IMG/VR virus record: IMGVR_UViG_3300032288_004964
Coordinates: 321,334 to 385,333 of that record
Direction: 5' to 3' (one strand)
Length of the DNA: 64,000 nucleotides
A program made the translations under genes and the position numbers. Under the pieces are notes generated by a model. The model was not told the origin of the DNA. It did not search any database and was given only the letters and a program-made list of their open reading frames with translations. Positions 1-64,000 of the stretch are shown here, piece after piece. Each line of letters opens with the position of its first letter. Position 1 is the first letter of the stretch.

Positions 1-35
1 TATTAAAGAAGAAAACAAGTATATTTTCTACTAAT

Positions 36-158
36 ATGAAAAAACTTTGGAGATACCTATTTGTTGTTAAACCTGAAACAGGTGAAACACTACCCGTAGG
101 ATACTTTATCCTATTCATTATCCTAATAATTGGTGGATATTATATAACTAAAAACTAA
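36..158 (+). CDS. small membrane protein (40 aa, not in ORF track)
   Basis: Manual translation MKKLWRYLFVVKPETGETLPVGYFILFIILIIGGYYITKN; one hydrophobic helix. Confidence 0.6.
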   Translation: MKKLWRYLFVVKPETGETLPVGYFILFIILIIGGYYITKN

Positions 159-169
159 AACTAAAAACT

Positions 170-1252
170 ATGATTCATTACGACTTTAATGACATTCTAA
201 TTACGCCTGCTGTAACTTCAAGTATTAGATCAAGAAGTGAAATTAACCAACATCAAACTTTAATGGGTGAAACTAATTGGTTACCAGTTATTGTATCTCC
301 TATGGATACTGTTATTGGTCTAGATAACTGGGAACTTTATTTAGAAAATAAAATGCCTATTTGCTTTCCAAGAGGTATTTATCCAAGAACATATCCTGTT
401 CAATTTAGTGAAGATGATAGAGCAATGCTACAATGTTTTAAAGATGTAATCTTTTACTCATACTCTTTAGATGAAGCAAATGAATTAGTTCAATGGTTAA
501 TTAACAATCCTGGAAGTGATTTAGATGGTAATGTCCTAATTGATATCGCAAATGGTCATATGCAGCATATGGTTGATTTAGTTAAAGAACTCCGCAGTAG
601 AACAAAAATGAAGATTATGGTTGGTAATATTGCTAACCCTGATACTTATAAAGTTCTTTCCGAAGCAGGTGCTGATTTTATTAGAGTTGGTATTGGATTT
701 GGTGGTGGTTGTTTAACTGCTATGAATACTGGTGTTGGTTACTCTATGGCATCACTTGTTAAAAAGTGTGCTGATATTAAAGAACAAATGAGTTCAAATG
801 ATGAAAGAGTTGCTAGTATTGTAGCTGATGGTGGATTCCGTGAATATTCTGATATTATTAAAGCTCTGGCTTTAGGTGCGGATTATGTCATGTTGGGATC
901 TATCTTAAACAAATGTTTAGAATCTTCTGGTGATACTTATTGGAAAGGTATAAAGTTATCACCAGAGATTGCTAAATTTCTTTGGAAGAGAAAATTCAAA
1001 CTTGAAAAGAAATTCAGAGGAATGTCTACTAAAGAAGTTCAAAAGAAATGGGGTAAGAAAAAATTAACTACATCAGAGGGTGTGGTTAGAATGAGAACTG
1101 TAAAATATACACTTTCGGGTTGGAGAGAAAACTTTGAAGATTATTTAAAATCTACTATGTCTTATACTAATAGTCGGACATTAAATGACTTTATTGGGAA
1201 TGTTAAATGGACAATAATCTCTCAAAGCTCATTTAATAGATTTAATAAGTAA
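170..1252 (+). CDS. IMP dehydrogenase / GMP reductase family protein
   Basis: SPMDTV, IDIANGH, GADFIRVGIGFGGGCLT (catalytic Cys loop), IVADGG, ALALGADYVMLGS, FRGMST, SEG motifs. Confidence 0.9.
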   Translation: MIHYDFNDILITPAVTSSIRSRSEINQHQTLMGETNWLPVIVSPMDTVIGLDNWELYLENKMPICFPRGIYPRTYPVQFSEDDRAMLQCFKDVIFYSYSLDEANELVQWLINNPGSDLDGNVLIDIANGHMQHMVDLVKELRSRTKMKIMVGNIANPDTYKVLSEAGADFIRVGIGFGGGCLTAMNTGVGYSMASLVKKCADIKEQMSSNDERVASIVADGGFREYSDIIKALALGADYVMLGSILNKCLESSGDTYWKGIKLSPEIAKFLWKRKFKLEKKFRGMSTKEVQKKWGKKKLTTSEGVVRMRTVKYTLSGWRENFEDYLKSTMSYTNSRTLNDFIGNVKWTIISQSSFNRFNK

Positions 1253-1306
1253 ACTTAATATGATTTATTCATATAACTCTAAACAAATAAAAACAAATAA
1301 AAACAA

Positions 1307-1495
1307 ATGAAAAAAGGAACAGTAAAATTCTTTAACGAGACCAAGGGTTTCGGTTTTATTAAAGAAGAAAACGGACAGGACATTTTTGTTCATGTAACCG
1401 GATTAAAAGAAGATATTCGTGAAAATGACGAAGTTGTCTTTGATGTAGAAGAAGGAAAAAAAGGCTTAAACGCTATTAATGTAGCTTTAGCTTAA
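1307..1495 (+). CDS. cspA: cold-shock protein
   Basis: GTVKFFNETKGFGFI (RNP1), DIFVHVT (RNP2), KGLNAINV. Confidence 0.95.
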   Translation: MKKGTVKFFNETKGFGFIKEENGQDIFVHVTGLKEDIRENDEVVFDVEEGKKGLNAINVALA

Positions 1496-1519
1496 TTAAA
1501 ATATACTTACAATACAAAC

Positions 1520-1548
1520 AAAAAACCCACCTTATGGTGGGTTTTTTT
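1520..1548. terminator. bidirectional intrinsic terminator
   Basis: aaaaaacccacc-ttat-ggtgggtttttt between convergent genes. Confidence 0.85.
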
Positions 1549-1563
1549 ATTATAATGAGTAAT

Positions 1564-2364
1564 CTAGCGTTTCACCATAAAGAAGAAACTTGAATTTGAC
1601 ATACCATTAACTGATTCTTCAACTTCTTTAACCTCTGCTTGTCCTTGAGATACTAAATCAGCTGAATTGATTTTAACAGAACCTGGTAATGTATAATCAT
1701 ATCTACCAGTTAAGTTACCTAATTGTATCTTACTATATCCAACAACATACTTAAAAAATAAATCATCTCTAAATAAGTTTTCTTGAGGTATGTTAGCATA
1801 AGCCTCCATAATAACATCATATTTAACATTAGTTAAAATATGTAATCTATGATTTAATTGGTTAAAGTTATATTTAAGTGTATATTTATTTAATTGATTT
1901 AACATATCAGACATATTATCTAATATAGTTTTGTAAACACCTAACTCACCAATTGTAGTAACATAAGATGATAAATAAGGTTGATTAGTAACACCTAAGT
2001 TTACTGATAAATTTGGTTGGTTAATACCTAATTGAAAAAGAGAAGATCCTCTTACTTCATAAAGATAACTAACAGATTGAATTTCACAAGGAACATTTAC
2101 ATAGTTATATTTTGTAAATTCTTCAGAAAAGAAAGCTTCTTTAACTATAAGAAAATACATCTTTTGAACAGCATATTGATAATTACGGTAGAACCAAGGT
2201 AAGGCTCTGGTTTCAATAATTTGTCTAACATTATTATCTGGTAGTGTTCTAGGAAGAGCACAGGATATAGTTAATTCATTTTGAACTAAGTCTACTAATT
2301 CTTCTATTGTATAACCCCCTTGATAAGGAACATAACTATTACCGTATCCATTAACATCTGACAT
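1564..2364 (-). CDS. T4 gp13-like neck / head-tail adaptor protein
   Basis: C-terminal YVVGYSKIQLGNLTGRYDYTLPGSVKINSADLVSQGQAEVKEVEE matches the gp13 pattern (QWGxNLxKFxGxxLPGGVxxNG...A..E..E). Confidence 0.7.
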   Translation of the reverse strand: MSDVNGYGNSYVPYQGGYTIEELVDLVQNELTISCALPRTLPDNNVRQIIETRALPWFYRNYQYAVQKMYFLIVKEAFFSEEFTKYNYVNVPCEIQSVSYLYEVRGSSLFQLGINQPNLSVNLGVTNQPYLSSYVTTIGELGVYKTILDNMSDMLNQLNKYTLKYNFNQLNHRLHILTNVKYDVIMEAYANIPQENLFRDDLFFKYVVGYSKIQLGNLTGRYDYTLPGSVKINSADLVSQGQAEVKEVEESVNGMSNSSFFFMVKR

Positions 2365-2417
2365 AAAAATAATTTCTTTTGTTTATATATTAATTTGGCA
2401 ACCTCACTTATTATTTG

Positions 2418-2425
2418 TATATTTG
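2418..2425 (+). promoter_or_regulatory. Bacteroidota sigma70-type -7 element
   Basis: TATATTTG; TTTG at 2394-2397 with 20-nt spacer; ATG follows after a 4-nt gap. Confidence 0.8.
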
Positions 2426-2429
2426 AAGT

Positions 2430-2615
2430 ATGAAAACAGGGAAAATAATCATCGGTAAAGTTACATTTGAGGATATCATGAAAGCTAATAAAAAAGCTTC
2501 AAGAGAAATGAATTTAGAGAATTCTACTGGTTGGAACTCTGTTAGAAAAACTCATAAATCTGTTAAAGATTATACCCGTAAACCTAAGCATAAAAAAAGC
2601 TATTCATTTGAATAG
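2430..2615 (+). CDS. small basic protein, possible ArfA-like ribosome rescue factor
   Basis: HKSVKDYTRKPKHK resembles ArfA KGSYxRKxKH; ends in TAG. Confidence 0.4.
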   Translation: MKTGKIIIGKVTFEDIMKANKKASREMNLENSTGWNSVRKTHKSVKDYTRKPKHKKSYSFE

Positions 2616-2623
2616 CCTTCTAT

Positions 2624-3682
2624 TTATACTGTAAAGTTTTTCGATCCTTTTAATTTCTCAAGAGTGTGTTTCTCATCAAGTTCTATGTTTTTAGGTATTC
2701 TAACATATATCTTAACATAAAGATCACCTAATCCATAATGAACATCAGGTATTCCTTTACCATTTACTCTATAAATCTTACCGTGTTCTGTTCCAGGTTC
2801 AATAGCTATTGTTAAGTCACCATGTGGTGTTTTAACTTTAACATTAGCACCAAGTATAGCATCTAAAACCGAAATAGTTTTTTCAATGTTAATATTGTTT
2901 CTATCTCTTGTAAAATATGTTTCTTTTATTTCTTCTATTATAATTTGAAGATTTCCAGGTAACCCATTTCTAGTGTAGTTACCAAATCCATTCATTGTTA
3001 GCTGAATATCATTTGAAACCCCTGCTGGTATTTCTACATCAACTGTTTGTTCTTTTGAAACAGTACCATCACCGTGACAATCACCACATTTACTTTTTAT
3101 TTGCTTACCTGATCCACCACAATCTGGACAAGTTGTAGCTGTTCTAATCTGACCAAATGGTGTGTTTTGAATAACGGTTCTTTGTCCTACACCATTACAA
3201 GGTAAACAATCCTTAACATCTGTTCCTCCTTGACCAGAACATTTTTCGCATCTATCTTGTCTTCTATACTTTAACTTCTTATTAGTACCTTTAAGAATTT
3301 CATCTATTGTTAAACTAACTTTAATTCTCAAATCAGAGCCTTTTGTTTGCCTAGGTTGTCTATTATATCTTTGACCAAAGATATCACCAAATTGACTAAA
3401 AATGTCATCCATGTTGAAACCATGACCTTGTTGACTAAATGGATTTCCTCCACCAAATGGATTACCGGATGCCGATCCAAATCTATCATAGTTTGATTTT
3501 TTTTCAGGATTTGACAATGTGTCATATGCCTCAGCAGCATCTTTGAATTTAGCTTCTGCTTCAGGGTTATCAGGGTTTTTATCGGGGTGATATTGCATAG
3601 CCATCTTTCGATAAGCCTTTTTAATCTCATCATCAGATGCACCCTTATCTACGCCTAGTATGTTATAATAATCTTTACTCAT
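2624..3682 (-). CDS. dnaJ: DnaJ chaperone
   Basis: J-domain with HPD, G/F region, four CxxCxGxG repeats, C-terminal GDLYV. Confidence 0.97.
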
Positions 3683-3691
3683 AATTTTTTC

Positions 3692-3712
3692 TTATATCAA
3701 ATTTTATGCCAA
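3692..3712 (-). promoter_or_regulatory. sigma54-like -24/-12 box upstream of dnaJ
   Basis: TTGGCATAAAATTTGATATAA (GG-N10-GA); 16/21 identical to the box upstream of dnaK. Confidence 0.55.
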
Positions 3713-4018
3713 TATTTTGGATAAGACTAATTCTCTTTTAATTGATTTAAGTCCATCATCAAATCTTATTTGTGTGTAACTGTTATATTTAATCCAGAAA
3801 TCATCTGGGTGTGTATAACAATCTTTTTTTGTTTTTAATGTTAAGAATGGTAGTTCTTCAACAATCTCTTTAAATACTGTTAGAATATCAACATCACTAT
3901 AGTATTCCATTTCTGATAATCTATTACAAAAATAATCCATACAAGGTTGGACATTTCTTTGAACAACCTCTAAGTATTTCTTTTCAGTTTTAGATGAATC
4001 TATGTACCAATTTAACAT
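3704..4018 (-). CDS. hypothetical protein with C-terminal tail motif
   Basis: ends IKRELVLSKILA. Confidence 0.75.
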   Translation of the reverse strand: MLNWYIDSSKTEKKYLEVVQRNVQPCMDYFCNRLSEMEYYSDVDILTVFKEIVEELPFLTLKTKKDCYTHPDDFWIKYNSYTQIRFDDGLKSIKRELVLSKILA

Positions 4019-4548
4019 CTTATAATATTTTTAATCTTTATATCTCTTTCTCTTTGTAACTTAATACTAGCTATTTCTTTTTCAATATCATTACACTCTT
4101 TTGTTTTTTCAACTAAATGTGCAATGTAATTATCAACTATTAATGTTAATGTTTCAACTGTTCTATCTAATTTATCAAAGTGTATTAAAGATGATTTGGT
4201 CTTCTTCAACATATCTACTAAGTAATTTAAAAAGTCATCTATATCAAAGTATAACTGAAACAACTCCAATCTTCTATCTCTTAAAAGAGATGGTGGTGTT
4301 ATGTAAACTTTTGCCCAAACTCTCCTAATAGAAGGTAGTATTAAATCTAAAGTTTCAGTTTCATCATCATTATATAAACAACCCTTAAATTCTTCTGTGT
4401 CAAATAAAGTATATTTTTCATTAACAATACTATTTAAAACAGATTCAAATTCATTTACATTTGTAATTCCTTCCAAAAGAGTCTTAAAAAGTAGGCTCTT
4501 ATATTTTGGGTGATTTTTTATCTCTAAAAATGGTATCTTTTCTGACAT
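4012..4548 (-). CDS. hypothetical protein with C-terminal tail motif; capsid-like internal segment
   Basis: LLEGI...LILPSIRRVWAKV; ends RERDIKIKNIIRC. Confidence 0.7.
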   Translation of the reverse strand: MSEKIPFLEIKNHPKYKSLLFKTLLEGITNVNEFESVLNSIVNEKYTLFDTEEFKGCLYNDDETETLDLILPSIRRVWAKVYITPPSLLRDRRLELFQLYFDIDDFLNYLVDMLKKTKSSLIHFDKLDRTVETLTLIVDNYIAHLVEKTKECNDIEKEIASIKLQRERDIKIKNIIRC

Positions 4549-5024
4549 TACTTACCTAAAATAATTTTTGGAAAACGGAATGGTTTTCCATTTAATGAAT
4601 AACCTTTACTAACAACATCAATAATTTTTGATTCACCGATTTCCATAACTTGAATTACTTCATGTATATCTTCATCATATTTTTCAGTTTGAATAACTTC
4701 AATGTTGTGTGACTTCAAAAATGTTTCTAATTTCTGAGCAATTAATTTAACACCACTTTTTGCTGATTCATCTTTGATATTTTTTAGAGCAATAGATAAA
4801 TCATTATCCATGTCAAGAATAGATGATATCATAGAAACCTTTGTATTGTTTTTGATATCTTCTTTTTCTTTAGTCATTCTTCTTTTGTAAGTTTCAAAAT
4901 CAGCATAAAGTCTAACATACTTATCTTCTGATTCTGTTAGTTTTGCTTCTAACTCTTGATACTTCGAAAGTAACTCATCAAAAGGAGTTACAATTCTTTC
5001 CGCGTTTTCTGTATTTTCTTCCAT
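4548..5024 (-). CDS. grpE: GrpE nucleotide exchange factor
   Basis: YVRLYADFETYKRR, DEDIHEVI, VVSKGYSLNGKPFRFPKI. Confidence 0.93.
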   Translation of the reverse strand: MEENTENAERIVTPFDELLSKYQELEAKLTESEDKYVRLYADFETYKRRMTKEKEDIKNNTKVSMISSILDMDNDLSIALKNIKDESAKSGVKLIAQKLETFLKSHNIEVIQTEKYDEDIHEVIQVMEIGESKIIDVVSKGYSLNGKPFRFPKIILGK

Positions 5025-5026
5025 AA

Positions 5027-5317
5027 TTATTGTAATACTTTTTCTAATTTTTCATTTCTTTCCCACCATTTAATATTATCATCAACTGTCCTAACAAAAA
5101 TAGGATCTAATTTTTGAATGTGATGTAACATCTTTGATTTAAATTTTTCCCAATATTCTTTACCAAACATTTCTAAGTTGGTAATTAAAATTGAGTATTG
5201 AATAATCTCAGAATCAGTTAAGTAAAGTTGAATACTTGTTCCTAATATTAAACAATTGTAATAATCTTTTCTTTCATTGAAGTTAAGACTTCCTCCAATA
5301 ATATCTAAATTAGCCAT
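5027..5317 (-). CDS. hypothetical protein with C-terminal tail motif
   Basis: ends WERNEKLEKVLQ. Confidence 0.75.
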   Translation of the reverse strand: MANLDIIGGSLNFNERKDYYNCLILGTSIQLYLTDSEIIQYSILITNLEMFGKEYWEKFKSKMLHHIQKLDPIFVRTVDDNIKWWERNEKLEKVLQ

Positions 5318-5802
5318 TAATAATTGAATTTAAGTAGTTTTTTAACATTGTTTGCTCCATAAAATTCATAAGTAACATTCTTATCAACAATTTTATGAAT
5401 CTCTAATTTCTCAATTTCCAGTTTAATAATATCTATGTATTCAACTAAATCTTTAAGAGCCTTTGTATATAATAGATTTGGTTCCCAATAGTCAGGAAAT
5501 TTATCTACAAATTTATCCACCGCATAATCAAATGTTTTCTTTCTAACAAGTAATAAGTCTTTTTCCTTAATAGATTTATTTGTCAAGAACTCCATTACAT
5601 AAGTGTTGAATTTATGAATTAAGTTATCAGTTTCAATTACTTTTAACAAACCAATTACAAGTGCATCTCTTTCAGATATTTCTAACTCTTTATTTTCTTT
5701 AAGAATTTTTTCGGCTTCTTTTTCAGAACCAACAATGTAGTAAACATAATGGTCCCAAACACATCTTTTTACAATATCTTCAGGGTATATTGATATTTTC
5801 AT
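5317..5802 (-). CDS. hypothetical protein
   Basis: 161-aa ORF coupled to the downstream gene. Confidence 0.75.
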   Translation of the reverse strand: MKISIYPEDIVKRCVWDHYVYYIVGSEKEAEKILKENKELEISERDALVIGLLKVIETDNLIHKFNTYVMEFLTNKSIKEKDLLLVRKKTFDYAVDKFVDKFPDYWEPNLLYTKALKDLVEYIDIIKLEIEKLEIHKIVDKNVTYEFYGANNVKKLLKFNY

Positions 5803-5942
5803 ATTTAAGTATTATTTTTTTAGTTATAGGTTATAAGACCTATAAAGTTTAGGCAATTTACCTATACAGAAATTTATTAAAAATATTTAAAAAGTTGATA
5901 AAAAAATAGAATATATAATGCACTTTTATTTAATAAATTTCT

Positions 5943-5950
5943 TATATTTG
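5943..5950 (+). promoter_or_regulatory. Bacteroidota -7 element
   Basis: TATATTTG upstream of ATG 5975. Confidence 0.7.
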
Positions 5951-5974
5951 TATAAATAAAAACCGACAAAAAAA

Positions 5975-6220
5975 ATGTTAAATCAATTGAAAAAACTTGT
6001 AAATTCAGAAGTAGATACCCCTGACGGTGAGGCTACTCTTAATGATGTTTATGTAACTGAGCTTGGTTACATTATGGCTAAAATTTGGTATCCAAAAAAA
6101 CAATGTTGGATTAACCATAAAATAGGAGACTTAAAAAATTTACTTAATGAAGTAGATGTAAAAATAAAGTCTGATTTAACAAAAAAGATACAAATAAAAT
6201 TAAAAAAAGAGTTAGCTTAA
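5975..6220 (+). CDS. hypothetical protein
   Basis: 81-aa ORF behind a TAnnTTTG promoter. Confidence 0.7.
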   Translation: MLNQLKKLVNSEVDTPDGEATLNDVYVTELGYIMAKIWYPKKQCWINHKIGDLKNLLNEVDVKIKSDLTKKIQIKLKKELA

Positions 6221-6230
6221 GCTAACTCTT

Positions 6231-6665
6231 TTATATTGCTTTGAAAGCAAAAGTAATTGAATCTATTTTAAAGTTGTCTGGTAATACATCAACTGATTTA
6301 TAATAGGTATAATTTGGTATTTTTACAACATAAATATATTCTAGTTCTAAACCTAATTCATCTTTAGAATAAGATTCAGCAAATCTTAAAGTTTCTTTTA
6401 TTTCATCTATGTTAAATTCTTTTAGAGTTGGTCCATTATGAGTCATAACCCTTTTCTCAATTTTAACATCAATAGTTTTAATAGTATAGTTTTTAGTTTC
6501 TAAGTTCCAGGAACCAAAAGAATCAGATTTTGAAAAATCCATTTTTTGAGAAGTAGATTCTTTCACACTAACTCTAAATCCTTCATCTTGTAACTCTAAG
6601 AATAACTCTTTGAACCAATCAAATTGATTAGACTCAAATATCTTATAATTTTTTAAGTATCTCAT
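6231..6665 (-). CDS. putative internal virion protein (N-terminal tag, ELxDEGF module)
   Basis: MRYLKNYKIFES; FLELQDEGFRV; TTATATATAC 3 nt before ATG. Confidence 0.7.
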   Translation of the reverse strand: MRYLKNYKIFESNQFDWFKELFLELQDEGFRVSVKESTSQKMDFSKSDSFGSWNLETKNYTIKTIDVKIEKRVMTHNGPTLKEFNIDEIKETLRFAESYSKDELGLELEYIYVVKIPNYTYYKSVDVLPDNFKIDSITFAFKAI

Positions 6666-6691
6666 TAAGTATATATAAAATATCTTAAAAT

Positions 6692-6719
6692 AAAAAACCC
6701 TACTTAAAGTAGGGTTTTT
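6692..6719. terminator. intrinsic terminator
   Basis: aaaaaaccctact-taa-agtagggtttt. Confidence 0.8.
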
Positions 6720-6721
6720 AA

Positions 6722-7021
6722 TTAGTCAAAATAAATTTCTGATTGCTCATCTGTGATTTTTTCACGGATTACATCTTGTTGATTCAACTCATCATATAAA
6801 TCAGAATAATACTCATCATTAGTAGGTTTCATATCAGACGCATTTGATAAGATATAATCTTTCATTTCTTCTTCAGTCATTCCTTCTAATTCTGGATAAT
6901 CTTCTACATTTAACTCAACAGATTCGTGACTTACAAAAGTAGAGTAAGATTCTGTCATTCGAACAGAAATTGTTTTTGGAGATTCTACTTTTTTAGATGT
7001 TTCTTTTTTAGTTTTTCCCAT
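6722..7021 (-). CDS. acidic hypothetical protein
   Basis: basic N-terminus then D/E-rich body. Confidence 0.75.
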   Translation of the reverse strand: MGKTKKETSKKVESPKTISVRMTESYSTFVSHESVELNVEDYPELEGMTEEEMKDYILSNASDMKPTNDEYYSDLYDELNQQDVIREKITDEQSEIYFD

Positions 7022-7096
7022 AATTAAATTTTTATTAGTTTATAAATATTATATAAATCACTTTAGAATTTGTTTTTTTATGATAAGATTTTTTTG

Positions 7097-7104
7097 TATA
7101 TTTG
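7097..7104 (+). promoter_or_regulatory. Bacteroidota -7 element
   Basis: TATATTTG-tagt-ATG(7109). Confidence 0.8.
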
Positions 7105-7108
7105 TAGT

Positions 7109-7525
7109 ATGATAAACGAAACAAAGATTAACTCTATTCAAGAAAAGCTTAAAAAAGCTATCGCTCTTATTGAGAAAGAAGAAAATGTTAAGATTGATTT
7201 TGGCTCAATCTCATTTAATGTTGCTCAATATAGAGCCTCAATGACTGTATCATCACTTGATAAAAGTGAAAAGGTTGAGAAAGTTTATGAATCTGTCTGT
7301 CGTAGATTAGGTTTCACTCAGAATATTATTGGAATGAAATTTGAATCCAGTGGTATGATTTATGAAATAACTGATATAAAAACAAAAAATAGAAAATATC
7401 CAGTTATCGCCAAATCACCAAAGGGTAATTCTTATAAATACTCAGTTGATCATATTAAAAGATTAATTGGTGGTGATAAGATTATAAATAGAAATAAAAA
7501 CTTAGATAAATTACTTGGAGACTAA
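7109..7525 (+). CDS. hypothetical protein with C-terminal tail motif (start revised from 7070)
   Basis: ATG after a 4-nt gap from the promoter; ends INRNKNLDKLLGD. Confidence 0.75.
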   Translation: MINETKINSIQEKLKKAIALIEKEENVKIDFGSISFNVAQYRASMTVSSLDKSEKVEKVYESVCRRLGFTQNIIGMKFESSGMIYEITDIKTKNRKYPVIAKSPKGNSYKYSVDHIKRLIGGDKIINRNKNLDKLLGD

Positions 7526-7754
7526 CATATCATATAAGGTAGCAAATACTAAACTTTATAGAGAATCTAAAGAACTAAAACTTGAATTTCTTTATGAAAC
7601 AGGAGATGCTGCTTATTTTTGTTTAGATGATGGTGGTTATCTTTATTATCTAATAGAAACATTTACCAATGGAAAAATTATGGTATTAGATGAGGATAGT
7701 CATGTTTATTATGACAATAATAGAATATTAAACCTTTTAAGATTAAAGGTTTAG
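7515..7754 (+). CDS. hypothetical protein
   Basis: 79-aa ORF overlapping the upstream stop; ends in TAG. Confidence 0.65.
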   Translation: METNISYKVANTKLYRESKELKLEFLYETGDAAYFCLDDGGYLYYLIETFTNGKIMVLDEDSHVYYDNNRILNLLRLKV

Positions 7755-8569
7755 TTAAACTTTTGCATATACTTTAACTCATATCTATCTATGAATTTAA
7801 GTTTACCACTTTCATGTAGCTCTTTGATTAAATCATCACTTACCCTAACAGGATCAATCATTTCATAAATATAACCATTTTCTTTACAAAAATCCTCAGC
7901 ATATTTTCTTTTACATTCAACATTTTTTGAATTAAAAAGATGTTTTGGTTTACATTCTGTTATTTTATTCTCTGATGGGATAAAAAAGTCTGGATAGTAA
8001 TTCCTTGGTTTATTATCCCAATCAATATATTTAATTCTGAATTTTTTACACTCAGCACTTTGAAACTCTATATTATTCTTTTCAAATGTTATCATACAAG
8101 ATAATTCTTTAAGACTTTTAAAGAATATATCATTATACCAACCACTCCAACCATTACCACTACCATTTGGTGATGGTTTACCATACATATTATTTTTAGA
8201 ACCAGAGTTTCCAATTGAATGTTTCTTTTTATATTCTATCATTTTCTGGTCAGCTGTTTCTTTACCATATTTATATACCCATATATCATAAAAACTCTTA
8301 CCATACATTGGATTATTTTTACCTGATGATATCTTGGACATTTTATCTCTAAACTCTTCTGTTCTATATTTATCTATATTTAGTTTATTAGTTAATACTA
8401 TTTTATCTATAACCTCTTTACTGTGTGACTTCCTATAGAATGGATTATTCTCACCTTTATTACAACATGATCTACAAAGGCTTCTTTTTTCCTTAGCACT
8501 AATCATGTTTTTTAAATTTTTATGTTTTACTTCTTTAAAACATTTTGGACACTCTCTAATATATTCCAT
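7751..8569 (-). CDS. homing endonuclease-like: Zn finger, NUMOD3 repeats, TnsA-like PD-(D/E)XK domain
   Basis: CPKC...CRSC, NNPFYRK/NNPMYGK/NNMYGK repeats, RNYYPDFF...ECKP; TAATATATAC 3 nt before ATG. Confidence 0.8.
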   Translation of the reverse strand: MEYIRECPKCFKEVKHKNLKNMISAKEKRSLCRSCCNKGENNPFYRKSHSKEVIDKIVLTNKLNIDKYRTEEFRDKMSKISSGKNNPMYGKSFYDIWVYKYGKETADQKMIEYKKKHSIGNSGSKNNMYGKPSPNGSGNGWSGWYNDIFFKSLKELSCMITFEKNNIEFQSAECKKFRIKYIDWDNKPRNYYPDFFIPSENKITECKPKHLFNSKNVECKRKYAEDFCKENGYIYEMIDPVRVSDDLIKELHESGKLKFIDRYELKYMQKFN

Positions 8570-8624
8570 ATAGTATATATTAAAATAATGGGTCCTCTTG
8601 GTGTGTTTCTTATTTATTTTTTTG

Positions 8625-8632
8625 TATATTTG
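8625..8632 (+). promoter_or_regulatory. Bacteroidota -7 element
   Basis: TATATTTG upstream of adk. Confidence 0.7.
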
Positions 8633-8652
8633 TTAAAAATAAATTATTAATT

Positions 8653-9246
8653 ATGAATATTGTTATACTTGGGGGACCAGGGAGTGGAAAAGGAACTATC
8701 TGTGAAAAACTTGTAGAAGAGTTTAATTATAAAATGGTTTGTGCTGGTGACTTACTTAGAGAAGAAAAAGCATCTGGTTCAGAATTAGGAAAGCAAATTG
8801 CTAAATTGATTGATGCTGGTAACTTAGTTCCTGATAATGTTATAACTGACATTATCTATAATGAATTTAGGAAACCTATTAGACTTGGTAAATTCTTTTT
8901 AGTAGATGGTTACCCAAGAAGTATAAAACAAGCAATTAGTCTAAGTCAAATGATTAATGTTCAAATTGTTCTTTGGTTAGAAGTAAGTGATGAAACAACT
9001 ATTAAAAGAAATTTGAATAGAGGTTTAACATCAGGTAGACCAGATGATGCAAATGAAGAAATCATTAAAAAGAGACTAGAAAATTATAAAGAAATGTCAG
9101 TTCCTATTAAAAGGTATTACAATGACTGTATTGTAGAGATTGATGGTGAGGGAACACCAGATGAAGTTTATCAAAGGATTATAGACACCTTGTTTGAAAA
9201 TGTAAGAGAACCAAGAGATGTCACTGATATTTTAGATGAAGAGTAA
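8653..9246 (+). CDS. adk: adenylate kinase
   Basis: LGGPGSGKGT P-loop, AGDLLREE, GNLVPD, DGYPRS, GRPDD. Confidence 0.93.
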   Translation: MNIVILGGPGSGKGTICEKLVEEFNYKMVCAGDLLREEKASGSELGKQIAKLIDAGNLVPDNVITDIIYNEFRKPIRLGKFFLVDGYPRSIKQAISLSQMINVQIVLWLEVSDETTIKRNLNRGLTSGRPDDANEEIIKKRLENYKEMSVPIKRYYNDCIVEIDGEGTPDEVYQRIIDTLFENVREPRDVTDILDEE

Positions 9247-9250
9247 AATG

Positions 9251-9274
9251 AAATCCAGATTTAATCTGGATTTT
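9251..9274 (+). terminator. hairpin terminator after adk
   Basis: aaatccagat-tta-atctggatttt. Confidence 0.65.
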
Positions 9275-9275
9275 T

Positions 9276-9285
9276 TAATATATAA
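9276..9285 (+). promoter_or_regulatory. late-promoter-like box
   Basis: TAATATATAA-agta-ATG(9290). Confidence 0.65.
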
Positions 9286-9289
9286 AGTA

Positions 9290-10630
9290 ATGAAACTATT
9301 TAGATATAAAGAATTTATAAAAGAAGGGTTAGAAGTTAAAAATTCAATTCCTACTTATGAACAAGCATTAGAATTATGTTCTATTGAAGAATCTCCATTT
9401 TATGAATCAAAAATGGAAGTAGATGAATATAATGTATCTGTTTTTAATTATAGACTTGCTCAATACAAAGACTTTTCAAATCCTATTCCTGAAAAGCCAG
9501 AATTAAAAGGATTTGAAATGAGAGGTTTAACTTTTATATTTAATAAAGATGGTTCTTTATTTAAAAGATATGTGTTGCTTGAAAAGTTTTTTAATTTAAA
9601 TCAAGTACCAGACTCTTTATACTCTGTTGTTAAAAACTACAAAATTAAGTTTGTTAATAATAAAGAAGATGGTTCAATTGCTTCTTTTGTTAAACTACCA
9701 AATGGTAAAGTTGTTGGTAAATCCAAAATGGGATTTGATAATGACCAAGCTAATGGTATAAATAGAATTTACAAAACTAATTCAGATATTAAAAAATTTG
9801 TTGATTGGGCTTTAGATAATGATATAGTCCCAGTATTCGAATATGTTGCTCCAAACAACCGTATTGTTCTAAGATATCCAGGTGAAGAATTAATCTTATT
9901 AAGATTAAGAGATAATAAAACAGGTAAGCATATTGATATTAGAGACCACTTGGATAAAGTTGGTAATATTAGAATTGCTCCTTTTGAAGATGAAATTAAA
10001 GATTTAGATACATTAATTGAATTAAACGCTACTCAAGTTGATAAAGAAGGTTCTATTGTTACTTGTGAAGATGAGAATGGTCATGACTTTTTCTTTAAGT
10101 TAAAAACACCTTGGTACTGTGAAAGACATGGTTTATTAACAAATGATATTTATAGAGAACATATTATTATTAATTATATCTTAGATGATAAGATAGATGA
10201 TATATTAGGTCAAATACCAGAAGAAGAAGTTGAGGCTCATCAAAGAATTAATAAGATTATTTCTATTGTCAAAAAAGCAATTTCTGACAAAGTGTCTGAA
10301 ATTGAAAAATCTTATGATGATTTTATTAAATCAGGTATTTCTAAAAAAGATTATGCTATAAAAAATAGAGTTGGTAACACTAACTTTGGTTTTGTTATGA
10401 ATATGGTTAAAGCAAATGATTTAAGAAAGATGTCTAAAGAAGAAATATTAGATATCTATGATAATATGGAAGAATATGAAAAGGCATTACAAAGATGTCA
10501 ACCATATGAAATGGCTAAAGAATGGATTAAAGATTTAACTAAGAGATTAAACCTTTCTAGAGAATGGCTAAAGAAAAAAGATCCAACTCTTTTCTTTCAA
10601 GAACCAGAAGAAAGTGATGATGATAATTAA
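9290..10630 (+). CDS. T4 Rnl1/RnlA-family RNA ligase with N-terminal tag (start revised from 9236)
   Basis: EMRGLTF, LEKFFNLN, KEDGS (motif I), FEYVAPNNRIVLRY, EGSIV, FKLKTPWY; starts MKLFRYKEFIKE. Confidence 0.9.
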   Translation: MKLFRYKEFIKEGLEVKNSIPTYEQALELCSIEESPFYESKMEVDEYNVSVFNYRLAQYKDFSNPIPEKPELKGFEMRGLTFIFNKDGSLFKRYVLLEKFFNLNQVPDSLYSVVKNYKIKFVNNKEDGSIASFVKLPNGKVVGKSKMGFDNDQANGINRIYKTNSDIKKFVDWALDNDIVPVFEYVAPNNRIVLRYPGEELILLRLRDNKTGKHIDIRDHLDKVGNIRIAPFEDEIKDLDTLIELNATQVDKEGSIVTCEDENGHDFFFKLKTPWYCERHGLLTNDIYREHIIINYILDDKIDDILGQIPEEEVEAHQRINKIISIVKKAISDKVSEIEKSYDDFIKSGISKKDYAIKNRVGNTNFGFVMNMVKANDLRKMSKEEILDIYDNMEEYEKALQRCQPYEMAKEWIKDLTKRLNLSREWLKKKDPTLFFQEPEESDDDN

Positions 10631-10656
10631 TATATAATAAAAAAATAATAAAATTT

Positions 10657-10875
10657 ATGGCATCACCGTATACAATAAATCAAACTGACCAAGGAGTTAC
10701 AATAACTGAATCTACTTCAAAGACTATAAAAGTTGGTAGTTTGACATTGGATGTAGCTAGATTAAATAAAGAAAAAACATTACTTCAGCAAAAAATAAAT
10801 GATATTGATGCTGAAATCTTATTAAAGCAATCAGCAATTGATGAATATAATGCTGCAATAAATCCAAAAAAGTAA
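10657..10875 (+). CDS. small coiled-coil protein
   Basis: 72-aa ORF; TAATATATAA upstream. Confidence 0.65.
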   Translation: MASPYTINQTDQGVTITESTSKTIKVGSLTLDVARLNKEKTLLQQKINDIDAEILLKQSAIDEYNAAINPKK

Positions 10876-10886
10876 CAAAAATAATT

Positions 10887-10912
10887 AAAAGAGAGTTTTT
10901 AACTCTCTTTTT
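10887..10912 (+). terminator. intrinsic terminator
   Basis: aaaagagagtt-ttt-aactctctttt. Confidence 0.75.
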
Positions 10913-10924
10913 TATATATAGTAT

Positions 10925-11335
10925 ATGAAACATCTAAAGAGATATAAAATATTTGAAAATGCTACTAGCATAATTGATAATGTAAATGATATGTTATTTG
11001 AACTTAATGATGAAGGATTTAAGTGTAGAGTATCTGAGGGGCTAACACCAGATTTATTACCACCAGTTATTATTAATAATGTTCCAATGGGTTATAAATT
11101 AGTTAAAACTCATGATGTAATACTTGTAAATTTTTCTCAAGACAAACCGGGCTTTGATTTTGATGATATTAAAGAAGTATATTGGAGAATAAAATCATAT
11201 CTTGAAGATAATGGATATATTGAAGATGGTGATAGTCTCCAAGATAGACTCAAAGATAAAGAAGAAGAAAATAAAAAAATCATGGGTGCCGGTAAACTAC
11301 TATCAGTTGTAAGCTCATTTACAAAACCTATATAA
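10925..11335 (+). CDS. putative internal virion protein (N-terminal tag, ELxDEGF module)
   Basis: MKHLKRYKIFEN; DMLFELNDEGFK; TTATATATAG 3 nt before ATG. Confidence 0.7.
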   Translation: MKHLKRYKIFENATSIIDNVNDMLFELNDEGFKCRVSEGLTPDLLPPVIINNVPMGYKLVKTHDVILVNFSQDKPGFDFDDIKEVYWRIKSYLEDNGYIEDGDSLQDRLKDKEEENKKIMGAGKLLSVVSSFTKPI

Positions 11336-11336
11336 G

Positions 11337-11480
11337 ATGAAAAAGAAGAAAAGAAGAATTAAGAGATTTACAGAATTCACTAAAATAAGTGATAAGCCTT
11401 ATTCATTTGTTCCTTTAACAAATAGTCAAAGTCCTGCTCCCGCTTCAAATATTAATATTAAAGTTACTCAACTTTCTTAA
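11337..11480 (+). CDS. 47-aa peptide with N-terminal tag-like motif (not in ORF track)
   Basis: MKKKKRRIKRFTEFTKISDKPYSFVPLTNSQSPAPASNINIKVTQLS. Confidence 0.5.
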   Translation: MKKKKRRIKRFTEFTKISDKPYSFVPLTNSQSPAPASNINIKVTQLS

Positions 11481-11532
11481 TTTACATTATACAATGTTTA
11501 TGTTTAACAAAAACTTTTAAGTGTCAAAAAAC

Positions 11533-11553
11533 TTTGGCACGGTTTTTGATATA
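11533..11553 (+). promoter_or_regulatory. sigma54-like -24/-12 box upstream of dnaK
   Basis: TTGGCACGGTTTTTGATATAA (TGGCACG, GG-N10-GA). Confidence 0.6.
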
Positions 11554-11579
11554 ATAAAAACTAAAAACAAAATTTATAT

Positions 11580-13469
11580 ATGGCAAAAGATGTAATTATT
11601 GGAATTGACTTAGGAACTACTAACTCATGTGTGGCAGTAGTTGAAGGTGGTGAACCAATTGTAATCACCAACTCAGAAGGTAAAAGAACAACTCCATCAG
11701 TTGTTGGGTTTACTGAAAATGACAGAAAGATTGGAGACCCTGCTAAGCGTCAGGCGGTAACTAATCCAACAAAAACTGTTTATTCTATCAAAAGATTTAT
11801 CGGGAAAGATTTCTCAAACTGTACTGATGAGGTAACAAGAGTACCTTATCAAGTTGTTAAATCTGGTAGTAATGTACCAGGTGTTAAGATTGATGATAGA
11901 ACTTATACACCTCAAGAAATTTCAGCTATGATTCTTCAAAAGATGAAGAAAACTGCTGAAGATTATTTAGGTTATGAAGTAAAAAGAGCTGTTATTACAG
12001 TTCCTGCTTACTTCGGTGACGCTGAAAGAACTGCAACTATTGAAGCTGGTGAAATCGCTGGTTTGAAAGTTGAGCGTATTATCAATGAACCAACTGCTGC
12101 GGCGTTAGCTTATGGTTTAGATAAGAAAAGTTCAGATTCTAAGATTTTAGTATTTGACTGTGGTGGTGGTACACATGACGTATCAGTTCTTGAAATCGGT
12201 GATGGAGTTTTTGAAGTTAAATCTACTGATGGTGATACTCACTTAGGTGGTGATGACTTTGATAATGAAATCATTAACTGGATGGTAGAAGAATTCAAAT
12301 CAGAACATGGTATGGATTTATCTAAAGATCCAATGGGTCTACAGCGTCTTAAGGATGCTGCAGAAAAGGCTAAGATTGAACTTTCATCAACTTCTCAGAG
12401 TGAAATCAATCTTCCTTATATCACAGCTAAAGATGGAATGCCTTTACACTTTGTTAAAACCCTAACAAAAGCTAAATTTGAACAAATGACCTCTAAACTT
12501 GTTGATAGAGCTATCGCTTGTGCTAAATCTGCTTTGAAGAGTGCTAAGTTAAAACCATCTGATATTGATGAAGTTATTCTTGTTGGTGGTTCTACAAGAA
12601 TTCCGGCGATTCAAGAAGCTGTTGAAAAATACATTGGTAAGAAACCAAACAAATCAGTTAACCCGGATGAAGTTGTTGCCTTAGGTGCGGCTATTCAAGG
12701 AGCTGTTTTAACTGGTGGTATTACTGATGTTCTCCTTTTAGATGTTACTCCTCTTTCATTAGGTATTGAAACTATGGGTGGTGTAATGACAAGATTGATT
12801 GAGTCTAATACAACTATTCCGACCCGTAAGTCAGAAACATTCTCAACTGCATCAGACAATCAACCATCTGTAGAAATTCATGTTCTACAAGGTGAAAGAC
12901 CGATGGCTAGAGATAACCGTTCTCTTGGTAGATTCCATTTAGATGGTATCATGCCAGCTCCAAGAGGAGTACCTCAAGTAGAAGTAACTTTAGATATTGA
13001 TGCTAATGGTATCTTATCTGTATCTGCTAAAGATAAAGCTACTGGTAAAGAAAACAAAATCCGTATTGAAGGAGGTTCTCAATTATCTAAAGAAGAAATT
13101 GAGAAAATGAAAATGGAAGCTGAAGCTAATGCTGAATCTGACCGTCTTGAAAAAGAAAAGGTGGATAAAGTTAATATGGCTGATAACTTAATCTTCCAAA
13201 CTGAAAAACAAATCAAAGAATTCTCTGATAAGTTAACAGAAGAAGATAAATCAAAGCTTAATGCTGATTTAGAAGAAGTTAGAAAAGCTCACTCTGATAA
13301 AGATGTTGAGAAGATTGATGAATCAACTAAGAAGTTAAATGAGACTTGGTCTCAAATTTCTACAAGATTGTATCAACAATCACAAGAAGCTCCACAAGAA
13401 CCACAATCTAATAGCACCGACACTGGTAATGGCGATGTTGAAGATGTAAACTTTGAAGAAGTTAAGTAA
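11580..13469 (+). CDS. dnaK: DnaK (Hsp70)
   Basis: [63 protein letters not shown]. Confidence 0.98.
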
Positions 13470-13481
13470 TTCAAAGTAATT

Positions 13482-13510
13482 AAAAAACCCAGTCAATGAC
13501 TGGGTTTTTT
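13482..13510. terminator. bidirectional intrinsic terminator
   Basis: aaaaaacccagtc-aat-gactgggtttttt between convergent genes. Confidence 0.85.
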
Positions 13511-13513
13511 ATT

Positions 13514-14747
13514 TTACATACTATCATATCCACCACCGGTGTCTCTTAACATCCTATCACCAACTTCTCTGTTAGTAAGAGTATCGCTATCCGTATCTAA
13601 GTAACACATAGTATCACAATAAGGATAATGATCCCAACTACCATCTTTTAATTGAACTATTATTTTAGGACTACTTAATAATTCTGAACCATTTGTAATT
13701 GTTTCACTTGGTTCCATAGATTGTGATTTCTTATACCACCAACCATTCTTTTCAGCAAATTGTTTAAATAAATCAACATCAGAATCAAATCTTGTGTAAA
13801 CTATCCATAAATTTACCTGCTTTACCATTAATAGTAGCATCCCAAAGAATTGCTCTACCTTTTATCTTATCAGATGTATATTTCTCACCGTCAATTTTTC
13901 CATCATCAGAATATAAAATTACTAATGAAACTTGTGGGTTATAACAATAGATATCAAAATATTCTGATGTTTCTACATCAGCCATACAAGAGTTGTTTAA
14001 TGTCCCACCACCTTTAACATAATTATCAATTTCATACCAATAAGCAATTTTCTTACCTTGAATAATATCAAATTGTTTAAGAGCGTCTTTAGCAAAATCA
14101 TAAGTTGCTTTATAAGTATTTGTAAAATCTTCAATGTCTTTATCAGTAAATGTTACTTTAGCTTTTGTTAGAATAGCTCTAACTAATCTACCTATTTTAA
14201 TTGGGTTTCTTGATGTTGACCATATCTTAAAATCTTCAGTATCAGCTTCTTCAACTGCTACTTTATTAATAACACCAATTCTTGGATTAGTTGTTCCATA
14301 TTCTTGGAACATAATATAGATATTACCGGATTGTCTACTAACTGTTTCTGCTAAAATAGTTCCAATAGTCCCTGTTTCAGGTGCCCAACATCCGTATTTT
14401 TCTTTATCATATCCAAGCCTTTCAAATATTTTATCATTTCTACTACTAGTTGTTAAATATTTACCTGACTCGGTAACTTCCCAAGTTTGTGGTTTATCCT
14501 TTGTTAGTTCTTGAACTTTTCTATCAGGAGTAAAACTAACTGAATCTTTCTCATCTGTTATATCAATGTAGTTTTGAACAATTCCATCAACATCTTTTGA
14601 ATAAAGATCAAGTAACTCACTAGCCAATTTATTAGACTTCATTCTAGTTAAAAGGTTAATAAATTTTTTTGAATAAACTACCTTAGATTCTAAAAGAAGA
14701 TCATAAACTACTTTTTCAGAAAGGTATTGGTTATATTTTAATATCAT
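13514..14747 (-). pseudogene. single phage gene split by a frameshift near 13800 (ORFs 13785-14747 and 13514-13840)
   Basis: ...GKFMD then, in another frame, VYTRFDSDVDLFKQ; restoring 2 nt (gatagtt to gatagagtt) gives FMDRVYT; N-terminal tag MILKYNQYLSE. Confidence 0.7.
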
Positions 14748-14836
14748 AATTAAATTTATTTTATTAAGGTATATATTAAATTCACAAAATTCAAATATTA
14801 GTTTTTAATCTAATATATTTTATTAATATATAAATT

Positions 14837-15097
14837 ATGAAAAAAATTCTTATACGTGTTATGAAAAATAAAATAGTTCAATTAATTAAAATACTTGGTG
14901 TAGGAATAAATGAATTGGTTATGGAAATCAATTTAGACTGTGGTTCTTTTGAATCTATTGAGTGGAATAAAGATGAAGATAAGATATATTTACACATCTT
15001 TGAAGATGATGATGTGGATATCACATTTGACTTTGATGAGTTATCAGAGGAAGACCAATTAAAACTTTATCAAATATTAGCAATTTTTTATAATTAA
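14837..15097 (+). CDS. acidic hypothetical protein
   Basis: TAATATATAA 3 nt before ATG; D/E-rich C-half. Confidence 0.65.
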   Translation: MKKILIRVMKNKIVQLIKILGVGINELVMEINLDCGSFESIEWNKDEDKIYLHIFEDDDVDITFDFDELSEEDQLKLYQILAIFYN

Positions 15098-16173
15098 AGA
15101 TTATTAATCATTTGAATCATTTCCTTTTGAGGAAATAAATTATTATTTAACCCATCTAATTGTATAGACCATCTTCTTTTCAAGTAAGTAATTAACTTTC
15201 TTAAACTGTCTATTTGTTCATCTGTATATTTCTCCCAGAATTTAGATCCTTCAAATTCGTTATCTAATTCAATAACTTCATCTTTAGATATTAATTGATG
15301 TGATTGATTATAATAGTTTCCATCTTCTCCAATTACTAATGGTCCAGAATTACAAACTTGAATAGAAATAGTTTTTGAGTTTAATTCAATATCTTTGTTA
15401 TTAAAACAATAAGCCCAATATCTATCATCAAAAGCTTTTAATATAATACCATTACAATCAACCTCAATATCAAAAGATTTTCTACCTATCACAAAGTGAT
15501 TAGCTTCTTTCAGACCGGTATTAAAGTTTTTAATAACTAAATCAGGTCTTGGTCCACTATTTGTATTGTGTAAGTAAATAGATTCTTTTCTTGTTTCTTC
15601 TTTATTATAAGACTCATCTGATAAAATATAATCATATATTCTAAAGTTATCTTCACCAATATAAGATGGTATTCTAAATATTTTATCAATAGATTCTTTT
15701 TTTAGTCTTGCTTCTTCTTCTAATTGTTGAGCTATTCTTCTTTCCTCGAGAATTTTATTATTTATTTCTTCAGCTTTTAATCTTTTTTGTTCTAATAAAA
15801 GTCTTTTTCTTTCTTCTACTATTTTATTTTTTTCAAGTATCTTGGCTAAGTATTCTTTTTTTCTTTCCTCAATAATATTAGCTTTCTCTTGTTCAATTAA
15901 ACTAAGCTCTTCTTGTTCTTTTTTAATTCTTTCTTTTTCGGATTCTTTTACTTTATTATTATAAAATACAATCTTCATCCAAGTCTTTGAATCAATAGTT
16001 CCATTAACATCAAGTCCTATCTCTTGTTGGAATTTATTAACAGCATCTAATGTTGTTTGACCAAAAGAACCAGTAATTCTATCTGTAAAAAATCCAGACT
16101 CTTTTAAGTTTACTTGAATAAAACTAACATCAGTTCCTTTCATATTGGGTGATAATACTCTTTTAAATTCCAT
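15094..16173 (-). CDS. peptidoglycan-binding domain + coiled coil + Amidase_2-like domain
   Basis: DVSFIQVNL...G.FGQTTLDAVNKFQ...GL.V.G.ID..TW; IYLHNT, HFVIG, SIQVCN, YTDEQIDSL. Confidence 0.75.
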   Translation of the reverse strand: MEFKRVLSPNMKGTDVSFIQVNLKESGFFTDRITGSFGQTTLDAVNKFQQEIGLDVNGTIDSKTWMKIVFYNNKVKESEKERIKKEQEELSLIEQEKANIIEERKKEYLAKILEKNKIVEERKRLLLEQKRLKAEEINNKILEERRIAQQLEEEARLKKESIDKIFRIPSYIGEDNFRIYDYILSDESYNKEETRKESIYLHNTNSGPRPDLVIKNFNTGLKEANHFVIGRKSFDIEVDCNGIILKAFDDRYWAYCFNNKDIELNSKTISIQVCNSGPLVIGEDGNYYNQSHQLISKDEVIELDNEFEGSKFWEKYTDEQIDSLRKLITYLKRRWSIQLDGLNNNLFPQKEMIQMINNL

Positions 16174-16690
16174 CTTTATTTTCTTTATTTATTGCATATC
16201 TCATAGAATTCTGCTTATCTAAATAAGCTTTTATATCAGCATATGTTACTTGTCCTGGGTTATTAGTAAGCTTATCAGCATTACCAACTGGTTTAGGCTC
16301 AGCCTTTTTAATTTCAGCTTCTTTTAATCTCTCTGAGTATTCTGTTTCTATCTTCTTAATAATGTGACCAATAAAAAAATCAACTCCTTTTTCTTCAATC
16401 ATCTTTTTATCAAAGTCAAAAACAAATTCTTCTTCATTGTAATAAACAGCCATAACATCTTCTTTGATATAATGGTCTAAATAGAATTTAATATCACCAA
16501 TATTACCTTGTCCAAAAATAGTTGTTTTGTAAGAAGTGTTGTAGAAGTTGGCAAAACTATCTTTATCATTTAATATTCTATTGCCATTTTTATCAACGGT
16601 ATTTACTATACCAAGATTAATCTTGAAATATCTAGATCTTCTCTTGAATTCGTTAATAATTTTAAAATTTGTTACAATGTTATAAGCCAT
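16163..16690 (-). CDS. hypothetical protein
   Basis: 175-aa ORF. Confidence 0.75.
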   Translation of the reverse strand: MAYNIVTNFKIINEFKRRSRYFKINLGIVNTVDKNGNRILNDKDSFANFYNTSYKTTIFGQGNIGDIKFYLDHYIKEDVMAVYYNEEEFVFDFDKKMIEEKGVDFFIGHIIKKIETEYSERLKEAEIKKAEPKPVGNADKLTNNPGQVTYADIKAYLDKQNSMRYAINKENKDGI

Positions 16691-16720
16691 AAACTATTTA
16701 TTAAAAAAATAGTTCTTCAT

Positions 16721-17275
16721 TTAGGTTTCTATTTCAAATTCTTCATTATCTTCACCAAGCTCATCATCTAATTCAATTTTTAGATTAACTAAAAACTCTT
16801 CATTGATATCCTTAATATCAACAGTTTTTCTGATTGGTGGTCCAATGATTTCAACTTTGTCTAAATCATACTTTTTGAACTTTATTGTACATTTTTCAAT
16901 GTCCTTAAATGAAAAATCAACATTTGGATCTTTAGGCATTCCATCTTTAATATCAATTGTAAATATCAAACAATAAGCTGCCATGTCATCTGTAAACCAA
17001 ACTGTATAAGAATCATACATTCTAGAGTATTTAGAAATTTCAGAACTTTCTAATCTAACTCCTAAGTCTCTAAAGCTTACTTTATTTTCTTTAGATTCTT
17101 CTTTAGCTTGTTTAATAGACTTTGGTTTAGATTCTTTTGACTCTTCACTCTCTGGTTGATCTTCAAACATCTTATCAATCTTTCTCTTAATAAAACCTAA
17201 GGCATCTGATATGTATTCTTCAGGAGTGTCATTCAATTCTTCATTGATAAAATCTATAAACTTTCTAATTTTCAT
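16721..17275 (-). CDS. putative internal virion protein (N-terminal tag)
   Basis: MKIRKFIDFINEE; TAATATATAC 3 nt before ATG. Confidence 0.7.
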   Translation of the reverse strand: MKIRKFIDFINEELNDTPEEYISDALGFIKRKIDKMFEDQPESEESKESKPKSIKQAKEESKENKVSFRDLGVRLESSEISKYSRMYDSYTVWFTDDMAAYCLIFTIDIKDGMPKDPNVDFSFKDIEKCTIKFKKYDLDKVEIIGPPIRKTVDIKDINEEFLVNLKIELDDELGEDNEEFEIET

Positions 17276-17328
17276 ATTGTATATATTAAATAATTATTCT
17301 TATTTATTAATTTGTTGTTAATTTTTAG

Positions 17329-17336
17329 TATATTTG
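17329..17336 (+). promoter_or_regulatory. Bacteroidota -7 element
   Basis: TATATTTG-tagt-ATG(17341). Confidence 0.8.
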
Positions 17337-17340
17337 TAGT

Positions 17341-18267
17341 ATGGGTAATATAGGATATTGTTGTATTAATATCTCTCTAAATGAGGGTAAGAGTAAGAAA
17401 GAACAAATAACTGTCAATAGAGGAATGACTAAGAAAACATTTGAGACCAAAGGTCTTGGATATGTATCTGAATTAGCAGTACAGAATATTAATGATCTTG
17501 AGAAAATACTTCAATGGAATTTTAGAAACAATATTCTTGTTTATAGAATGTCAAGTGACATGTTCCCATGTATTGGCTTCTATAAATTGGAAGATTTGCC
17601 AAACTTTAAGCTTATATCTAATAAATTAAAATTAATAGGCGATTACTCAAAATCCAAAGGAATGAGACTTTCCTTTCACCCAACTCACTTCTGTATTCCA
17701 GCTAGTGAAAACCCAATTGTTGTAAAAAATGCTATTGATGAATTAGATAAACATGCTCAAATAATGGATATAATGGGGTTAGACCAGACACATTATTACC
17801 CAATTAATATACATGTTAACACAACTAAACCAACAAGAGAAGAAGCCGCTGAGAGATTTTGCCTTCAATTTTATAATCTAAGTGAATCTTGTCAAAAAAG
17901 ATTAGTAGTTGAAAATGATGATGGTCCAAATCAATATTCAACTAAAATTTTATATGATTTGATTTATAAAAAAATAGGAATTCCGATTACACATGATTTT
18001 CACCATCATAATTACGGACCTCAGGATATCTCACAAGAAGAAGCAATTAGACTTGCTTGTTCTACCTGGGGTGATATAACACCAATGACTCATATGAGTT
18101 CACCAAAAACATTAGAAGATAACTCAGGAAAACAAACAGCACATGCAGATTACATTTATGAGGAAATTAAAACATTTGGTCTTGACTTTGATACAGAGAT
18201 TGAGGCGAAAGCTAAAGACCTCGCAGTTATTAGATACAGAAATCAATTTAAAGTTCTTAAAGGGTGA
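17341..18267 (+). CDS. uvsE: UV-damage endonuclease (UvsE/UvdE)
   Basis: GYCCIN, YRMSSDMFP, RLSFHP, INIH, LVVEND, DFHHH, HADY, EAKAKDLA. Confidence 0.93.
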   Translation: MGNIGYCCINISLNEGKSKKEQITVNRGMTKKTFETKGLGYVSELAVQNINDLEKILQWNFRNNILVYRMSSDMFPCIGFYKLEDLPNFKLISNKLKLIGDYSKSKGMRLSFHPTHFCIPASENPIVVKNAIDELDKHAQIMDIMGLDQTHYYPINIHVNTTKPTREEAAERFCLQFYNLSESCQKRLVVENDDGPNQYSTKILYDLIYKKIGIPITHDFHHHNYGPQDISQEEAIRLACSTWGDITPMTHMSSPKTLEDNSGKQTAHADYIYEEIKTFGLDFDTEIEAKAKDLAVIRYRNQFKVLKG

Positions 18268-18493
18268 TCATGTCTTAATAAGACACTATACACATAAAAG
18301 AATAGAAGGTAAGATTGTTAAGATAACTTATAGTAAATGTAAATCTAATTCTAAATATTTTATACTATATAGGGTTGAATTTATAAGTGGTCCACAAGAT
18401 GAAATTATTAAGTATGACTTTTCTGACTTTGAATTAGAACATATAGATAAAGATAAAGAAAGAGATTGGAAATTAAATCAAATATTGAAATAA
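18143..18493 (+). CDS. hypothetical protein with C-terminal tail motif; true start uncertain
   Basis: KFLKGDHVLI beta-start pattern; ends ERDWKLNQILK; overlaps the uvsE 3' end. Confidence 0.6.
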   Translation: MQITFMRKLKHLVLTLIQRLRRKLKTSQLLDTEINLKFLKGDHVLIRHYTHKRIEGKIVKITYSKCKSNSKYFILYRVEFISGPQDEIIKYDFSDFELEHIDKDKERDWKLNQILK

Positions 18494-18498
18494 ATTGA

Positions 18499-19140
18499 TT
18501 ACTGTTTAAGCACACTTAGACCTGGATTTTCTCTCAGAGCATTCTCTACAGCATTGTCTACACTATTCTGGTCGCGATGTATTACTATATCATATTGTGA
18601 GCTTACAAGTTTCTTGGTATCTTCTATAACACTTGATACATTTGTAGCGGGTTCAGAAGATGTGACTTCATCCTTTCCTGAATATTCTTTAGTAGTCCAT
18701 CCTTTTCCATCTGCCTTACTCACTAAAATCTTATCTGGTATATTATCATAATCATGTTTTGTAATATGTAGGACGCCTTTGTATTTTAAATCCAACTGAT
18801 TTCCGTACATCTTATCTTCATCATATAAAGCAGTTCCCGATACTGGTCTTCCATCTTTTCCCTTTCTAGGACACGCCGCATAGAATGCGTTTGGTCTGTG
18901 TGGTGTAGCAAAAGCTATTCCTTTCTCGATATCATATATCTCATGTCCTTCAGGGGTAGAGTCTCCGACATTTTGACCTGGTCTAAGTGGGGATGTACCT
19001 TGGATCTTACCACCCGTTCCTATAAGTGAGTAGTCACTTCTCTTCCATAAGTCGCCTTTCCTATCTATAGGATCTATTCTATATACATAATTGGGATAGT
19101 TGATACTCTCAAATATTCTGAATGATTTTATATGTTTCAT
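18499..19140 (-). CDS. putative internal virion protein, possible ADP-ribosyltransferase fold
   Basis: MKHIKSFRIFES; YVYRID, IAFATP, KDEVTS; TAATATATAC 4 nt before ATG. Confidence 0.55.
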   Translation of the reverse strand: MKHIKSFRIFESINYPNYVYRIDPIDRKGDLWKRSDYSLIGTGGKIQGTSPLRPGQNVGDSTPEGHEIYDIEKGIAFATPHRPNAFYAACPRKGKDGRPVSGTALYDEDKMYGNQLDLKYKGVLHITKHDYDNIPDKILVSKADGKGWTTKEYSGKDEVTSSEPATNVSSVIEDTKKLVSSQYDIVIHRDQNSVDNAVENALRENPGLSVLKQ

Positions 19141-19185
19141 ATTAGTATATATTAAAAATATAAATTAAAACTTAATATATACTTT

Positions 19186-19548
19186 ATGAGAAAAATGAGT
19201 CAATTAATAAAGGAAAGTGCAGAGTATGTAGGAGTTGGTTGTCAAAGTCTTAACTCTGAGTTAATATTCCTAACAGAAGGTGGCCATCAAGTAGGAAGTC
19301 TTGTAATTATCTACAATGAAAATACCGCTTCTATTTTTTCAGTAGAAGTTCTAAATAAACATAGAGGAAAAGGATATGGTAAGAAATTAGTAGTTGAGGC
19401 TATTAACAGAGCTAAGTCTAAAGGATCATTGTCATTAGAGTTAAACACTGAAACTGATAACACAGTTGCTAATAATCTTTATAAATCATTAGGATTTGAA
19501 CTAAATGGATTAAAAGATGATTTTAATAATTATAGAAAAATATTATAA
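19186..19548 (+). CDS. GNAT acetyltransferase with N-terminal tag
   Basis: VEVLNKHRGKGYGKKL (motif A), NTVANNLYKSLGF (motif B); MRKMSQLIKES; TAATATATAC 3 nt before ATG. Confidence 0.88.
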   Translation: MRKMSQLIKESAEYVGVGCQSLNSELIFLTEGGHQVGSLVIIYNENTASIFSVEVLNKHRGKGYGKKLVVEAINRAKSKGSLSLELNTETDNTVANNLYKSLGFELNGLKDDFNNYRKIL

Positions 19549-19550
19549 AT

Positions 19551-19578
19551 AAAAAGAGAGTCAAATGACTCTCTTTTT
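19551..19578. terminator. bidirectional intrinsic terminator
   Basis: aaaaagagagtc-aaat-gactctcttttt. Confidence 0.85.
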
Positions 19579-20049
19579 TTATTTACTTTTAGAAATTTCT
19601 TTTTCTTTTCTTTCCTTTTCTAATTCTTCTGGATGAAGTAATCCTCTACCATATATTTTGAATCTTTCATTATATCTTGTTTTAACTCTATCTGAAATAG
19701 GTATTGGAGAACCTTCTTCATCTAGCTTAACAAATACCATTTTTGTTGAGCAAACTATTTCTTGTTTACCTGTGTGAACATTATGTTTTCTTGCTTCAAG
19801 ATTAATAGTTACTGATGTGTTTCCAAATTTCTCAACTGAGGCATAAATCTTAATAAGATTTCCAACCTTAACGGGATTTTGAAAAACTACTTCTTCAATT
19901 TTCTTTGTTACCATTTTAGCTGAATCACATATCTGACAAGAATAAGCTGCTGCTGCCTCATCTAAAAAGGCCATCATTGATCCACCAAATAAATTTCCAT
20001 GTACACCTAGGTCTAAGGCCATACATATTTTTGTTGTTACTAATTCCAT
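19579..20049 (-). CDS. acyl-CoA thioesterase (hotdog fold)
   Basis: DLGVHGNLFGGSMMAFLDEAA, VTKKIEEVVFQNPV, FGNTSV, FVKLDEEGSP. Confidence 0.9.
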   Translation of the reverse strand: MELVTTKICMALDLGVHGNLFGGSMMAFLDEAAAAYSCQICDSAKMVTKKIEEVVFQNPVKVGNLIKIYASVEKFGNTSVTINLEARKHNVHTGKQEIVCSTKMVFVKLDEEGSPIPISDRVKTRYNERFKIYGRGLLHPEELEKERKEKEISKSK

Positions 20050-20051
20050 AA

Positions 20052-20555
20052 TTATTTTAATATTTCTTCTATTTTCATATCTCTTTCTTCATACTTTTCA
20101 GTTATATCTGCTAATCTAACTGTATATTTTGAAGTCATTGTTTCTAAGTTTACAAACTTAGTAATTGAAAACATTACAAGTTTTCTAAATTTCTTTTCAT
20201 TGAAAAAATTATCTAATTCATCATCACTATTAAAGTCAAAGTTACTAACCCTATAAGCCTTTGATACAAGATTACTACCTTCTATTTTAAAGATATTAAA
20301 AGATATTAGTGTTGATATAAATGATATTTTCTGCCAATGTTTATCTAAAAATGTTCCTAACCAAAGAGTTGGATCAACTGTAGCAACTCTAACATTAGTG
20401 TTCTCATGTCCCATTCTTTTGCTATTATCTAAAAGAAGTTTTAGACCTTCCATATTATACTCTGAAAATGGATAAATTGATATACTTTTTGGATCAAGAC
20501 TAATCTGTGGATCACTAGCTGACCAAATATTATGTTTTAATAGTTCCTCAAACAT
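20052..20555 (-). CDS. hypothetical protein with C-terminal tail motif
   Basis: ends ERDMKIEEILK. Confidence 0.75.
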   Translation of the reverse strand: MFEELLKHNIWSASDPQISLDPKSISIYPFSEYNMEGLKLLLDNSKRMGHENTNVRVATVDPTLWLGTFLDKHWQKISFISTLISFNIFKIEGSNLVSKAYRVSNFDFNSDDELDNFFNEKKFRKLVMFSITKFVNLETMTSKYTVRLADITEKYEERDMKIEEILK

Positions 20556-20968
20556 TATAAATCATATTTTTTTATTTCTATCCCAGCTTCTTTTAAGAAG
20601 TCTAAACCTGATGTATCTTTATAGTTTTCAAGATAAACTAACCTTTTTATTCCAGATTGTAGTATAAGTTTAGAACATTCTTTACAAGGTGAATGTGTTT
20701 GATATAAAGTACCACCTTCACAGGAATGTCCGTGTTTAGCACATTTTAAAATAGCGTTAGCTTCTCCGTGTATAACATACCAATTAGTATCACCATCACC
20801 ATTTTCACAAGAGTTATCAAATCCGGTTGGTGTGCCATTATATCCATCGGATATAATCATGCCGTTTTTAACTATTAAAGCACCTACTTGTTTTCTGGTG
20901 CAATGTGATAGTTTAGCCCACTCTGTAGCCATTTTAAGATAAACTATATCATACTTCTCTTGTTTCAT
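20555..20968 (-). CDS. dCMP deaminase
   Basis: SHCTRKQVGA, GYNGTP, HGEANAI, THSPCKEC. Confidence 0.93.
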   Translation of the reverse strand: MKQEKYDIVYLKMATEWAKLSHCTRKQVGALIVKNGMIISDGYNGTPTGFDNSCENGDGDTNWYVIHGEANAILKCAKHGHSCEGGTLYQTHSPCKECSKLILQSGIKRLVYLENYKDTSGLDFLKEAGIEIKKYDL

Positions 20969-21107
20969 CTGGGAACATTTTTTTTATTTTTTCTTTTCTT
21001 ATATCTTGTTTTTCTAACCCAATCATTTTCATAATCCAATCTGTTGAAAAGTATTTTTTACTGTATATACTTAACATATCTTTTATTAAATCTAATCTAC
21101 TTTTCAT
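20949..21107 (-). CDS. 52-aa portal (gp20)-fragment-like mini-protein with C-terminal tail (not in ORF track)
   Basis: Manual translation MKSRLDLIKDMLSIYSKKYFSTDWIMKMIGLEKQDIRKEKIKKMFPDETREV; overlaps both neighbours. Confidence 0.6.
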   Translation of the reverse strand: MKSRLDLIKDMLSIYSKKYFSTDWIMKMIGLEKQDIRKEKIKKMFPDETREV

Positions 21108-21285
21108 CAAATATTCTTTTTATTTTATTCTTTCTAATATTGGTCCTATATTTTCTAATAGCTCCTATAAAAGCAGATTGTGGATATATTCTACCATTAT
21201 TGTGTGTATTATCAAATGTTTGTAGAATACCTTTTAAGACAATTACCTTTTCATTAATATTAACTAATTTATCTTCTTCACTCAT
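21097..21285 (-). CDS. 62-aa prohead protease (gp21) N-terminal-fragment-like mini-protein with C-terminal tail
   Basis: VLKGILQTFDNTHNNGRIYPQSAF resembles gp21 IEGIFMQAEVVNRNKRLYP; ends NIRKNKIKRIFDEK. Confidence 0.65.
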   Translation of the reverse strand: MSEEDKLVNINEKVIVLKGILQTFDNTHNNGRIYPQSAFIGAIRKYRTNIRKNKIKRIFDEK

Positions 21286-21463
21286 CTGGAAATAATCTTT
21301 TTATTTTTTCTTTTCTGATATTAGCTCTTTCATCTTTAAGTAGATTATTGATAACACTACCAACCATTGGATTAGTAACAAACCAATCACCGGATCCTCT
21401 TCTTGATTTATCAGCAATCATAGATGATGCTTTTAATAATTTATCAAGTAAGTCTTTCTGCAT
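21278..21463 (-). CDS. 61-aa major capsid protein (gp23)-fragment-like mini-protein with C-terminal tail
   Basis: LLKASSMIADKSRRGSGDWFVTNPMVGSVI resembles gp23 IA..T.RG.GNFI..S..V...L; ends NIRKEKIKRLFPDE. Confidence 0.65.
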   Translation of the reverse strand: MQKDLLDKLLKASSMIADKSRRGSGDWFVTNPMVGSVINNLLKDERANIRKEKIKRLFPDE

Positions 21464-22235
21464 GATTAATTTTAGTTTTTACATTCCAATCTCTTGGTAA
21501 ATACTGACATTGATTATTTTCTAAAAAGTGACTTCTCCACATTTCCACAAAAGATTGTATATCAGTTATTTGACTCATAACAATTTGCCCATGAGTTTTA
21601 TTCAAAATAGTTGTTCTAACCTCTGAAATCTCATTTAGCTTTTTCTTAGATAGTCTTTTGATAGAGAATCTATTTTTTAATTCTGACTTTAAATACTTAA
21701 TTCTTTTTGTAGGAATTTTACTTAAATCTTCTTTGAGTAAAGTCATTGCCATTTTACTAAACTTAATAAATTCTTTATCCTGAGTTGTTTCTCCATTAAC
21801 TGGAGCATTATACTCATTTGCTAAAAAGTCTTTTAATTTATCCGCTTGTCTTTCATATCTTTCGTGACATTGAACACAAAGTGAAAGAACATCATGAAAG
21901 TTATGTGATTTAAGACTTATTGGAAAGTATTTGCGATAACAATAAGGAACAACGTGATGTCTAGTTAAGTATTCTTCAGATCCGCAGCAAACGCACTTGT
22001 TGCTCATTTCTGTTAATCCAAATTCTTTATTATGATTACCTAATCCTTGTGGTTGAAACTTTAACTTAATAGTTAAAGGTTTTTCTTTGATGATATCTGC
22101 TAAATTTCTATTAAGATACCAATTAGCTTTTTTATCATCACATCTAAACATAAGAATACCACCAGGTGAAAACACCTGGCAGTTTCCATAAATCTTTCGG
22201 TTTTTAGTTGCTCCGTATGATGATATTAAACTCAC
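21444..22235 (-). CDS. HNH-type nuclease resembling the EXD2 C-terminal domain
   Basis: YGNCQVFSPGG..MFRCDDKKANWYL, CVCCG, RHHVVPYCYRKYFP, SHNFHDVLSLCVQCH. Confidence 0.8.
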   Translation of the reverse strand: MSLISSYGATKNRKIYGNCQVFSPGGILMFRCDDKKANWYLNRNLADIIKEKPLTIKLKFQPQGLGNHNKEFGLTEMSNKCVCCGSEEYLTRHHVVPYCYRKYFPISLKSHNFHDVLSLCVQCHERYERQADKLKDFLANEYNAPVNGETTQDKEFIKFSKMAMTLLKEDLSKIPTKRIKYLKSELKNRFSIKRLSKKKLNEISEVRTTILNKTHGQIVMSQITDIQSFVEMWRSHFLENNQCQYLPRDWNVKTKINHAERLT

Positions 22236-22789
22236 GACTTTTTGTCAATCTGTAATATGCCTAGTTCTACTGGTGTTTTTCTACCAAATATTAGAACTGA
22301 TACTTTAACTTTTTTATCTTTAATTTCTTCAATTGTTCCAAAGAATCCATTGAAAGGTCCATCAAGAACTTTTACTTCTTCTCCTACAACAAAAGTAGCT
22401 TCTGGTTCTAGTTCTTCTTTTGATTCTTCATGTTTACCTAACATGCTATTTACTTCAGCTTGTGAAAGAGGTTGAACTCCACCAGCTCTATTAGTTAAGA
22501 ATCCTTGAGCACCATTAACTCCTTTTAGGAAATATTTCAATTCACCAATTGCGTTGGTTTCAATAAAAATGTATCCAGGAAAAAGAACTTTTTCTCTCAT
22601 TACCTTTTTACCATTCTTTAGAAAAAAGCTTTTCTCAATAGGAACAATAACTTGACCTACCTTTCCAAAAAGATCTCCTTTTTCTGCTTCTTTAATTAAT
22701 CTCTCAGATACACTTTTTTCTCTGTTAGATTGTGCTCTAACTACATACCATTTCATTGTAGTTTGTTTTTCCATAGTTGCTGTATTCAT
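22232..22789 (-). CDS. nusG: transcription factor NusG
   Basis: WYVVRAQSNRE, LFPGYIFIE, VKVLDGPFNGF (KOW), VLIFGRKTPVEL. Confidence 0.95.
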   Translation of the reverse strand: MNTATMEKQTTMKWYVVRAQSNREKSVSERLIKEAEKGDLFGKVGQVIVPIEKSFFLKNGKKVMREKVLFPGYIFIETNAIGELKYFLKGVNGAQGFLTNRAGGVQPLSQAEVNSMLGKHEESKEELEPEATFVVGEEVKVLDGPFNGFFGTIEEIKDKKVKVSVLIFGRKTPVELGILQIDKKS

Positions 22790-22800
22790 TTGTTTATATT

Positions 22801-23196
22801 TTATTTGTTATTCTTTTCTAAGTCTTTATACCATTTCAATTCTTCTTTGATAAAATCTGGATGATTTTCTATTAAATAATCCAAATCAATATCTTTAATC
22901 TTTAGTTTCAATAGTAAAAGTTTATAATCCTTTTCAGGAATTTCAGACTTATTAGATTTTTCTGACTTAGACCAAAACCAATATGGGTAGGGTTTGTCTT
23001 TCATAAAATGATACCATAAATCTAAAGAGGATACTTTATCTATTAATTTAAGATTCAAAAGTTGAGCTCTTTCAGGATATTTCTTTGCAAAATATCTATT
23101 AAAGATAAAGAAAAATTTCTCTTTATCCTCATCTTTTATTTTTTCCCAAGGTGCTTTTCTAAACATAGCATTGGCAACATCTATCAATTCAGCCAT
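22801..23196 (-). CDS. hypothetical protein, possibly T4 gp62-like clamp-loader small subunit
   Basis: FIFNRYFAKKYP..AQLLN..W pattern; sits next to RNase H. Confidence 0.35.
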   Translation of the reverse strand: MAELIDVANAMFRKAPWEKIKDEDKEKFFFIFNRYFAKKYPERAQLLNLKLIDKVSSLDLWYHFMKDKPYPYWFWSKSEKSNKSEIPEKDYKLLLLKLKIKDIDLDYLIENHPDFIKEELKWYKDLEKNNK

Positions 23197-23197
23197 A

Positions 23198-24181
23198 TTA
23201 TCTTAATAAATTACTACCAGAGTAACCATTTTCCATTTTATCAATAATTTCCTGTGGTAAATTATGTAATCTCAAATCAATAAGTTTCATATTACCTTTA
23301 ATATTTTCTACAATAGATTCAATTTGAGTTTTACTTAATTTCTTTTTCTCACAAATTAAATCAGCTATATTCTCATATAAATCTGGATCACTTAAATTAA
23401 GTTCACCAAACTCTAAAATATAATCATTGTATATTGATTGAGCTCCTTTACCACCAATACCTCTTTTTCTACCATTCTTAGTTACAGACCAAACAGAACC
23501 AATATTATCACTTTGGTCACCAGATATAATCTTAACCATAAGAGATTCTACAGGGTCAATTTCATTAACCTCATATTTACTAATAAACTTATCCATTAAG
23601 TTTAAAAAGTCAGAGTTATCATTTAAGTTAAATATATCATCACTTGGAAGTTTAGATACTTTATTTAAGAATATTTGATAATTCTTTGGTAAGAATAGTT
23701 TTTCTCGGTTATACATCTCATTAGTCATTATATTGACAAAAAGAGGGTCTAGGCCGTAGTTTACAATTTGTTTGATATCATAGTCATTTGATACTATAAT
23801 AGTTGACCTTCCTTCTTTATTTGCTTTAGTTACTAAAAAAGAAATCCAGTCATCACCTTCAACATGTGGTGCTTCTAATACTTTTACGAATCCTCTTAAA
23901 GATTCTTTAAATTCACCATAAGCACTATAAACAAAGTTCCAATCAATATCAGAATCTTTTTTACGAGTAGACTTATAGCCAGTTGTATATTGTTTTCTCC
24001 AAGATTTCTCTTTAGAGTCAGATACAAAATAAACATTAGTAAATGGATACCATTTTCTATAATTATTAACAGATGATTCTAATGACTTATGTAGTGCTCC
24101 GAAAAGTAAATTATTTTTGTGTAAAGTGAATGCGTTTTTAGATAGTAAAAAATTACCATCAATTATTAAATCTACTAACAT
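23198..24181 (-). CDS. T4 RNase H / FEN-family 5'-3' exonuclease
   Basis: LIIDGN, SWRK, EGDDWI, IVSNDYDIKQ, SGDQSDNI. Confidence 0.88.
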   Translation of the reverse strand: MLVDLIIDGNFLLSKNAFTLHKNNLLFGALHKSLESSVNNYRKWYPFTNVYFVSDSKEKSWRKQYTTGYKSTRKKDSDIDWNFVYSAYGEFKESLRGFVKVLEAPHVEGDDWISFLVTKANKEGRSTIIVSNDYDIKQIVNYGLDPLFVNIMTNEMYNREKLFLPKNYQIFLNKVSKLPSDDIFNLNDNSDFLNLMDKFISKYEVNEIDPVESLMVKIISGDQSDNIGSVWSVTKNGRKRGIGGKGAQSIYNDYILEFGELNLSDPDLYENIADLICEKKKLSKTQIESIVENIKGNMKLIDLRLHNLPQEIIDKMENGYSGSNLLR

Positions 24182-24222
24182 TAGCTATTTTATTTTAATA
24201 TATATAGAAAAAAATAACAAAT

Positions 24223-25125
24223 ATGTTGTTAACAAAGTTAATTAATATTACAATGAATAGAGGAAATTTAGGATACTATAATAAAGTTATGTTGAATAAA
24301 TATAAAATCGGAGAAATTATTGAAGTACCAATTAATTTAATTCCTAAAAGTTCATATGTTGTGGTGGATGTTCTATGTGATATTTGCAAAAAAGAATCAA
24401 CTACAACATATAGAAACTATAATGATTGTCTTAATTATGGATTCTACTCTTGTGGTAAGTGTAAACATATTAAGAGAAAAATGACAAATAAAATAAAACA
24501 TGGTATTGATAATTATCAAAATGTTGATAAGATAAAAAGTACGATGATTGATAGATATGGCTATTATAACAATAATAGAGATAAATCTAAAAAAACTTGC
24601 ATTGATAAATATGGAGAGGATAATGTTTCTAAAGTTGACTCGGTTAAACTAACAAAATCTAAAACAAATATCGATAATTGGGGAGTTAGTAATGTATTTC
24701 AATCTAATGAGATAAAGATGAAGTCCAAAAAGACAATGCTTAGTAAGTTTGGAGTTGAACATGCAAATCAAGATTTTAATACCTTTAATAAGGCTCAGAT
24801 ATCTGGATATAAAATAAAAAAATATGGTGGTATTTATTATAGAGGTAAAAATGAACTAGATTTTATAAAATATTGTGAACTTAGAGGTATTAAAGTTGAA
24901 AATGGTCCGTCCGTTAAATTTAAGATTGATAATAAGTTAAAAGTATATCACTCTGACTTCTATATTAGAGATATTAATTTAATATGTGAGATTAAATCAA
25001 AATATACATATGATTATAATAAAAGTATAAATGATTTAAAGAGAGATGCTTGTATAGAACAAGGGTATAAATTTATATTTATAATTGATATGAATTATAC
25101 TGAATTTAATAATATTAACCAATAA
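24223..25125 (+). CDS. homing endonuclease-like: Zn finger, KYG repeats, PD-(D/E)XK domain
   Basis: CDIC..., KHGIDN/KYGEDN/KFGVEH repeats, YHSDFY...ICEIKS. Confidence 0.75.
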   Translation: MLLTKLINITMNRGNLGYYNKVMLNKYKIGEIIEVPINLIPKSSYVVVDVLCDICKKESTTTYRNYNDCLNYGFYSCGKCKHIKRKMTNKIKHGIDNYQNVDKIKSTMIDRYGYYNNNRDKSKKTCIDKYGEDNVSKVDSVKLTKSKTNIDNWGVSNVFQSNEIKMKSKKTMLSKFGVEHANQDFNTFNKAQISGYKIKKYGGIYYRGKNELDFIKYCELRGIKVENGPSVKFKIDNKLKVYHSDFYIRDINLICEIKSKYTYDYNKSINDLKRDACIEQGYKFIFIIDMNYTEFNNINQ

Positions 25126-25540
25126 GTTTTCTTATGTTGCTTTCTCTTTTCAACTTTAAATCCTGATATGAATTATCAATGATTTTATCTAAAGCATCCT
25201 TTTGTAATCTTATATTTACATCAGTTATAATCTTTGCATATTTTTTTGCAAATTCAATATTCTCATCTTTATATTCATTGTAATCATCTCGTGATAAAAT
25301 CACTAATCCTGTTTCTGGACAAACACAAAAATGAATTCTTTGTGTTAATATTGATAAGCCAAGTGCATTGTTTGTTCTGCTTATCATTTTTGTATCTATG
25401 TCGATAGAATAATAAAACTCTTTCTTTTTCTTATCAGTATAGATATCTATTTCTATTTCTTCTAATCTATACTCAATTAAATCATCAATAAATTCTGATA
25501 ATTTATTTATCATGTAATCAGTCACTAATAATAGAATCAA
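25115..25540 (-). CDS. hypothetical protein with C-terminal tail motif (likely start ATG 25513)
   Basis: ends LKRESNIRKLIG. Confidence 0.7.
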   Translation of the reverse strand: MILLLVTDYMINKLSEFIDDLIEYRLEEIEIDIYTDKKKKEFYYSIDIDTKMISRTNNALGLSILTQRIHFCVCPETGLVILSRDDYNEYKDENIEFAKKYAKIITDVNIRLQKDALDKIIDNSYQDLKLKRESNIRKLIG

Positions 25541-25919
25541 TTTTTCTATCTCTTTCTAAGATTAAAAACTTTCTTTCTAAAAAAGTTGATATTTTGTCTG
25601 GTAAACTAACACCTTGTTTAAGTAATTCGTCATAATATGGTTTTCCCAAAACATTTATACAAGCTATAATCGATACCACATTACTATCTTTATATCCTTC
25701 AATTTCAACATCTTCTCCTAAAATATGATATGTGCTTTTTGCTGATATTCCTTGTAAAGTAGTATAGGTTGATCCTGCTGTAGTTATTGTACCAGAAGTT
25801 ATTGTAGATGATCCAGATCCATATATTCCATATGCACCATATGCAACACTTGATCCAGTTAGACCATATCCTATAGCTGATGTGTGCACATTATTTCCGT
25901 TGATATTTACAAATCCCAT
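25518..25919 (-). CDS. hypothetical protein, G/S/T-rich N-half, C-terminal tail motif
   Basis: ends ERDRKIDSIISD. Confidence 0.75.
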   Translation of the reverse strand: MGFVNINGNNVHTSAIGYGLTGSSVAYGAYGIYGSGSSTITSGTITTAGSTYTTLQGISAKSTYHILGEDVEIEGYKDSNVVSIIACINVLGKPYYDELLKQGVSLPDKISTFLERKFLILERDRKIDSIISD

Positions 25920-25948
25920 ATCAATTATATAATTGAGATTAGAAAAGT

Positions 25949-27532
25949 TTATACCACTCTTAGATATCTAGGTGTATCAAACTTATCGGTTTGTATTGAA
26001 AGTGCGTATCTTAAAATCTTAGTTACTACATCATTAGATTCTTTGTGACTTATCTCATGTAATTGAATTATAGAAAGAACAACTTGTAAAGATTGTACTC
26101 TTGAGATTAACTTCTTTTCGCTATTAGAAATATCTTTCCCTCTTGTTATTGGTCTAACAATAATTAAATTACCTTCTGTTTGTTTCTTAATCTTATTAAT
26201 AGTAGATATTAAACTTTTAACTAAAGATTTTAGTTGGTCAATATTTAAAGCTGATAACTCCTGATAGGTTTGTAATTTTTGAATCTTTAATCCTGATTGT
26301 ATCTTAGAATCCAATATTCTTTTAATTGCTTTGAATGATACTTTACCATGTCTTGAAGAAGAACCTTCAACTTCACCATCAATGTTTTGATCTTTGCTAG
26401 TATCAGATGAATCAAAATTTATATTTCTGTCTTTAACATCAACATCTTTATCATTTCTGTGTTTCCAAATTGAAGTAGTTGATATTTTAGAAGATATTCC
26501 TCTCATATCAGATCCAACCATAAATGATTTAATGAAAAAGTCCGGTAATTCTTTACCTAATTCAGAATTAGTAATAATCTTAAAACTTCCAGATACTTTC
26601 TTTAATGAAAGTGGAATTAACATTTTAGAATCAAAGTATTTATTCAATACCATATTGAGTTCATTTATTGTTTCAGCAGAATTGATATCAGTTAGAATTC
26701 TTTCTTTATCAATAAAACTAATCATATAAACATCAGCTGGACAATATTTAGTTATATTTATATCAGTAAAATCTTCAATTTTTGATAATTCTTTATACTT
26801 ATTGTAAATAGCTACATAAGGTGAGTCAGATCCACTATAACCAACATGGTATATAGAGTAAACTTTATTAATATCTATAAAATTACCTGTCTTAGACCAT
26901 AATTTATTAGGTATTCTAAAAAATGTTTCTAACCAGTTAGGATCTTGTAAAAAGTCATCTATTAGATTTTCATCTATTTTAAAACCTCTCATATCATCTT
27001 CTTTCATCACCGAATCTGGTAAATGAACTAAGTTGGATGGATAATTTACAAACTTATTAAAAAATCTTAGTAGATTTGATGAACTTAAATAAGATTCAGG
27101 AAAAGCTTGCTTTATTGCTAAAAATATACACTGAACTGATTCAAATTGTTTTACCAATCTACCAGCACCAGCAGAACCAAACTCTCTTGTTTTCTTAAAC
27201 TGATTTAATCTAAATTCATCACCATCTTCATCTTTGAAGACTGGTTCATATCTATTACCCTTTGTAAAGTATTTCTTAGCTTTATCAGTATCATATTTTC
27301 CATCAGTAGTTATATTATCAACCACATCAGATGGTTCTACCCAATTACCCTCTTCATCTTTCATTTTATCTACTTCAATATTTTTATTATTGTTAGTAGT
27401 AAATGAAGGATCTTCTTTTAGTTTTCTAACTAAAACATCACCTCTTTTTTCATCATCTCTTACTTTACCTAGTTCAGCAAGATTTAATTCTACTTCTTCT
27501 AAGAAGCTTTTATAATTTGGTATTTTTTTCAT
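25949..27532 (-). CDS. putative virion-packaged PD-(D/E)XK-like nuclease
   Basis: MKKIPNYKSFLEE tag; FESVQC, CPADVYMI, LIPLSLKK; TAATATATAT 5 nt before ATG. Confidence 0.55.
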   Translation of the reverse strand: MKKIPNYKSFLEEVELNLAELGKVRDDEKRGDVLVRKLKEDPSFTTNNNKNIEVDKMKDEEGNWVEPSDVVDNITTDGKYDTDKAKKYFTKGNRYEPVFKDEDGDEFRLNQFKKTREFGSAGAGRLVKQFESVQCIFLAIKQAFPESYLSSSNLLRFFNKFVNYPSNLVHLPDSVMKEDDMRGFKIDENLIDDFLQDPNWLETFFRIPNKLWSKTGNFIDINKVYSIYHVGYSGSDSPYVAIYNKYKELSKIEDFTDINITKYCPADVYMISFIDKERILTDINSAETINELNMVLNKYFDSKMLIPLSLKKVSGSFKIITNSELGKELPDFFIKSFMVGSDMRGISSKISTTSIWKHRNDKDVDVKDRNINFDSSDTSKDQNIDGEVEGSSSRHGKVSFKAIKRILDSKIQSGLKIQKLQTYQELSALNIDQLKSLVKSLISTINKIKKQTEGNLIIVRPITRGKDISNSEKKLISRVQSLQVVLSIIQLHEISHKESNDVVTKILRYALSIQTDKFDTPRYLRVV

Positions 27533-27563
27533 CTAACATATATATTAAATATGTTAGACGGAA

Positions 27564-28088
27564 TTATAAAATTTTACTAATTTGTATATCTCTATAAAGA
27601 CCTGTAAAAGATTCTCTTATATCTTCATCATATTCATAGAAATTTCTATTTCCGTAAAAGTCATAATGTTCTCTATTTACTTTTTTCTCAATTTTATCAT
27701 ATGCTTCTTTGACTAAATCAAAACAGTCTTCTTTTTCAGTCCATTTAACCATATTATAAATCAAATCAAAACCAATGTCATTAAATCCTCTAAAGAAGTA
27801 TTTATTAGAATAGTTATTAAAATAGTTTTCAATTATTACTTTATTTAAATTTTCAATCCTTTTTGGTATTGATAATAAAGGTGTTGTGAAATAAAACTCA
27901 CAACCTAAACACATTAAATGTTTTGTTAATTTCAAAATAGCATTATGAACTTTAGAATCTAAGAAAACATATACAATATCATCTTTAATAAAACATACAG
28001 GCACATGTTCATATTTCTTAAACATAAGAAATTTTCCTTTAATAGTCCAGGACTTATTATTATCAGGTATTAAATCACTTAATTCCAT
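27564..28088 (-). CDS. hypothetical protein with C-terminal tail motif
   Basis: ends YRDIQISKIL. Confidence 0.75.
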   Translation of the reverse strand: MELSDLIPDNNKSWTIKGKFLMFKKYEHVPVCFIKDDIVYVFLDSKVHNAILKLTKHLMCLGCEFYFTTPLLSIPKRIENLNKVIIENYFNNYSNKYFFRGFNDIGFDLIYNMVKWTEKEDCFDLVKEAYDKIEKKVNREHYDFYGNRNFYEYDEDIRESFTGLYRDIQISKIL

Positions 28089-28401
28089 ACTCTTTTATTA
28101 TTTTCAAAAATAATCTCTTATTATATTCCCTAGTTTCTAACTTTCTACTATCTCTATAAGACTCCTTTGATCTATTTGGGGAATACTTAATTTTATATTT
28201 TGAATCCCATTTAGTTGTAACATGTGTTTTGAATCTATGAGCATCTTTAGATCCTATGTAATCTTTTACATTACCAGGATCATGACCATATTCGTTTACA
28301 TCTTGGAAGTATCTCCAGTAAGAGCGTATTTTAATAGTAGTCTTAATTCTACTAATTACTATTTTTTCTTCCATATGTCTTCGCCAGGCACGATCTCTCA
28401 T
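28075..28401 (-). CDS. basic hypothetical protein (start revised from 28410)
   Basis: TATATTTG at 28408-28415 (minus strand), ATG after a 6-nt gap. Confidence 0.7.
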   Translation of the reverse strand: MRDRAWRRHMEEKIVISRIKTTIKIRSYWRYFQDVNEYGHDPGNVKDYIGSKDAHRFKTHVTTKWDSKYKIKYSPNRSKESYRDSRKLETREYNKRLFLKIIKEYGIK

Positions 28402-28422
28402 ACCCAACAAATATAAGGAAAA

Positions 28423-30267
28423 TTATTTTAATAGTTCAGTTTTTCTTAGATCGGAGCTTTTACCAAACCAAATATCAAGTGATTTATCTGATACTTCATC
28501 TTTGGTAATAAGAGTCATTCTTGGTGAGTTAATAATATCTTGATACTCATCATCAACAAGTGCTGCTAAACCTTTCTTATACTTAATATCAAATTGTTTC
28601 AAATCATTCTTTTCAACAAATTCATTATATTCAGTTTGAGTATAAAAAAGAACTTTCTTTTTAGTTTTTGATTTAGGAATAGCAACTACAATAGGAGTTT
28701 CAACTTTATAAATCATTCTTCTATCAAACATATCAGGCCAATACTTATGAAAGAAGTTTAATAATAAACTAGCAATAGAGTTACCATCAACATCAGCATC
28801 AACATAGAAAAGTATTCTACCATATCTCAAATCTCTTAAATCTACTTTCTGTCCTAACTTTAAACCAATAGCTGCCATTAAATTAACAACCTCTTCGTTT
28901 AAAACTAGTTTTTGATTAGTCATCTCAGACACATTTACAAATTTACCTTTAAGTGCAAAAGCACCCATAGTTTCCGGTGTTCTATATTTTCTAAAAGCAG
29001 AGATAGCTGAATCACCTTCAAATAAACCAATAGAACATTTCCAACGGTCTTTACCTTTAGCATCAATAAGTTTCTCAACTTTAATCTTACCAAGTTTTTT
29101 ATTTAAATCTCTTTGGAGTTTTGAATCTTCAGCATTTTTCTTTTGTTGAATCCAATCTAATATTGAATTAACAATCTCAGATTTTAAAATTGATTGAATT
29201 AACTTTGTTGGTACTTCAAATGTAGAACCAAAATCTTTAACCTCAGTAATTAACTTTTCTTTTGTTTGAGAAGAGAATGATGGATTAATTACAGTAGAAT
29301 CTAAAAATAGAAACATATGATTTCTTAATTCACCTGGTTTAACATCTACCTTATGTTTTTTCTGAAAATACTCTATTAAAGAAACTTGTATTTGTCTCAT
29401 AACATATTCAACATGTGTTCCACCATCATAAGTATCAGTAGAGTTAGCAAATGAAACTTGTTGAAATCCATTTTCAGAAAGTGCAATACCTACTGACCAA
29501 GTTTTATCTTTTTTAGATTCATAAAAGTAAGTAGGAGTATATAATTTAATATAATCTTCAAATGCTTTGAAGTTAATTAATTTACCATTAAAATAAACTT
29601 TAAGATTAGTATTACAGGCTGCAATATCATAAACTCTTTTTTCAAGCATTTTGAAATGATCATCATCTATTCCTTTAAGTTCAAATTTATCAAAATCTAC
29701 TAAATAATTAATTTCTGTAAATCCTTTGCTACTTTTTTTAATTTTAGCAGGTGTTCTTTTTCTCATATTATTAGAGAAAGTTTGTGTGTAATGATTTAAA
29801 CCATCACAAGTAGTTACTGTAAACTCCTTTGAATATATGTTTGTAAGAGTAGAACCTACACCATTTGTACCAGCCCAAGATCTTTCTTCACTATCATCAA
29901 AGTTAGAACCTGCTTTAAGATTAGAAAAAATCATTTCGGGAATCCATTCTTTGTGTTGTGTGTGTTTTACAACAGGAATACCACCGTTATCCCAGATGTT
30001 TATATAATTTGTTTCCCTATTAATATCTACTTTAATAGTATTTAATTTAGATTCTTTTCTTTTACTTTCATCAACTGAGTTAGTAACAATCTCATCAAAT
30101 ATTTTTAATAAACCAGGATTATAGGTTACTTCTTTTTGAATCATCTTATCTTCTTCAATAATCCATTTATTTGCTTTGTGTGGCTTAATTGAGCCAATAT
30201 ACATACCAGGTCTTAATATAACATGGTCAATGTCATCTAACTTTTGAAACTTTTTATCTACTGACAT
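28423..30267 (-). CDS. type II topoisomerase large subunit (T4 gp39+60-like)
   Basis: RPGMYIGS, EIVTNSVDE, DNGGIP, GTNGVG, EGDSA, ALKGK, DADVDG, KYKKGL. Confidence 0.95.
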   Translation of the reverse strand: MSVDKKFQKLDDIDHVILRPGMYIGSIKPHKANKWIIEEDKMIQKEVTYNPGLLKIFDEIVTNSVDESKRKESKLNTIKVDINRETNYINIWDNGGIPVVKHTQHKEWIPEMIFSNLKAGSNFDDSEERSWAGTNGVGSTLTNIYSKEFTVTTCDGLNHYTQTFSNNMRKRTPAKIKKSSKGFTEINYLVDFDKFELKGIDDDHFKMLEKRVYDIAACNTNLKVYFNGKLINFKAFEDYIKLYTPTYFYESKKDKTWSVGIALSENGFQQVSFANSTDTYDGGTHVEYVMRQIQVSLIEYFQKKHKVDVKPGELRNHMFLFLDSTVINPSFSSQTKEKLITEVKDFGSTFEVPTKLIQSILKSEIVNSILDWIQQKKNAEDSKLQRDLNKKLGKIKVEKLIDAKGKDRWKCSIGLFEGDSAISAFRKYRTPETMGAFALKGKFVNVSEMTNQKLVLNEEVVNLMAAIGLKLGQKVDLRDLRYGRILFYVDADVDGNSIASLLLNFFHKYWPDMFDRRMIYKVETPIVVAIPKSKTKKKVLFYTQTEYNEFVEKNDLKQFDIKYKKGLAALVDDEYQDIINSPRMTLITKDEVSDKSLDIWFGKSSDLRKTELLK

Positions 30268-30323
30268 TAATTTAATTTAAAGATTTTGAGTATATATAGT
30301 AAAATTCTGGATTTGTTTTAAAA

Positions 30324-31028
30324 TTACAATTTAGAAATAACAGGATCATTATTATCAACACCTTTAATTGGAATTGGTGGATTTACATCAAAATTCTTAT
30401 TAATAAAAGTCTTTAACTTATTTTCTATAAAGTGGTCAGGAACCTCACCATCTGGATTCATTAATTCCATTTCTAAACTAAGTTCTGTTGAAAATCTATC
30501 TAAAACTTCTGGCTTAATAGCCTCAACTAATCTATCAGAAACAACAAAAGCTCTTGTAAATCTATCTTTAAGTGGAACTTCTCCTTCTGGTAATTTCATA
30601 TAAATATCTATCATCTTCTTCAAAAAGTCTGTATATTTTGAATGCGGGTTTATATAATTAAATATTGGATCAAATACTCTACGAAACATTCTAGATGTAC
30701 CAAATACAATTCCAACAATTGCTACTATTGGAAAGAATGGAACAAGAGCTAATGGTATAGCAGATGGTAGAATATTAAATATACCTTTTTTTATGTCTGT
30801 TTTTCTTTTAGCATCAATAGCATCTTTAAAGATAGCATTTAACATACCAAATGTAAACTTTTCACCTTTTTCATTTAAGTAATGGCCAAGATGACCATTT
30901 TTTGCTAAGTGAACTTGTTTGTTTAATTCATCTTCATCACTAACTCCCATTTCAATTAACTTAGCTCTGATATTTCTATCATATCTTTCTAAAATTAAAA
31001 AATGGTTATATCTCTTTAATGTGCGCAT
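30324..31028 (-). CDS. putative virion protein with N-terminal tag and hydrophobic segment (start revised from 31037)
   Basis: MRTLKRYNHFLILE; ALVPFFPIVAIVGIVFG. Confidence 0.65.
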   Translation of the reverse strand: MRTLKRYNHFLILERYDRNIRAKLIEMGVSDEDELNKQVHLAKNGHLGHYLNEKGEKFTFGMLNAIFKDAIDAKRKTDIKKGIFNILPSAIPLALVPFFPIVAIVGIVFGTSRMFRRVFDPIFNYINPHSKYTDFLKKMIDIYMKLPEGEVPLKDRFTRAFVVSDRLVEAIKPEVLDRFSTELSLEMELMNPDGEVPDHFIENKLKTFINKNFDVNPPIPIKGVDNNDPVISKL

Positions 31029-31064
31029 AAAAAACAAAATAAACTTTTTATTATATATAAAACT

Positions 31065-32408
31065 ATGGTAACAGAAAAAAGTATTACAGAATTCTTATCC
31101 AATGAGTACAAAGAATTTGCGATGTATTCAATTGAAGGCCGTGCTATTCCTTCGGTTATTGATGGTTTTAAACCAACTCAAAGAAAAATTATACACGGAT
31201 CATCTCAGATTTGGAAAACAGGAAATGAAAAAACCTTAAAGATATTTCAACTATCTGGATATATTGCAGCAAATTGTTTTTATCATCACGGTGATGCGTC
31301 ATTATCAAATGCCATTATTAATATGGCCCAGAGATTTAAGAACAATGCCCCTCTTTTAGAAGAAGAAGGTCAGTTTGGTTCTTTAAGATCACCACAAGCT
31401 GGTGCTCCTCGTTACATAGGTACTAAATTATCTGATAACTTTAGACTAATCTATAAAGACTTTGACCTATTAGATTATAAAGAAGAAGAAGGTGAGTCAA
31501 TTGAACCTAAATACTTTTTACCTATTGTTCCAGCTGTTTTATTAAATGGTTCATCAGGTATTGCTGTAGGATTTGCCTCTAATGTTTTAAATAGAGATAT
31601 TAAGTCTATTATAGATGCTTGTATTAAAGTTTTAGCTGGTAAAAATCCAGGTGAAGTTAAACCATCTTTAAATGAGTTTACTGGAGAATTTATACAAGAT
31701 AAAGAAAATAACAAAAGATGGATTATTAGAGGTAGATTTGAAAGAGCTAATACAACAACTGTTAAAATTAGTGAACTTCCTCCTTCAATGACTTATGAGA
31801 AGTATGAGGAAATATTAGATAAGTTAGCGGATGATAAACTAATTGTCTCTTATGATGATAATTGCAAAGATAATATTGATTATGTTATTAAATTCACCAG
31901 AGCAGATTTAGAGAAATTAGATGATGAAAAATTAGTTAAGTTATTGAAACTTGAAGAATCATCAACTGAGATTTTCTCAACACTAGATGAGAATGGTAAA
32001 TTAAAAATATTTGAAAATACATCTGATATTATTAAATACTTTGTTGATTTTAGATTAACTTATTACCATAAAAGAAAACAATTCCTCTTAGACAAAATGA
32101 ATCGTGACCTTAAAATATTAGGTAACAGAGGTAGATTTATTAAAGCGATTCTTGATGGTAAGTTAAAAGTAAATAATGTTCCAAAGGTTCAAATTATTGA
32201 AGGAATTGAAGCAATGAGTTTAGATAAGATAGATGATTCTTATGACTATCTTTTAAGAATGCCTATCTACTCTTTAACAAAAGAAGTATTTGATAAATTA
32301 AAAGAAGATTTTTCAGCTAAGAAAGAAGAAATAAAAGCTTTAGAAGCAACTGATCCTAAAGATATGTATGTTCAGGATTTAACTGAATTAAAAAAGAAAT
32401 TTAAATGA
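31065..32408 (+). CDS. type II topoisomerase medium subunit (T4 gp52-like)
   Basis: RAIPSVIDGFKPTQRK, YHHGDASL, AGAPRY (catalytic Tyr), NGSSGIAVGF. Confidence 0.95.
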   Translation: MVTEKSITEFLSNEYKEFAMYSIEGRAIPSVIDGFKPTQRKIIHGSSQIWKTGNEKTLKIFQLSGYIAANCFYHHGDASLSNAIINMAQRFKNNAPLLEEEGQFGSLRSPQAGAPRYIGTKLSDNFRLIYKDFDLLDYKEEEGESIEPKYFLPIVPAVLLNGSSGIAVGFASNVLNRDIKSIIDACIKVLAGKNPGEVKPSLNEFTGEFIQDKENNKRWIIRGRFERANTTTVKISELPPSMTYEKYEEILDKLADDKLIVSYDDNCKDNIDYVIKFTRADLEKLDDEKLVKLLKLEESSTEIFSTLDENGKLKIFENTSDIIKYFVDFRLTYYHKRKQFLLDKMNRDLKILGNRGRFIKAILDGKLKVNNVPKVQIIEGIEAMSLDKIDDSYDYLLRMPIYSLTKEVFDKLKEDFSAKKEEIKALEATDPKDMYVQDLTELKKKFK

Positions 32409-32554
32409 GACCACATAGAACTTGGTTTAAAATAATATTTAATCCTATTTTAAGAAAGTTTGGATGGTCTATTGTTAGTGTATTTGATGGTGATGAATTA
32501 AAAGGATATCAATTAAGAAGATACCCAGAAAACTGCGAAGTGTTAAAAAAATAG
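32405..32554 (+). CDS. 49-aa hypothetical protein (not in ORF track)
   Basis: MRPHRTWFKIIFNPILRKFGWSIVSVFDGDELKGYQLRRYPENCEVLKK; start overlaps the gp52 stop; TAG TAA double stop. Confidence 0.6.
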   Translation: MRPHRTWFKIIFNPILRKFGWSIVSVFDGDELKGYQLRRYPENCEVLKK

Positions 32555-32565
32555 TAAACTAACTT

Positions 32566-32931
32566 ATGAATCAAAGATCAATTAATCTTTCACCTTGGAA
32601 AGAAATATCTATTACTAGAAGAATGCAACATCATACTATGATTGATGTTGCTACAATCATTATTGGTTATAATGATTATTACTTTTATATCCAAGATGAT
32701 ATTGAGAAGATAATTGATGTTAGTTGTATGCCTAACTATATTAAAGAAGATTGGGTTAATTATAATAAAAAAGAATTAACAATTAATATAGTAGAAGACC
32801 ATATAAAAAAGTATGTTGATTTAAGAGATTCTGAAATTTATTTAGAAGTACCTAATCAAACTTATGATGATATTATAAATGAGCTACAATCAATTAAAAG
32901 AGATTTAATAATTAAAAAGATTATTATTTAA
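32566..32931 (+). CDS. hypothetical protein with C-terminal tail motif
   Basis: ends IKRDLIIKKIII. Confidence 0.75.
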   Translation: MNQRSINLSPWKEISITRRMQHHTMIDVATIIIGYNDYYFYIQDDIEKIIDVSCMPNYIKEDWVNYNKKELTINIVEDHIKKYVDLRDSEIYLEVPNQTYDDIINELQSIKRDLIIKKIII

Positions 32932-32941
32932 TTTATTTCCT

Positions 32942-32949
32942 TATATTTG
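32942..32949 (+). promoter_or_regulatory. Bacteroidota -7 element
   Basis: TATATTTG-taat-ATG(32954). Confidence 0.8.
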
Positions 32950-32953
32950 TAAT

Positions 32954-33124
32954 ATGGAAAATTTACAAAGAGAAAGAGTGAGTCTTAATGAGTTTGCTCC
33001 GCTTAATACAAAAGACTGCCAAAACATGTGTGAAAGAGATGTACTTATGACTAAACAGGGTCCAGTTATTATATGTCACGCCTGTAAAAGAATTGTAATG
33101 GATAATAGAAATCAAATTAAATAA
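32954..33124 (+). CDS. 56-aa Zn-ribbon-like protein (not in ORF track)
   Basis: CQNMC...CHAC; ATG after a 4-nt gap from the promoter. Confidence 0.65.
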   Translation: MENLQRERVSLNEFAPLNTKDCQNMCERDVLMTKQGPVIICHACKRIVMDNRNQIK

Positions 33125-33128
33125 TAAT

Positions 33129-33728
33129 ATGTTCCAATCATCAAAAACCGTTAAACAACTATTTTATATCAACTTTATAGTTTTCATTATTGGAATTCTA
33201 TTACAATTAGTTGGTTTTCCATTCTATAAGGTATTTGCCTTGTATCCACCCGGCAGTCCAAACTTTGAAATATATCAGTTTATAACTTATATGTTTTTAC
33301 ACTCTGGTATATTACACATAGTTTTTAATATGTTAGCACTGGCTTCTTTTGGTCATATAACTGAGGATTATTTTGGTAGAAACAAATTCATTTTATTTTA
33401 TTTAACAACTGGTATAGGTGCAACCTTATTACATCTTTTAATGACTAATAGTCAATTACCAATGGTTGGTGCGTCTGGTGCTATTTATGGTATATTAGTA
33501 GTATCAGCTTTAATAAGTCCAAATGAGAAAGTAAGTATATTTCCAATTCCTATTGGAATTAAGTTAAAGTATTTAATATCTTCTTTATTTGTGATGGAAA
33601 TACTTTTAGGGTTTCTATCAACAGGTGATGGTGTTGGGCACTTTGCACATGTAGGCGGTGGATTAACAGGTATTTTATTTTATTTAATTAGCAGAAAATT
33701 TTCACCAAAAAAGAAAAGATGGTCATGA
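33129..33728 (+). CDS. rhomboid intramembrane serine protease
   Basis: FLHSGILHIVFNM, VGASGAIYG (Ser), HFAHVGG (His). Confidence 0.93.
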   Translation: MFQSSKTVKQLFYINFIVFIIGILLQLVGFPFYKVFALYPPGSPNFEIYQFITYMFLHSGILHIVFNMLALASFGHITEDYFGRNKFILFYLTTGIGATLLHLLMTNSQLPMVGASGAIYGILVVSALISPNEKVSIFPIPIGIKLKYLISSLFVMEILLGFLSTGDGVGHFAHVGGGLTGILFYLISRKFSPKKKRWS

Positions 33729-34303
33729 AAAAATTATTAATATTAGATATGGATGAAACTCTATTACACACAGAGACTTCCAGAGAGATTGATTACTTAC
33801 CTGAAGGATCATATGATTTTAAGTTTCCTTTAGGAGGAGGTGGTTGGTCAAATGATGAACATTGGTACTTCACACTTAAAAGACCTTTTTTAGATGAATT
33901 TATGAAATATGCCTTTGATAACTTTAAGGTTGCTATCTGGACAGCAGGTGGATCCGATTATGCTTCAGAAGCTATTTCAAGAGCTGGAATTGATAAAAGT
34001 AAATTAGAATTCTTTTGGACTCGTGAAAGATGTACTATGAAATATGATTTTGAAACAGGATTTAGTTATGGTGTTAAGAATTTAGAAAAAGTTCATAAAT
34101 CACTTGGATGGGATTTGAATAATGTCTTAATTGTTGATGATGTTCAAAAAACAGCAATTAATAATTATGGTAACTTAATTCATATTAAAGAGTTCTACAA
34201 TGATAGAAATGATATTGAGTTAAAAAAACTAATGAACTATTTAGATAGAATTAAAGATTCTCCTAATTTTAGGAGTATTGAAAAAAGAGGTTGGTCTAAT
34301 TAA
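33719..34303 (+). CDS. HAD-family (FCP1/NIF-like) phosphatase
   Basis: LILDMDETLLH, KRPFLDEF, IWTAG, LIVDD. Confidence 0.88.
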   Translation: MVMKKLLILDMDETLLHTETSREIDYLPEGSYDFKFPLGGGGWSNDEHWYFTLKRPFLDEFMKYAFDNFKVAIWTAGGSDYASEAISRAGIDKSKLEFFWTRERCTMKYDFETGFSYGVKNLEKVHKSLGWDLNNVLIVDDVQKTAINNYGNLIHIKEFYNDRNDIELKKLMNYLDRIKDSPNFRSIEKRGWSN

Positions 34304-34334
34304 AAATATATCTAAAATTTTTAGATATATTTTT
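34302..34334. terminator. AT-rich palindrome / terminator
   Basis: aaaaatatatctaaaa-t-ttttagatatattttt. Confidence 0.55.
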
Positions 34335-34418
34335 TTTACATTTTTGATTATTATATATACTATGTAATCTCAATCCAGAGTATATAGGGTTAGAGACAAA
34401 AAAATCATAATTAAAATT

Positions 34419-36107
34419 ATGAAAAATTTATGTCTTTTATTATTATTTATAATTATTTCACCTAAAATTGGTAAATCTCAAATGTGTAATACCACTCCAA
34501 CAAATATGGGTGGTTTAACACTAACGGGCACTTGGCAAAATGCCGCTGCCGCTTCCGGTGCTAAAAGATACTGGACATTTAATGCGACTGCTGGATGTAC
34601 CTATGACTTTAGTTCTTGTAATAGTATAAATACAAATGATACTTATTTAAGATTATACTCTGGTACAAATCCACTGACTGCTGTTTTACAAACTTCTAAT
34701 GATGATAATGGTCCTTGGTGTACTGGTACAAAAGCTTCTATTTCTTGGGTTTGTCCAACAACTGGTGCTTATTCTATATTATTGACAAATTATTCTTGTG
34801 CTAACATATCTTCAAACTCTATTTTAAGTTATAGACAAATATGCGCACCTCCTTATAATCCATGTTTAACAATACCATCAATTAATTGTGGTGTTTTAAC
34901 TAATTTATCTGTATCATCTGGTAATGGTATATACAATCCGCCATCAACTACTTGTGGTTTCTCAACACCTGGTAAAGAATATATCTACTCATTTACACCA
35001 ACTGTAACTGGTAACTATCAAATATCACAACCTACAAGTTTTGGATATATTGATTACTTTTATAAGTTAGCATCTGGTGGTTGTAATGGTACTGGTTGGA
35101 CTTGTATAGATGATATCTCAAATGCCAATGTTGGTAATGCTAATGTAAATATTGCTTTAACATCTGGTGTTACATATTATATCTTATTAGATCCAGAATC
35201 TACCGCTGGTGGATCAGTTTCTTTTAGTATAACTTGTCCAGCTCCTGTAATACCCCCTGCTAATAATGACTGTTCTGGTGCTATATCTATAGCATCCTTA
35301 CCTTATAGTAGTGGTATTGTTTCAAATAATAATGCAACAGATGATGTGCCAACTTCAACATCTGGTTGTAGTACACAAGGATCAAATGTTTGGTATACTG
35401 TAGTTGGTAATGGTAATAACTTAACAGATACAACTTGTAACGCTTCTACTAATTTTGATACTGAGGTAAGAGTTTATACTGGAAATTGTTCGTCATTAAA
35501 TAGTATGGTTGAAGTTACTTGTAATGATGATTATTCATCTTGTGCTAGTAGTGGTCTGCAATCAAGTGTTAGTTGGTGTTCTCAAGTAGGTATAACTTAT
35601 TATATTTCGGTTGGGTATTTTGCGTCTGGTGTTGGTTATGGTAATTATGTTTTGAGTGTAACAGATGGTGTTTCTTGCTCACCATTACCAATAGAATTAA
35701 TTAGTTTTACTGGAAATTTAACAGAAGATAATAGTGTTTTATTAAAATGGACAACTGAAACAGAAAGAAATAATAATTACTTTCTTGTTGAAAAATCATT
35801 AGATGCTGTTAATTGGTCTAATGTATCAAGAGTACAAGCTGCTGGAAATTCACTGTATAGAATAGATTATTCAACTATTGATAATAGTCCTACTATTGGA
35901 GTTAATTATTATAAATTAACACAAGTTGATTATGATGGTCAAAGAGAATCTTTTAATATCATAGCGGTAGAGCTAGTAATAGATATGGAAAAATGTTCAG
36001 ATACATTTTATGATTTAATGGGTAGAGTAATAGATATTACAATTGCATCACCTGGTGTTTATTTACAAAAGTGTAATGGTGGGTATAAAAAGATAATTAA
36101 AAGATAA
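34419..36107 (+). CDS. secreted Cys/Ser/Thr-rich Bacteroidota-type surface protein with reduced T9SS type-A-like CTD
   Basis: signal peptide; PANNDCSGA; PLPIELISF...KWTTETERNNNYF...YYKLTQVDYDG; YDLMGR...GVY...KKIIK. Confidence 0.8.
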   Translation: MKNLCLLLLFIIISPKIGKSQMCNTTPTNMGGLTLTGTWQNAAAASGAKRYWTFNATAGCTYDFSSCNSINTNDTYLRLYSGTNPLTAVLQTSNDDNGPWCTGTKASISWVCPTTGAYSILLTNYSCANISSNSILSYRQICAPPYNPCLTIPSINCGVLTNLSVSSGNGIYNPPSTTCGFSTPGKEYIYSFTPTVTGNYQISQPTSFGYIDYFYKLASGGCNGTGWTCIDDISNANVGNANVNIALTSGVTYYILLDPESTAGGSVSFSITCPAPVIPPANNDCSGAISIASLPYSSGIVSNNNATDDVPTSTSGCSTQGSNVWYTVVGNGNNLTDTTCNASTNFDTEVRVYTGNCSSLNSMVEVTCNDDYSSCASSGLQSSVSWCSQVGITYYISVGYFASGVGYGNYVLSVTDGVSCSPLPIELISFTGNLTEDNSVLLKWTTETERNNNYFLVEKSLDAVNWSNVSRVQAAGNSLYRIDYSTIDNSPTIGVNYYKLTQVDYDGQRESFNIIAVELVIDMEKCSDTFYDLMGRVIDITIASPGVYLQKCNGGYKKIIKR

Positions 36108-36234
36108 TAATTAAAACAAAAATAAATATTAAAAATATACAAATTATATTATATTAATTTTTCTAGATTTAAGATATTATGAGGTATCGAATTTCAATCT
36201 ATATGATATAATTATATTAAATTAAACCCAAATT

Positions 36235-38931
36235 ATGAAAAAATTGCTTTTAATAGCAACATTCTTGATTACAAGCCTGTTGTCTTATTCTCAAGCACCT
36301 GCTAATGATAATTGTAGCGGTGCTCAAAGTCTCGGAACACTTCCAACACCAGCCGCCTGTCCAAGTGGTATTGGTTCATCGGTCAATGTTTCAGGTACAA
36401 ATATTAATGCGACAGGACCATTGCCATATACAACATTATTAGGATGTCAGACTGGTGGTAATCAGCCTGGTCCAGCTTTAGATGTATGGTACTCTTTTGT
36501 TGCATCAGGTAATCAAGTTAATATAAATATAACACCTGGTTCTGCTCCATTTTTAGCAAGTCCGGCTATTACACTTTGGACAGGATCTTGTGGGGCTTTA
36601 GTAGGATTTAACTGTGATAATAATGGAACTTTAACTGGTAATAATTCAGTTACATTTCAACCCATGACACCTGGTCAAACATATTACATACAAATAAGTG
36701 GTATGAATGCTACTAATCAGGGAAATTTCAACTTATCTGTGAATTCTTCTAATGATTGTAATAATTGTTTACAAGTTGCTAATCTAACAGTTAGTCCTGC
36801 TCCCACAAATGGAACTTACCCACCAAATACAACAGTTAATTTTTGCTATAATATTTCTTCTTTTACTCAAGTAAGTTCCAATTGGTTACATGGAGTAATA
36901 CCTACTTTTGGGTGTGGGTGGAATTTATCTACACTTACTACAACACCTGCCGCATCTTGTTCTGGTAGTGGAACTTGGAGTTGGTATCCATCTTGGACCA
37001 GTTCAGCAAATGGTTCTACTTGGGGACCTGGATTTGCTTATGATTATAATACATCTCCTGGCAATCCTGGTAATAACTTTGGTGATAACTGTTCAACTCC
37101 TAATTGGAACTTTTGTTGGTCTATTAAAACAAAAGCTGTTTGTAGTCCAACTTGTACAAACTTAAATATTAATATCAATACAACCGGTGATGGTGAGTCT
37201 GGATCTTGGACATCAGTAGCTTGTCTAGGTGATCCAAACTATCAATTTGCAGCAGTTATGTCTTGTTGTAGTTCAACTGCATCCAGTACAAATCCAACTT
37301 GTTTTGGTGGTTCTAATGGTTCAGCAACTGCTATTCCTGGTTCAACCGGTGTTCCTCCATTTACATATTCTTGGAATACAGTTCCCACACAGACTACACA
37401 AACTGCTACTAATTTAAGTGCTGGGGCATATACCTGCACAGTTACTGATTTTAATGGATGTACTTCTACTTGTAATGTTACTATTTCAAATCCTCCTCAA
37501 ATTTTAGTACCAGTAACACAATCAAATGTAACTTGTTTCGGCGGTTCTAATGGATCAGCAACTGCTAACCCATCTGGTGGAGTTGGTCCTTATACTTATT
37601 CTTGGAATACAGTTCCTACACAAACTACACAAACTGCTACTAATCTAATACCTGGTACATATACTGTAACTGTGGCAAGCTCAAATGGTTGTATAAAAAC
37701 AAACACAGTTAGTATTACTCAACCAACGGCAATAGTTGTAACTACTTCAACTACCAGTGCTTCTTGTGGTAATTCAAATGGTTCAGCAACTGCTAACCCA
37801 TCTGGTGTTGGTCCTTATACCTATTCTTGGAACACAACACCAGTTCAAACTACACAAACGGCAACAAATATACCATTTGGTAGTTATACTGTTACTGTTA
37901 CAAATAGTAGTGGATGTACTGGGACAACAACTGCTAATGTACCATCAACTGGTAGTGTAAGTGCTACTTCAACATCAACACCAACAAGTTGTTTTGGTAG
38001 TTCAGATGGTTCTGCCACTGCTAATGGATTTGGAGGTACTTTATATACATATCTTTGGAATACAACACCACCTCAAACAAGTCAAACAATTACTGGATTA
38101 CCAGCGGGCGTTTATACTTGTACTATATCAAGTGCTGCTTGTAATGCAACAACAACTATTATAGTTACCGAACCACCTATTATAAATGTAACATACTCAA
38201 CTACTCCATTATCTGGGTGTGTACCATTAGCAGTAACATATAATAATACAACTCCAGGTATATCAAATTGTAGTTGGAATATAAATGGTGTGATTACTAA
38301 TAGTTGTAATGTTACTCAAGTATTTACATCAGGTGGAACATATAACTCAACACTAACTGTAACTGATGCTAATGGTTGTTCAAATTCAACAGGTCCAATA
38401 GTTGCTAATGCTTACCCTATTCCATTTGCTTCTTTTTCTCCAAATCCATCAGTAACTAATTTATTATCACCAACTATTACATTTGATAATATGAGTTCGG
38501 GTGGTAGTTATTTTTGGAATTTTGGTGATGGTAACACATCAAGTAGTCTAAATCCTACAAACACATATGCTGATACAGGAACATATGTGATTAATCTAAC
38601 AGTAACTAGTCAATATGGTTGTTCTGATTCAACCTATTCTACAATACATATAACTGATATTCTCTCTGTTTATATACCTAATGCTTTTACACCTAATGGT
38701 GATGGTAAGAATGATTCATTTTTACCAATTATTTTAGGATTTGATAAATATGAATATTGGATATTTGACCGTTGGGGTGAAATGATATTCAATACAAATT
38801 CTGGTAGATCTTGGGATGGAACTTATAAAGGTAAATTAGTTCAACAAGATGTTTATATTTGTAAGTTAGTAGTTTATGATTTAAATAAGAAAAAGTATGA
38901 ATATACTAATCACATTTCTTTAATTAGATAA
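36235..38931 (+). CDS. secreted SprB-repeat / PKD protein with T9SS type-B (gliding-motility-associated) CTD
   Basis: signal peptide; four SprB-like repeats (TCFGGSNGSATA...YTYSWNT...VTD.NGC); YFWNFGDG PKD; YIPNAFTPNGDGKND...IFDRWG...WDGTYKG. Confidence 0.9.
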   Translation: MKKLLLIATFLITSLLSYSQAPANDNCSGAQSLGTLPTPAACPSGIGSSVNVSGTNINATGPLPYTTLLGCQTGGNQPGPALDVWYSFVASGNQVNINITPGSAPFLASPAITLWTGSCGALVGFNCDNNGTLTGNNSVTFQPMTPGQTYYIQISGMNATNQGNFNLSVNSSNDCNNCLQVANLTVSPAPTNGTYPPNTTVNFCYNISSFTQVSSNWLHGVIPTFGCGWNLSTLTTTPAASCSGSGTWSWYPSWTSSANGSTWGPGFAYDYNTSPGNPGNNFGDNCSTPNWNFCWSIKTKAVCSPTCTNLNININTTGDGESGSWTSVACLGDPNYQFAAVMSCCSSTASSTNPTCFGGSNGSATAIPGSTGVPPFTYSWNTVPTQTTQTATNLSAGAYTCTVTDFNGCTSTCNVTISNPPQILVPVTQSNVTCFGGSNGSATANPSGGVGPYTYSWNTVPTQTTQTATNLIPGTYTVTVASSNGCIKTNTVSITQPTAIVVTTSTTSASCGNSNGSATANPSGVGPYTYSWNTTPVQTTQTATNIPFGSYTVTVTNSSGCTGTTTANVPSTGSVSATSTSTPTSCFGSSDGSATANGFGGTLYTYLWNTTPPQTSQTITGLPAGVYTCTISSAACNATTTIIVTEPPIINVTYSTTPLSGCVPLAVTYNNTTPGISNCSWNINGVITNSCNVTQVFTSGGTYNSTLTVTDANGCSNSTGPIVANAYPIPFASFSPNPSVTNLLSPTITFDNMSSGGSYFWNFGDGNTSSSLNPTNTYADTGTYVINLTVTSQYGCSDSTYSTIHITDILSVYIPNAFTPNGDGKNDSFLPIILGFDKYEYWIFDRWGEMIFNTNSGRSWDGTYKGKLVQQDVYICKLVVYDLNKKKYEYTNHISLIR
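37262..38185 (+). repeat. four ~78-aa SprB-like intragenic repeats
   Basis: recurrent ggttcagcaactgcta and tattcttggaa(t/c)aca blocks; boundaries approximate. Confidence 0.75.
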
Positions 38932-38938
38932 TTTTTCT

Positions 38939-38946
38939 TATATTTG
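38939..38946 (+). promoter_or_regulatory. Bacteroidota -7 element
   Basis: TATATTTG-taaa-ATG(38951). Confidence 0.8.
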
Positions 38947-38950
38947 TAAA

Positions 38951-39319
38951 ATGAGAAAAGAGAGTATTATTGAAATGATTGATAAAAGAATTGTAGATTC
39001 TTATGTTCAAGGTATTGCAACATCTTCTATTATAGAAGATATGAGTACTCGTATTAGAAATATGTCTACCGTTGTTAAAATGGAAGGACTTGATTTATCA
39101 ACTCTTCTTCAAAAAGAATTTGAAGAATTAGATAATGAGGATATTAAAGTAAGAGCAAAATATAGTGTATTTTATATTAAACACTCTACTCAAAGAATTA
39201 AAGATTTAAATTGGTTGGATTCTAAAAAGAAATCTTTTTTTGGATACTCAAATTCACAAATATTTAAGTTAATAAAACTAAAGGAAAAACTTTTAGTGAA
39301 ACATAGTATGCCGTTTTAA
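38951..39319 (+). CDS. hypothetical protein
   Basis: 122-aa ORF behind a promoter. Confidence 0.7.
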   Translation: MRKESIIEMIDKRIVDSYVQGIATSSIIEDMSTRIRNMSTVVKMEGLDLSTLLQKEFEELDNEDIKVRAKYSVFYIKHSTQRIKDLNWLDSKKKSFFGYSNSQIFKLIKLKEKLLVKHSMPF

Positions 39320-39352
39320 TAAACAAAGTTTCATTTTTTTCATAAAATAAAA

Positions 39353-39919
39353 ATGAAATTCTATTTAAACAAACCTATTATTTCCGAACAGGAAAAACTA
39401 TCTTGGGAAAAAGGTGATTTACCTAAAATGACATTATCTCAATATGAAATAATGGAAGGTAGTCTTGATGATATTGAACAACATATTATCAACTTTATAA
39501 AAAAATCATTTTCTGATATAAAGGAAGCTTTAGAAATAAATGAGTTTGAAGAAGCTTCTATAATAATGCCAGCTTTACAAATGTGTTCAGTTGATGAAAT
39601 AGATGTTATTGATATGAATATAGAAATAACAAATACAGAAGAAGATAGCTTACAATGGGCTCTAAAGAATTTATCAAATGGTTTAACTGATGAATTAGAA
39701 GAAGTTGAAGAAGATGAAGAAGTTGAAGAAGATATAGATGATGTGGGTGAAGTTATAATAGATGATACTGAGCAAGAAGAAACAGAAGAATCAGTAGAAG
39801 AAGATGCTGTTGAGCATATCTATGAAGAAACTGAGAACCCAACAGATGATGAGATATCTGAAATGGAAATGGATATAATCAGAAAGAGTCTTTTAGGAGA
39901 TGAAGATAAAACCATGTAA
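39353..39919 (+). CDS. very acidic hypothetical protein
   Basis: E/D-rich C-half (EEVEEDEEVEEDIDD). Confidence 0.75.
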   Translation: MKFYLNKPIISEQEKLSWEKGDLPKMTLSQYEIMEGSLDDIEQHIINFIKKSFSDIKEALEINEFEEASIIMPALQMCSVDEIDVIDMNIEITNTEEDSLQWALKNLSNGLTDELEEVEEDEEVEEDIDDVGEVIIDDTEQEETEESVEEDAVEHIYEETENPTDDEISEMEMDIIRKSLLGDEDKTM

Positions 39920-39972
39920 CATCATGATGATATTTCTATAATAAATACTGACGAAAATTGACATCGGATTTT

Positions 39973-40701
39973 TTATAGTCTGATCCATTCTCTGAATCTA
40001 ATTACAGATTCATGTAATGTTTCAACAAAATTAAACTCTTTAAGGAAAGTTGAGTATTCATCTTTATATCCTTTTTTAGTTTCATCAAACTTATCTTTAG
40101 TAAATTGCCAATTAAATGATAATTGATTTGGTGTTTTAAATCCAAAGAAACCTAATACTTCTTTTTCAAGTTTTACAGCTTCTTCACCATTCCAATTGTG
40201 ACCTACCGCAACTATACCACACTCTTTATCTTTTAATAAATTAGATTCACCTAAAGTAGCATGTCTATTTTCTAACCAAGTTAACCTTTCAATTAACTGA
40301 GTATAGATAGCATTCATCTTACCCCAACGGATTGAGCCGAAAAAGATAACTATATCAGCATCATAAATAGCATTTGCTACTTTGTGCATTTCATCTGATT
40401 TATTATTAACAGAAGCCCAACATCTAATAAACTTATTAGGATTATTACTCTTTAAAATAGAATCTTTGATACCACAAGTATTTCCTTTATGTGTTGATAC
40501 ATTACCCTCACAAGGAAATATTTTAAGCTTACTGACATTTATTATATCAACATTATCTAATCTCTTTTTAAGTTCATCTGCTATAATAGATGATTTAGGA
40601 AGTTCTTTTTCACCTTCCCATCTATTAGATGTGGTTAGAAAAACAATCTTTTTACCTTCTTGTTTCTTTAAATAATTATATAATCTTTTAAGCTTATCCA
40701 T
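39973..40701 (-). CDS. flavodoxin-fold NADPH-dependent FMN reductase / iron-sulfur flavoprotein-like
   Basis: FLTTSNR, IFPCEG, DADIVIFFGSIRWG, IERL, GIVAVG; TTATATATAC 4 nt before ATG. Confidence 0.75.
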   Translation of the reverse strand: MDKLKRLYNYLKKQEGKKIVFLTTSNRWEGEKELPKSSIIADELKKRLDNVDIINVSKLKIFPCEGNVSTHKGNTCGIKDSILKSNNPNKFIRCWASVNNKSDEMHKVANAIYDADIVIFFGSIRWGKMNAIYTQLIERLTWLENRHATLGESNLLKDKECGIVAVGHNWNGEEAVKLEKEVLGFFGFKTPNQLSFNWQFTKDKFDETKKGYKDEYSTFLKEFNFVETLHESVIRFREWIRL

Positions 40702-40749
40702 TAAAGTATATATAAATTTTTAATATATAAATAAAATCAAAATATTAAG

Positions 40750-40848
40750 ATGAAAAATAGAATAAGAAAATTTAACGAGTCAGATGAAAACTTTTATAGT
40801 ATATCTGATGAAAACGGAAATATGTCGTCCGGTAAGTTGATTTTATGA
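40750..40848 (+). CDS. 32-aa peptide with N-terminal tag, possibly a gene remnant
   Basis: MKNRIRKFNESDENFYSISDENGNMSSGKLIL; TAATATATAA at 40721. Confidence 0.4.
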   Translation: MKNRIRKFNESDENFYSISDENGNMSSGKLIL

Positions 40849-40890
40849 AAGATAAATAATTTATACCTTAAACAATACTAAACAAACTTT

Positions 40891-41457
40891 ATGAAACATT
40901 TAAAATATTTTGAAGCTAAAAAGAAAAATTATCAGGAATTACTAGATGAGTATGCTGAAGATATCATCAGAGTTTTACCTTTATATTATAATAATTTCTC
41001 AACTGATACTTTACATAATTATATTGATGAGTTAATATGGGAATGTAGAGAAGCGGATAGATTAAGAGGAGATGATGAAGTTTTAAGTGAAGAAGTTGTA
41101 AGAGTTTTGATAGATGAAATTAAAGAAGTAGCAGGTAGTTGGTCTTCATCAAAATTACTTGATATTTATTATGATTGTTTACCTCATGTTAAACATATAA
41201 ATAAAGATAAGGTTGAAGTATTAAAAGAGATATTTCTTGACTATTCAGATGAGGGTGGTGAAATATTAATAAGTAAGACAGCTAAATTCCGTGATGAAAG
41301 ATATGAAGTGAGATTAGAGTTGGAAAATGTATTTTTAAAAATAAACTTTGAAGAAGTTTTTGGTAGAGTTAAAGAATTTATGGGAATTGAAAGTTACCAT
41401 ATTACAGGAACAAAAGATTTAATAACAATTGAATTTTGGAAACCTTTACCAAAATAA
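40891..41457 (+). CDS. putative internal virion protein (N-terminal tag)
   Basis: MKHLKYFEA; LKEIFLDYSDEG module. Confidence 0.7.
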   Translation: MKHLKYFEAKKKNYQELLDEYAEDIIRVLPLYYNNFSTDTLHNYIDELIWECREADRLRGDDEVLSEEVVRVLIDEIKEVAGSWSSSKLLDIYYDCLPHVKHINKDKVEVLKEIFLDYSDEGGEILISKTAKFRDERYEVRLELENVFLKINFEEVFGRVKEFMGIESYHITGTKDLITIEFWKPLPK

Positions 41458-41483
41458 AAAACCCACTTTAGAGTGGGTTTTTT
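41456..41483. terminator. bidirectional intrinsic terminator
   Basis: aaaaaacccact-ttag-agtgggtttttt. Confidence 0.85.
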
Positions 41484-41484
41484 A

Positions 41485-42459
41485 TTAGTTAATCATATTA
41501 TTATCTACTCTTTCTTTTAATTTCTGAATTGCTCTTGTTAATTCTCCTCCTACTTGAACAATAACTGGGTGGTTAAAGTCTGATAGTGAATTTGCTATAT
41601 TAGCAATATTTCTAACCTCTGCCTCAATTCCTTTTAGTTCAGCTTCTAAATCTGAGTAAATTTTACTTTTATTAGCTTCAGTAATTTCATTCATTTTAGA
41701 TTCTAATTTAGATTCTAATTCTTTAACCTTTTTGAATCCAGATTCTAGTTCTTTTTCTCTCTTAGAAAGGTCAGCTAAATCTGAATCAATCTTAGATTGA
41801 AGTTCTGCATATTTAGAATCATATTCTTTAGCTGATGAAAGTGCAGTTCTATCAAGATTTCTTTCTCTCTCATTTAACTCTTGAGTTTTATCTTGTAAAT
41901 CTAATTCTTTTTCAGTTATAGTTCTTGTTCTAGATCTTAACTCATCATCTTTCTTTTCAATAACTTTAAGATCCAATTTATATTCGTCTTCTCTTTTCTC
42001 AACTCTTTTAACTCTGATATCAAGTTCATCTTCTTTATCCTTGATTCTTCTTTCTCTTGAGTCTAAATCTGTTTCTCTTCTATCAAGGTCTCTTTTAAAT
42101 GTATTTAATTCAGACTCTCTTTTTTCAACATCCTTCATTAAGGTAGGATCGGTGGATGGTCCACTTGATTGTTGAATAGAAGACATAACCATCTCTTCAA
42201 AAAATGGAATTAATTTTTTACCAAGTTGAGCTGGTTGAGGCATTTTATTAACTTTCATGAAAGTCATTAATTCTGCTTTCCAATCTATGATTTCGAAAAA
42301 TTCGGGGTTATTATCAATAATTGCTTTATCAATAGGTATTAATTCACTTTTAACTTTATGAATATACTCTTCTAAAATAGTTCCAGACTTAAGGATAAAT
42401 ATTTTCTTATCAGGACTTAAATACTGAAAATCATTTATTACTTTATGTTTAATTTTCAT
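41485..42459 (-). CDS. long coiled-coil protein
   Basis: RESEL/RETDL/REDEY/RERNL charged repeats. Confidence 0.75.
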   Translation of the reverse strand: MKIKHKVINDFQYLSPDKKIFILKSGTILEEYIHKVKSELIPIDKAIIDNNPEFFEIIDWKAELMTFMKVNKMPQPAQLGKKLIPFFEEMVMSSIQQSSGPSTDPTLMKDVEKRESELNTFKRDLDRRETDLDSRERRIKDKEDELDIRVKRVEKREDEYKLDLKVIEKKDDELRSRTRTITEKELDLQDKTQELNERERNLDRTALSSAKEYDSKYAELQSKIDSDLADLSKREKELESGFKKVKELESKLESKMNEITEANKSKIYSDLEAELKGIEAEVRNIANIANSLSDFNHPVIVQVGGELTRAIQKLKERVDNNMIN

Positions 42460-42518
42460 TTCAAAAAATGTATTTTGTTTTATATATTAAAAAATGTTGA
42501 TTTTGTTTATTTTTTTAG

Positions 42519-42526
42519 TATATTTG
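42519..42526 (+). promoter_or_regulatory. Bacteroidota -7 element
   Basis: TATATTTG-tgta-ATG(42531). Confidence 0.8.
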
Positions 42527-42530
42527 TGTA

Positions 42531-43001
42531 ATGGAAAAAAACCAGTTAAATAACTTAATTAGATTCTGTTTTAATTTCCATAGAAGTATGGATTGTGACT
42601 GGACTATGCAACATCCAAGTTATATTTTAGAGAAGTGGAATAAGTATATTGGTGTTAAACCTAATAAGTTAGAATTATATCCATCTAATGACCTGACTAT
42701 CAAGTGGTTAAAAACTTGGAATGTTAGTAATAAAGATTGGGAAGAGTTAAAAGAGATTGTTACTTTTATTCAAGTTGTTAATATGAGAGCACTTGTTGTA
42801 TCTAGTGGAAATAAAGGTAATAGATTTATACAATGGTCACCATCTGAACTATTAGATGAATTTGAAAGATTGATTGGTGATAAAAATAAAATAAACAAAG
42901 ATGAATATAAAGGTTTGCATGAACTAGTTGATAGAGAAGTTGAATATTGGCTATGGCAAACAGATAACAAAAGAGATTATAATTTAAATTTATTAGTATA
43001 A
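42531..43001 (+). CDS. hypothetical protein with C-terminal tail motif
   Basis: ends NKRDYNLNLLV. Confidence 0.75.
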   Translation: MEKNQLNNLIRFCFNFHRSMDCDWTMQHPSYILEKWNKYIGVKPNKLELYPSNDLTIKWLKTWNVSNKDWEELKEIVTFIQVVNMRALVVSSGNKGNRFIQWSPSELLDEFERLIGDKNKINKDEYKGLHELVDREVEYWLWQTDNKRDYNLNLLV

Positions 43002-43210
43002 GTAAGAGAACCTATCGCTGGTGAAAACTGGAGGAAGTTCGCGACTACAGAACCTAACACGGGAGAATAAGTAGAGAAATTGAAAGTTCGTTTGTACCGA
43101 GGAAGTAGCAACACATACAGATCTAGAGTGTCGGTTCCTCTATGATGATCGGGTTGTGGCATAGATAAATGATAGGATAGAACAGAATCGTGGCTAAGCT
43201 CAACTTTACT
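43001..43210 (+). ncRNA. rnpB: RNase P RNA, compact form
   Basis: CR-I GAGGAAGTTCGCGA; CR-IV/V TAGATAAATGA...AACAGAATCGTGGCTAA; P4 AGT(T)CGCGA pairs with TCGTGGCT with the bulged U; P2 CCTATC/GATAGG; P3 GAAA hairpin; AAGTAGCAACAC resembles CR-II. Confidence 0.85.
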
Positions 43211-43257
43211 GATAAATTTTATAAAACAAAATATAAACAATAAAAAAACAAAACAAA

Positions 43258-43538
43258 ATGAAAACAATTAAATTTTTACTATTGGCTCTTGCCATCACAT
43301 CACTAACTTCTTGTTTGGTTGGAAAGTTAAAATCACTTATCATCAAACATCTGGTTATAACTGGTTTAATAATAGAGGTGAAACTAATCATTTTGTAACT
43401 AGTGTCCAAGTACTAGATAAAAACCCAATCGGTCACGCTTTTGGTAACAACACAGATGATAAAAAATCAAATTGTGATTGTAAAGTAAGTGGTAAGGTAA
43501 TAGATACCATTTATGTAGTGATTGATAAAACTAAATAA
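43258..43538 (+). pseudogene. lipoprotein gene with a 1-nt frameshift near 43316
   Basis: MKTIKFLLLALAITSLTSC lipobox in one frame, GWKVKITYHQ... in another; one extra T in tgtttgg restores C-F-G-W. Confidence 0.65.
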
Positions 43539-44299
43539 TGAAAGAAAATAATAATAATTTCAGTAATGAAATAAGAGACCTGCGATTAGCAGTTCTAATA
43601 GATGCAGACAATGTTCCGTATTCTAATGTAAAACAAATGTTTGAGGAGATTGCAAAATATGGAACTCCGACATTTAAAAGAATTTATGCAGACTGGACTA
43701 AACCAACCGTATCTGGTTGGAAAACCGTTCTGCTTGAAAATGCAATCACACCAATTCAACAATACAGTTACTCTACTGGTAAAAATTCAAGTGATAGTGC
43801 TATGATTATTGATGCGATGGATATACTTTACTCTGGTAAAGTTGATGGATTTTGTATTGTATCAAGTGATAGTGACTTCACAAGACTTGCTACAAGATTA
43901 AGAGAAGCTGGTATGAAAGTAATTGGTATTGGTGAAAAGAAAACACTAAAACCATTTATTGTTAGTTGTGATAAGTTTATTTACTTTGAAATCTTAAAAG
44001 CAAATAAAAATGTAACTGAAGGTGCTGTTGCTGCGGCTACTGAGACAACATCTAAAGTAGATAAAGAATTAATTCATTTAATTAATGATAGTATTTCTGA
44101 CTTAGCTGATGAAACAGGATGGGCCTTCTTAGGTATGTTAGGAACTTTAATCTTAAAAAAGAAACCAGATTTTGACTCAAGAAACTATGGATTTGAGAAA
44201 CTACTTCCATTCTTAAAGAGTCTAAAGAAATTTGAGATTGATGAAAGGGAAACTGGTAAAGGTAAAACAAAACATGTTTATATAAAAACTATTTCATAA
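43538..44299 (+). CDS. NYN (LabA/DUF88) PIN-like ribonuclease with C-terminal OST-HTH/LOTUS domain
   Basis: AVLIDADN, KNSSDSAMIIDAM, SSDSDFTRL, PDFDSRNYGF.KL. Confidence 0.9.
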   Translation: MKENNNNFSNEIRDLRLAVLIDADNVPYSNVKQMFEEIAKYGTPTFKRIYADWTKPTVSGWKTVLLENAITPIQQYSYSTGKNSSDSAMIIDAMDILYSGKVDGFCIVSSDSDFTRLATRLREAGMKVIGIGEKKTLKPFIVSCDKFIYFEILKANKNVTEGAVAAATETTSKVDKELIHLINDSISDLADETGWAFLGMLGTLILKKKPDFDSRNYGFEKLLPFLKSLKKFEIDERETGKGKTKHVYIKTIS

Positions 44300-44721
44300 T
44301 GTTAAATAATAAAAATAAACAAATAATTGATACACTTATTGAAGTAACTAAAAGTGGTGACTTGGTGTGGATAGAAACTGATTCTACTTCTGATAAAAGA
44401 AAACATCAAAGGGATATGCACGCCTTTGGTGAAGATGGTACTAAATATGAAACTCAAGTTAGATTTCATATTGTCAATTCTACTTTCGTGTTAGAATCTA
44501 GTCCTTCTTTGTGGATTAAAAATAAAGACTTACCGGGTGGTTCTTATTACATATATGGAGGTAGTAATGATCTTACTTCCTTAAGAGATGTTATTAAAGA
44601 AAAATATTGCTCAGATATGAATCCTATGATTCAAGATTTAGAAGACCAACTTGAGCAAATATGTAAAGGTATTTCTATTTCTACTTATAGAGATAATAAG
44701 ATAAATAAGATAATAGATTAA
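44299..44721 (+). CDS. hypothetical protein with C-terminal tail motif
   Basis: ends YRDNKINKIID. Confidence 0.75.
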   Translation: MLNNKNKQIIDTLIEVTKSGDLVWIETDSTSDKRKHQRDMHAFGEDGTKYETQVRFHIVNSTFVLESSPSLWIKNKDLPGGSYYIYGGSNDLTSLRDVIKEKYCSDMNPMIQDLEDQLEQICKGISISTYRDNKINKIID

Positions 44722-44735
44722 TTGATATATACAAA

Positions 44736-45359
44736 ATGGATTTAAGTATAACAATATTAGTATTATTTTTAACAATAGTTCCTTTATTTATCGCTTACTT
44801 TCTTGGTTCAATACCAACATCGGTTTGGATAAGTAAATGGATATATGGAATTGACATCAGAGAATTTGGAAGTAAAAATGCAGGTGCTACAAACACTCTT
44901 AGAGTATTAGGCAAATGGGCAGCAATTCCTGTTTTAGTCATAGATATTTTAAAAGGATTCTTTGCAGTTTATATAACACATTATACTATTATGATGGATA
45001 ATACAGCTGTCATGTGTTTATTAGGACTTTTTGCTATTATTGGTCATATATTTCCAATTTTTGCTAAATTTAGAGGTGGTAAAGGAGTTGCTACAACATT
45101 AGGTGTTTCAATTGCTTTATTTCCAATAGCTACTTTGATATCTATTTTTGTATTTTTAATATCTGTTATTTATTATAGAATTGTATCATTATCATCAATC
45201 ATCGCTAGTCTTTTACTTCCAATATTTGTTTACTTCTTAACGGATAATCAAACTTTAGTAGACTTTTCAATGTTTATACCTGTTTTGTTTATAATAACAC
45301 ATCATAAAAATATTAAAAGAATAATTAATAAATCAGAACCTAAATTTACCTTACTATGA
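44736..45359 (+). CDS. plsY: glycerol-3-phosphate acyltransferase PlsY
   Basis: AYFLGSIP, DIREFGSKNAGATN, DILKG, GHIFP, FRGGKGVAT, HHKNIKR. Confidence 0.93.
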   Translation: MDLSITILVLFLTIVPLFIAYFLGSIPTSVWISKWIYGIDIREFGSKNAGATNTLRVLGKWAAIPVLVIDILKGFFAVYITHYTIMMDNTAVMCLLGLFAIIGHIFPIFAKFRGGKGVATTLGVSIALFPIATLISIFVFLISVIYYRIVSLSSIIASLLLPIFVYFLTDNQTLVDFSMFIPVLFIITHHKNIKRIINKSEPKFTLL

Positions 45360-45688
45360 GTAGTTGGAGTGAAAGATTCTTAAAGCCTTGTCCTTATTGT
45401 AATGGTAAGATTACAGATCACTCTTATGATAGAAGAATAGTTTTCAAGTGTATTCCTTGTAATCTATATAAAGATTATCCAGGTTTACTACAAACTAAAG
45501 TAAGTCCTGTTCCTGTTCCTTATGTAGATAAAGATGGTAGTCCAGTAGATCCAAAAGATGTTAAGAATCAAGAATATTACCACCAAAATGCTAATGAGGA
45601 AGCAATTGATGAATTTAATAAATGGGTAGATAAAGAAAATCTACAAAAAACTAGAGAAGAAAAACTAACAAAAATATTTAATACATAA
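45356..45688 (+). CDS. Zn-finger protein (Lar-like start) with C-terminal tail motif
   Basis: LKPCPYCNG...CIPC; ends TREEKLTKIFNT. Confidence 0.6.
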   Translation: MSSWSERFLKPCPYCNGKITDHSYDRRIVFKCIPCNLYKDYPGLLQTKVSPVPVPYVDKDGSPVDPKDVKNQEYYHQNANEEAIDEFNKWVDKENLQKTREEKLTKIFNT

Positions 45689-45693
45689 ACCCA

Positions 45694-45927
45694 ATGAAAA
45701 AACTAATAATCTTATCACTGTTTTTTGGAGCTTGTAGTAGTCCAAAAATTAAAGAGGTTGTGCCTCATGTTGTAACAAGTATTGATACTGATCAGGTATT
45801 TGATCCAGTTACTCAACAATATCAAAATATGTATATCATTAAAATAGATGATAGTATTAAAACAAGTGTTTCAAGAAATCCGTATAAAGTAGGAGATACC
45901 GTTAACTTCCTTTATTATGGTTATTAA
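45694..45927 (+). CDS. small lipoprotein
   Basis: MKKLIILSLFFGAC lipobox. Confidence 0.7.
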   Translation: MKKLIILSLFFGACSSPKIKEVVPHVVTSIDTDQVFDPVTQQYQNMYIIKIDDSIKTSVSRNPYKVGDTVNFLYYGY

Positions 45928-45963
45928 TTAAACTTTATTATTATTTTATTCTAAAATGTAATA

Positions 45964-46782
45964 ATGGAAATTAATAAAATATACCAAGGAAACTCCTTAG
46001 ACCTACTTAAACAGATGCCTGATAACTCAGTTGATCTTGTTATCACATCACCTCCCTATGCTGACTTAAAAGTTTACATAGATAATCCAGGAATACTCGC
46101 AGATGATTATGTAGAATGGTTTTTACCATTTTGTAATGAGATATGTAGAGTTATAAAACCAACAGGTTCTTTTATTCTAAATATTAATGATAAAGTAGAA
46201 AATGGATTTAGACATCCTTATGTTTATGATCTAATATCAGCAATTCACAAGAAAACAGATTTAAAAATGTTTGAAAGATTATTTTGGAATAAAATGAAAG
46301 GTCTTCCAAATAGGAGTAGATTTGGTGATAGAGTTGAATATATATTCTGGTTTGCTAAAGAAAAAGGATTTCAGTTTTATATAGATGAAATGAGAACCGA
46401 GTATGCTCAGAAATCTATTGAGAGAATGAAGAATCCTCTTAAAAAGAGATTTGCTAGAGATAAAGATAATCAAGATGCTAATGATTATAAGGATTGGGAA
46501 CCAAATCCAAAAGGAGCTCTTCCAACTACATTGGTTAGTATATCATCTGAGTCTAAAAGAATTGCTGATAATCATGTAGCGGTTTATCCAGTAGAATTAG
46601 TTAAATACTTTATAAAAGGAGCAACTAAAGAAGGTGATTTAGTTTTAGATCCGTTTATGGGTACTGGAACAACTGGACTAGCTGCTAAGTTACTAAATAG
46701 AAATTGGATGGGATTTGAAATGCAAAGTGATTATATATCGCTTGCTGAAAAAAGAATAGGTGATTATGTGGAGAATATCTAA
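45964..46782 (+). CDS. orphan beta-class DNA methyltransferase (SPPY, probably N4-cytosine)
   Basis: LVITSPPY (motif IV) precedes VLDPFMGTGTT (motif I). Confidence 0.92.
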   Translation: MEINKIYQGNSLDLLKQMPDNSVDLVITSPPYADLKVYIDNPGILADDYVEWFLPFCNEICRVIKPTGSFILNINDKVENGFRHPYVYDLISAIHKKTDLKMFERLFWNKMKGLPNRSRFGDRVEYIFWFAKEKGFQFYIDEMRTEYAQKSIERMKNPLKKRFARDKDNQDANDYKDWEPNPKGALPTTLVSISSESKRIADNHVAVYPVELVKYFIKGATKEGDLVLDPFMGTGTTGLAAKLLNRNWMGFEMQSDYISLAEKRIGDYVENI

Positions 46783-47032
46783 GGAAACAAGTAAGATTAA
46801 ATCAATTAAAAGAGGTGACTATGATGTTGATAGTGTAATTGTTATACCTGGTGTATGTTCTTATGAGAATGTTTATACAAAGCAAAACTTTTTATATTTC
46901 TCAAATAGTGATTATAATAAAACAATATCTGTTGAGTTTGTATCAGAGGGTGATCTTGATAGATTCTTTACTCAGATATTTAGAGATAATAAATTAAATC
47001 AAATATTAGGTGATACTAAAGATAAAAAATAA
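46760..47032 (+). CDS. hypothetical protein with C-terminal tail motif
   Basis: ends FRDNKLNQILGD. Confidence 0.7.
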   Translation: MIMWRISKETSKIKSIKRGDYDVDSVIVIPGVCSYENVYTKQNFLYFSNSDYNKTISVEFVSEGDLDRFFTQIFRDNKLNQILGDTKDKK

Positions 47033-47040
47033 TTTTATGG

Positions 47041-47334
47041 TTGAAAGTTTATTGTAAAAGAACCTATCTCGATACAAATCAAAACTTCTTTAAGATAAGA
47101 GGTAAAGGTTATGGTGAAAGTTATGCTAAGTGGGAAAAGAATAAGTATTATTCAATAAGACTACCACAAGATATAGAAAGAAAAATGGGCATTTTCTATT
47201 ATATACAAACCGAAGTAAATGAAGATAGTTATTCACCAATAAAGAAAAAAGAATTTGAAAAGTACTTTATAGATATAGATGAATTAAGAAATAATAAAAT
47301 AGAACAAATATTAAATGGAACCTCTGAAATTTAA
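47041..47334 (+). CDS. hypothetical protein with C-terminal tail motif (TTG start)
   Basis: ends ELRNNKIEQIL; similar to 50171-50464. Confidence 0.7.
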   Translation: MKVYCKRTYLDTNQNFFKIRGKGYGESYAKWEKNKYYSIRLPQDIERKMGIFYYIQTEVNEDSYSPIKKKEFEKYFIDIDELRNNKIEQILNGTSEI

Positions 47335-47836
47335 CATACAAAATGTAATTTGTATACCAATAAAATCAATGAATGAGCAACAATTGTTTGCTGTTTCTGA
47401 AACATATACAATTGCGTTTACCGCCTTAATGTCTTTCAAAAAAGATGGATTTGAAAAAATCTGGCTTGAGAAAGATGGTGATTATGCTATTGCATTTGAA
47501 ATTGATGGTGAGTTTTCAATAAATCCTATGTACTGTCCTATTACAAAAAAGAATAGAGATTCTATACTTAAGGTTAAACCAATTAAGTCACCTAAGATGC
47601 CAAAGGATGAGAGATCGGTTGGAGCTTATAAGTATTATTTATCTAAAGGATTTGATGTTAAAACTAAGAGTTTAGATAGAAAAGTTGAATACTTAGATAA
47701 TGTCGAAGATGTTGAAGAAATTAATGAAGAGATAATTTTAGATGTTGATATTATTTTGGATAAGATATCTAAATTAGGTGTCGGGTCTTTGAGTAAAGAA
47801 GAAAAGGAATTCTTAGATAATAAAAGCAAAAGTTAA
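47315..47836 (+). CDS. hypothetical protein with DUF6576-like C-terminal helix hairpin
   Basis: VDIILDKISKLGVGSLSKEEKEFL. Confidence 0.7.
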   Translation: MEPLKFNIQNVICIPIKSMNEQQLFAVSETYTIAFTALMSFKKDGFEKIWLEKDGDYAIAFEIDGEFSINPMYCPITKKNRDSILKVKPIKSPKMPKDERSVGAYKYYLSKGFDVKTKSLDRKVEYLDNVEDVEEINEEIILDVDIILDKISKLGVGSLSKEEKEFLDNKSKS

Positions 47837-47888
47837 TCAATTAAACTTTTGTAATTAAATAAAATACAACTTATTAATATTATTAAAA

Positions 47889-48638
47889 ATGAAATTTAGA
47901 TATTTATCAGATACCGAAATACTTAGGTGGAATAAGAGATTAGATAATAGTGGATATTCAGTATATCCGAAACCTAATAATAAATCAGCTGAGCCATATA
48001 TTTGTTTCAAACAAAAAGTAGGATATCAAAATAATGCTATGGGTAGTCAGTTTGTAATTACTACTGATCCTTTTATGAGATATGACTTTGTATTCTCAAT
48101 ATCTAGTAATAGAATTGATAATTTTTTTGAGATTTTTAATAAACTATCTAAAATTCCTTTTGGTAGTAAATCAATTTATGTAGATTTGAATAATGAAAAA
48201 ATTACTGATATTAAATTTACCGATGATATTATTGAAAGTAAAGAAGAAACAAAACATAAAGTATCCGACAAGGAATATATTAGATATACTTACCACTTTG
48301 CTGGTAAGTTATCTAGTATTATGGCTTATGTTATGTATTTAGAAGATGCTATTAATTTCCTAAGTGAGATATTTGGATATAATGAAGATGGATCAGAAGT
48401 TTGTTTGTTAAAATTTCCAATAGGTACACAAGTTTCAACATTGAAAGATAAATCAACAGATTATTTAGTTTTAGATTATGTTTATAGAAAAATGGATGGT
48501 AAGTATTTCATTAGTTATGTTGCTAGTGAAATGATTAAAAGTAATGGTAACTCTATAACATATGGTGAGGTTTTAAACTTCAATGAGAAGGATTTATGTT
48601 ATAGTAGAAATAGTAGAATAGATGATATATTAAATTAA
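47889..48638 (+). CDS. hypothetical protein with C-terminal tail motif
   Basis: ends SRNSRIDDILN. Confidence 0.75.
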   Translation: MKFRYLSDTEILRWNKRLDNSGYSVYPKPNNKSAEPYICFKQKVGYQNNAMGSQFVITTDPFMRYDFVFSISSNRIDNFFEIFNKLSKIPFGSKSIYVDLNNEKITDIKFTDDIIESKEETKHKVSDKEYIRYTYHFAGKLSSIMAYVMYLEDAINFLSEIFGYNEDGSEVCLLKFPIGTQVSTLKDKSTDYLVLDYVYRKMDGKYFISYVASEMIKSNGNSITYGEVLNFNEKDLCYSRNSRIDDILN

Positions 48639-48751
48639 TGAAAGAACTAGAAGATATATTTAATACAGAGGAATTTAAATCACTTCCTTGGATTAAAAGA
48701 TTTTGGATAAGAGTTAAAGTAGCTTTTATACAAACTATAAATATGATGTAA
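48638..48751 (+). CDS. 37-aa hypothetical protein (not in ORF track)
   Basis: MKELEDIFNTEEFKSLPWIKRFWIRVKVAFIQTINMM; TAATG overlap. Confidence 0.55.
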   Translation: MKELEDIFNTEEFKSLPWIKRFWIRVKVAFIQTINMM

Positions 48752-48781
48752 AAAAAATTAGGTTAATACTAATTTTATTTT

Positions 48782-48789
48782 TACATTTG
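48782..48789 (+). promoter_or_regulatory. Bacteroidota -7 element for the tRNA
   Basis: TACATTTG, 9-nt gap to the tRNA 5' end. Confidence 0.7.
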
Positions 48790-48798
48790 TAGATAATT

Positions 48799-48870
48799 GC
48801 AGGTATAGCTCAGTGGTAGAGCAGGATTCTCTAAAAGTCTTTGTCGTGGGTTCGATCCCCGCTACCCGCA
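48799..48870 (+). tRNA. tRNA with anticodon CUA (amber suppressor); CCA not encoded
   Basis: GCAGGTA-TA-GCTC AGTGGTA GAGC-A-GGATT CT[CTA]AA AGTCT-TTGTC-GTGGG TTCGATC CCCGC-TACCCGC-A; full cloverleaf with one A-C mismatch at 3:70. Confidence 0.88.
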
Positions 48871-48886
48871 CTAAAATAAAACAAAC

Positions 48887-49294
48887 ATGAAAAAAATCAT
48901 AACAATTCTGTTCTTATCATTTACCTCTGTTATTTTTGCAAAGGGTAATGATTCAATCTTTGAAAAATCACCAATATTATTTTCAAAGTCAAATTTTAAT
49001 TACAATACTCAAAAGATTAATCTAAAAATGAGTATGTATAAAGACTATAGTTCATCTGATAAGAGAACTGCTGGTTTAGTTTTAATGTTAGCTGGTTTAG
49101 CATTCACAACCGCTTCAATACTTGAAAGTGATGCTGCTTATGGTACTTGGACTAACAATCCTCAACCTGGTAATCCATACAATCAAACTTATACTACAAA
49201 ACCTTTTATTCAACAATTCCCACGTAATATAATGTTAGTAGTTGGTATTGGATTTACATTCTCTGGTTTTGGTGTTATGGCTAGTAATAAGTAA
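48887..49294 (+). CDS. membrane protein with signal peptide
   Basis: N-terminal signal; two hydrophobic helices. Confidence 0.7.
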   Translation: MKKIITILFLSFTSVIFAKGNDSIFEKSPILFSKSNFNYNTQKINLKMSMYKDYSSSDKRTAGLVLMLAGLAFTTASILESDAAYGTWTNNPQPGNPYNQTYTTKPFIQQFPRNIMLVVGIGFTFSGFGVMASNK

Positions 49295-49367
49295 TGAAGA
49301 ATTTAAATAATTTTTTAATTGAATAGAAATTAGATAAAGGGAGGGAAGGCATAAGAATATATACATT

Positions 49368-50075
49368 ATGGAACATTTTGTATATATTCATAAAAACCCT
49401 GTAAATGAAGAGGTATTTTATATTGGTCAAGGAACAAGACATAGAGATAAAAATGAAAGAGCTTATTCTAAAAGGTCAAGAAGTAAATGGTGGTATAATT
49501 ATGTTAATAAGTATGGAATGCCTATAGTTGAGATAGTGGCTACCAATCTCAGTAAAGAAGATGCTGATAAATTAGAAATAGACTTAATAAAGTCATATGG
49601 TAGAAAAGATATAAATGAAGGTACTTTGGTTAACCTAACCGATGGTGGTGATGGTAGTGGGAAAAGATCTTTAGAATATTGTGAACAATTATCATTGAGA
49701 ATGAGAGGAGAGAATCATCCTATGTGGGGTAAAAAACACAATAAAAATTGGGTAGAAAATAACTCTAAATCGAAAATTGGTAAAAAGTTATCAGAGGAAA
49801 CTAAAAAGAAAATGTCTGAATCAAGAAAAGGTCAGAAAAGAACAGATGAAACCAAAAGAAAAATGTCTGAATCATTATCAGGTGATAGAAATCCTATGTA
49901 TGGAAGAACTGGTGATAGAAATCCAGCTTCTAAATTAACTTGGAATATAGTTAAAGAGATAAGAGATTCATATAAAGAAGGTAATACTTCTATAAGAAAA
50001 CTAGCTAAAAAATATAATGTTTCAAACATAACAATTGAAAATGTTATTAAACATAGAACTTGGAAGGAATTATAA
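49368..50075 (+). CDS. GIY-YIG homing endonuclease with NUMOD3 repeats and C-terminal HTH
   Basis: FVYIH...FYIGQG...R; LEIDLI; NLTDGG; HPMWGKKH, SEETKKKMS, NPMYG. Confidence 0.88.
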   Translation: MEHFVYIHKNPVNEEVFYIGQGTRHRDKNERAYSKRSRSKWWYNYVNKYGMPIVEIVATNLSKEDADKLEIDLIKSYGRKDINEGTLVNLTDGGDGSGKRSLEYCEQLSLRMRGENHPMWGKKHNKNWVENNSKSKIGKKLSEETKKKMSESRKGQKRTDETKRKMSESLSGDRNPMYGRTGDRNPASKLTWNIVKEIRDSYKEGNTSIRKLAKKYNVSNITIENVIKHRTWKEL

Positions 50076-50093
50076 AAACTAATAGATAAAGAA

Positions 50094-50171
50094 ATGAATC
50101 AAGCTTATGAACTTGGATCTGTATCAAAACAAGATTATCGCAACTATAAATTAGAGAAGTTAGGAATTTAA
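50094..50171 (+). CDS. 25-aa peptide with C-terminal tail motif, possible remnant
   Basis: MNQAYELGSVSKQDYRNYKLEKLGI; TAATG coupling to the next gene. Confidence 0.45.
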   Translation: MNQAYELGSVSKQDYRNYKLEKLGI

Positions 50172-50464
50172 TGGCATACGGTGATGGTGATATTATAAAA
50201 ACTAAATTCCTTTGTAAAACAACATGTAGTGGTGGTTCCTATGGTAATATCAAAGAAAGATTTATTAAAGGAAAATGGTATGATGGTGAATATGAAACTT
50301 GGTGGTTTGAAGGTGGTTATAAAATGAATGGTGGTCACCGAAAATACTGGGCTATAAATGAAGGTGGTGTTAGAGAAGATATTGGAAAGTCTATGTTCAA
50401 AATAATTTTTGAAACAGATACAAATGAATTAAGAGATAATAAAATAGAACAAATATTAAAATAA
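50171..50464 (+). CDS. hypothetical protein with C-terminal tail motif
   Basis: ends ELRDNKIEQILK. Confidence 0.75.
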   Translation: MAYGDGDIIKTKFLCKTTCSGGSYGNIKERFIKGKWYDGEYETWWFEGGYKMNGGHRKYWAINEGGVREDIGKSMFKIIFETDTNELRDNKIEQILK

Positions 50465-50850
50465 TGGAAGAAAAAGATAATAAAATTGTAGTAAGTAATG
50501 AGTTTGTAGATATCTACCGAAACTTCAATATAGGTAATCAAGTTGATAAAATGAAAGCTCTAACTAAAAGAGAGTTGTATTTACTTTTAACTTTGTGTTT
50601 AGATAAACATTCTGATGAAAATCCAACGGTTAATAGTAATTTCAAAGACTTTAAAGAACAATGTCTTGAGATATTTGATGTTCAAGATGAAAAAACAACT
50701 GAGAATCAAATACTTTTAGATTTAATTAAAGAAAGTGGGGACCAATATATTGAAACAGATGATATTGTAGATTCTAAAGGTGATAAACTACCTGAACCTT
50801 ATACTAAGGAAGAAATTAGAGATATTAGAATTGGTATCATCGGAAAATAA
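50464..50850 (+). CDS. hypothetical protein with C-terminal tail motif
   Basis: ends EIRDIRIGIIGK. Confidence 0.75.
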   Translation: MEEKDNKIVVSNEFVDIYRNFNIGNQVDKMKALTKRELYLLLTLCLDKHSDENPTVNSNFKDFKEQCLEIFDVQDEKTTENQILLDLIKESGDQYIETDDIVDSKGDKLPEPYTKEEIRDIRIGIIGK

Positions 50851-50872
50851 TTGTTATTTAAAATAATTTTTG

Positions 50873-50880
50873 TATATTTG
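50873..50880 (+). promoter_or_regulatory. Bacteroidota -7 element
   Basis: TATATTTG upstream of ATG 50899. Confidence 0.7.
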
Positions 50881-50898
50881 TAATTCAAATAAAATAAT

Positions 50899-52107
50899 AT
50901 GACTGAACAAGAAACTAAAACTGAAGAAGTAAAAGAACCAATTATCGGAGAATTTAAACCTAAGCGTAAATTCCTAAACTTTGTATCTGCCGTAAATGGT
51001 GCTAAAATCCGTTTTATAAGGGATATTGCCTTCTTAAAGGCTGAAAAACTATCAGGTATTCTTGATGGTGTAGTATTTAAAATTACAATCTGTGATGAAG
51101 GTACAATTAACTTTGAAGAAGTTGATACTAACCGTTGTGATAAAGCAATGATTCAAAGATTTGTTGATGAACTTAGTGAAACTCCAACTACTGGATACGC
51201 ACAAAAATTTGTAGTATCTGGATTTGAGTTCACAGATGTTGATGGTAGTCGTTGCTACTTAGAAGTAGAAGAAAAGAAACCTATTGATAAATTAAAAGCT
51301 TTATTTGATAAGCCAGAAGTATCTGAAAAGGGTTTATCTATTTTAGACCAATTATTTGGATCTGATGATTTAGATTTAACTGAAGATGATGTTGAGATTA
51401 TTGTTGAGGCAAATGAAAACCCACCAGCTCCGAATGAAGAGTTAAAAGGTGCGGCTGAATCATATATGGAAGAATCATTCCGTAAGATGAATGAAGGAAA
51501 AGTTTTAGAACTTAAATCACGAATTGAAGATAAGCAAAAAGAGATTATTCAATTCAACCGTGAGATTTCTCAATCTGAGAAGAAATTAAAAGAATCTACT
51601 GAACAATTAGGAGTTCTTGAGACTCGTTTAGAAACAATGTCACCTGGTGATGAACCTAATGGTTTTGTATTCTATGTATCAGAAGAACAAAAGAATGAGT
51701 TAGGATTAGATGAAAATACAAAGGCTATTGCTGATAAGATTGCTGATCTAATGAGTCTTAAAAAAGATGTTCTTTTTGATTACTTAACAGGTGGTTTTTA
51801 TAAAATAAAAATCGCTAAGAAAGATGATATTACTAATCAAGATTTTCAATTAGATAAAGATATCTATGAGAAGATATCAACTCTTGATGTAACTGGTAAA
51901 ATGACCGTTGTTGATGGATCATTTGAATACCGTGGAACATTAAATTGGCATCAATTAGTTTCAAAGATGTTAAGAAAAGGATTTGAACAAGATCCTGATT
52001 TTGATAAACTTTGTCAATCTAATTCATATGAGAGTAAGGAAGAATTAAAAGATGATCATAGCTGTGATGATGCTGGTTGTGGTGATGGTGGTTGTTCAAT
52101 TAAATAA
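50899..52107 (+). CDS. hypothetical coiled-coil protein
   Basis: 402-aa ORF with strong codon bias. Confidence 0.8.
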   Translation: MTEQETKTEEVKEPIIGEFKPKRKFLNFVSAVNGAKIRFIRDIAFLKAEKLSGILDGVVFKITICDEGTINFEEVDTNRCDKAMIQRFVDELSETPTTGYAQKFVVSGFEFTDVDGSRCYLEVEEKKPIDKLKALFDKPEVSEKGLSILDQLFGSDDLDLTEDDVEIIVEANENPPAPNEELKGAAESYMEESFRKMNEGKVLELKSRIEDKQKEIIQFNREISQSEKKLKESTEQLGVLETRLETMSPGDEPNGFVFYVSEEQKNELGLDENTKAIADKIADLMSLKKDVLFDYLTGGFYKIKIAKKDDITNQDFQLDKDIYEKISTLDVTGKMTVVDGSFEYRGTLNWHQLVSKMLRKGFEQDPDFDKLCQSNSYESKEELKDDHSCDDAGCGDGGCSIK

Positions 52108-52116
52108 ATAAAATAA

Positions 52117-52578
52117 ATGTTAGGATATAATTTAAAATACCGTTATAAAAGAATTCGTGTTTATTGGAGACAATGGCAAATGTCTATCAATGATACAATG
52201 ACTGCAGATAAGAGAAAACTAACTCCCTACGAGGAAAAGGCTATTCGCCTTTGGAGATTATGTCTTAAAGATGAAGATACTCAAATGGCTTATAATACAC
52301 ATGGTGTTAGACAAATTGAGAAAGAACATCTTTTCATTATGTTTCAACCAGGTGGTAATCAAGATTATATTATGACTATCATGGATGTAAATAATGATAG
52401 TAGAAGTTTATATGAGTTTCACATTCCTCAGAAAGATTCTGATGATGTTTGTGAGTATTTTGACTTAGAAATGGAAAAGCGAATGAGAAAAGTTGAAAAT
52501 AATAAAAGAAGTATTATTGAGACTGATATTGATAAGTTGCTAGCACAAGAAGAAAAAAATATCAAAAAAGTATCATAA
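52117..52578 (+). CDS. hypothetical protein
   Basis: 153-aa ORF. Confidence 0.75.
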   Translation: MLGYNLKYRYKRIRVYWRQWQMSINDTMTADKRKLTPYEEKAIRLWRLCLKDEDTQMAYNTHGVRQIEKEHLFIMFQPGGNQDYIMTIMDVNNDSRSLYEFHIPQKDSDDVCEYFDLEMEKRMRKVENNKRSIIETDIDKLLAQEEKNIKKVS

Positions 52579-52602
52579 TTTTGATATTTATAAAAATCTC
52601 CT

Positions 52603-52610
52603 TATATTTG
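52603..52610 (+). promoter_or_regulatory. Bacteroidota -7 element
   Basis: TATATTTG upstream of ATG 52633. Confidence 0.7.
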
Positions 52611-52632
52611 TAAAACAAATTAAAATATTAAA

Positions 52633-54129
52633 ATGGTAATAAAAAACATACACGAAAAGCTTTTAGCTGGTATCCAAACAATGTTAATTGATACTAAGGT
52701 TAATCTACCTTACTACGGTGAATTTAATCTTCATATCAGTTTCCATGAGCAAGATTCTATCGGTACTTGTGCAGTTAATGTAACAAGTAAAGGTATGAAT
52801 TTCTTCTATTCTCCTAAATTCCTTGAGAATATGTCACAAAAAGAAGTGAACTTCATTACTTTACATGAAGACTTCCACTTACTTTTCAATCACCCACGTA
52901 GAACCGTTACTGGTCAGTATGACCACAAACTTTCTAATATTGTTCAAGATATGATTATTAATCATGTTATTTGGGAAGATATTTCACATACCTTTGTTGA
53001 AATTCCTAAATCAAAAGATGGTAAGAATATGGCTCTATTTGTTCCAAAAGATTACACTGGTAAGTTAATCTTTGAAGAACTTTATGAGTGGATGAAAGAA
53101 CAAAAAGAGAAGTGGGAAAAAGAGAAAAAGAAAAACTCTGAATGTCAATCTTGTAAAGGATCTGGTAAGAAAGATCAAAAAGGTGATAAAGGCGACAAAG
53201 GAGAAAAAGGTGATAAAGGCGACAAAGGTAAAGGCGAAGGTCAACCTAGCAATGAAAAAGGTGATAGCCAAGGCGAAGGTCAAGGTGAAGGCGATGGTCA
53301 AGGTGAATCTTGTCCAGATTGTGGTGGTTCTGGTTCAGAAGGTGGTAAAGACTCTACTGGTAAACCATCATACGGTCCTTATGGTAAGAACCCATCTAAA
53401 GATGGTGGTGACTCATTAGATACTTGGTCTAAAGAGCAAATCTTTGAGGATATGGAAAAGAACAACGGTGAATATATGGATAAACATATTGGAGACGATG
53501 TTCCTGAAGAAATGCGTGAAGCAATGGTTAAAGATGTTATGGAGCGTTTAGCGGCTCGTGGTTTATCTGCGGGTAATGTTGAAGCTACTCTTAACAAACT
53601 TCGTAAGAAGCGTAAAGACTACTTGAAAGAAATCAAGAGAGCAGTATCAAATATGATTTTTGGTACCGTAAAACAAAAAACTATTGTTAAGCCTAACCGT
53701 CGTCAAATCGCTGGTCTAAAGGGTAACCGTAAAGTAAAAACAGCAATCAATGTTATCTTAGATACATCTGGTTCAATGGGTAACACCTTTGAGAAAGTTC
53801 TATCTTACATTTACCGTAATGACATTGAGGTGAATATGATTCAAGCTGATACTCAAGTTAATTGGGTTGAGAAGTTTATGGACCAAAAGAAGATTGACAG
53901 AATGAAAATTTCTGGGTTAGGTGGAACAATTTTAACTCCAGCGGTTGATTATGTAGTTGAGCACTTTAATCAATATAATACTTGTATTTTGACAGATGGA
54001 TATTGTGACAGTTTAGACCTCTCTGGATTAAAAGGAAAGGTGTTGATTATATCAATAGGAGTGAAAGTTCCAATCTCTAAATCTAATGGTAAAGTCAAAC
54101 AGATTTGTGTTGATATTAATGACAAGTAA
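52633..54129 (+). CDS. metallopeptidase-like (HExxH) + vWA domain protein
   Basis: LHEDFH, DMIINH, ILDTSGSMG (MIDAS), GGGT-like GLGGT, LTDGY. Confidence 0.85.
   Translation: MVIKNIHEKLLAGIQTMLIDTKVNLPYYGEFNLHISFHEQDSIGTCAVNVTSKGMNFFYSPKFLENMSQKEVNFITLHEDFHLLFNHPRRTVTGQYDHKLSNIVQDMIINHVIWEDISHTFVEIPKSKDGKNMALFVPKDYTGKLIFEELYEWMKEQKEKWEKEKKKNSECQSCKGSGKKDQKGDKGDKGEKGDKGDKGKGEGQPSNEKGDSQGEGQGEGDGQGESCPDCGGSGSEGGKDSTGKPSYGPYGKNPSKDGGDSLDTWSKEQIFEDMEKNNGEYMDKHIGDDVPEEMREAMVKDVMERLAARGLSAGNVEATLNKLRKKRKDYLKEIKRAVSNMIFGTVKQKTIVKPNRRQIAGLKGNRKVKTAINVILDTSGSMGNTFEKVLSYIYRNDIEVNMIQADTQVNWVEKFMDQKKIDRMKISGLGGTILTPAVDYVVEHFNQYNTCILTDGYCDSLDLSGLKGKVLIISIGVKVPISKSNGKVKQICVDINDK
53177..53228 (+). repeat. 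27-bp-period tandem repeat encoding collagen-like GDK triplets
   Basis: aaaaaggtgataaaggcgacaaagg twice. Confidence 0.75.
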
Positions 54130-54150
54130 TAATATCCTAATATTATTTAA

Positions 54151-54180
54151 AAAAGACTCGAAAATTACTTCGAGTCTTTT
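54151..54180. terminator. bidirectional intrinsic terminator
   Basis: aaaagactcgaa-aattac-ttcgagtctttt. Confidence 0.85.
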
Positions 54181-55082
54181 TTGTTTTTAAACTCTCTAAT
54201 AAACTCTATCTCACACTTTTCCTTCTTTAATCCATTAATCCATTGTTTTGTTATACAAATATTTTCTATTCCTCCTATTTCCTCAGGGTCTATATTATTA
54301 TAGAATCCATAAATAACTGATGTTTTGTGGTCAAAGTGTGGAAAGTTTCTATCATTTGGGCTTAAACTAAAGTTGTCTTTAATATATTCACCATCATAAT
54401 AATCAAGACCATCCCAACAACTTAAAACATCATCTTTTATTCTACATGTTATTCTATTTACGGATAATCTATATTTTCTATATTCTGAAACTAAATCATC
54501 TGGTAACTGAAATCCTCTACTAATCCTTGTTTTTTTTCTTGATTCCTGTCCCTCTTTAGTTTTGGACTGATGATCTACTCCATATTTTTCCAAACAAGTT
54601 CTAATTGTTTTTTCTTTGAACTCTTCAGTTTTTGTATAATTACTTACTCCATATTTTTCTAAACAGGTTTCCTTAATTTTATCTTTTGTTAATTCTAAAA
54701 ACATTGGATGTTCAACACCATACTTTTCTACAAGAGTTTCTTTTATTTTATCTTTAATTTCTTCTACTTGAAATGGATTATTGACTCCCCATTTTGCTTG
54801 ACAGACATCTTTTATTTTTTGATTGGAGCATTCAATAGATGAGCAAGAAGATTTATTTACTAATTTAGTAGTTAAGTTATATCTTTTATATGGTAATCTT
54901 AATGGTTTATTGCAATAGTCACAGGTTATGTCTATTTCGTAATGTGATGATTTTGATAGAATTGATAGTGGAATTTTAGCAATATCTCCTACTTTTAAAT
55001 CTTTACTTAGGTTATACTTTTTGACTAGTTTATTAAAGGTTCTATTTGTTAATGGTATTTCTACCTCTTTTGATATTATCAT
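54165..55082 (-). CDS. homing endonuclease-like: Zn finger, EKYGV repeats, HNH-like C-terminus
   Basis: CDYC..., EKYGVEH/EKYGVSN/EKYGVDH, PHFDHKTS...N...N..K. Confidence 0.75.
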   Translation of the reverse strand: MIISKEVEIPLTNRTFNKLVKKYNLSKDLKVGDIAKIPLSILSKSSHYEIDITCDYCNKPLRLPYKRYNLTTKLVNKSSCSSIECSNQKIKDVCQAKWGVNNPFQVEEIKDKIKETLVEKYGVEHPMFLELTKDKIKETCLEKYGVSNYTKTEEFKEKTIRTCLEKYGVDHQSKTKEGQESRKKTRISRGFQLPDDLVSEYRKYRLSVNRITCRIKDDVLSCWDGLDYYDGEYIKDNFSLSPNDRNFPHFDHKTSVIYGFYNNIDPEEIGGIENICITKQWINGLKKEKCEIEFIREFKNKKDSK

Positions 55083-55185
55083 AATATTCTATTATTTTAT
55101 ATCTTATATATAAAAGAGAATAGTCCCTCCTGGTCCATTAATTTCTCCTTTTTTATCCGTATATTGTAATAATAATATATAATGT

Positions 55186-55689
55186 ATGATATATTGCTTA
55201 GGATTTGAAAAATATTATGAGGATAAAGAGTATCACACTGATGCTTGTTCTGCCTTGCTTTCTATCTATGATATCTACAGAAGAAGAGGATTGAATTGTT
55301 CTTTTTTATATAAGTATAAACTACCTAACTTAAAAAATGAGTGGGTAAATCCTAAGGAGATACAAAATAAATTTGGAGCAGTTAATCCAGATAGATTAGA
55401 TTTTTCCAAGATTGATACTGACTATGTTATATTATATCATTTAGATATTTATGAAAGTTGTCCTGGTAGAATTGGAGAAATATTTGAATTTTGTATAAAA
55501 AATAATAAGGATTTATTTCTTCCAGTTAAAATTGGAACTTATTCATTCAATCCAGATTTTTGGAAAGAGATAAGAAATCAATTAAACAAATATGATCATC
55601 AGTTATTTGAAATTAAACAAATAGAAGATGAGTTTAAGTTACAAAAAGTAATAGAAAGAGATTTTACATTAAAAAATTTACTAAATTAA
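55186..55689 (+). CDS. hypothetical protein with C-terminal tail motif
   Basis: ends IERDFTLKNLLN. Confidence 0.75.
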   Translation: MIYCLGFEKYYEDKEYHTDACSALLSIYDIYRRRGLNCSFLYKYKLPNLKNEWVNPKEIQNKFGAVNPDRLDFSKIDTDYVILYHLDIYESCPGRIGEIFEFCIKNNKDLFLPVKIGTYSFNPDFWKEIRNQLNKYDHQLFEIKQIEDEFKLQKVIERDFTLKNLLN

Positions 55690-56697
55690 ACTATTATCAT
55701 AATTGTGGTTAAGAGTAATTCTTAAAAAAGTTCTTCTTTTACCTTTACTAATTAACAATGTTTCGTGAGGTGTATTACTTGACATAAAGTATAATTGATT
55801 CTTTTCAAAAATAACTTTTTTATCATCAGTTAACTGGTCTTCCATTTTCTCAAATGAACCTTCTGACATAATCTCACCGTGGAAATCACCAGTCCAAGCT
55901 TGACACCCAACTTCAGTTGATACAGTTAAGATACCACCTTTTGAAGATGATACATATTCAGAGATAGGAATAACAATATCATAAGGTAGAACCCAATCCA
56001 TTTTAACGTGTGAGTTATCTGGTTGTTCTTCAAATTTTGATTCTCTTATTATTCTAGCAACACCATCTTCACCTCTTACAATTTTAAATTGTGGAGTTCC
56101 TGATTTTGATCTTGCCCCACCCCAACTTGGCATTGGTTCAGCACCACCCCAAGAAGATTTAGAAGTAACTGGCTCAGCGCCTCCCCAACTTGATTTAGGA
56201 CTAGCACCACCCCAAGATGATTTAGATGTTGGTTCTTGATAAGAAGCACCACCCCAAGATGATCCACCGTAAGAAGCACCACCCCAAGAAGCTTTCTCTG
56301 TAATAGCTGATGAGAAATAAGGATCAACACAGAAGTTACCATCTATGTGAACACCTTCTCTTCTCAAAAACTCATCTGTTGTAAAGAATTTTGTATCTAT
56401 TGTAACATAGTGAGTGTTAGCACCTTCTTGTAAAGGAATATATTTTAGAACTTCATTGAAAGATTCTTCCCATTGTTTGAAACCTTCTGGTAAAGAAACC
56501 CAAGAACCATTGTTTTCAAATGGCATAACACTTAGTTTGAAATCACCAGTATTTGGATCTGGTAGAATAACTTCACCAAGATTTTTAACACTTGTTCTGT
56601 GATAGTTAACATTTTCAATAAGCATTTTTTCTGATTTACTTTCAGGCTTTGATAGTAAACTTTCTTTGAATTTTAATAAGTTTTTTAAATACTTCAT
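55681..56697 (-). CDS. 2OG-Fe(II) oxygenase-like protein with N-terminal tag and SWGG-repeat insert
   Basis: GVHIDGN (HxD), TPHET (His), RRTFLRIT (Arg); MKYLKNLLKFKES. Confidence 0.65.
   Translation of the reverse strand: MKYLKNLLKFKESLLSKPESKSEKMLIENVNYHRTSVKNLGEVILPDPNTGDFKLSVMPFENNGSWVSLPEGFKQWEESFNEVLKYIPLQEGANTHYVTIDTKFFTTDEFLRREGVHIDGNFCVDPYFSSAITEKASWGGASYGGSSWGGASYQEPTSKSSWGGASPKSSWGGAEPVTSKSSWGGAEPMPSWGGARSKSGTPQFKIVRGEDGVARIIRESKFEEQPDNSHVKMDWVLPYDIVIPISEYVSSSKGGILTVSTEVGCQAWTGDFHGEIMSEGSFEKMEDQLTDDKKVIFEKNQLYFMSSNTPHETLLISKGKRRTFLRITLNHNYDNSLI
56111..56292 (-). repeat. six SWGGA peptide repeats
   Basis: plus-strand gcaccaccccaag four times plus two variants. Confidence 0.85.
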
Positions 56698-56699
56698 AA

Positions 56700-56954
56700 T
56701 TACATTTCTATTTTTTCTACATCTTTTAAATCAACTGAGTATTCTCTACCATCAACTTCAACGGTGATTAAACCATCATCATCAATGTCTATAGGTTTTA
56801 ATGCTGATTTTGGATCATTATCTGGAAGGTCTTTTATTATAGTAGTATAGATAACACCACCATCTTTGATACATTTAATTATATCATCATTGGTAATTAA
56901 TGTTCCTTCTACATTATTTTGTTTAAAATCTTCAAATAATTTTATGTATCTCAT
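56700..56954 (-). CDS. putative internal virion protein (start revised from 57011)
   Basis: MRYIKLFEDF; TTATATATAG 4 nt before ATG. Confidence 0.7.
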   Translation of the reverse strand: MRYIKLFEDFKQNNVEGTLITNDDIIKCIKDGGVIYTTIIKDLPDNDPKSALKPIDIDDDGLITVEVDGREYSVDLKDVEKIEM

Positions 56955-56958
56955 AATT

Positions 56959-56982
56959 CTATATATAAAAAATAATATATAA
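56959..56982. promoter_or_regulatory. back-to-back late-promoter-like boxes
   Basis: TTATATATAG (minus, 56959-56968) and TAATATATAA (plus, 56973-56982) serving divergent tagged genes. Confidence 0.65.
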
Positions 56983-56988
56983 CATAGT

Positions 56989-57804
56989 ATGAAATATATC
57001 AAAAAATTCAATGAAGAGTTAAAGCCTGAAACTTATAGAAGAGCAGGTAGAATGTTAACTAGAATGAATAAGGTATCAAGAGGTGCCCCACTAGTGGATT
57101 ATGGTGATGAAAAGGAATTTGGATTCTATAATATGCACTTTGCTAATCCAAATTCATTAATTGGTGGTAATTCACTACAATTTACTAATCCAAGTGTTAA
57201 GTTTCATTTCCAACCATTTAATATAGGTAGAGATTCTTTAGTAGCAATAAAGGATTATGATGAAGAATCATTAGTTCAAGGTTGGTTAAGAGGTGATGTA
57301 AACTTAGCTGTTACATTTGAGTTTTTGTTTCAAGCAAGTCAATTAGTAAAAAATAAACTCAGACATGATGCATTAAATACTTGGGGTGGTACTCCAATGT
57401 TTGCAATACAATTAGATTTATGTGATTTTAATGGTGGTTTAGATGAGTGGAATACTGATCAAGATACTGGAGAAATGTTTCCAGAAGAACAAAGAACTGA
57501 TATGTATCATTACTTTGATAACACTTCTATAGCTGAATTACAATTGAAAAGACCAACTGGTACTTATTTTGGTATATTCTCGGATAGAAAATCAGCACTT
57601 AAATTTAAGAAAGAATTACCTAAATTGATTGAGCCACATATGGAAAAAATAATGGATATCTTATCTATTGTAGGTGGTGATGTGGAAGATTTTGAGAGAA
57701 TAAAGAAATCATTTGATGGAATCAGAGTCAATAATCTTTATGATGATGAAAAGATTCTAAATACTACTGGTTTGAATAACAGATGGTTTAGACATTTAAT
57801 ATAA
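56989..57804 (+). CDS. putative internal virion protein, EELxPxTY paralog 1
   Basis: MKYIKKFNEELKPETYRRAGRML...DRKSALKF. Confidence 0.75.
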   Translation: MKYIKKFNEELKPETYRRAGRMLTRMNKVSRGAPLVDYGDEKEFGFYNMHFANPNSLIGGNSLQFTNPSVKFHFQPFNIGRDSLVAIKDYDEESLVQGWLRGDVNLAVTFEFLFQASQLVKNKLRHDALNTWGGTPMFAIQLDLCDFNGGLDEWNTDQDTGEMFPEEQRTDMYHYFDNTSIAELQLKRPTGTYFGIFSDRKSALKFKKELPKLIEPHMEKIMDILSIVGGDVEDFERIKKSFDGIRVNNLYDDEKILNTTGLNNRWFRHLI

Positions 57805-57818
57805 AATAAAAAAGGATT

Positions 57819-58580
57819 ATGAAATATTTAAAAAGATTTAACGAAGAATTAAAACCAGGAACTTATTTTAGTGCTGCTAGAAAACTTACTAAATTAGGTG
57901 ATACAGATAGAGCTTCTAAATTAAAAGATTGGGGTCAAAAGGTAGAGATGAGTGAAAACCTTATCAAATGGAAAGAAAATCTTCAAACCTATTCACCTTT
58001 TGGGATATTTAAATTAAATATTGTTAATCCTAAAAACGGTAAAAAATTAACTGGAGATTTTGCTTTAGATTTTAATTTTGATCCAGATTCATTTGCTGAT
58101 AATTATGAGTGTGAAAAAGAAGAGAATCCTAATGATATAACAAATCAGTATATTACTTTCTTTCTTGGATTAATTCCCACATCAGAAGAATTAATACAAC
58201 AATGTGAAGAAGTAATGCCAGCACCTGAAATGAGTAATGGATTTTACTGGGGTATATCCTGTTCAATTAAATTTGATATAGTTAATGGTGTGATTAATTT
58301 TAAAGAATTATTACTTGATTCTTATGATGATAACTTATCTGGTAAAATTACAATTGCTGATAGACCTTCTGCTGGTAAATTTAAGATGGTATTAAAAAAT
58401 CTATTTAGTAATCCAGGTTATAATTACCCAAGTTCAAGAACTGATTGCTCATCACAATGGGAAGCATTAGAAAGAACTATTTTAACTGAATGTGGATTCT
58501 CATCTGAATATGGATTTGAGTTAGAACAAGTAGCTAATTTTATTAATACAATATCACCAAATACATTATATAAACCTTAA
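57819..58580 (+). CDS. putative internal virion protein, paralog 2
   Basis: MKYLKRFNEELKPGTYFSAARKL...DRPSAGKF. Confidence 0.75.
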   Translation: MKYLKRFNEELKPGTYFSAARKLTKLGDTDRASKLKDWGQKVEMSENLIKWKENLQTYSPFGIFKLNIVNPKNGKKLTGDFALDFNFDPDSFADNYECEKEENPNDITNQYITFFLGLIPTSEELIQQCEEVMPAPEMSNGFYWGISCSIKFDIVNGVINFKELLLDSYDDNLSGKITIADRPSAGKFKMVLKNLFSNPGYNYPSSRTDCSSQWEALERTILTECGFSSEYGFELEQVANFINTISPNTLYKP

Positions 58581-58581
58581 T

Positions 58582-59382
58582 ATGAAATATTTAAAGAGAT
58601 ATAACGAAGAATTATTACCTAGCACATATAGATCTGCTTCTACTAAACTAAAGACCATTGGTCATGTTAGAAGAAGTGGTGAAATGGAAGCTTATGCTAA
58701 AGAATTAGAAGAAAAGGAAAGGCTTAGGAAAAATGAAATTAGAAGACAAGGTATGACTTCGATTGATCCATTTCATTTAATTTATTTAAAATCATCATAT
58801 AATTCAAGCACTAAATCACACTCAGAAAAATTTCTTTGTGATGGTTTATTTTATATAGAACCATCTTTTGATTGGTCTTGGTTTTCAGATATGTATGTAG
58901 ATTGGGAAAATGATAATTTTTCATATACACTATCTTTACCATTTGAATTTGGAACAATGCCAGCAGATGAAGAAACTCAACAAAAATTTGATGCAGCTCC
59001 TTTTTCAGAAGAAGCATATGAGGGTGTTCATTATGGAACAAGAATGTGGTTAAATATTATTAATCAAAATGAGAGAGATGTTAGTGTTTCTGGTAAGTAT
59101 AGTTGGGAAGGTCGTGATAGTGATGAATTTGTTTTTGCGACTAGACAAGAAGCTATTAGATTTAAGAAATGTTTAGCTGATGCGGTTGAAGGTAAAACAC
59201 AATGGGGTAAAACTGGATGGGCACCTGAAGGAATACAATCTAATTTTAATGATTACTTCAAAAATAGTAAAGAATGGAGAGAAAAAAATAATAAACCAGA
59301 AAGTCATTTTACTAAAGATGATATGCCGAAAATAGCAGAGTCTATTAGAAGAATGTCTTTAAATCAAATATATAGAAACTAA
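58582..59382 (+). CDS. putative internal virion protein, paralog 3
   Basis: MKYLKRYNEELLPSTYRSASTKL...TRQEAIRF. Confidence 0.75.
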   Translation: MKYLKRYNEELLPSTYRSASTKLKTIGHVRRSGEMEAYAKELEEKERLRKNEIRRQGMTSIDPFHLIYLKSSYNSSTKSHSEKFLCDGLFYIEPSFDWSWFSDMYVDWENDNFSYTLSLPFEFGTMPADEETQQKFDAAPFSEEAYEGVHYGTRMWLNIINQNERDVSVSGKYSWEGRDSDEFVFATRQEAIRFKKCLADAVEGKTQWGKTGWAPEGIQSNFNDYFKNSKEWREKNNKPESHFTKDDMPKIAESIRRMSLNQIYRN

Positions 59383-60572
59383 TGAAATACTTAAAGGCAT
59401 ATGAAGGTTTTGATAACAAATCACCAGAAGGTGTAAAGTTATATTGCCATGACTTACTTGCTGAATTAAGAGATGAAGGTTTCAAAACATCTGTAGAAGT
59501 TTCTGGTAAATGGTTAGAACCCTTATCTATGAAAAACAAGTCATATGTTGCTATTAATATATCAAAGAATATAGAAGTTACTGAATCTACATTGACTGAT
59601 GATATAAACGCATTTAAATGGAGAGATATTAAAGAATATGTTGATGTAGTAGCTAATTACTTATCTGAATTAGGTTTTAAAGACATGACTCTATTGCATC
59701 AAGAGCCTGGTCGTAAAATAGTAGGAAGAGATGCTATCAGAAATCCTTATGATTTTTCAATTCGTGGAATTAAAAACTCCTGTGATTTATGGTATGTAAG
59801 ATATGAACCAGAAGAGACAAATGAAGAATTAAAATCCGATGTTTATAAATCAGCTGCTGATAAATTAATCAAAATAGGTCATATTAAAAGACCTGAGGAA
59901 CTAATGAAGTGGCATGATGTTATTAAGAAAAGAGAACAGGATATCATAAAGAAGAAATCAATTGAGGATGCTAAGCAGTTTGGTGTATATCAATGTAAAT
60001 TGAGTTTTAGACATAGAATTGTAAACAATAGGGCAGAATATAAAGATTTTACTGGTGATTTTTATTTGAGGTTATATTATGATTCTGATCAATTTAGTCA
60101 AAATCATGACGAAGACTTTGTACATGATGGTGGTGGTATGTGGTTACCTTTTAGTTTTGGTATAATACCGGTAAATGCAGAAGCTGAAGAATATTGTCAA
60201 GAAATTGTAGAACCAATAAATGGATTATCAAGAGACGGTGTGACTTATTGGCTCGGCTGTTTTTGGTTAAATTTAACAGAAGGTAACGCCCCTGGTGATT
60301 TAACTTTTAAACCTGTTGGAAAAGGTTACTTTGAATGTTATGAGGGTAATTTTGATCTAGCTAACAGAAAATCTGCTGTACAGTTCAAAAATAAATTATT
60401 TGAGTTATTCAAAGGTGATATAGTTCTTAATGAAACACCTCAATTACCAGGTGGTGAAAAAGAAAGAATCATTGATGATTTATGTAATGAGATGGGTCAT
60501 GGTATTGATGAGTTTGAGGAAATTATGAACTCAATTAAAAAAATTAACTTAAATAAGCTCTATAAGGACTAA
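59382..60572 (+). CDS. putative internal virion protein, fusion of ELxDEGF module and paralog 4
   Basis: MKYLKAYEGF..LAELRDEGF; internal NEELKSDVYKSAADKL...NRKSAVQF. Confidence 0.75.
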   Translation: MKYLKAYEGFDNKSPEGVKLYCHDLLAELRDEGFKTSVEVSGKWLEPLSMKNKSYVAINISKNIEVTESTLTDDINAFKWRDIKEYVDVVANYLSELGFKDMTLLHQEPGRKIVGRDAIRNPYDFSIRGIKNSCDLWYVRYEPEETNEELKSDVYKSAADKLIKIGHIKRPEELMKWHDVIKKREQDIIKKKSIEDAKQFGVYQCKLSFRHRIVNNRAEYKDFTGDFYLRLYYDSDQFSQNHDEDFVHDGGGMWLPFSFGIIPVNAEAEEYCQEIVEPINGLSRDGVTYWLGCFWLNLTEGNAPGDLTFKPVGKGYFECYEGNFDLANRKSAVQFKNKLFELFKGDIVLNETPQLPGGEKERIIDDLCNEMGHGIDEFEEIMNSIKKINLNKLYKD

Positions 60573-61252
60573 TGAAATATCTAAAATCACATATGATATT
60601 TGAAAGTTTGAATAAACATTTCAAACTAAGCCAATCTATTTTAAATGAACTAAGAGGTCAGAATAAAATAATCGAAGATGTTGAAGATATTATGTTAGAA
60701 GTTGGTGATTCTTGGGGATTTGAAGTTCCACCATCTTATGAATTAAGAGATTCAAGTAATCCACAAAATCAACACTATGCTGAGTTAAGAACTCAAAAGA
60801 ATTTAGACTACTTTGGGATGGATGAAGGTGATTTTGATGAGCCTGTAGAAGATTATAAATGGACTATTGATTTTGTTAATGATATCAGAAGTGGTAAAAG
60901 AAATAAATTAATCTTAGATATAGATTTTCAATATGCTAATGATTCAAATGGATTTAAACCACTTAAATTAAGTGATGAACAAAAGAAAACCTTAGATGAA
61001 GTAGAAGAAAGACTAAAATCTATTGGATGTGAAGTAGATTATGAATACAGCAATGATGGTAGTAATCTTGGACCAGGTCTTTGGAAAATAAGAGTTAGTG
61101 TTCCGGTTAAGTTTCAACCAAATAAAGTAATAAGTGGTTTAGATGGATTTTCAAAAGATTTTATAAAAGATTTTACTAAATTTGTAAAAGATTATTCAAT
61201 TGATATAGATGGTCAGGTTAAACTATCAAATCTAATAAGAAGAGCGAAATGA
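60572..61252 (+). CDS. putative internal virion protein (N-terminal tag)
   Basis: MKYLKSHMIFES. Confidence 0.7.
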   Translation: MKYLKSHMIFESLNKHFKLSQSILNELRGQNKIIEDVEDIMLEVGDSWGFEVPPSYELRDSSNPQNQHYAELRTQKNLDYFGMDEGDFDEPVEDYKWTIDFVNDIRSGKRNKLILDIDFQYANDSNGFKPLKLSDEQKKTLDEVEERLKSIGCEVDYEYSNDGSNLGPGLWKIRVSVPVKFQPNKVISGLDGFSKDFIKDFTKFVKDYSIDIDGQVKLSNLIRRAK

Positions 61253-61644
61253 AACATTTGAAGAAGTATGAAAATAAATCTGATGATTGGAGCGAATCAG
61301 AATTTAATGTAATAAAAGATATCTTATTAGAGATTAAAGATAGTTATCCTACTATAGATGGTGAAATATTAAGATATGATGAAAAAGCTTATTTATCAAA
61401 GCCTGAATTCACAATTAACGGTAAACTTATTTACCTAATAAAATTAGATTGTTCTAATATAAAAATAGAAGGTGATACTTATAGTTTAGAATACTATGAT
61501 AGCAAAATTAAGTTTATGAATCTAGTTAAAGAAGTTTGCTGGAGATTAGAAAGAGCTTTAGATGTTAAGGTTAGAATACCTAACTTTGATGATTTCGATC
61601 ATTGGCAATATGAAGAAATGAAAATACAATTAATTAAACTTTAG
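61249..61644 (+). CDS. putative internal virion protein (N-terminal tag)
   Basis: MKHLKKYENK; IKDILLEIKD; ends in TAG. Confidence 0.7.
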   Translation: MKHLKKYENKSDDWSESEFNVIKDILLEIKDSYPTIDGEILRYDEKAYLSKPEFTINGKLIYLIKLDCSNIKIEGDTYSLEYYDSKIKFMNLVKEVCWRLERALDVKVRIPNFDDFDHWQYEEMKIQLIKL

Positions 61645-61656
61645 GGATTTTTTTAT

Positions 61657-61676
61657 TATATTTGTATAATATATAC
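61657..61676 (+). promoter_or_regulatory. tandem host-type and late-type promoter boxes
   Basis: TATATTTG (61657-61664) then TAATATATAC (61667-61676), ATG at 61680. Confidence 0.7.
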
Positions 61677-61679
61677 CTA

Positions 61680-62846
61680 ATGAAAATCAAAAAATACAAA
61701 TCATTCTTAGAATCTAAATCCGATATGTGGGATATCATTCCACAATCTGTTAAAGATTTACACAATCTATTCCAATCAGCTGGAAAGAAACTTTACTTAG
61801 TTGGTGGTTCTGTCCGTGACTTCTTAACAGGAGATAAACCAAAAGATTTTGACTTAGCAACCGATGCTCTTCCTGATGAGGTATTAGAAATTGTTGGTGA
61901 AAAATTTAGAACTAACTTACAGGGTAAAGCATTCGGAGTGGTTGTTGTTTATACTAAAGAAGTTCCAGAAGGAATGGAAGTAGCTACATTTAGACAAGAT
62001 GTTAGTAAAGGTAGAAACCCTGAGGTTAAATTAGGAGTTACTATTGAAGATGATGTTAAGCGTAGAGATTTAACATATAACTCACTTTTTTATGATTTAG
62101 ATACTCGTCAAATTGTTGACTTAGTTGGAGGTAAAGAAGATTTAGAATCTGGTGTCACAAGAATGGTTGGTGATCCAATTGAAAGATTTGATGAAGATTC
62201 ATTAAGAATTTTAAGAGCGTTTAGGTTCTCTTCAAGATATGAACATCCCTTACATAAAGATACTGAAAAGGCAATTGAAAAAAGAAAACAACTTCAAAAC
62301 ATTGACCCAGAGACTGGTGAAATGAAAAGAATCTCTCAAGAAAGAGTTTGGGAAGAAATGCGTAAAGCTTGGAAACAAGCTAAAGATTACAACTACTACT
62401 TATCTTATTTTACTAAGTTCCATATGTGGGATGAAGTTTTTCCAGGTGCTAATATCAATACTAACTTAGTTAAATCAAAAGACTTTGTAGTTGTGATTGC
62501 TAACTTATTTAAGAATGAATCTACTATTGGGTTAGAGAATAAACTGGTTCAAGAATATAAGATTGAAATTGAATTGGCTACTAAAGTAGTTTTCTTAATT
62601 TCTTTATTAAATTTCAAAGTAGAAGATGTATTTGATATCTACAAGAAAAAACAACAATGTGCTATTACTGATGCTACTATTTTAGAATGGATTAAACTAA
62701 TGGATTTATCAGATATGGTGATTAAGTTTGTTCAATATAAACCAAGTGTATCAGCACAAGAATTGATGTCTCAAGGATTTAAGGGTAAAGATCTTGGAAT
62801 TGAAATTAAGAGATTAGAGATAGAAAAATTCAAATCAATGATATAA
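61680..62846 (+). CDS. cca: CCA-adding enzyme / poly(A) polymerase family nucleotidyltransferase with N-terminal tag (start revised from 61662)
   Basis: VGGSVRD, KDFDLAT, EVATFR, DDVKRRDLTYN, DEDSLRILRAFRF; MKIKKYKSFLES. Confidence 0.88.
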   Translation: MKIKKYKSFLESKSDMWDIIPQSVKDLHNLFQSAGKKLYLVGGSVRDFLTGDKPKDFDLATDALPDEVLEIVGEKFRTNLQGKAFGVVVVYTKEVPEGMEVATFRQDVSKGRNPEVKLGVTIEDDVKRRDLTYNSLFYDLDTRQIVDLVGGKEDLESGVTRMVGDPIERFDEDSLRILRAFRFSSRYEHPLHKDTEKAIEKRKQLQNIDPETGEMKRISQERVWEEMRKAWKQAKDYNYYLSYFTKFHMWDEVFPGANINTNLVKSKDFVVVIANLFKNESTIGLENKLVQEYKIEIELATKVVFLISLLNFKVEDVFDIYKKKQQCAITDATILEWIKLMDLSDMVIKFVQYKPSVSAQELMSQGFKGKDLGIEIKRLEIEKFKSMI

Positions 62847-62859
62847 TATATAGACAACT

Positions 62860-63597
62860 ATGATATACTACTTAACATATTTAAAAGACACAATAGGAAA
62901 TAATTACCTGGGTATTCAAATACCAAATGGTTCAATTAATCCATTCTTAAATGAATTAAAAGACATTATCGGTGAAGATGATTTCAAAACTTATACCGAG
63001 AACCAACAAAAAAGAGATCACGGTGATTATCATATTACCGTTATTAATGTAATGGAATACAATGCTCTTTCTAAGAGTATGGGTATAGATAAGTTTATTA
63101 ATTCCTTAGAACCTATTTTCAAATATGAGATTGATGATTTGAAAATGATGGGTGTTGGAACTGCAACTAAGAATGAGAACAGAGCTTATTTTGTTGTTAT
63201 TAATTCTGATAAGTTGGACGCGATTAGAGATAGATATGAATTACCTAAACAGGATTTTCATATTACATTAGGATTTAAATTTAAAGATGTATTTGGTGTT
63301 AGAAAAAATCAAGTTTTGGAAAAAGAAGGAAAATTCTTACAACTTTTGAAGCAGGAATATTATAAGAATGTCAACTGGGAGTTTATAAAAACAATAGGTA
63401 ATTTTAATCTAAATAAAGATGAGGAATTAACACCAGTAGATATATCAGATAGTAGAATAAAATTTAAGTGTGGTGATAATTACATTGATGTTGGTTTATT
63501 AGATGATGAGAAATTTTGGGTAATGGCTCAATATCCAATAGTAGAAGAAATGCCGAGATTATCGGAAACAGAGATAGCAAAGAAACTTAAAAAATAA
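62860..63597 (+). CDS. 2H phosphoesterase
   Basis: two HxT motifs, YHITV and FHITL; TAATATATAG 6 nt before ATG. Confidence 0.8.
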   Translation: MIYYLTYLKDTIGNNYLGIQIPNGSINPFLNELKDIIGEDDFKTYTENQQKRDHGDYHITVINVMEYNALSKSMGIDKFINSLEPIFKYEIDDLKMMGVGTATKNENRAYFVVINSDKLDAIRDRYELPKQDFHITLGFKFKDVFGVRKNQVLEKEGKFLQLLKQEYYKNVNWEFIKTIGNFNLNKDEELTPVDISDSRIKFKCGDNYIDVGLLDDEKFWVMAQYPIVEEMPRLSETEIAKKLKK

Positions 63598-63607
63598 AAT
63601 ATACTGA

Positions 63608-63886
63608 ATGGAAACTATGTTTAATTATTACAGCTTAGATGAGTGCATTGACAGAGATGCAGTATTAGAGAAGTTAGTGAAATTGAAAAATGACGGAAAA
63701 ATAATCTATAGTGTTGATATGGATATCCTTAAAATGGAAGATATTGACTTAGAAGAAAAAGACATTAAAAGCTTAGAAAAATTATTTGATGATAATGATG
63801 TTTATCCTTATTTAGACCTAAATGGTGAAGAAGGAGATGAAGGTGATGGATTTGATGATTTTGATGATGATTATGATGATTACTAA
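63608..63886 (+). CDS. acidic hypothetical protein
   Basis: tail GEEGDEGDGFDDFDDDYDDY. Confidence 0.75.
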   Translation: METMFNYYSLDECIDRDAVLEKLVKLKNDGKIIYSVDMDILKMEDIDLEEKDIKSLEKLFDDNDVYPYLDLNGEEGDEGDGFDDFDDDYDDY

Positions 63887-63905
63887 TAATTAAAAACTTA
63901 TAACT

Positions 63906-64000
63906 ATGACAAACGAGTATGAAATGCAAAACTTCTGGAGATTAGAAATTCAGAATGATGAAAAAGAAAAAATAAAAGACGAGAACTATTGTTATTATAG
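63906..64000 (+). CDS. partial ORF running off the window end
   Basis: MTNEYEMQNFWRLEIQNDEKEK... Confidence 0.5.
   Translation, partial: MTNEYEMQNFWRLEIQNDEKEKIKDENYCYY

What the first reader, a model, noticed from the sequence alone, without database searches (positions are those of the whole stretch)
48782..48870. Promoter-driven amber (CUA) suppressor tRNA in a region that reads normally in code 11
Seen: a complete cloverleaf with loop CT-CTA-AA, short variable arm, G1-C72, A73 and its own TACATTTG promoter. ORFs here are intact under the standard code and only a few end in TAG (for example 1564, 2615, 7754, 21097, 32554, 61644). Established: some Bacteroidota phages (Lak, certain crAss-like) recode TAG and carry suppressor tRNAs. 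Inference: TAG recoding limited to genes elsewhere, programmed readthrough, or disruption of host termination. The charged amino acid cannot be assigned from sequence.
Basis: partly seen in the sequence, partly recalled or inferred. Interest (0 to 1): 0.8.

Follow-up and report, generated by a model that had tools for sequence, protein, structure and literature searches.

The report
Amber suppressor tRNA in standard-code megaphage
A freshwater giant phage that reads its own genes with the ordinary genetic code still carries a well-formed tRNA that reads the UAG stop codon, at a genomic spot where its relatives keep an oddly shaped version of the same tRNA, so this stop-reading tRNA seems to be kept for something other than rewriting the phage's genetic code.

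Summary
Window 48799-48870 (+) is a canonical 72-nt tRNA (Rfam 59.5 bits) with anticodon CUA at 48831-48833. A TACATTTG motif lies 9 nt upstream. Contigs from two other freshwater runs carry the same CUA.

The window is the last 64 kb of a 385-kb contig from a freshwater megaphage of the Mahaphage clade. It is about 80% identical in protein to LR745206 and only about 22% to Lak.

I sampled about 176 kb (46%) of this contig, including terminase, capsid, sheath and neck genes, plus the whole 635-kb LR745206. None of it shows in-frame TAG. TAG stops are not conserved between orthologues (0 of 90 pairs). Recoding elsewhere and programmed readthrough therefore find no support.

Relatives that ARAGORN calls tRNA-free carry a tRNA-like gene at the same place, behind the same promoter motif. 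It is about 80 nt, with an 8-bp acceptor stem, a 4-bp T stem, an 8-nt linker and a long D hairpin. The anticodon is CUA in 14 of 15 distinct sequences, and covariation strongly supports the fold. The window lineage swapped in a canonical core and kept CUA.

One relative has CUG, and the phage encodes a GlnRS, so glutamine is my best guess for the inserted residue. The benefit to the phage is unknown.

The parts
48782..48789 (+). TACATTTG, a Bacteroidota -7 type promoter motif (TAnnTTTG), 9 nt upstream of the tRNA
   Evidence: Located. It reads TATATTTG in strains X2 and X4. A TAnnTTTG motif lies 9-19 nt upstream of every homologous tRNA(CUA) gene examined. Across the window it is only modestly enriched before gene starts.
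48799..48870 (+). Canonical 7/5 cloverleaf elongator tRNA, 72 nt, discriminator A73, no encoded CCA
   Evidence: ARAGORN; Rfam tRNA 59.5 bits; cloverleaf minimum-free-energy fold; identical in a Logan contig (L002).
48831..48833 (+). Anticodon CTA (reads UAG), flanked by U33 and A37
   Evidence: Unchanged in contigs of runs X2 and X4. The same U33-CUA-A37 occurs in 14 of 15 distinct non-canonical homologues.
48801..48801 (+). Acceptor position 3: A here (A3.C70 mismatch), G in related strains (G3-C70)
   Evidence: One search lists 48801 A>G in X2 and X4. The homologue in L270 also appears to have A3.C70 (my reading of the sequence).
47889..48638 (+). Conserved upstream neighbour, 249 aa, no family assignment; marks the syntenic position of the tRNA(CUA) locus
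   Evidence: tblastn synteny in L028, L029, L032, L253-L256, L258 and L277.
48887..49294 (+). Downstream gene, 135 aa, hydrophobic N-terminus, starting 16 nt after the tRNA; probably on the same transcript
   Evidence: Sequence; homologues follow the tRNA-like gene in L253, L254, L029 and L277. Co-transcription is an inference.
49368..50075 (+). NUMOD3 homing-endonuclease-like gene, present in this strain but missing or replaced in close strains; marks the spot as recombination-prone
   Evidence: Pfam NUMOD3. Depth is zero in X2 and X4 across part of the gene (near zero elsewhere), and X4 has a joint from 49301 to 50186 with 438 other letters in between. Absent from L253, L032 and L256.

Best explanation
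This is a working amber-decoding elongator tRNA gene of a freshwater, Bacteroidota-infecting megaphage that uses the standard code. It is not part of a genome-wide TAG reassignment. It occupies a locus that has carried a promoter-driven tRNA(CUA) throughout a subclade of these phages. Most relatives have a non-canonical version there: an 8-bp acceptor stem, a 4-bp T stem, an 8-nt acceptor-to-D linker and a 5-6 bp D hairpin. In the window's lineage the interior of that gene was replaced by a canonical core resembling tRNA-Gly, while the acceptor stem, A73, the CUA anticodon, the promoter and the flanks were kept.

Proposed mechanism, all inferred: the host RNA polymerase transcribes the gene from the TAnnTTTG promoter, probably together with the downstream 135-aa gene. 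RNase P and a CCA-adding enzyme mature it. It is charged, most likely with glutamine, by the phage-encoded or the host GlnRS. It then competes with release factor 1 at UAG codons.

The phage itself is buffered against this. It has no in-frame TAG, only about 6.5% of its genes stop at TAG, and the next in-frame stop usually follows within a few codons. The benefit is therefore most likely general UAG readthrough that perturbs host termination or cushions amber mutations in a very large AT-rich genome, rather than decoding of recoded phage genes.
For: The gene is a real, canonical tRNA with CUA and the same anticodon in independent samples.

Standard code: coverage in code 11 is about the same as with TAG read as sense, across the window and all walked loci. 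No gene is split by TAG. Of 128 tblastn matches of LR745206 proteins to this genome, only 5 contain a stop, each within the first 13 aligned residues. The large terminase, a 560-aa Gp23-like capsid protein and a 1314-aa sheath homologue are intact. LR745206 as a whole gives 0.888, 0.910 and 0.915 for code 11, TAG-sense and TGA-sense. Recoded control loci are detected.

Conserved locus: about 80-nt tRNA-like genes with CUA sit at the syntenic site in L253, L256, L032, L028 (LR745206) and L029 (LR756502). There are 15 distinct family sequences in all. 22 base pairs form in 93.8% of cells against 66.8% in shuffles, 17 pairs show double changes, and the covariation score is 0.747 against 0.222, reached by 0 of 500 shuffles. 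The covariance model separates the family (65-94 bits) from ordinary tRNAs (45 bits or less); the window tRNA scores 29 bits.

Interior replaced: the flanks and acceptor stem align with L253, the interior does not.

Glutamine leads: L254 carries the same scaffold with CUG, one base away from CUA. The phage encodes a GlnRS (TIGR00440, 645 bits) directly after two tRNA-Gln genes. Published TAG-recoded phages reassign TAG to glutamine.

Buffering: 13 of 200 genes stop at TAG. In LR745206 the median extension past TAG is 6 codons.
Against: There is no direct evidence of transcription, processing, charging or suppression.

54% of the contig, and any part of the genome outside it, was not examined.

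G1-C72 and A73 are not what E. coli GlnRS prefers (U1-A72, G73, from my own knowledge). The phage's own tRNA-Gln genes have U1-A72. The body resembles tRNA-Gly: 110 of 112 cellular tRNAs sharing its 5' half are tRNA-Gly. Glycine or lysine remain possible.

The window copy has an A3.C70 mismatch that close strains lack.

Two late genes, the terminase and the gp13-like neck gene, end in TAG here. That would be odd if suppression were strong.

TAG stops show no special back-up stops compared with TAA stops.

No target or benefit has been identified.
Confidence: 0.62

Rival explanations
1. The tRNA serves a code-15 style reassignment confined to genes elsewhere in the genome, as in Lak and some crAss-like phages. 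Those genes simply lie in the part not sampled.
For: Lak phages belong to the same broad clade, recode TAG and carry suppressor tRNAs, with recoded modules scattered along the genome. 54% of the 385-kb contig was not read, and the genome may be larger than the contig, since relatives reach 635-642 kb.
Against: The genes most often recoded in such phages, structural and packaging genes, are intact here: terminase, capsid, sheath and neck. 176 kb shows no gain when TAG is read as sense. The complete genome of LR745206, which carries the homologous tRNA(CUA), is standard code throughout. Its only long open extension past a TAG has a composition that does not look like protein. 80 terminase loci of the clade show no signal.
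Confidence: 0.08
2. Programmed readthrough: the tRNA exists to extend one or a few specific TAG-terminated phage proteins, giving a minor longer isoform, as in the Q-beta A1 protein.
For: Several real genes end in TAG with short open extensions: the gp13-like neck gene (+18 codons), the terminase (+5), and 61249-61644 (+11).
Against: None of 90 orthologue pairs between this genome and LR745206 keeps a TAG stop. The orthologues of the gp13-like and terminase genes end in TAA at the same position. Extension lengths after TAG are no longer than after TAA.
Confidence: 0.07
3. The RNA is tRNA-shaped but does not act in decoding. It could be a processing signal for the downstream mRNA, a decoy for a host anticodon nuclease or tRNA-targeting defence, or a regulator. 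The conserved UCUAA loop would then be a protein-binding site.
For: The relatives' fold is unusual: 8/4 stems, an 8-nt linker, and a mismatch at positions 31 and 39 in most members, which may leave a 9-nt loop. A gene starts 16 nt downstream. No decoding target was found.
Against: The window lineage replaced the odd scaffold with a fully canonical elongator tRNA and kept exactly CUA, U33 and A37. That fits ribosomal decoding better than recognition of a special shape. Three members have perfectly canonical 7-nt loops (L261, L270, L288). The total acceptor-plus-T length of 12 bp matches that of working tRNAs, and 8/4 tRNAs are known to function in translation (PMC5389517).
Confidence: 0.12
4. 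The gene is a neutral passenger in a recombination hot spot next to a homing endonuclease, and it is drifting (A3.C70 mismatch).
For: The adjacent NUMOD3 gene varies between strains. L254 has a 3-kb insertion at the site. L033 and L034 lack any copy. The window copy has an acceptor mismatch.
Against: The locus keeps a structured, promoter-driven CUA tRNA across relatives whose neighbouring protein is only 28-91% identical, with many compensatory changes. Family members also occur in contigs that share no detectable neighbouring genes with the window.
Confidence: 0.08

Closest known systems
Suppressor tRNA(CUA) of TAG-recoded (code 15) phages such as Lak megaphages and some crAss-like phages (Devoto 2019, PMC6784885; Borges et al., bioRxiv 10.1101/2021.08.26.457843; Peters 2022, PMC9523058)
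   Same: A phage-encoded CUA tRNA in a low-GC phage of Bacteroidota hosts. It belongs to the same broad Mahaphage clade as Lak. TAG is the rarest stop codon. Glutamine is the leading candidate residue.
   Different: This genome has no in-frame TAG in 176 kb that includes late genes, and none appears in a complete close relative. It comes from freshwater, not gut. Its neck protein is only about 22% identical to Lak's. The tRNA is maintained over deep divergence without any recoding.
Suppressor tRNAs carried by standard-code relatives of recoded phages, proposed as a step towards recoding (Borges et al.)
   Same: A standard-code phage with depleted TAG stops that carries a suppressor tRNA.
   Different: The published example is a TGA suppressor in one Agate phage, read as a recent acquisition. 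Here the CUA tRNA locus is old and conserved across a whole subclade, which does not fit a short-lived intermediate.
E. coli supE (glnV) amber suppressor: tRNA-Gln CUG changed to CUA at position 36 (my own knowledge)
   Same: Within the non-canonical family, L253 (CUA) and L254 (CUG) differ in the anticodon at exactly that position.
   Different: The direction here seems reversed. CUA is the common state, and CUG is seen once and never in IMG/VR. The acceptor end (G1-C72, A73) is not of the tRNA-Gln type.
8/4 and 9/3 tRNAs: allo-tRNAs and the 8/4 tRNA-His and tRNA-Ser of bacteria and phages (Mukai et al., PMC5389517)
   Same: The relatives' version has an 8-bp acceptor stem and a 4-bp T stem (12 bp in total), a long D stem and an anticodon stem of up to 6 bp. 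8/4 tRNA-His also has A73.
   Different: There is no long variable arm, which defines allo-tRNAs. There is an extra 8-nt linker between the acceptor and D stems. The family has a dedicated CUA anticodon. The window's own tRNA is canonical 7/5.
tRNA-Pyl (the label ARAGORN gives)
   Same: CUA anticodon. The relatives can form a 6-bp anticodon stem.
   Different: The window tRNA has two nucleotides between the acceptor and D stems, G18G19, a standard T loop and a 5-nt variable loop. I did not look for a pyl gene.

Membership tests
Canonical elongator tRNA | 7-bp acceptor stem, 5-bp T stem, cloverleaf with U8, A14, G18G19, U33 and a T-loop of the TTCRA type; score above the Rfam gathering threshold | tested here: met
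   Rfam 59.5 bits against 29; ARAGORN; cloverleaf minimum-free-energy fold; residues read. One A3.C70 mismatch, which is G3-C70 in close strains.
Amber suppressor tRNA | Anticodon CUA in a 7-nt loop with U33 and a purine at position 37 | tested here: met
   Loop CUCUAAA, anticodon at 48831-48833; confirmed in independent contigs.
Amber suppressor tRNA | Is aminoacylated and inserts an amino acid at UAG in vivo | not testable with these tools
   Needs a reporter assay, tRNA sequencing or proteomics.
Code-15 (TAG-recoded) phage system | In-frame TAG codons in phage genes, typically structural and lysis genes; higher coding density when TAG is read as sense | tested here: not met
   About 176 kb of this genome and all of LR745206 show no gain. 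Recoded control loci do. 54% of the contig was not sampled.
Code-15 (TAG-recoded) phage system | Accessory code-change genes such as a phage RF2 | not tested
   No release-factor Pfam family appears among the genes listed, but I made no dedicated search.
tRNA-Pyl | One nucleotide between the acceptor and D stems, a small D loop without G18G19, a 3-nt variable loop and an atypical T loop | tested here: not met
   The window tRNA has two linker nucleotides, G18G19, a 5-nt variable loop and a TTCGATC T loop.
tRNA-Gly | Acceptor G1-C72, C2-G71, G3-C70 with U73 and anticodon C35 C36 (E. coli identity set, my own knowledge) | tested here: not met
   The acceptor stem and D arm are of the tRNA-Gly type: 110 of 112 cellular tRNAs with the same 5' half are tRNA-Gly. 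The discriminator is A73, not U73, and positions 35-36 are U and A.
tRNA-Gln / supE-type suppressor | Derived from, or interconvertible with, a CUG tRNA by a change at position 36; a cognate GlnRS is available | tested here: inconclusive
   One orthologue, L254, has CUG on the same scaffold, and the phage encodes a GlnRS. The acceptor features (G1-C72, A73) differ from the phage's own tRNA-Gln, and no CUG member exists in IMG/VR.
Non-canonical 8/4 tRNA(CUA) family of the relatives (model R1) | 8-bp acceptor stem, 4-bp T stem, 8-nt linker ending in TAAT, 5-6 bp D hairpin; R1 score of 65 bits or more | tested here: not met
   The window tRNA scores 29.2 bits, within the range of ordinary tRNAs. 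It matches the family in position, promoter, acceptor stem and anticodon but not in structure.
Allo-tRNA (Mukai et al.) | 8/4 or 9/3 acceptor branch together with a long variable arm | tested here: not met
   The relatives have 8/4 stems but a variable region of only 5-7 nt. The window tRNA is 7/5.

The most novel reading that the evidence does not exclude
A subclade of standard-code freshwater megaphages has maintained, over deep divergence, a dedicated promoter-driven UAG-reading tRNA with an architecture that, as far as I could find, has not been described: 8/4 stems, an 8-nt acceptor-to-D linker, a long D hairpin and often a mismatch at positions 31 and 39. ARAGORN misses it. The window lineage has swapped a canonical core into the same gene. 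If this is right, phage suppressor tRNAs have a selected role other than decoding recoded phage genes, for example sabotaging host UAG termination or buffering amber mutations. Surveys of phage suppressor tRNAs would then be undercounting them.
Probability: 0.45. Interest if true: 0.75.

Novelty: new variant of a known kind. Interest (0 to 1): 0.6.

Why it matters
Phage suppressor tRNAs are usually explained as the tool that lets a recoded phage read its own late genes. Here the same kind of tRNA is conserved in phages that have nothing recoded. This makes one question directly testable: what does a stop-codon-reading tRNA do for a standard-code virus?

It also gives a concrete case of what Borges et al. 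suspected, that phage suppressor tRNAs escape detection because they are non-canonical. ARAGORN found none at the homologous locus in any relative, including the complete genome LR745206. Rfam reached only 24.6-29.9 bits on the three loci I scanned.

Finally, a natural pair of canonical and 8/4 amber tRNAs that share one acceptor stem, together with a phage GlnRS, could be useful material for work on tRNA identity and orthogonal translation.

Tried and rejected
- **Close paralogue among the relative's tRNAs.** I looked for one among the 59 tRNAs of LR745206. The best match shares only 53 of 72 positions and none has CUA, so a simple anticodon mutation of a resident tRNA is rejected.
- **BLAST of the tRNA against phage records**. 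It gave only generic tRNA similarity (Trp, Lys, Ile and other suppressors). This does not reveal identity.
- **BLAST of the non-canonical tRNA**. No match at all.
- **Exact-pattern scan of JGI metagenome contigs** for the acceptor, D arm and CUA loop. No hits, not even the source contig.
- **My first conclusion that relatives lack the tRNA**. It rested on ARAGORN and was wrong. Aligning the intergenic regions overturned it.
- **The longest open extension past a TAG in LR745206** (78 aa, then TAG, then 81 codons). The translated extension has a composition that does not look like protein, so I rejected it as a recoded gene.
- **Back-up stops after TAG.** I found no difference from TAA.
- **More distant Mahaphages LR756504 and LR756501.** No family member within 20 kb either side of the syntenic gene.
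- **Scan for CUG versions of the scaffold in IMG/VR.** None found.
- **Scan that did not specify the anticodon.** It re-found three known CUA loci and added one borderline member with anticodon UUU (L329, 59.5 bits).
- **GlnRS anticodon-binding residues.** The residues that I recall, from my own knowledge, as contacting the anticodon in E. coli GlnRS (R341, R402, R410) are conserved in the phage enzyme. There is no sign of retuning towards A36.
- **Single-sequence folds of the non-canonical members** disagree with one another. Only the alignment-based structure is reliable.
Full report
**1. The observation**

ARAGORN finds a single tRNA in the window, at 48799-48871 on the + strand, with anticodon cta. 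Rfam's tRNA model matches 48799-48870 from end to end at 59.5 bits (gathering score 29, E = 2.4e-10). It is the only Rfam match in the window.

The sequence folds into a cloverleaf. It has a 7-bp acceptor stem (G1-C72, C2-G71, A3.C70 mismatch), U8, A14, G18G19, the anticodon loop CU-CUA-AA (anticodon at 48831-48833), a 5-nt variable loop, the T loop TTCGATC and discriminator A73. No CCA is encoded. TACATTTG lies at 48782-48789.

The window has 28.7% G+C. It is 93.6% covered by 90 ORFs under code 11, whose stops are TAA 75, TGA 10 and TAG 5. The description is correct, except that its first coordinate is the promoter motif rather than the tRNA.

**2. Is the anticodon real?**

The same tRNA sequence is present in an independent Logan contig (L002). 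Contigs from two further runs, from different studies labelled freshwater or unlabelled, span the gene: X2 over 47170-49301 with 8 differences, and X4 over 47700-49301 with 27 differences. Neither has a difference in the anticodon.

The differences near the gene are 48784 C>T, which makes the upstream motif TATATTTG, and 48801 A>G, which turns A3.C70 into a Watson-Crick G3-C70 pair. These are assembled contigs, not raw reads.

**3. What genome is this?**

The window is the last 64 kb of JGI contig Ga0335290_1363915, also filed as IMGVR_UViG_3300032288_004964 (385,333 bp). Two ENA scaffolds from another sample, of 177,753 and 207,191 bp, carry the same proteins. Runs that hold the sequence are labelled freshwater, groundwater, lake, plankton and drinking water.

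The gp13-like neck protein (window 1564-2364) is 82% identical to that of LR745206 (634,780 bp) and 77% to that of LR756502 (642,428 bp). It is 38-44% identical to the 636- and 735-kb genomes, and only 22% to the Lak phages and to jumbo phages of Tenacibaculum and Chryseobacterium.

These LR accessions match in length the largest genomes of Al-Shayeb et al. That paper places those genomes, together with Lak, in the Mahaphage clade and predicts Bacteroidetes hosts (PMC7162821).

A protein with SprB, PKD and CHU_C domains in the window points the same way. That CHU_C is a type IX secretion sorting domain typical of Bacteroidota is my own knowledge.

**4. Is TAG recoded anywhere?**

I walked along the contig and jumped to the packaging and structural region. 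This covered JGI coordinates 264.6-385.3 kb (window, L003, L035, L036, L130, L292). It also covered 55 kb around the terminase (L076, plus L131, L132, L290 and L291 from the near-identical ENA scaffold). That is about 176 kb, or 46% of the contig.

- In every piece, the fraction covered by ORFs of 100 aa or more is about the same in code 11 as with TAG read as sense. The gain is no larger than the control in which TGA is read as sense.
- No ORF pair is joined by a TAG in a real gene frame.
- Of 128 tblastn matches of LR745206 proteins to this genome, only five contain a stop, all within the first 13 aligned residues, upstream of the true start.
- The large terminase (PHROG terminase families), a 560-aa Gp23-like capsid protein, a 1314-aa sheath homologue and the gp13-like neck gene are all intact.
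- The complete LR745206 genome gives 0.888, 0.910 and 0.915 for code 11, TAG-sense and TGA-sense, with no local peak.
- The 80 terminase loci of the clade in IMG/VR show no signal.
- The measure does work. Other phage contigs recovered with a CUA tRNA rise from 0.81-0.86 to 0.92-0.96 when TAG is read as sense, and rise less for TGA (L006, L009, L010, L018).

**5. Programmed readthrough?**

In a non-redundant set of 200 genes from the sampled part, 13 end in TAG. These include the terminase (+5 codons to the next stop) and the gp13-like gene (+18).

Among 90 orthologue pairs with LR745206, none has TAG in both genomes. Eight TAG stops in LR745206 are TAA or TGA here, and four pairs show the reverse, TAG here and TAA in LR745206.

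In LR745206 the median extension past TAG is 6 codons, the same as past TAA. The single long open extension there has a composition that does not look like protein. I found no conserved readthrough target.

**6. The locus in relatives**

ARAGORN finds no tRNA at the syntenic position in any relative. It finds no CUA tRNA among the 59 tRNAs of LR745206. At first this looked like a lineage-specific acquisition next to a NUMOD3 homing-endonuclease gene.

Aligning the intergenic regions showed otherwise. L253, L256, L032, LR745206 (L028 22482-22562) and LR756502 (L029 14116-14195) each have, behind a TATATTTG or TATCTTTG motif, an 80-81-nt tRNA-like gene at the same place. On the three loci I scanned (L253, L256, L032), Rfam's tRNA model reaches only 24.6-29.9 bits.

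A pattern scan of IMG/VR added more copies, in contigs of 25 to 476 kb with 28-35% G+C.

On 14 distinct sequences, RNAalifold predicts an 8-bp acceptor stem, a 4-bp T stem and a 5-bp anticodon stem. With the D hairpin added, 22 pairs form in 93.8% of cells, against 66.8% in shuffles and 42-48% when the partners are slid. 17 pairs show changes on both sides. The covariation score is 0.747 against 0.222, reached by 0 of 500 shuffles.

Between the acceptor stem and the D hairpin lies an 8-nt linker ending in TAAT. The D loop keeps GG and the T loop is standard. The pair at positions 31 and 39 is a mismatch in most members, which leaves either a 9-nt loop or a 7-nt loop closed by C.A. Three members have a clean 7-nt loop.

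A covariance model built on these sequences separates the family (65-94 bits, 20 loci) from ordinary tRNAs (45 bits or less). The window tRNA scores 29.2 bits.

U33-CUA-A37 is present in all 14 sequences. For the sequences found by the pattern scan this was imposed by the pattern. For the five found by synteny it was not.

**7. The window copy is a replacement**

The window gene shares with L253 the promoter region, the 3' flank, the acceptor stem (identical to L253's in the G3 form seen in strains X2 and X4) and A73. Its D arm and anticodon stem are unrelated to L253's.

L253's neighbouring proteins are 81-97% identical to the window's, so the interior cannot have diverged by point mutation. 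It was exchanged for a canonical core while the CUA anticodon was kept. That exchange is inferred from the alignment, not observed.

The canonical form is present in strains that are at least 98% identical. The next relatives all have the 8/4 form.

The spot is recombination-prone. The NUMOD3 gene at 49368-50075 is missing or replaced in X2 and X4. L254 has a 3-kb insertion there. L033 and L034 have no copy.

A canonical CUA tRNA with a very similar core exists in another huge-phage contig (L014).

**8. Which amino acid?**

Cellular tRNAs with the same 5' half (with G at position 3) are tRNA-Gly in 110 of 112 cases. Those have U73 and C35 C36, whereas this tRNA has A73 and U35 A36.

Three leads point to glutamine:

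- L254, a syntenic relative, has the 8/4 scaffold of L253 with CUG instead of CUA, a single change at position 36, and scores 87 bits. A CUG tRNA in a standard-code genome would be harmless only if it carried glutamine.
- The phage encodes a full GlnRS (TIGR00440, 645 bits; E = 2.3e-173 to E. coli GlnRS over nearly its whole length) directly after two tRNA-Gln(UUG) genes, plus a GluRS.
- TAG-recoded phages reassign TAG to glutamine.

Against glutamine: G1-C72 and A73 differ from the phage's own tRNA-Gln genes, which have U1-A72. CUG versions of the scaffold are absent from IMG/VR. One borderline member in a GC-richer contig has anticodon UUU (L329). Glutamine is a best guess, not a result.

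**9. Mechanism and what remains unknown**

Shown:
- a canonical CUA tRNA gene;
- a conserved upstream promoter-like motif;
- a standard-code genome, as far as sampled;
- a conserved family of tRNA(CUA) genes at the same locus, with strong covariation;
- a phage-encoded GlnRS.

Inferred:
- transcription by the host polymerase from the TAnnTTTG motif;
- maturation, and charging with glutamine;
- competition with release factor 1 at UAG codons.

The phage tolerates this well: it has few TAG stops, short extensions and no in-frame TAG.

Long conservation without recoding argues against a short-lived step on the way to recoding. It points to a direct benefit. I think the most likely benefit is general UAG readthrough that disturbs host termination or softens amber mutations in a very large AT-rich genome. 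Nothing here tests that.

**10. Comparison with what is known**

Phage suppressor tRNAs, TAG-to-glutamine recoding, and a standard-code relative of recoded phages that carries a suppressor tRNA are published. So are 8/4 tRNAs, including phage 8/4 tRNA-His and tRNA-Ser (PMC5389517).

The following appear to be new:
- a CUA tRNA locus conserved across a standard-code megaphage subclade;
- its particular 8/4 architecture with a long linker and a short variable region;
- its replacement by a canonical core in one lineage.

My literature searches found no description of these, but they cover open-access text only. I rate the finding a new variant of a known kind, with interest 0.6.

Noticed in passing
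L292 7276-8910 and 1-1321 (JGI contig about 264.6-273.5 kb, outside the window): The phage encodes a full-length GlnRS (TIGR00440, 645 bits), with a 10-residue insertion just before the HIGH motif relative to E. coli GlnRS. It lies directly after two tRNA-Gln(UUG) genes. A GluRS-type gene (tRNA-synt_1c + Anticodon_2) runs off the end of the locus.
   Followed up: partly
L130 7416-7501 and 8650-8726 (the same genes as L292 17010-17095 and 18244-18320): ARAGORN reports two tRNA-like genes with four-base 'anticodons' (agta, attc). They may be further non-canonical tRNAs, or tRNAs with small insertions, in this phage's tRNA cluster.
   Followed up: no
window 49368-50075: The NUMOD3 homing-endonuclease-like gene is present in this strain but missing or replaced in close strains: X4 has 438 other letters between 49301 and 50186. 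A second NUMOD3-like gene lies at 7751-8569.
   Followed up: partly
window 63900-64000 (end of the contig): By coordinate arithmetic, the JGI contig and ENA scaffold_9 end within about 100 nt of each other here. The two ENA scaffolds (177,753 + 207,191 bp) add up to almost exactly the JGI contig length. This suggests a repeat or a physical genome end at this point.
   Followed up: no
window 36235-38931: An 898-aa protein with SprB, PKD and CHU_C domains (CHU_C being, from my own knowledge, a type IX secretion sorting domain) and internal tandem repeats of about 230 nt (37289-38023). It is a marker for a Bacteroidota host and possibly a surface-displayed phage protein.
   Followed up: no
window 1515-1548, 6687-6720, 41451-41484: A shared terminator-like hairpin family (AAAAACCC-stem-GGGTTTTTT) at the ends of genes.
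   Followed up: no
window 17307-17344, 42497-42534, 7075-7112: A repeated GTATATTTGTAGTATG-type element places the TAnnTTTG motif only 4 nt before the start codon of several genes (also at 2430 and 38951). This suggests leaderless or near-leaderless mRNAs.
   Followed up: partly
window 2624-3682 and 4548-5024; L036 1370-3505; L035/L036 glycosyltransferase cluster: The phage encodes DnaJ, GrpE and a ClpB-like AAA+ chaperone. It also has a long run of glycosyltransferase, sugar-nucleotide and UDP-galactopyranose mutase genes.
   Followed up: no
L329 10722-10802: A tRNA-like gene on the same scaffold (8/4 stems, AACCTAAT linker), but with anticodon UUU, discriminator U73 and an encoded CCA, in a GC-richer 116-kb viral contig (R1 59.5 bits). 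The scaffold may therefore not be limited to CUA.
   Followed up: partly
L008 621-777, L020 8650-8806, L011, L018: Several other huge-phage contigs carry two different CUA tRNAs side by side, one of them with an unusual D arm (CCGCTCTTGGTATAGTGGC...).
   Followed up: no
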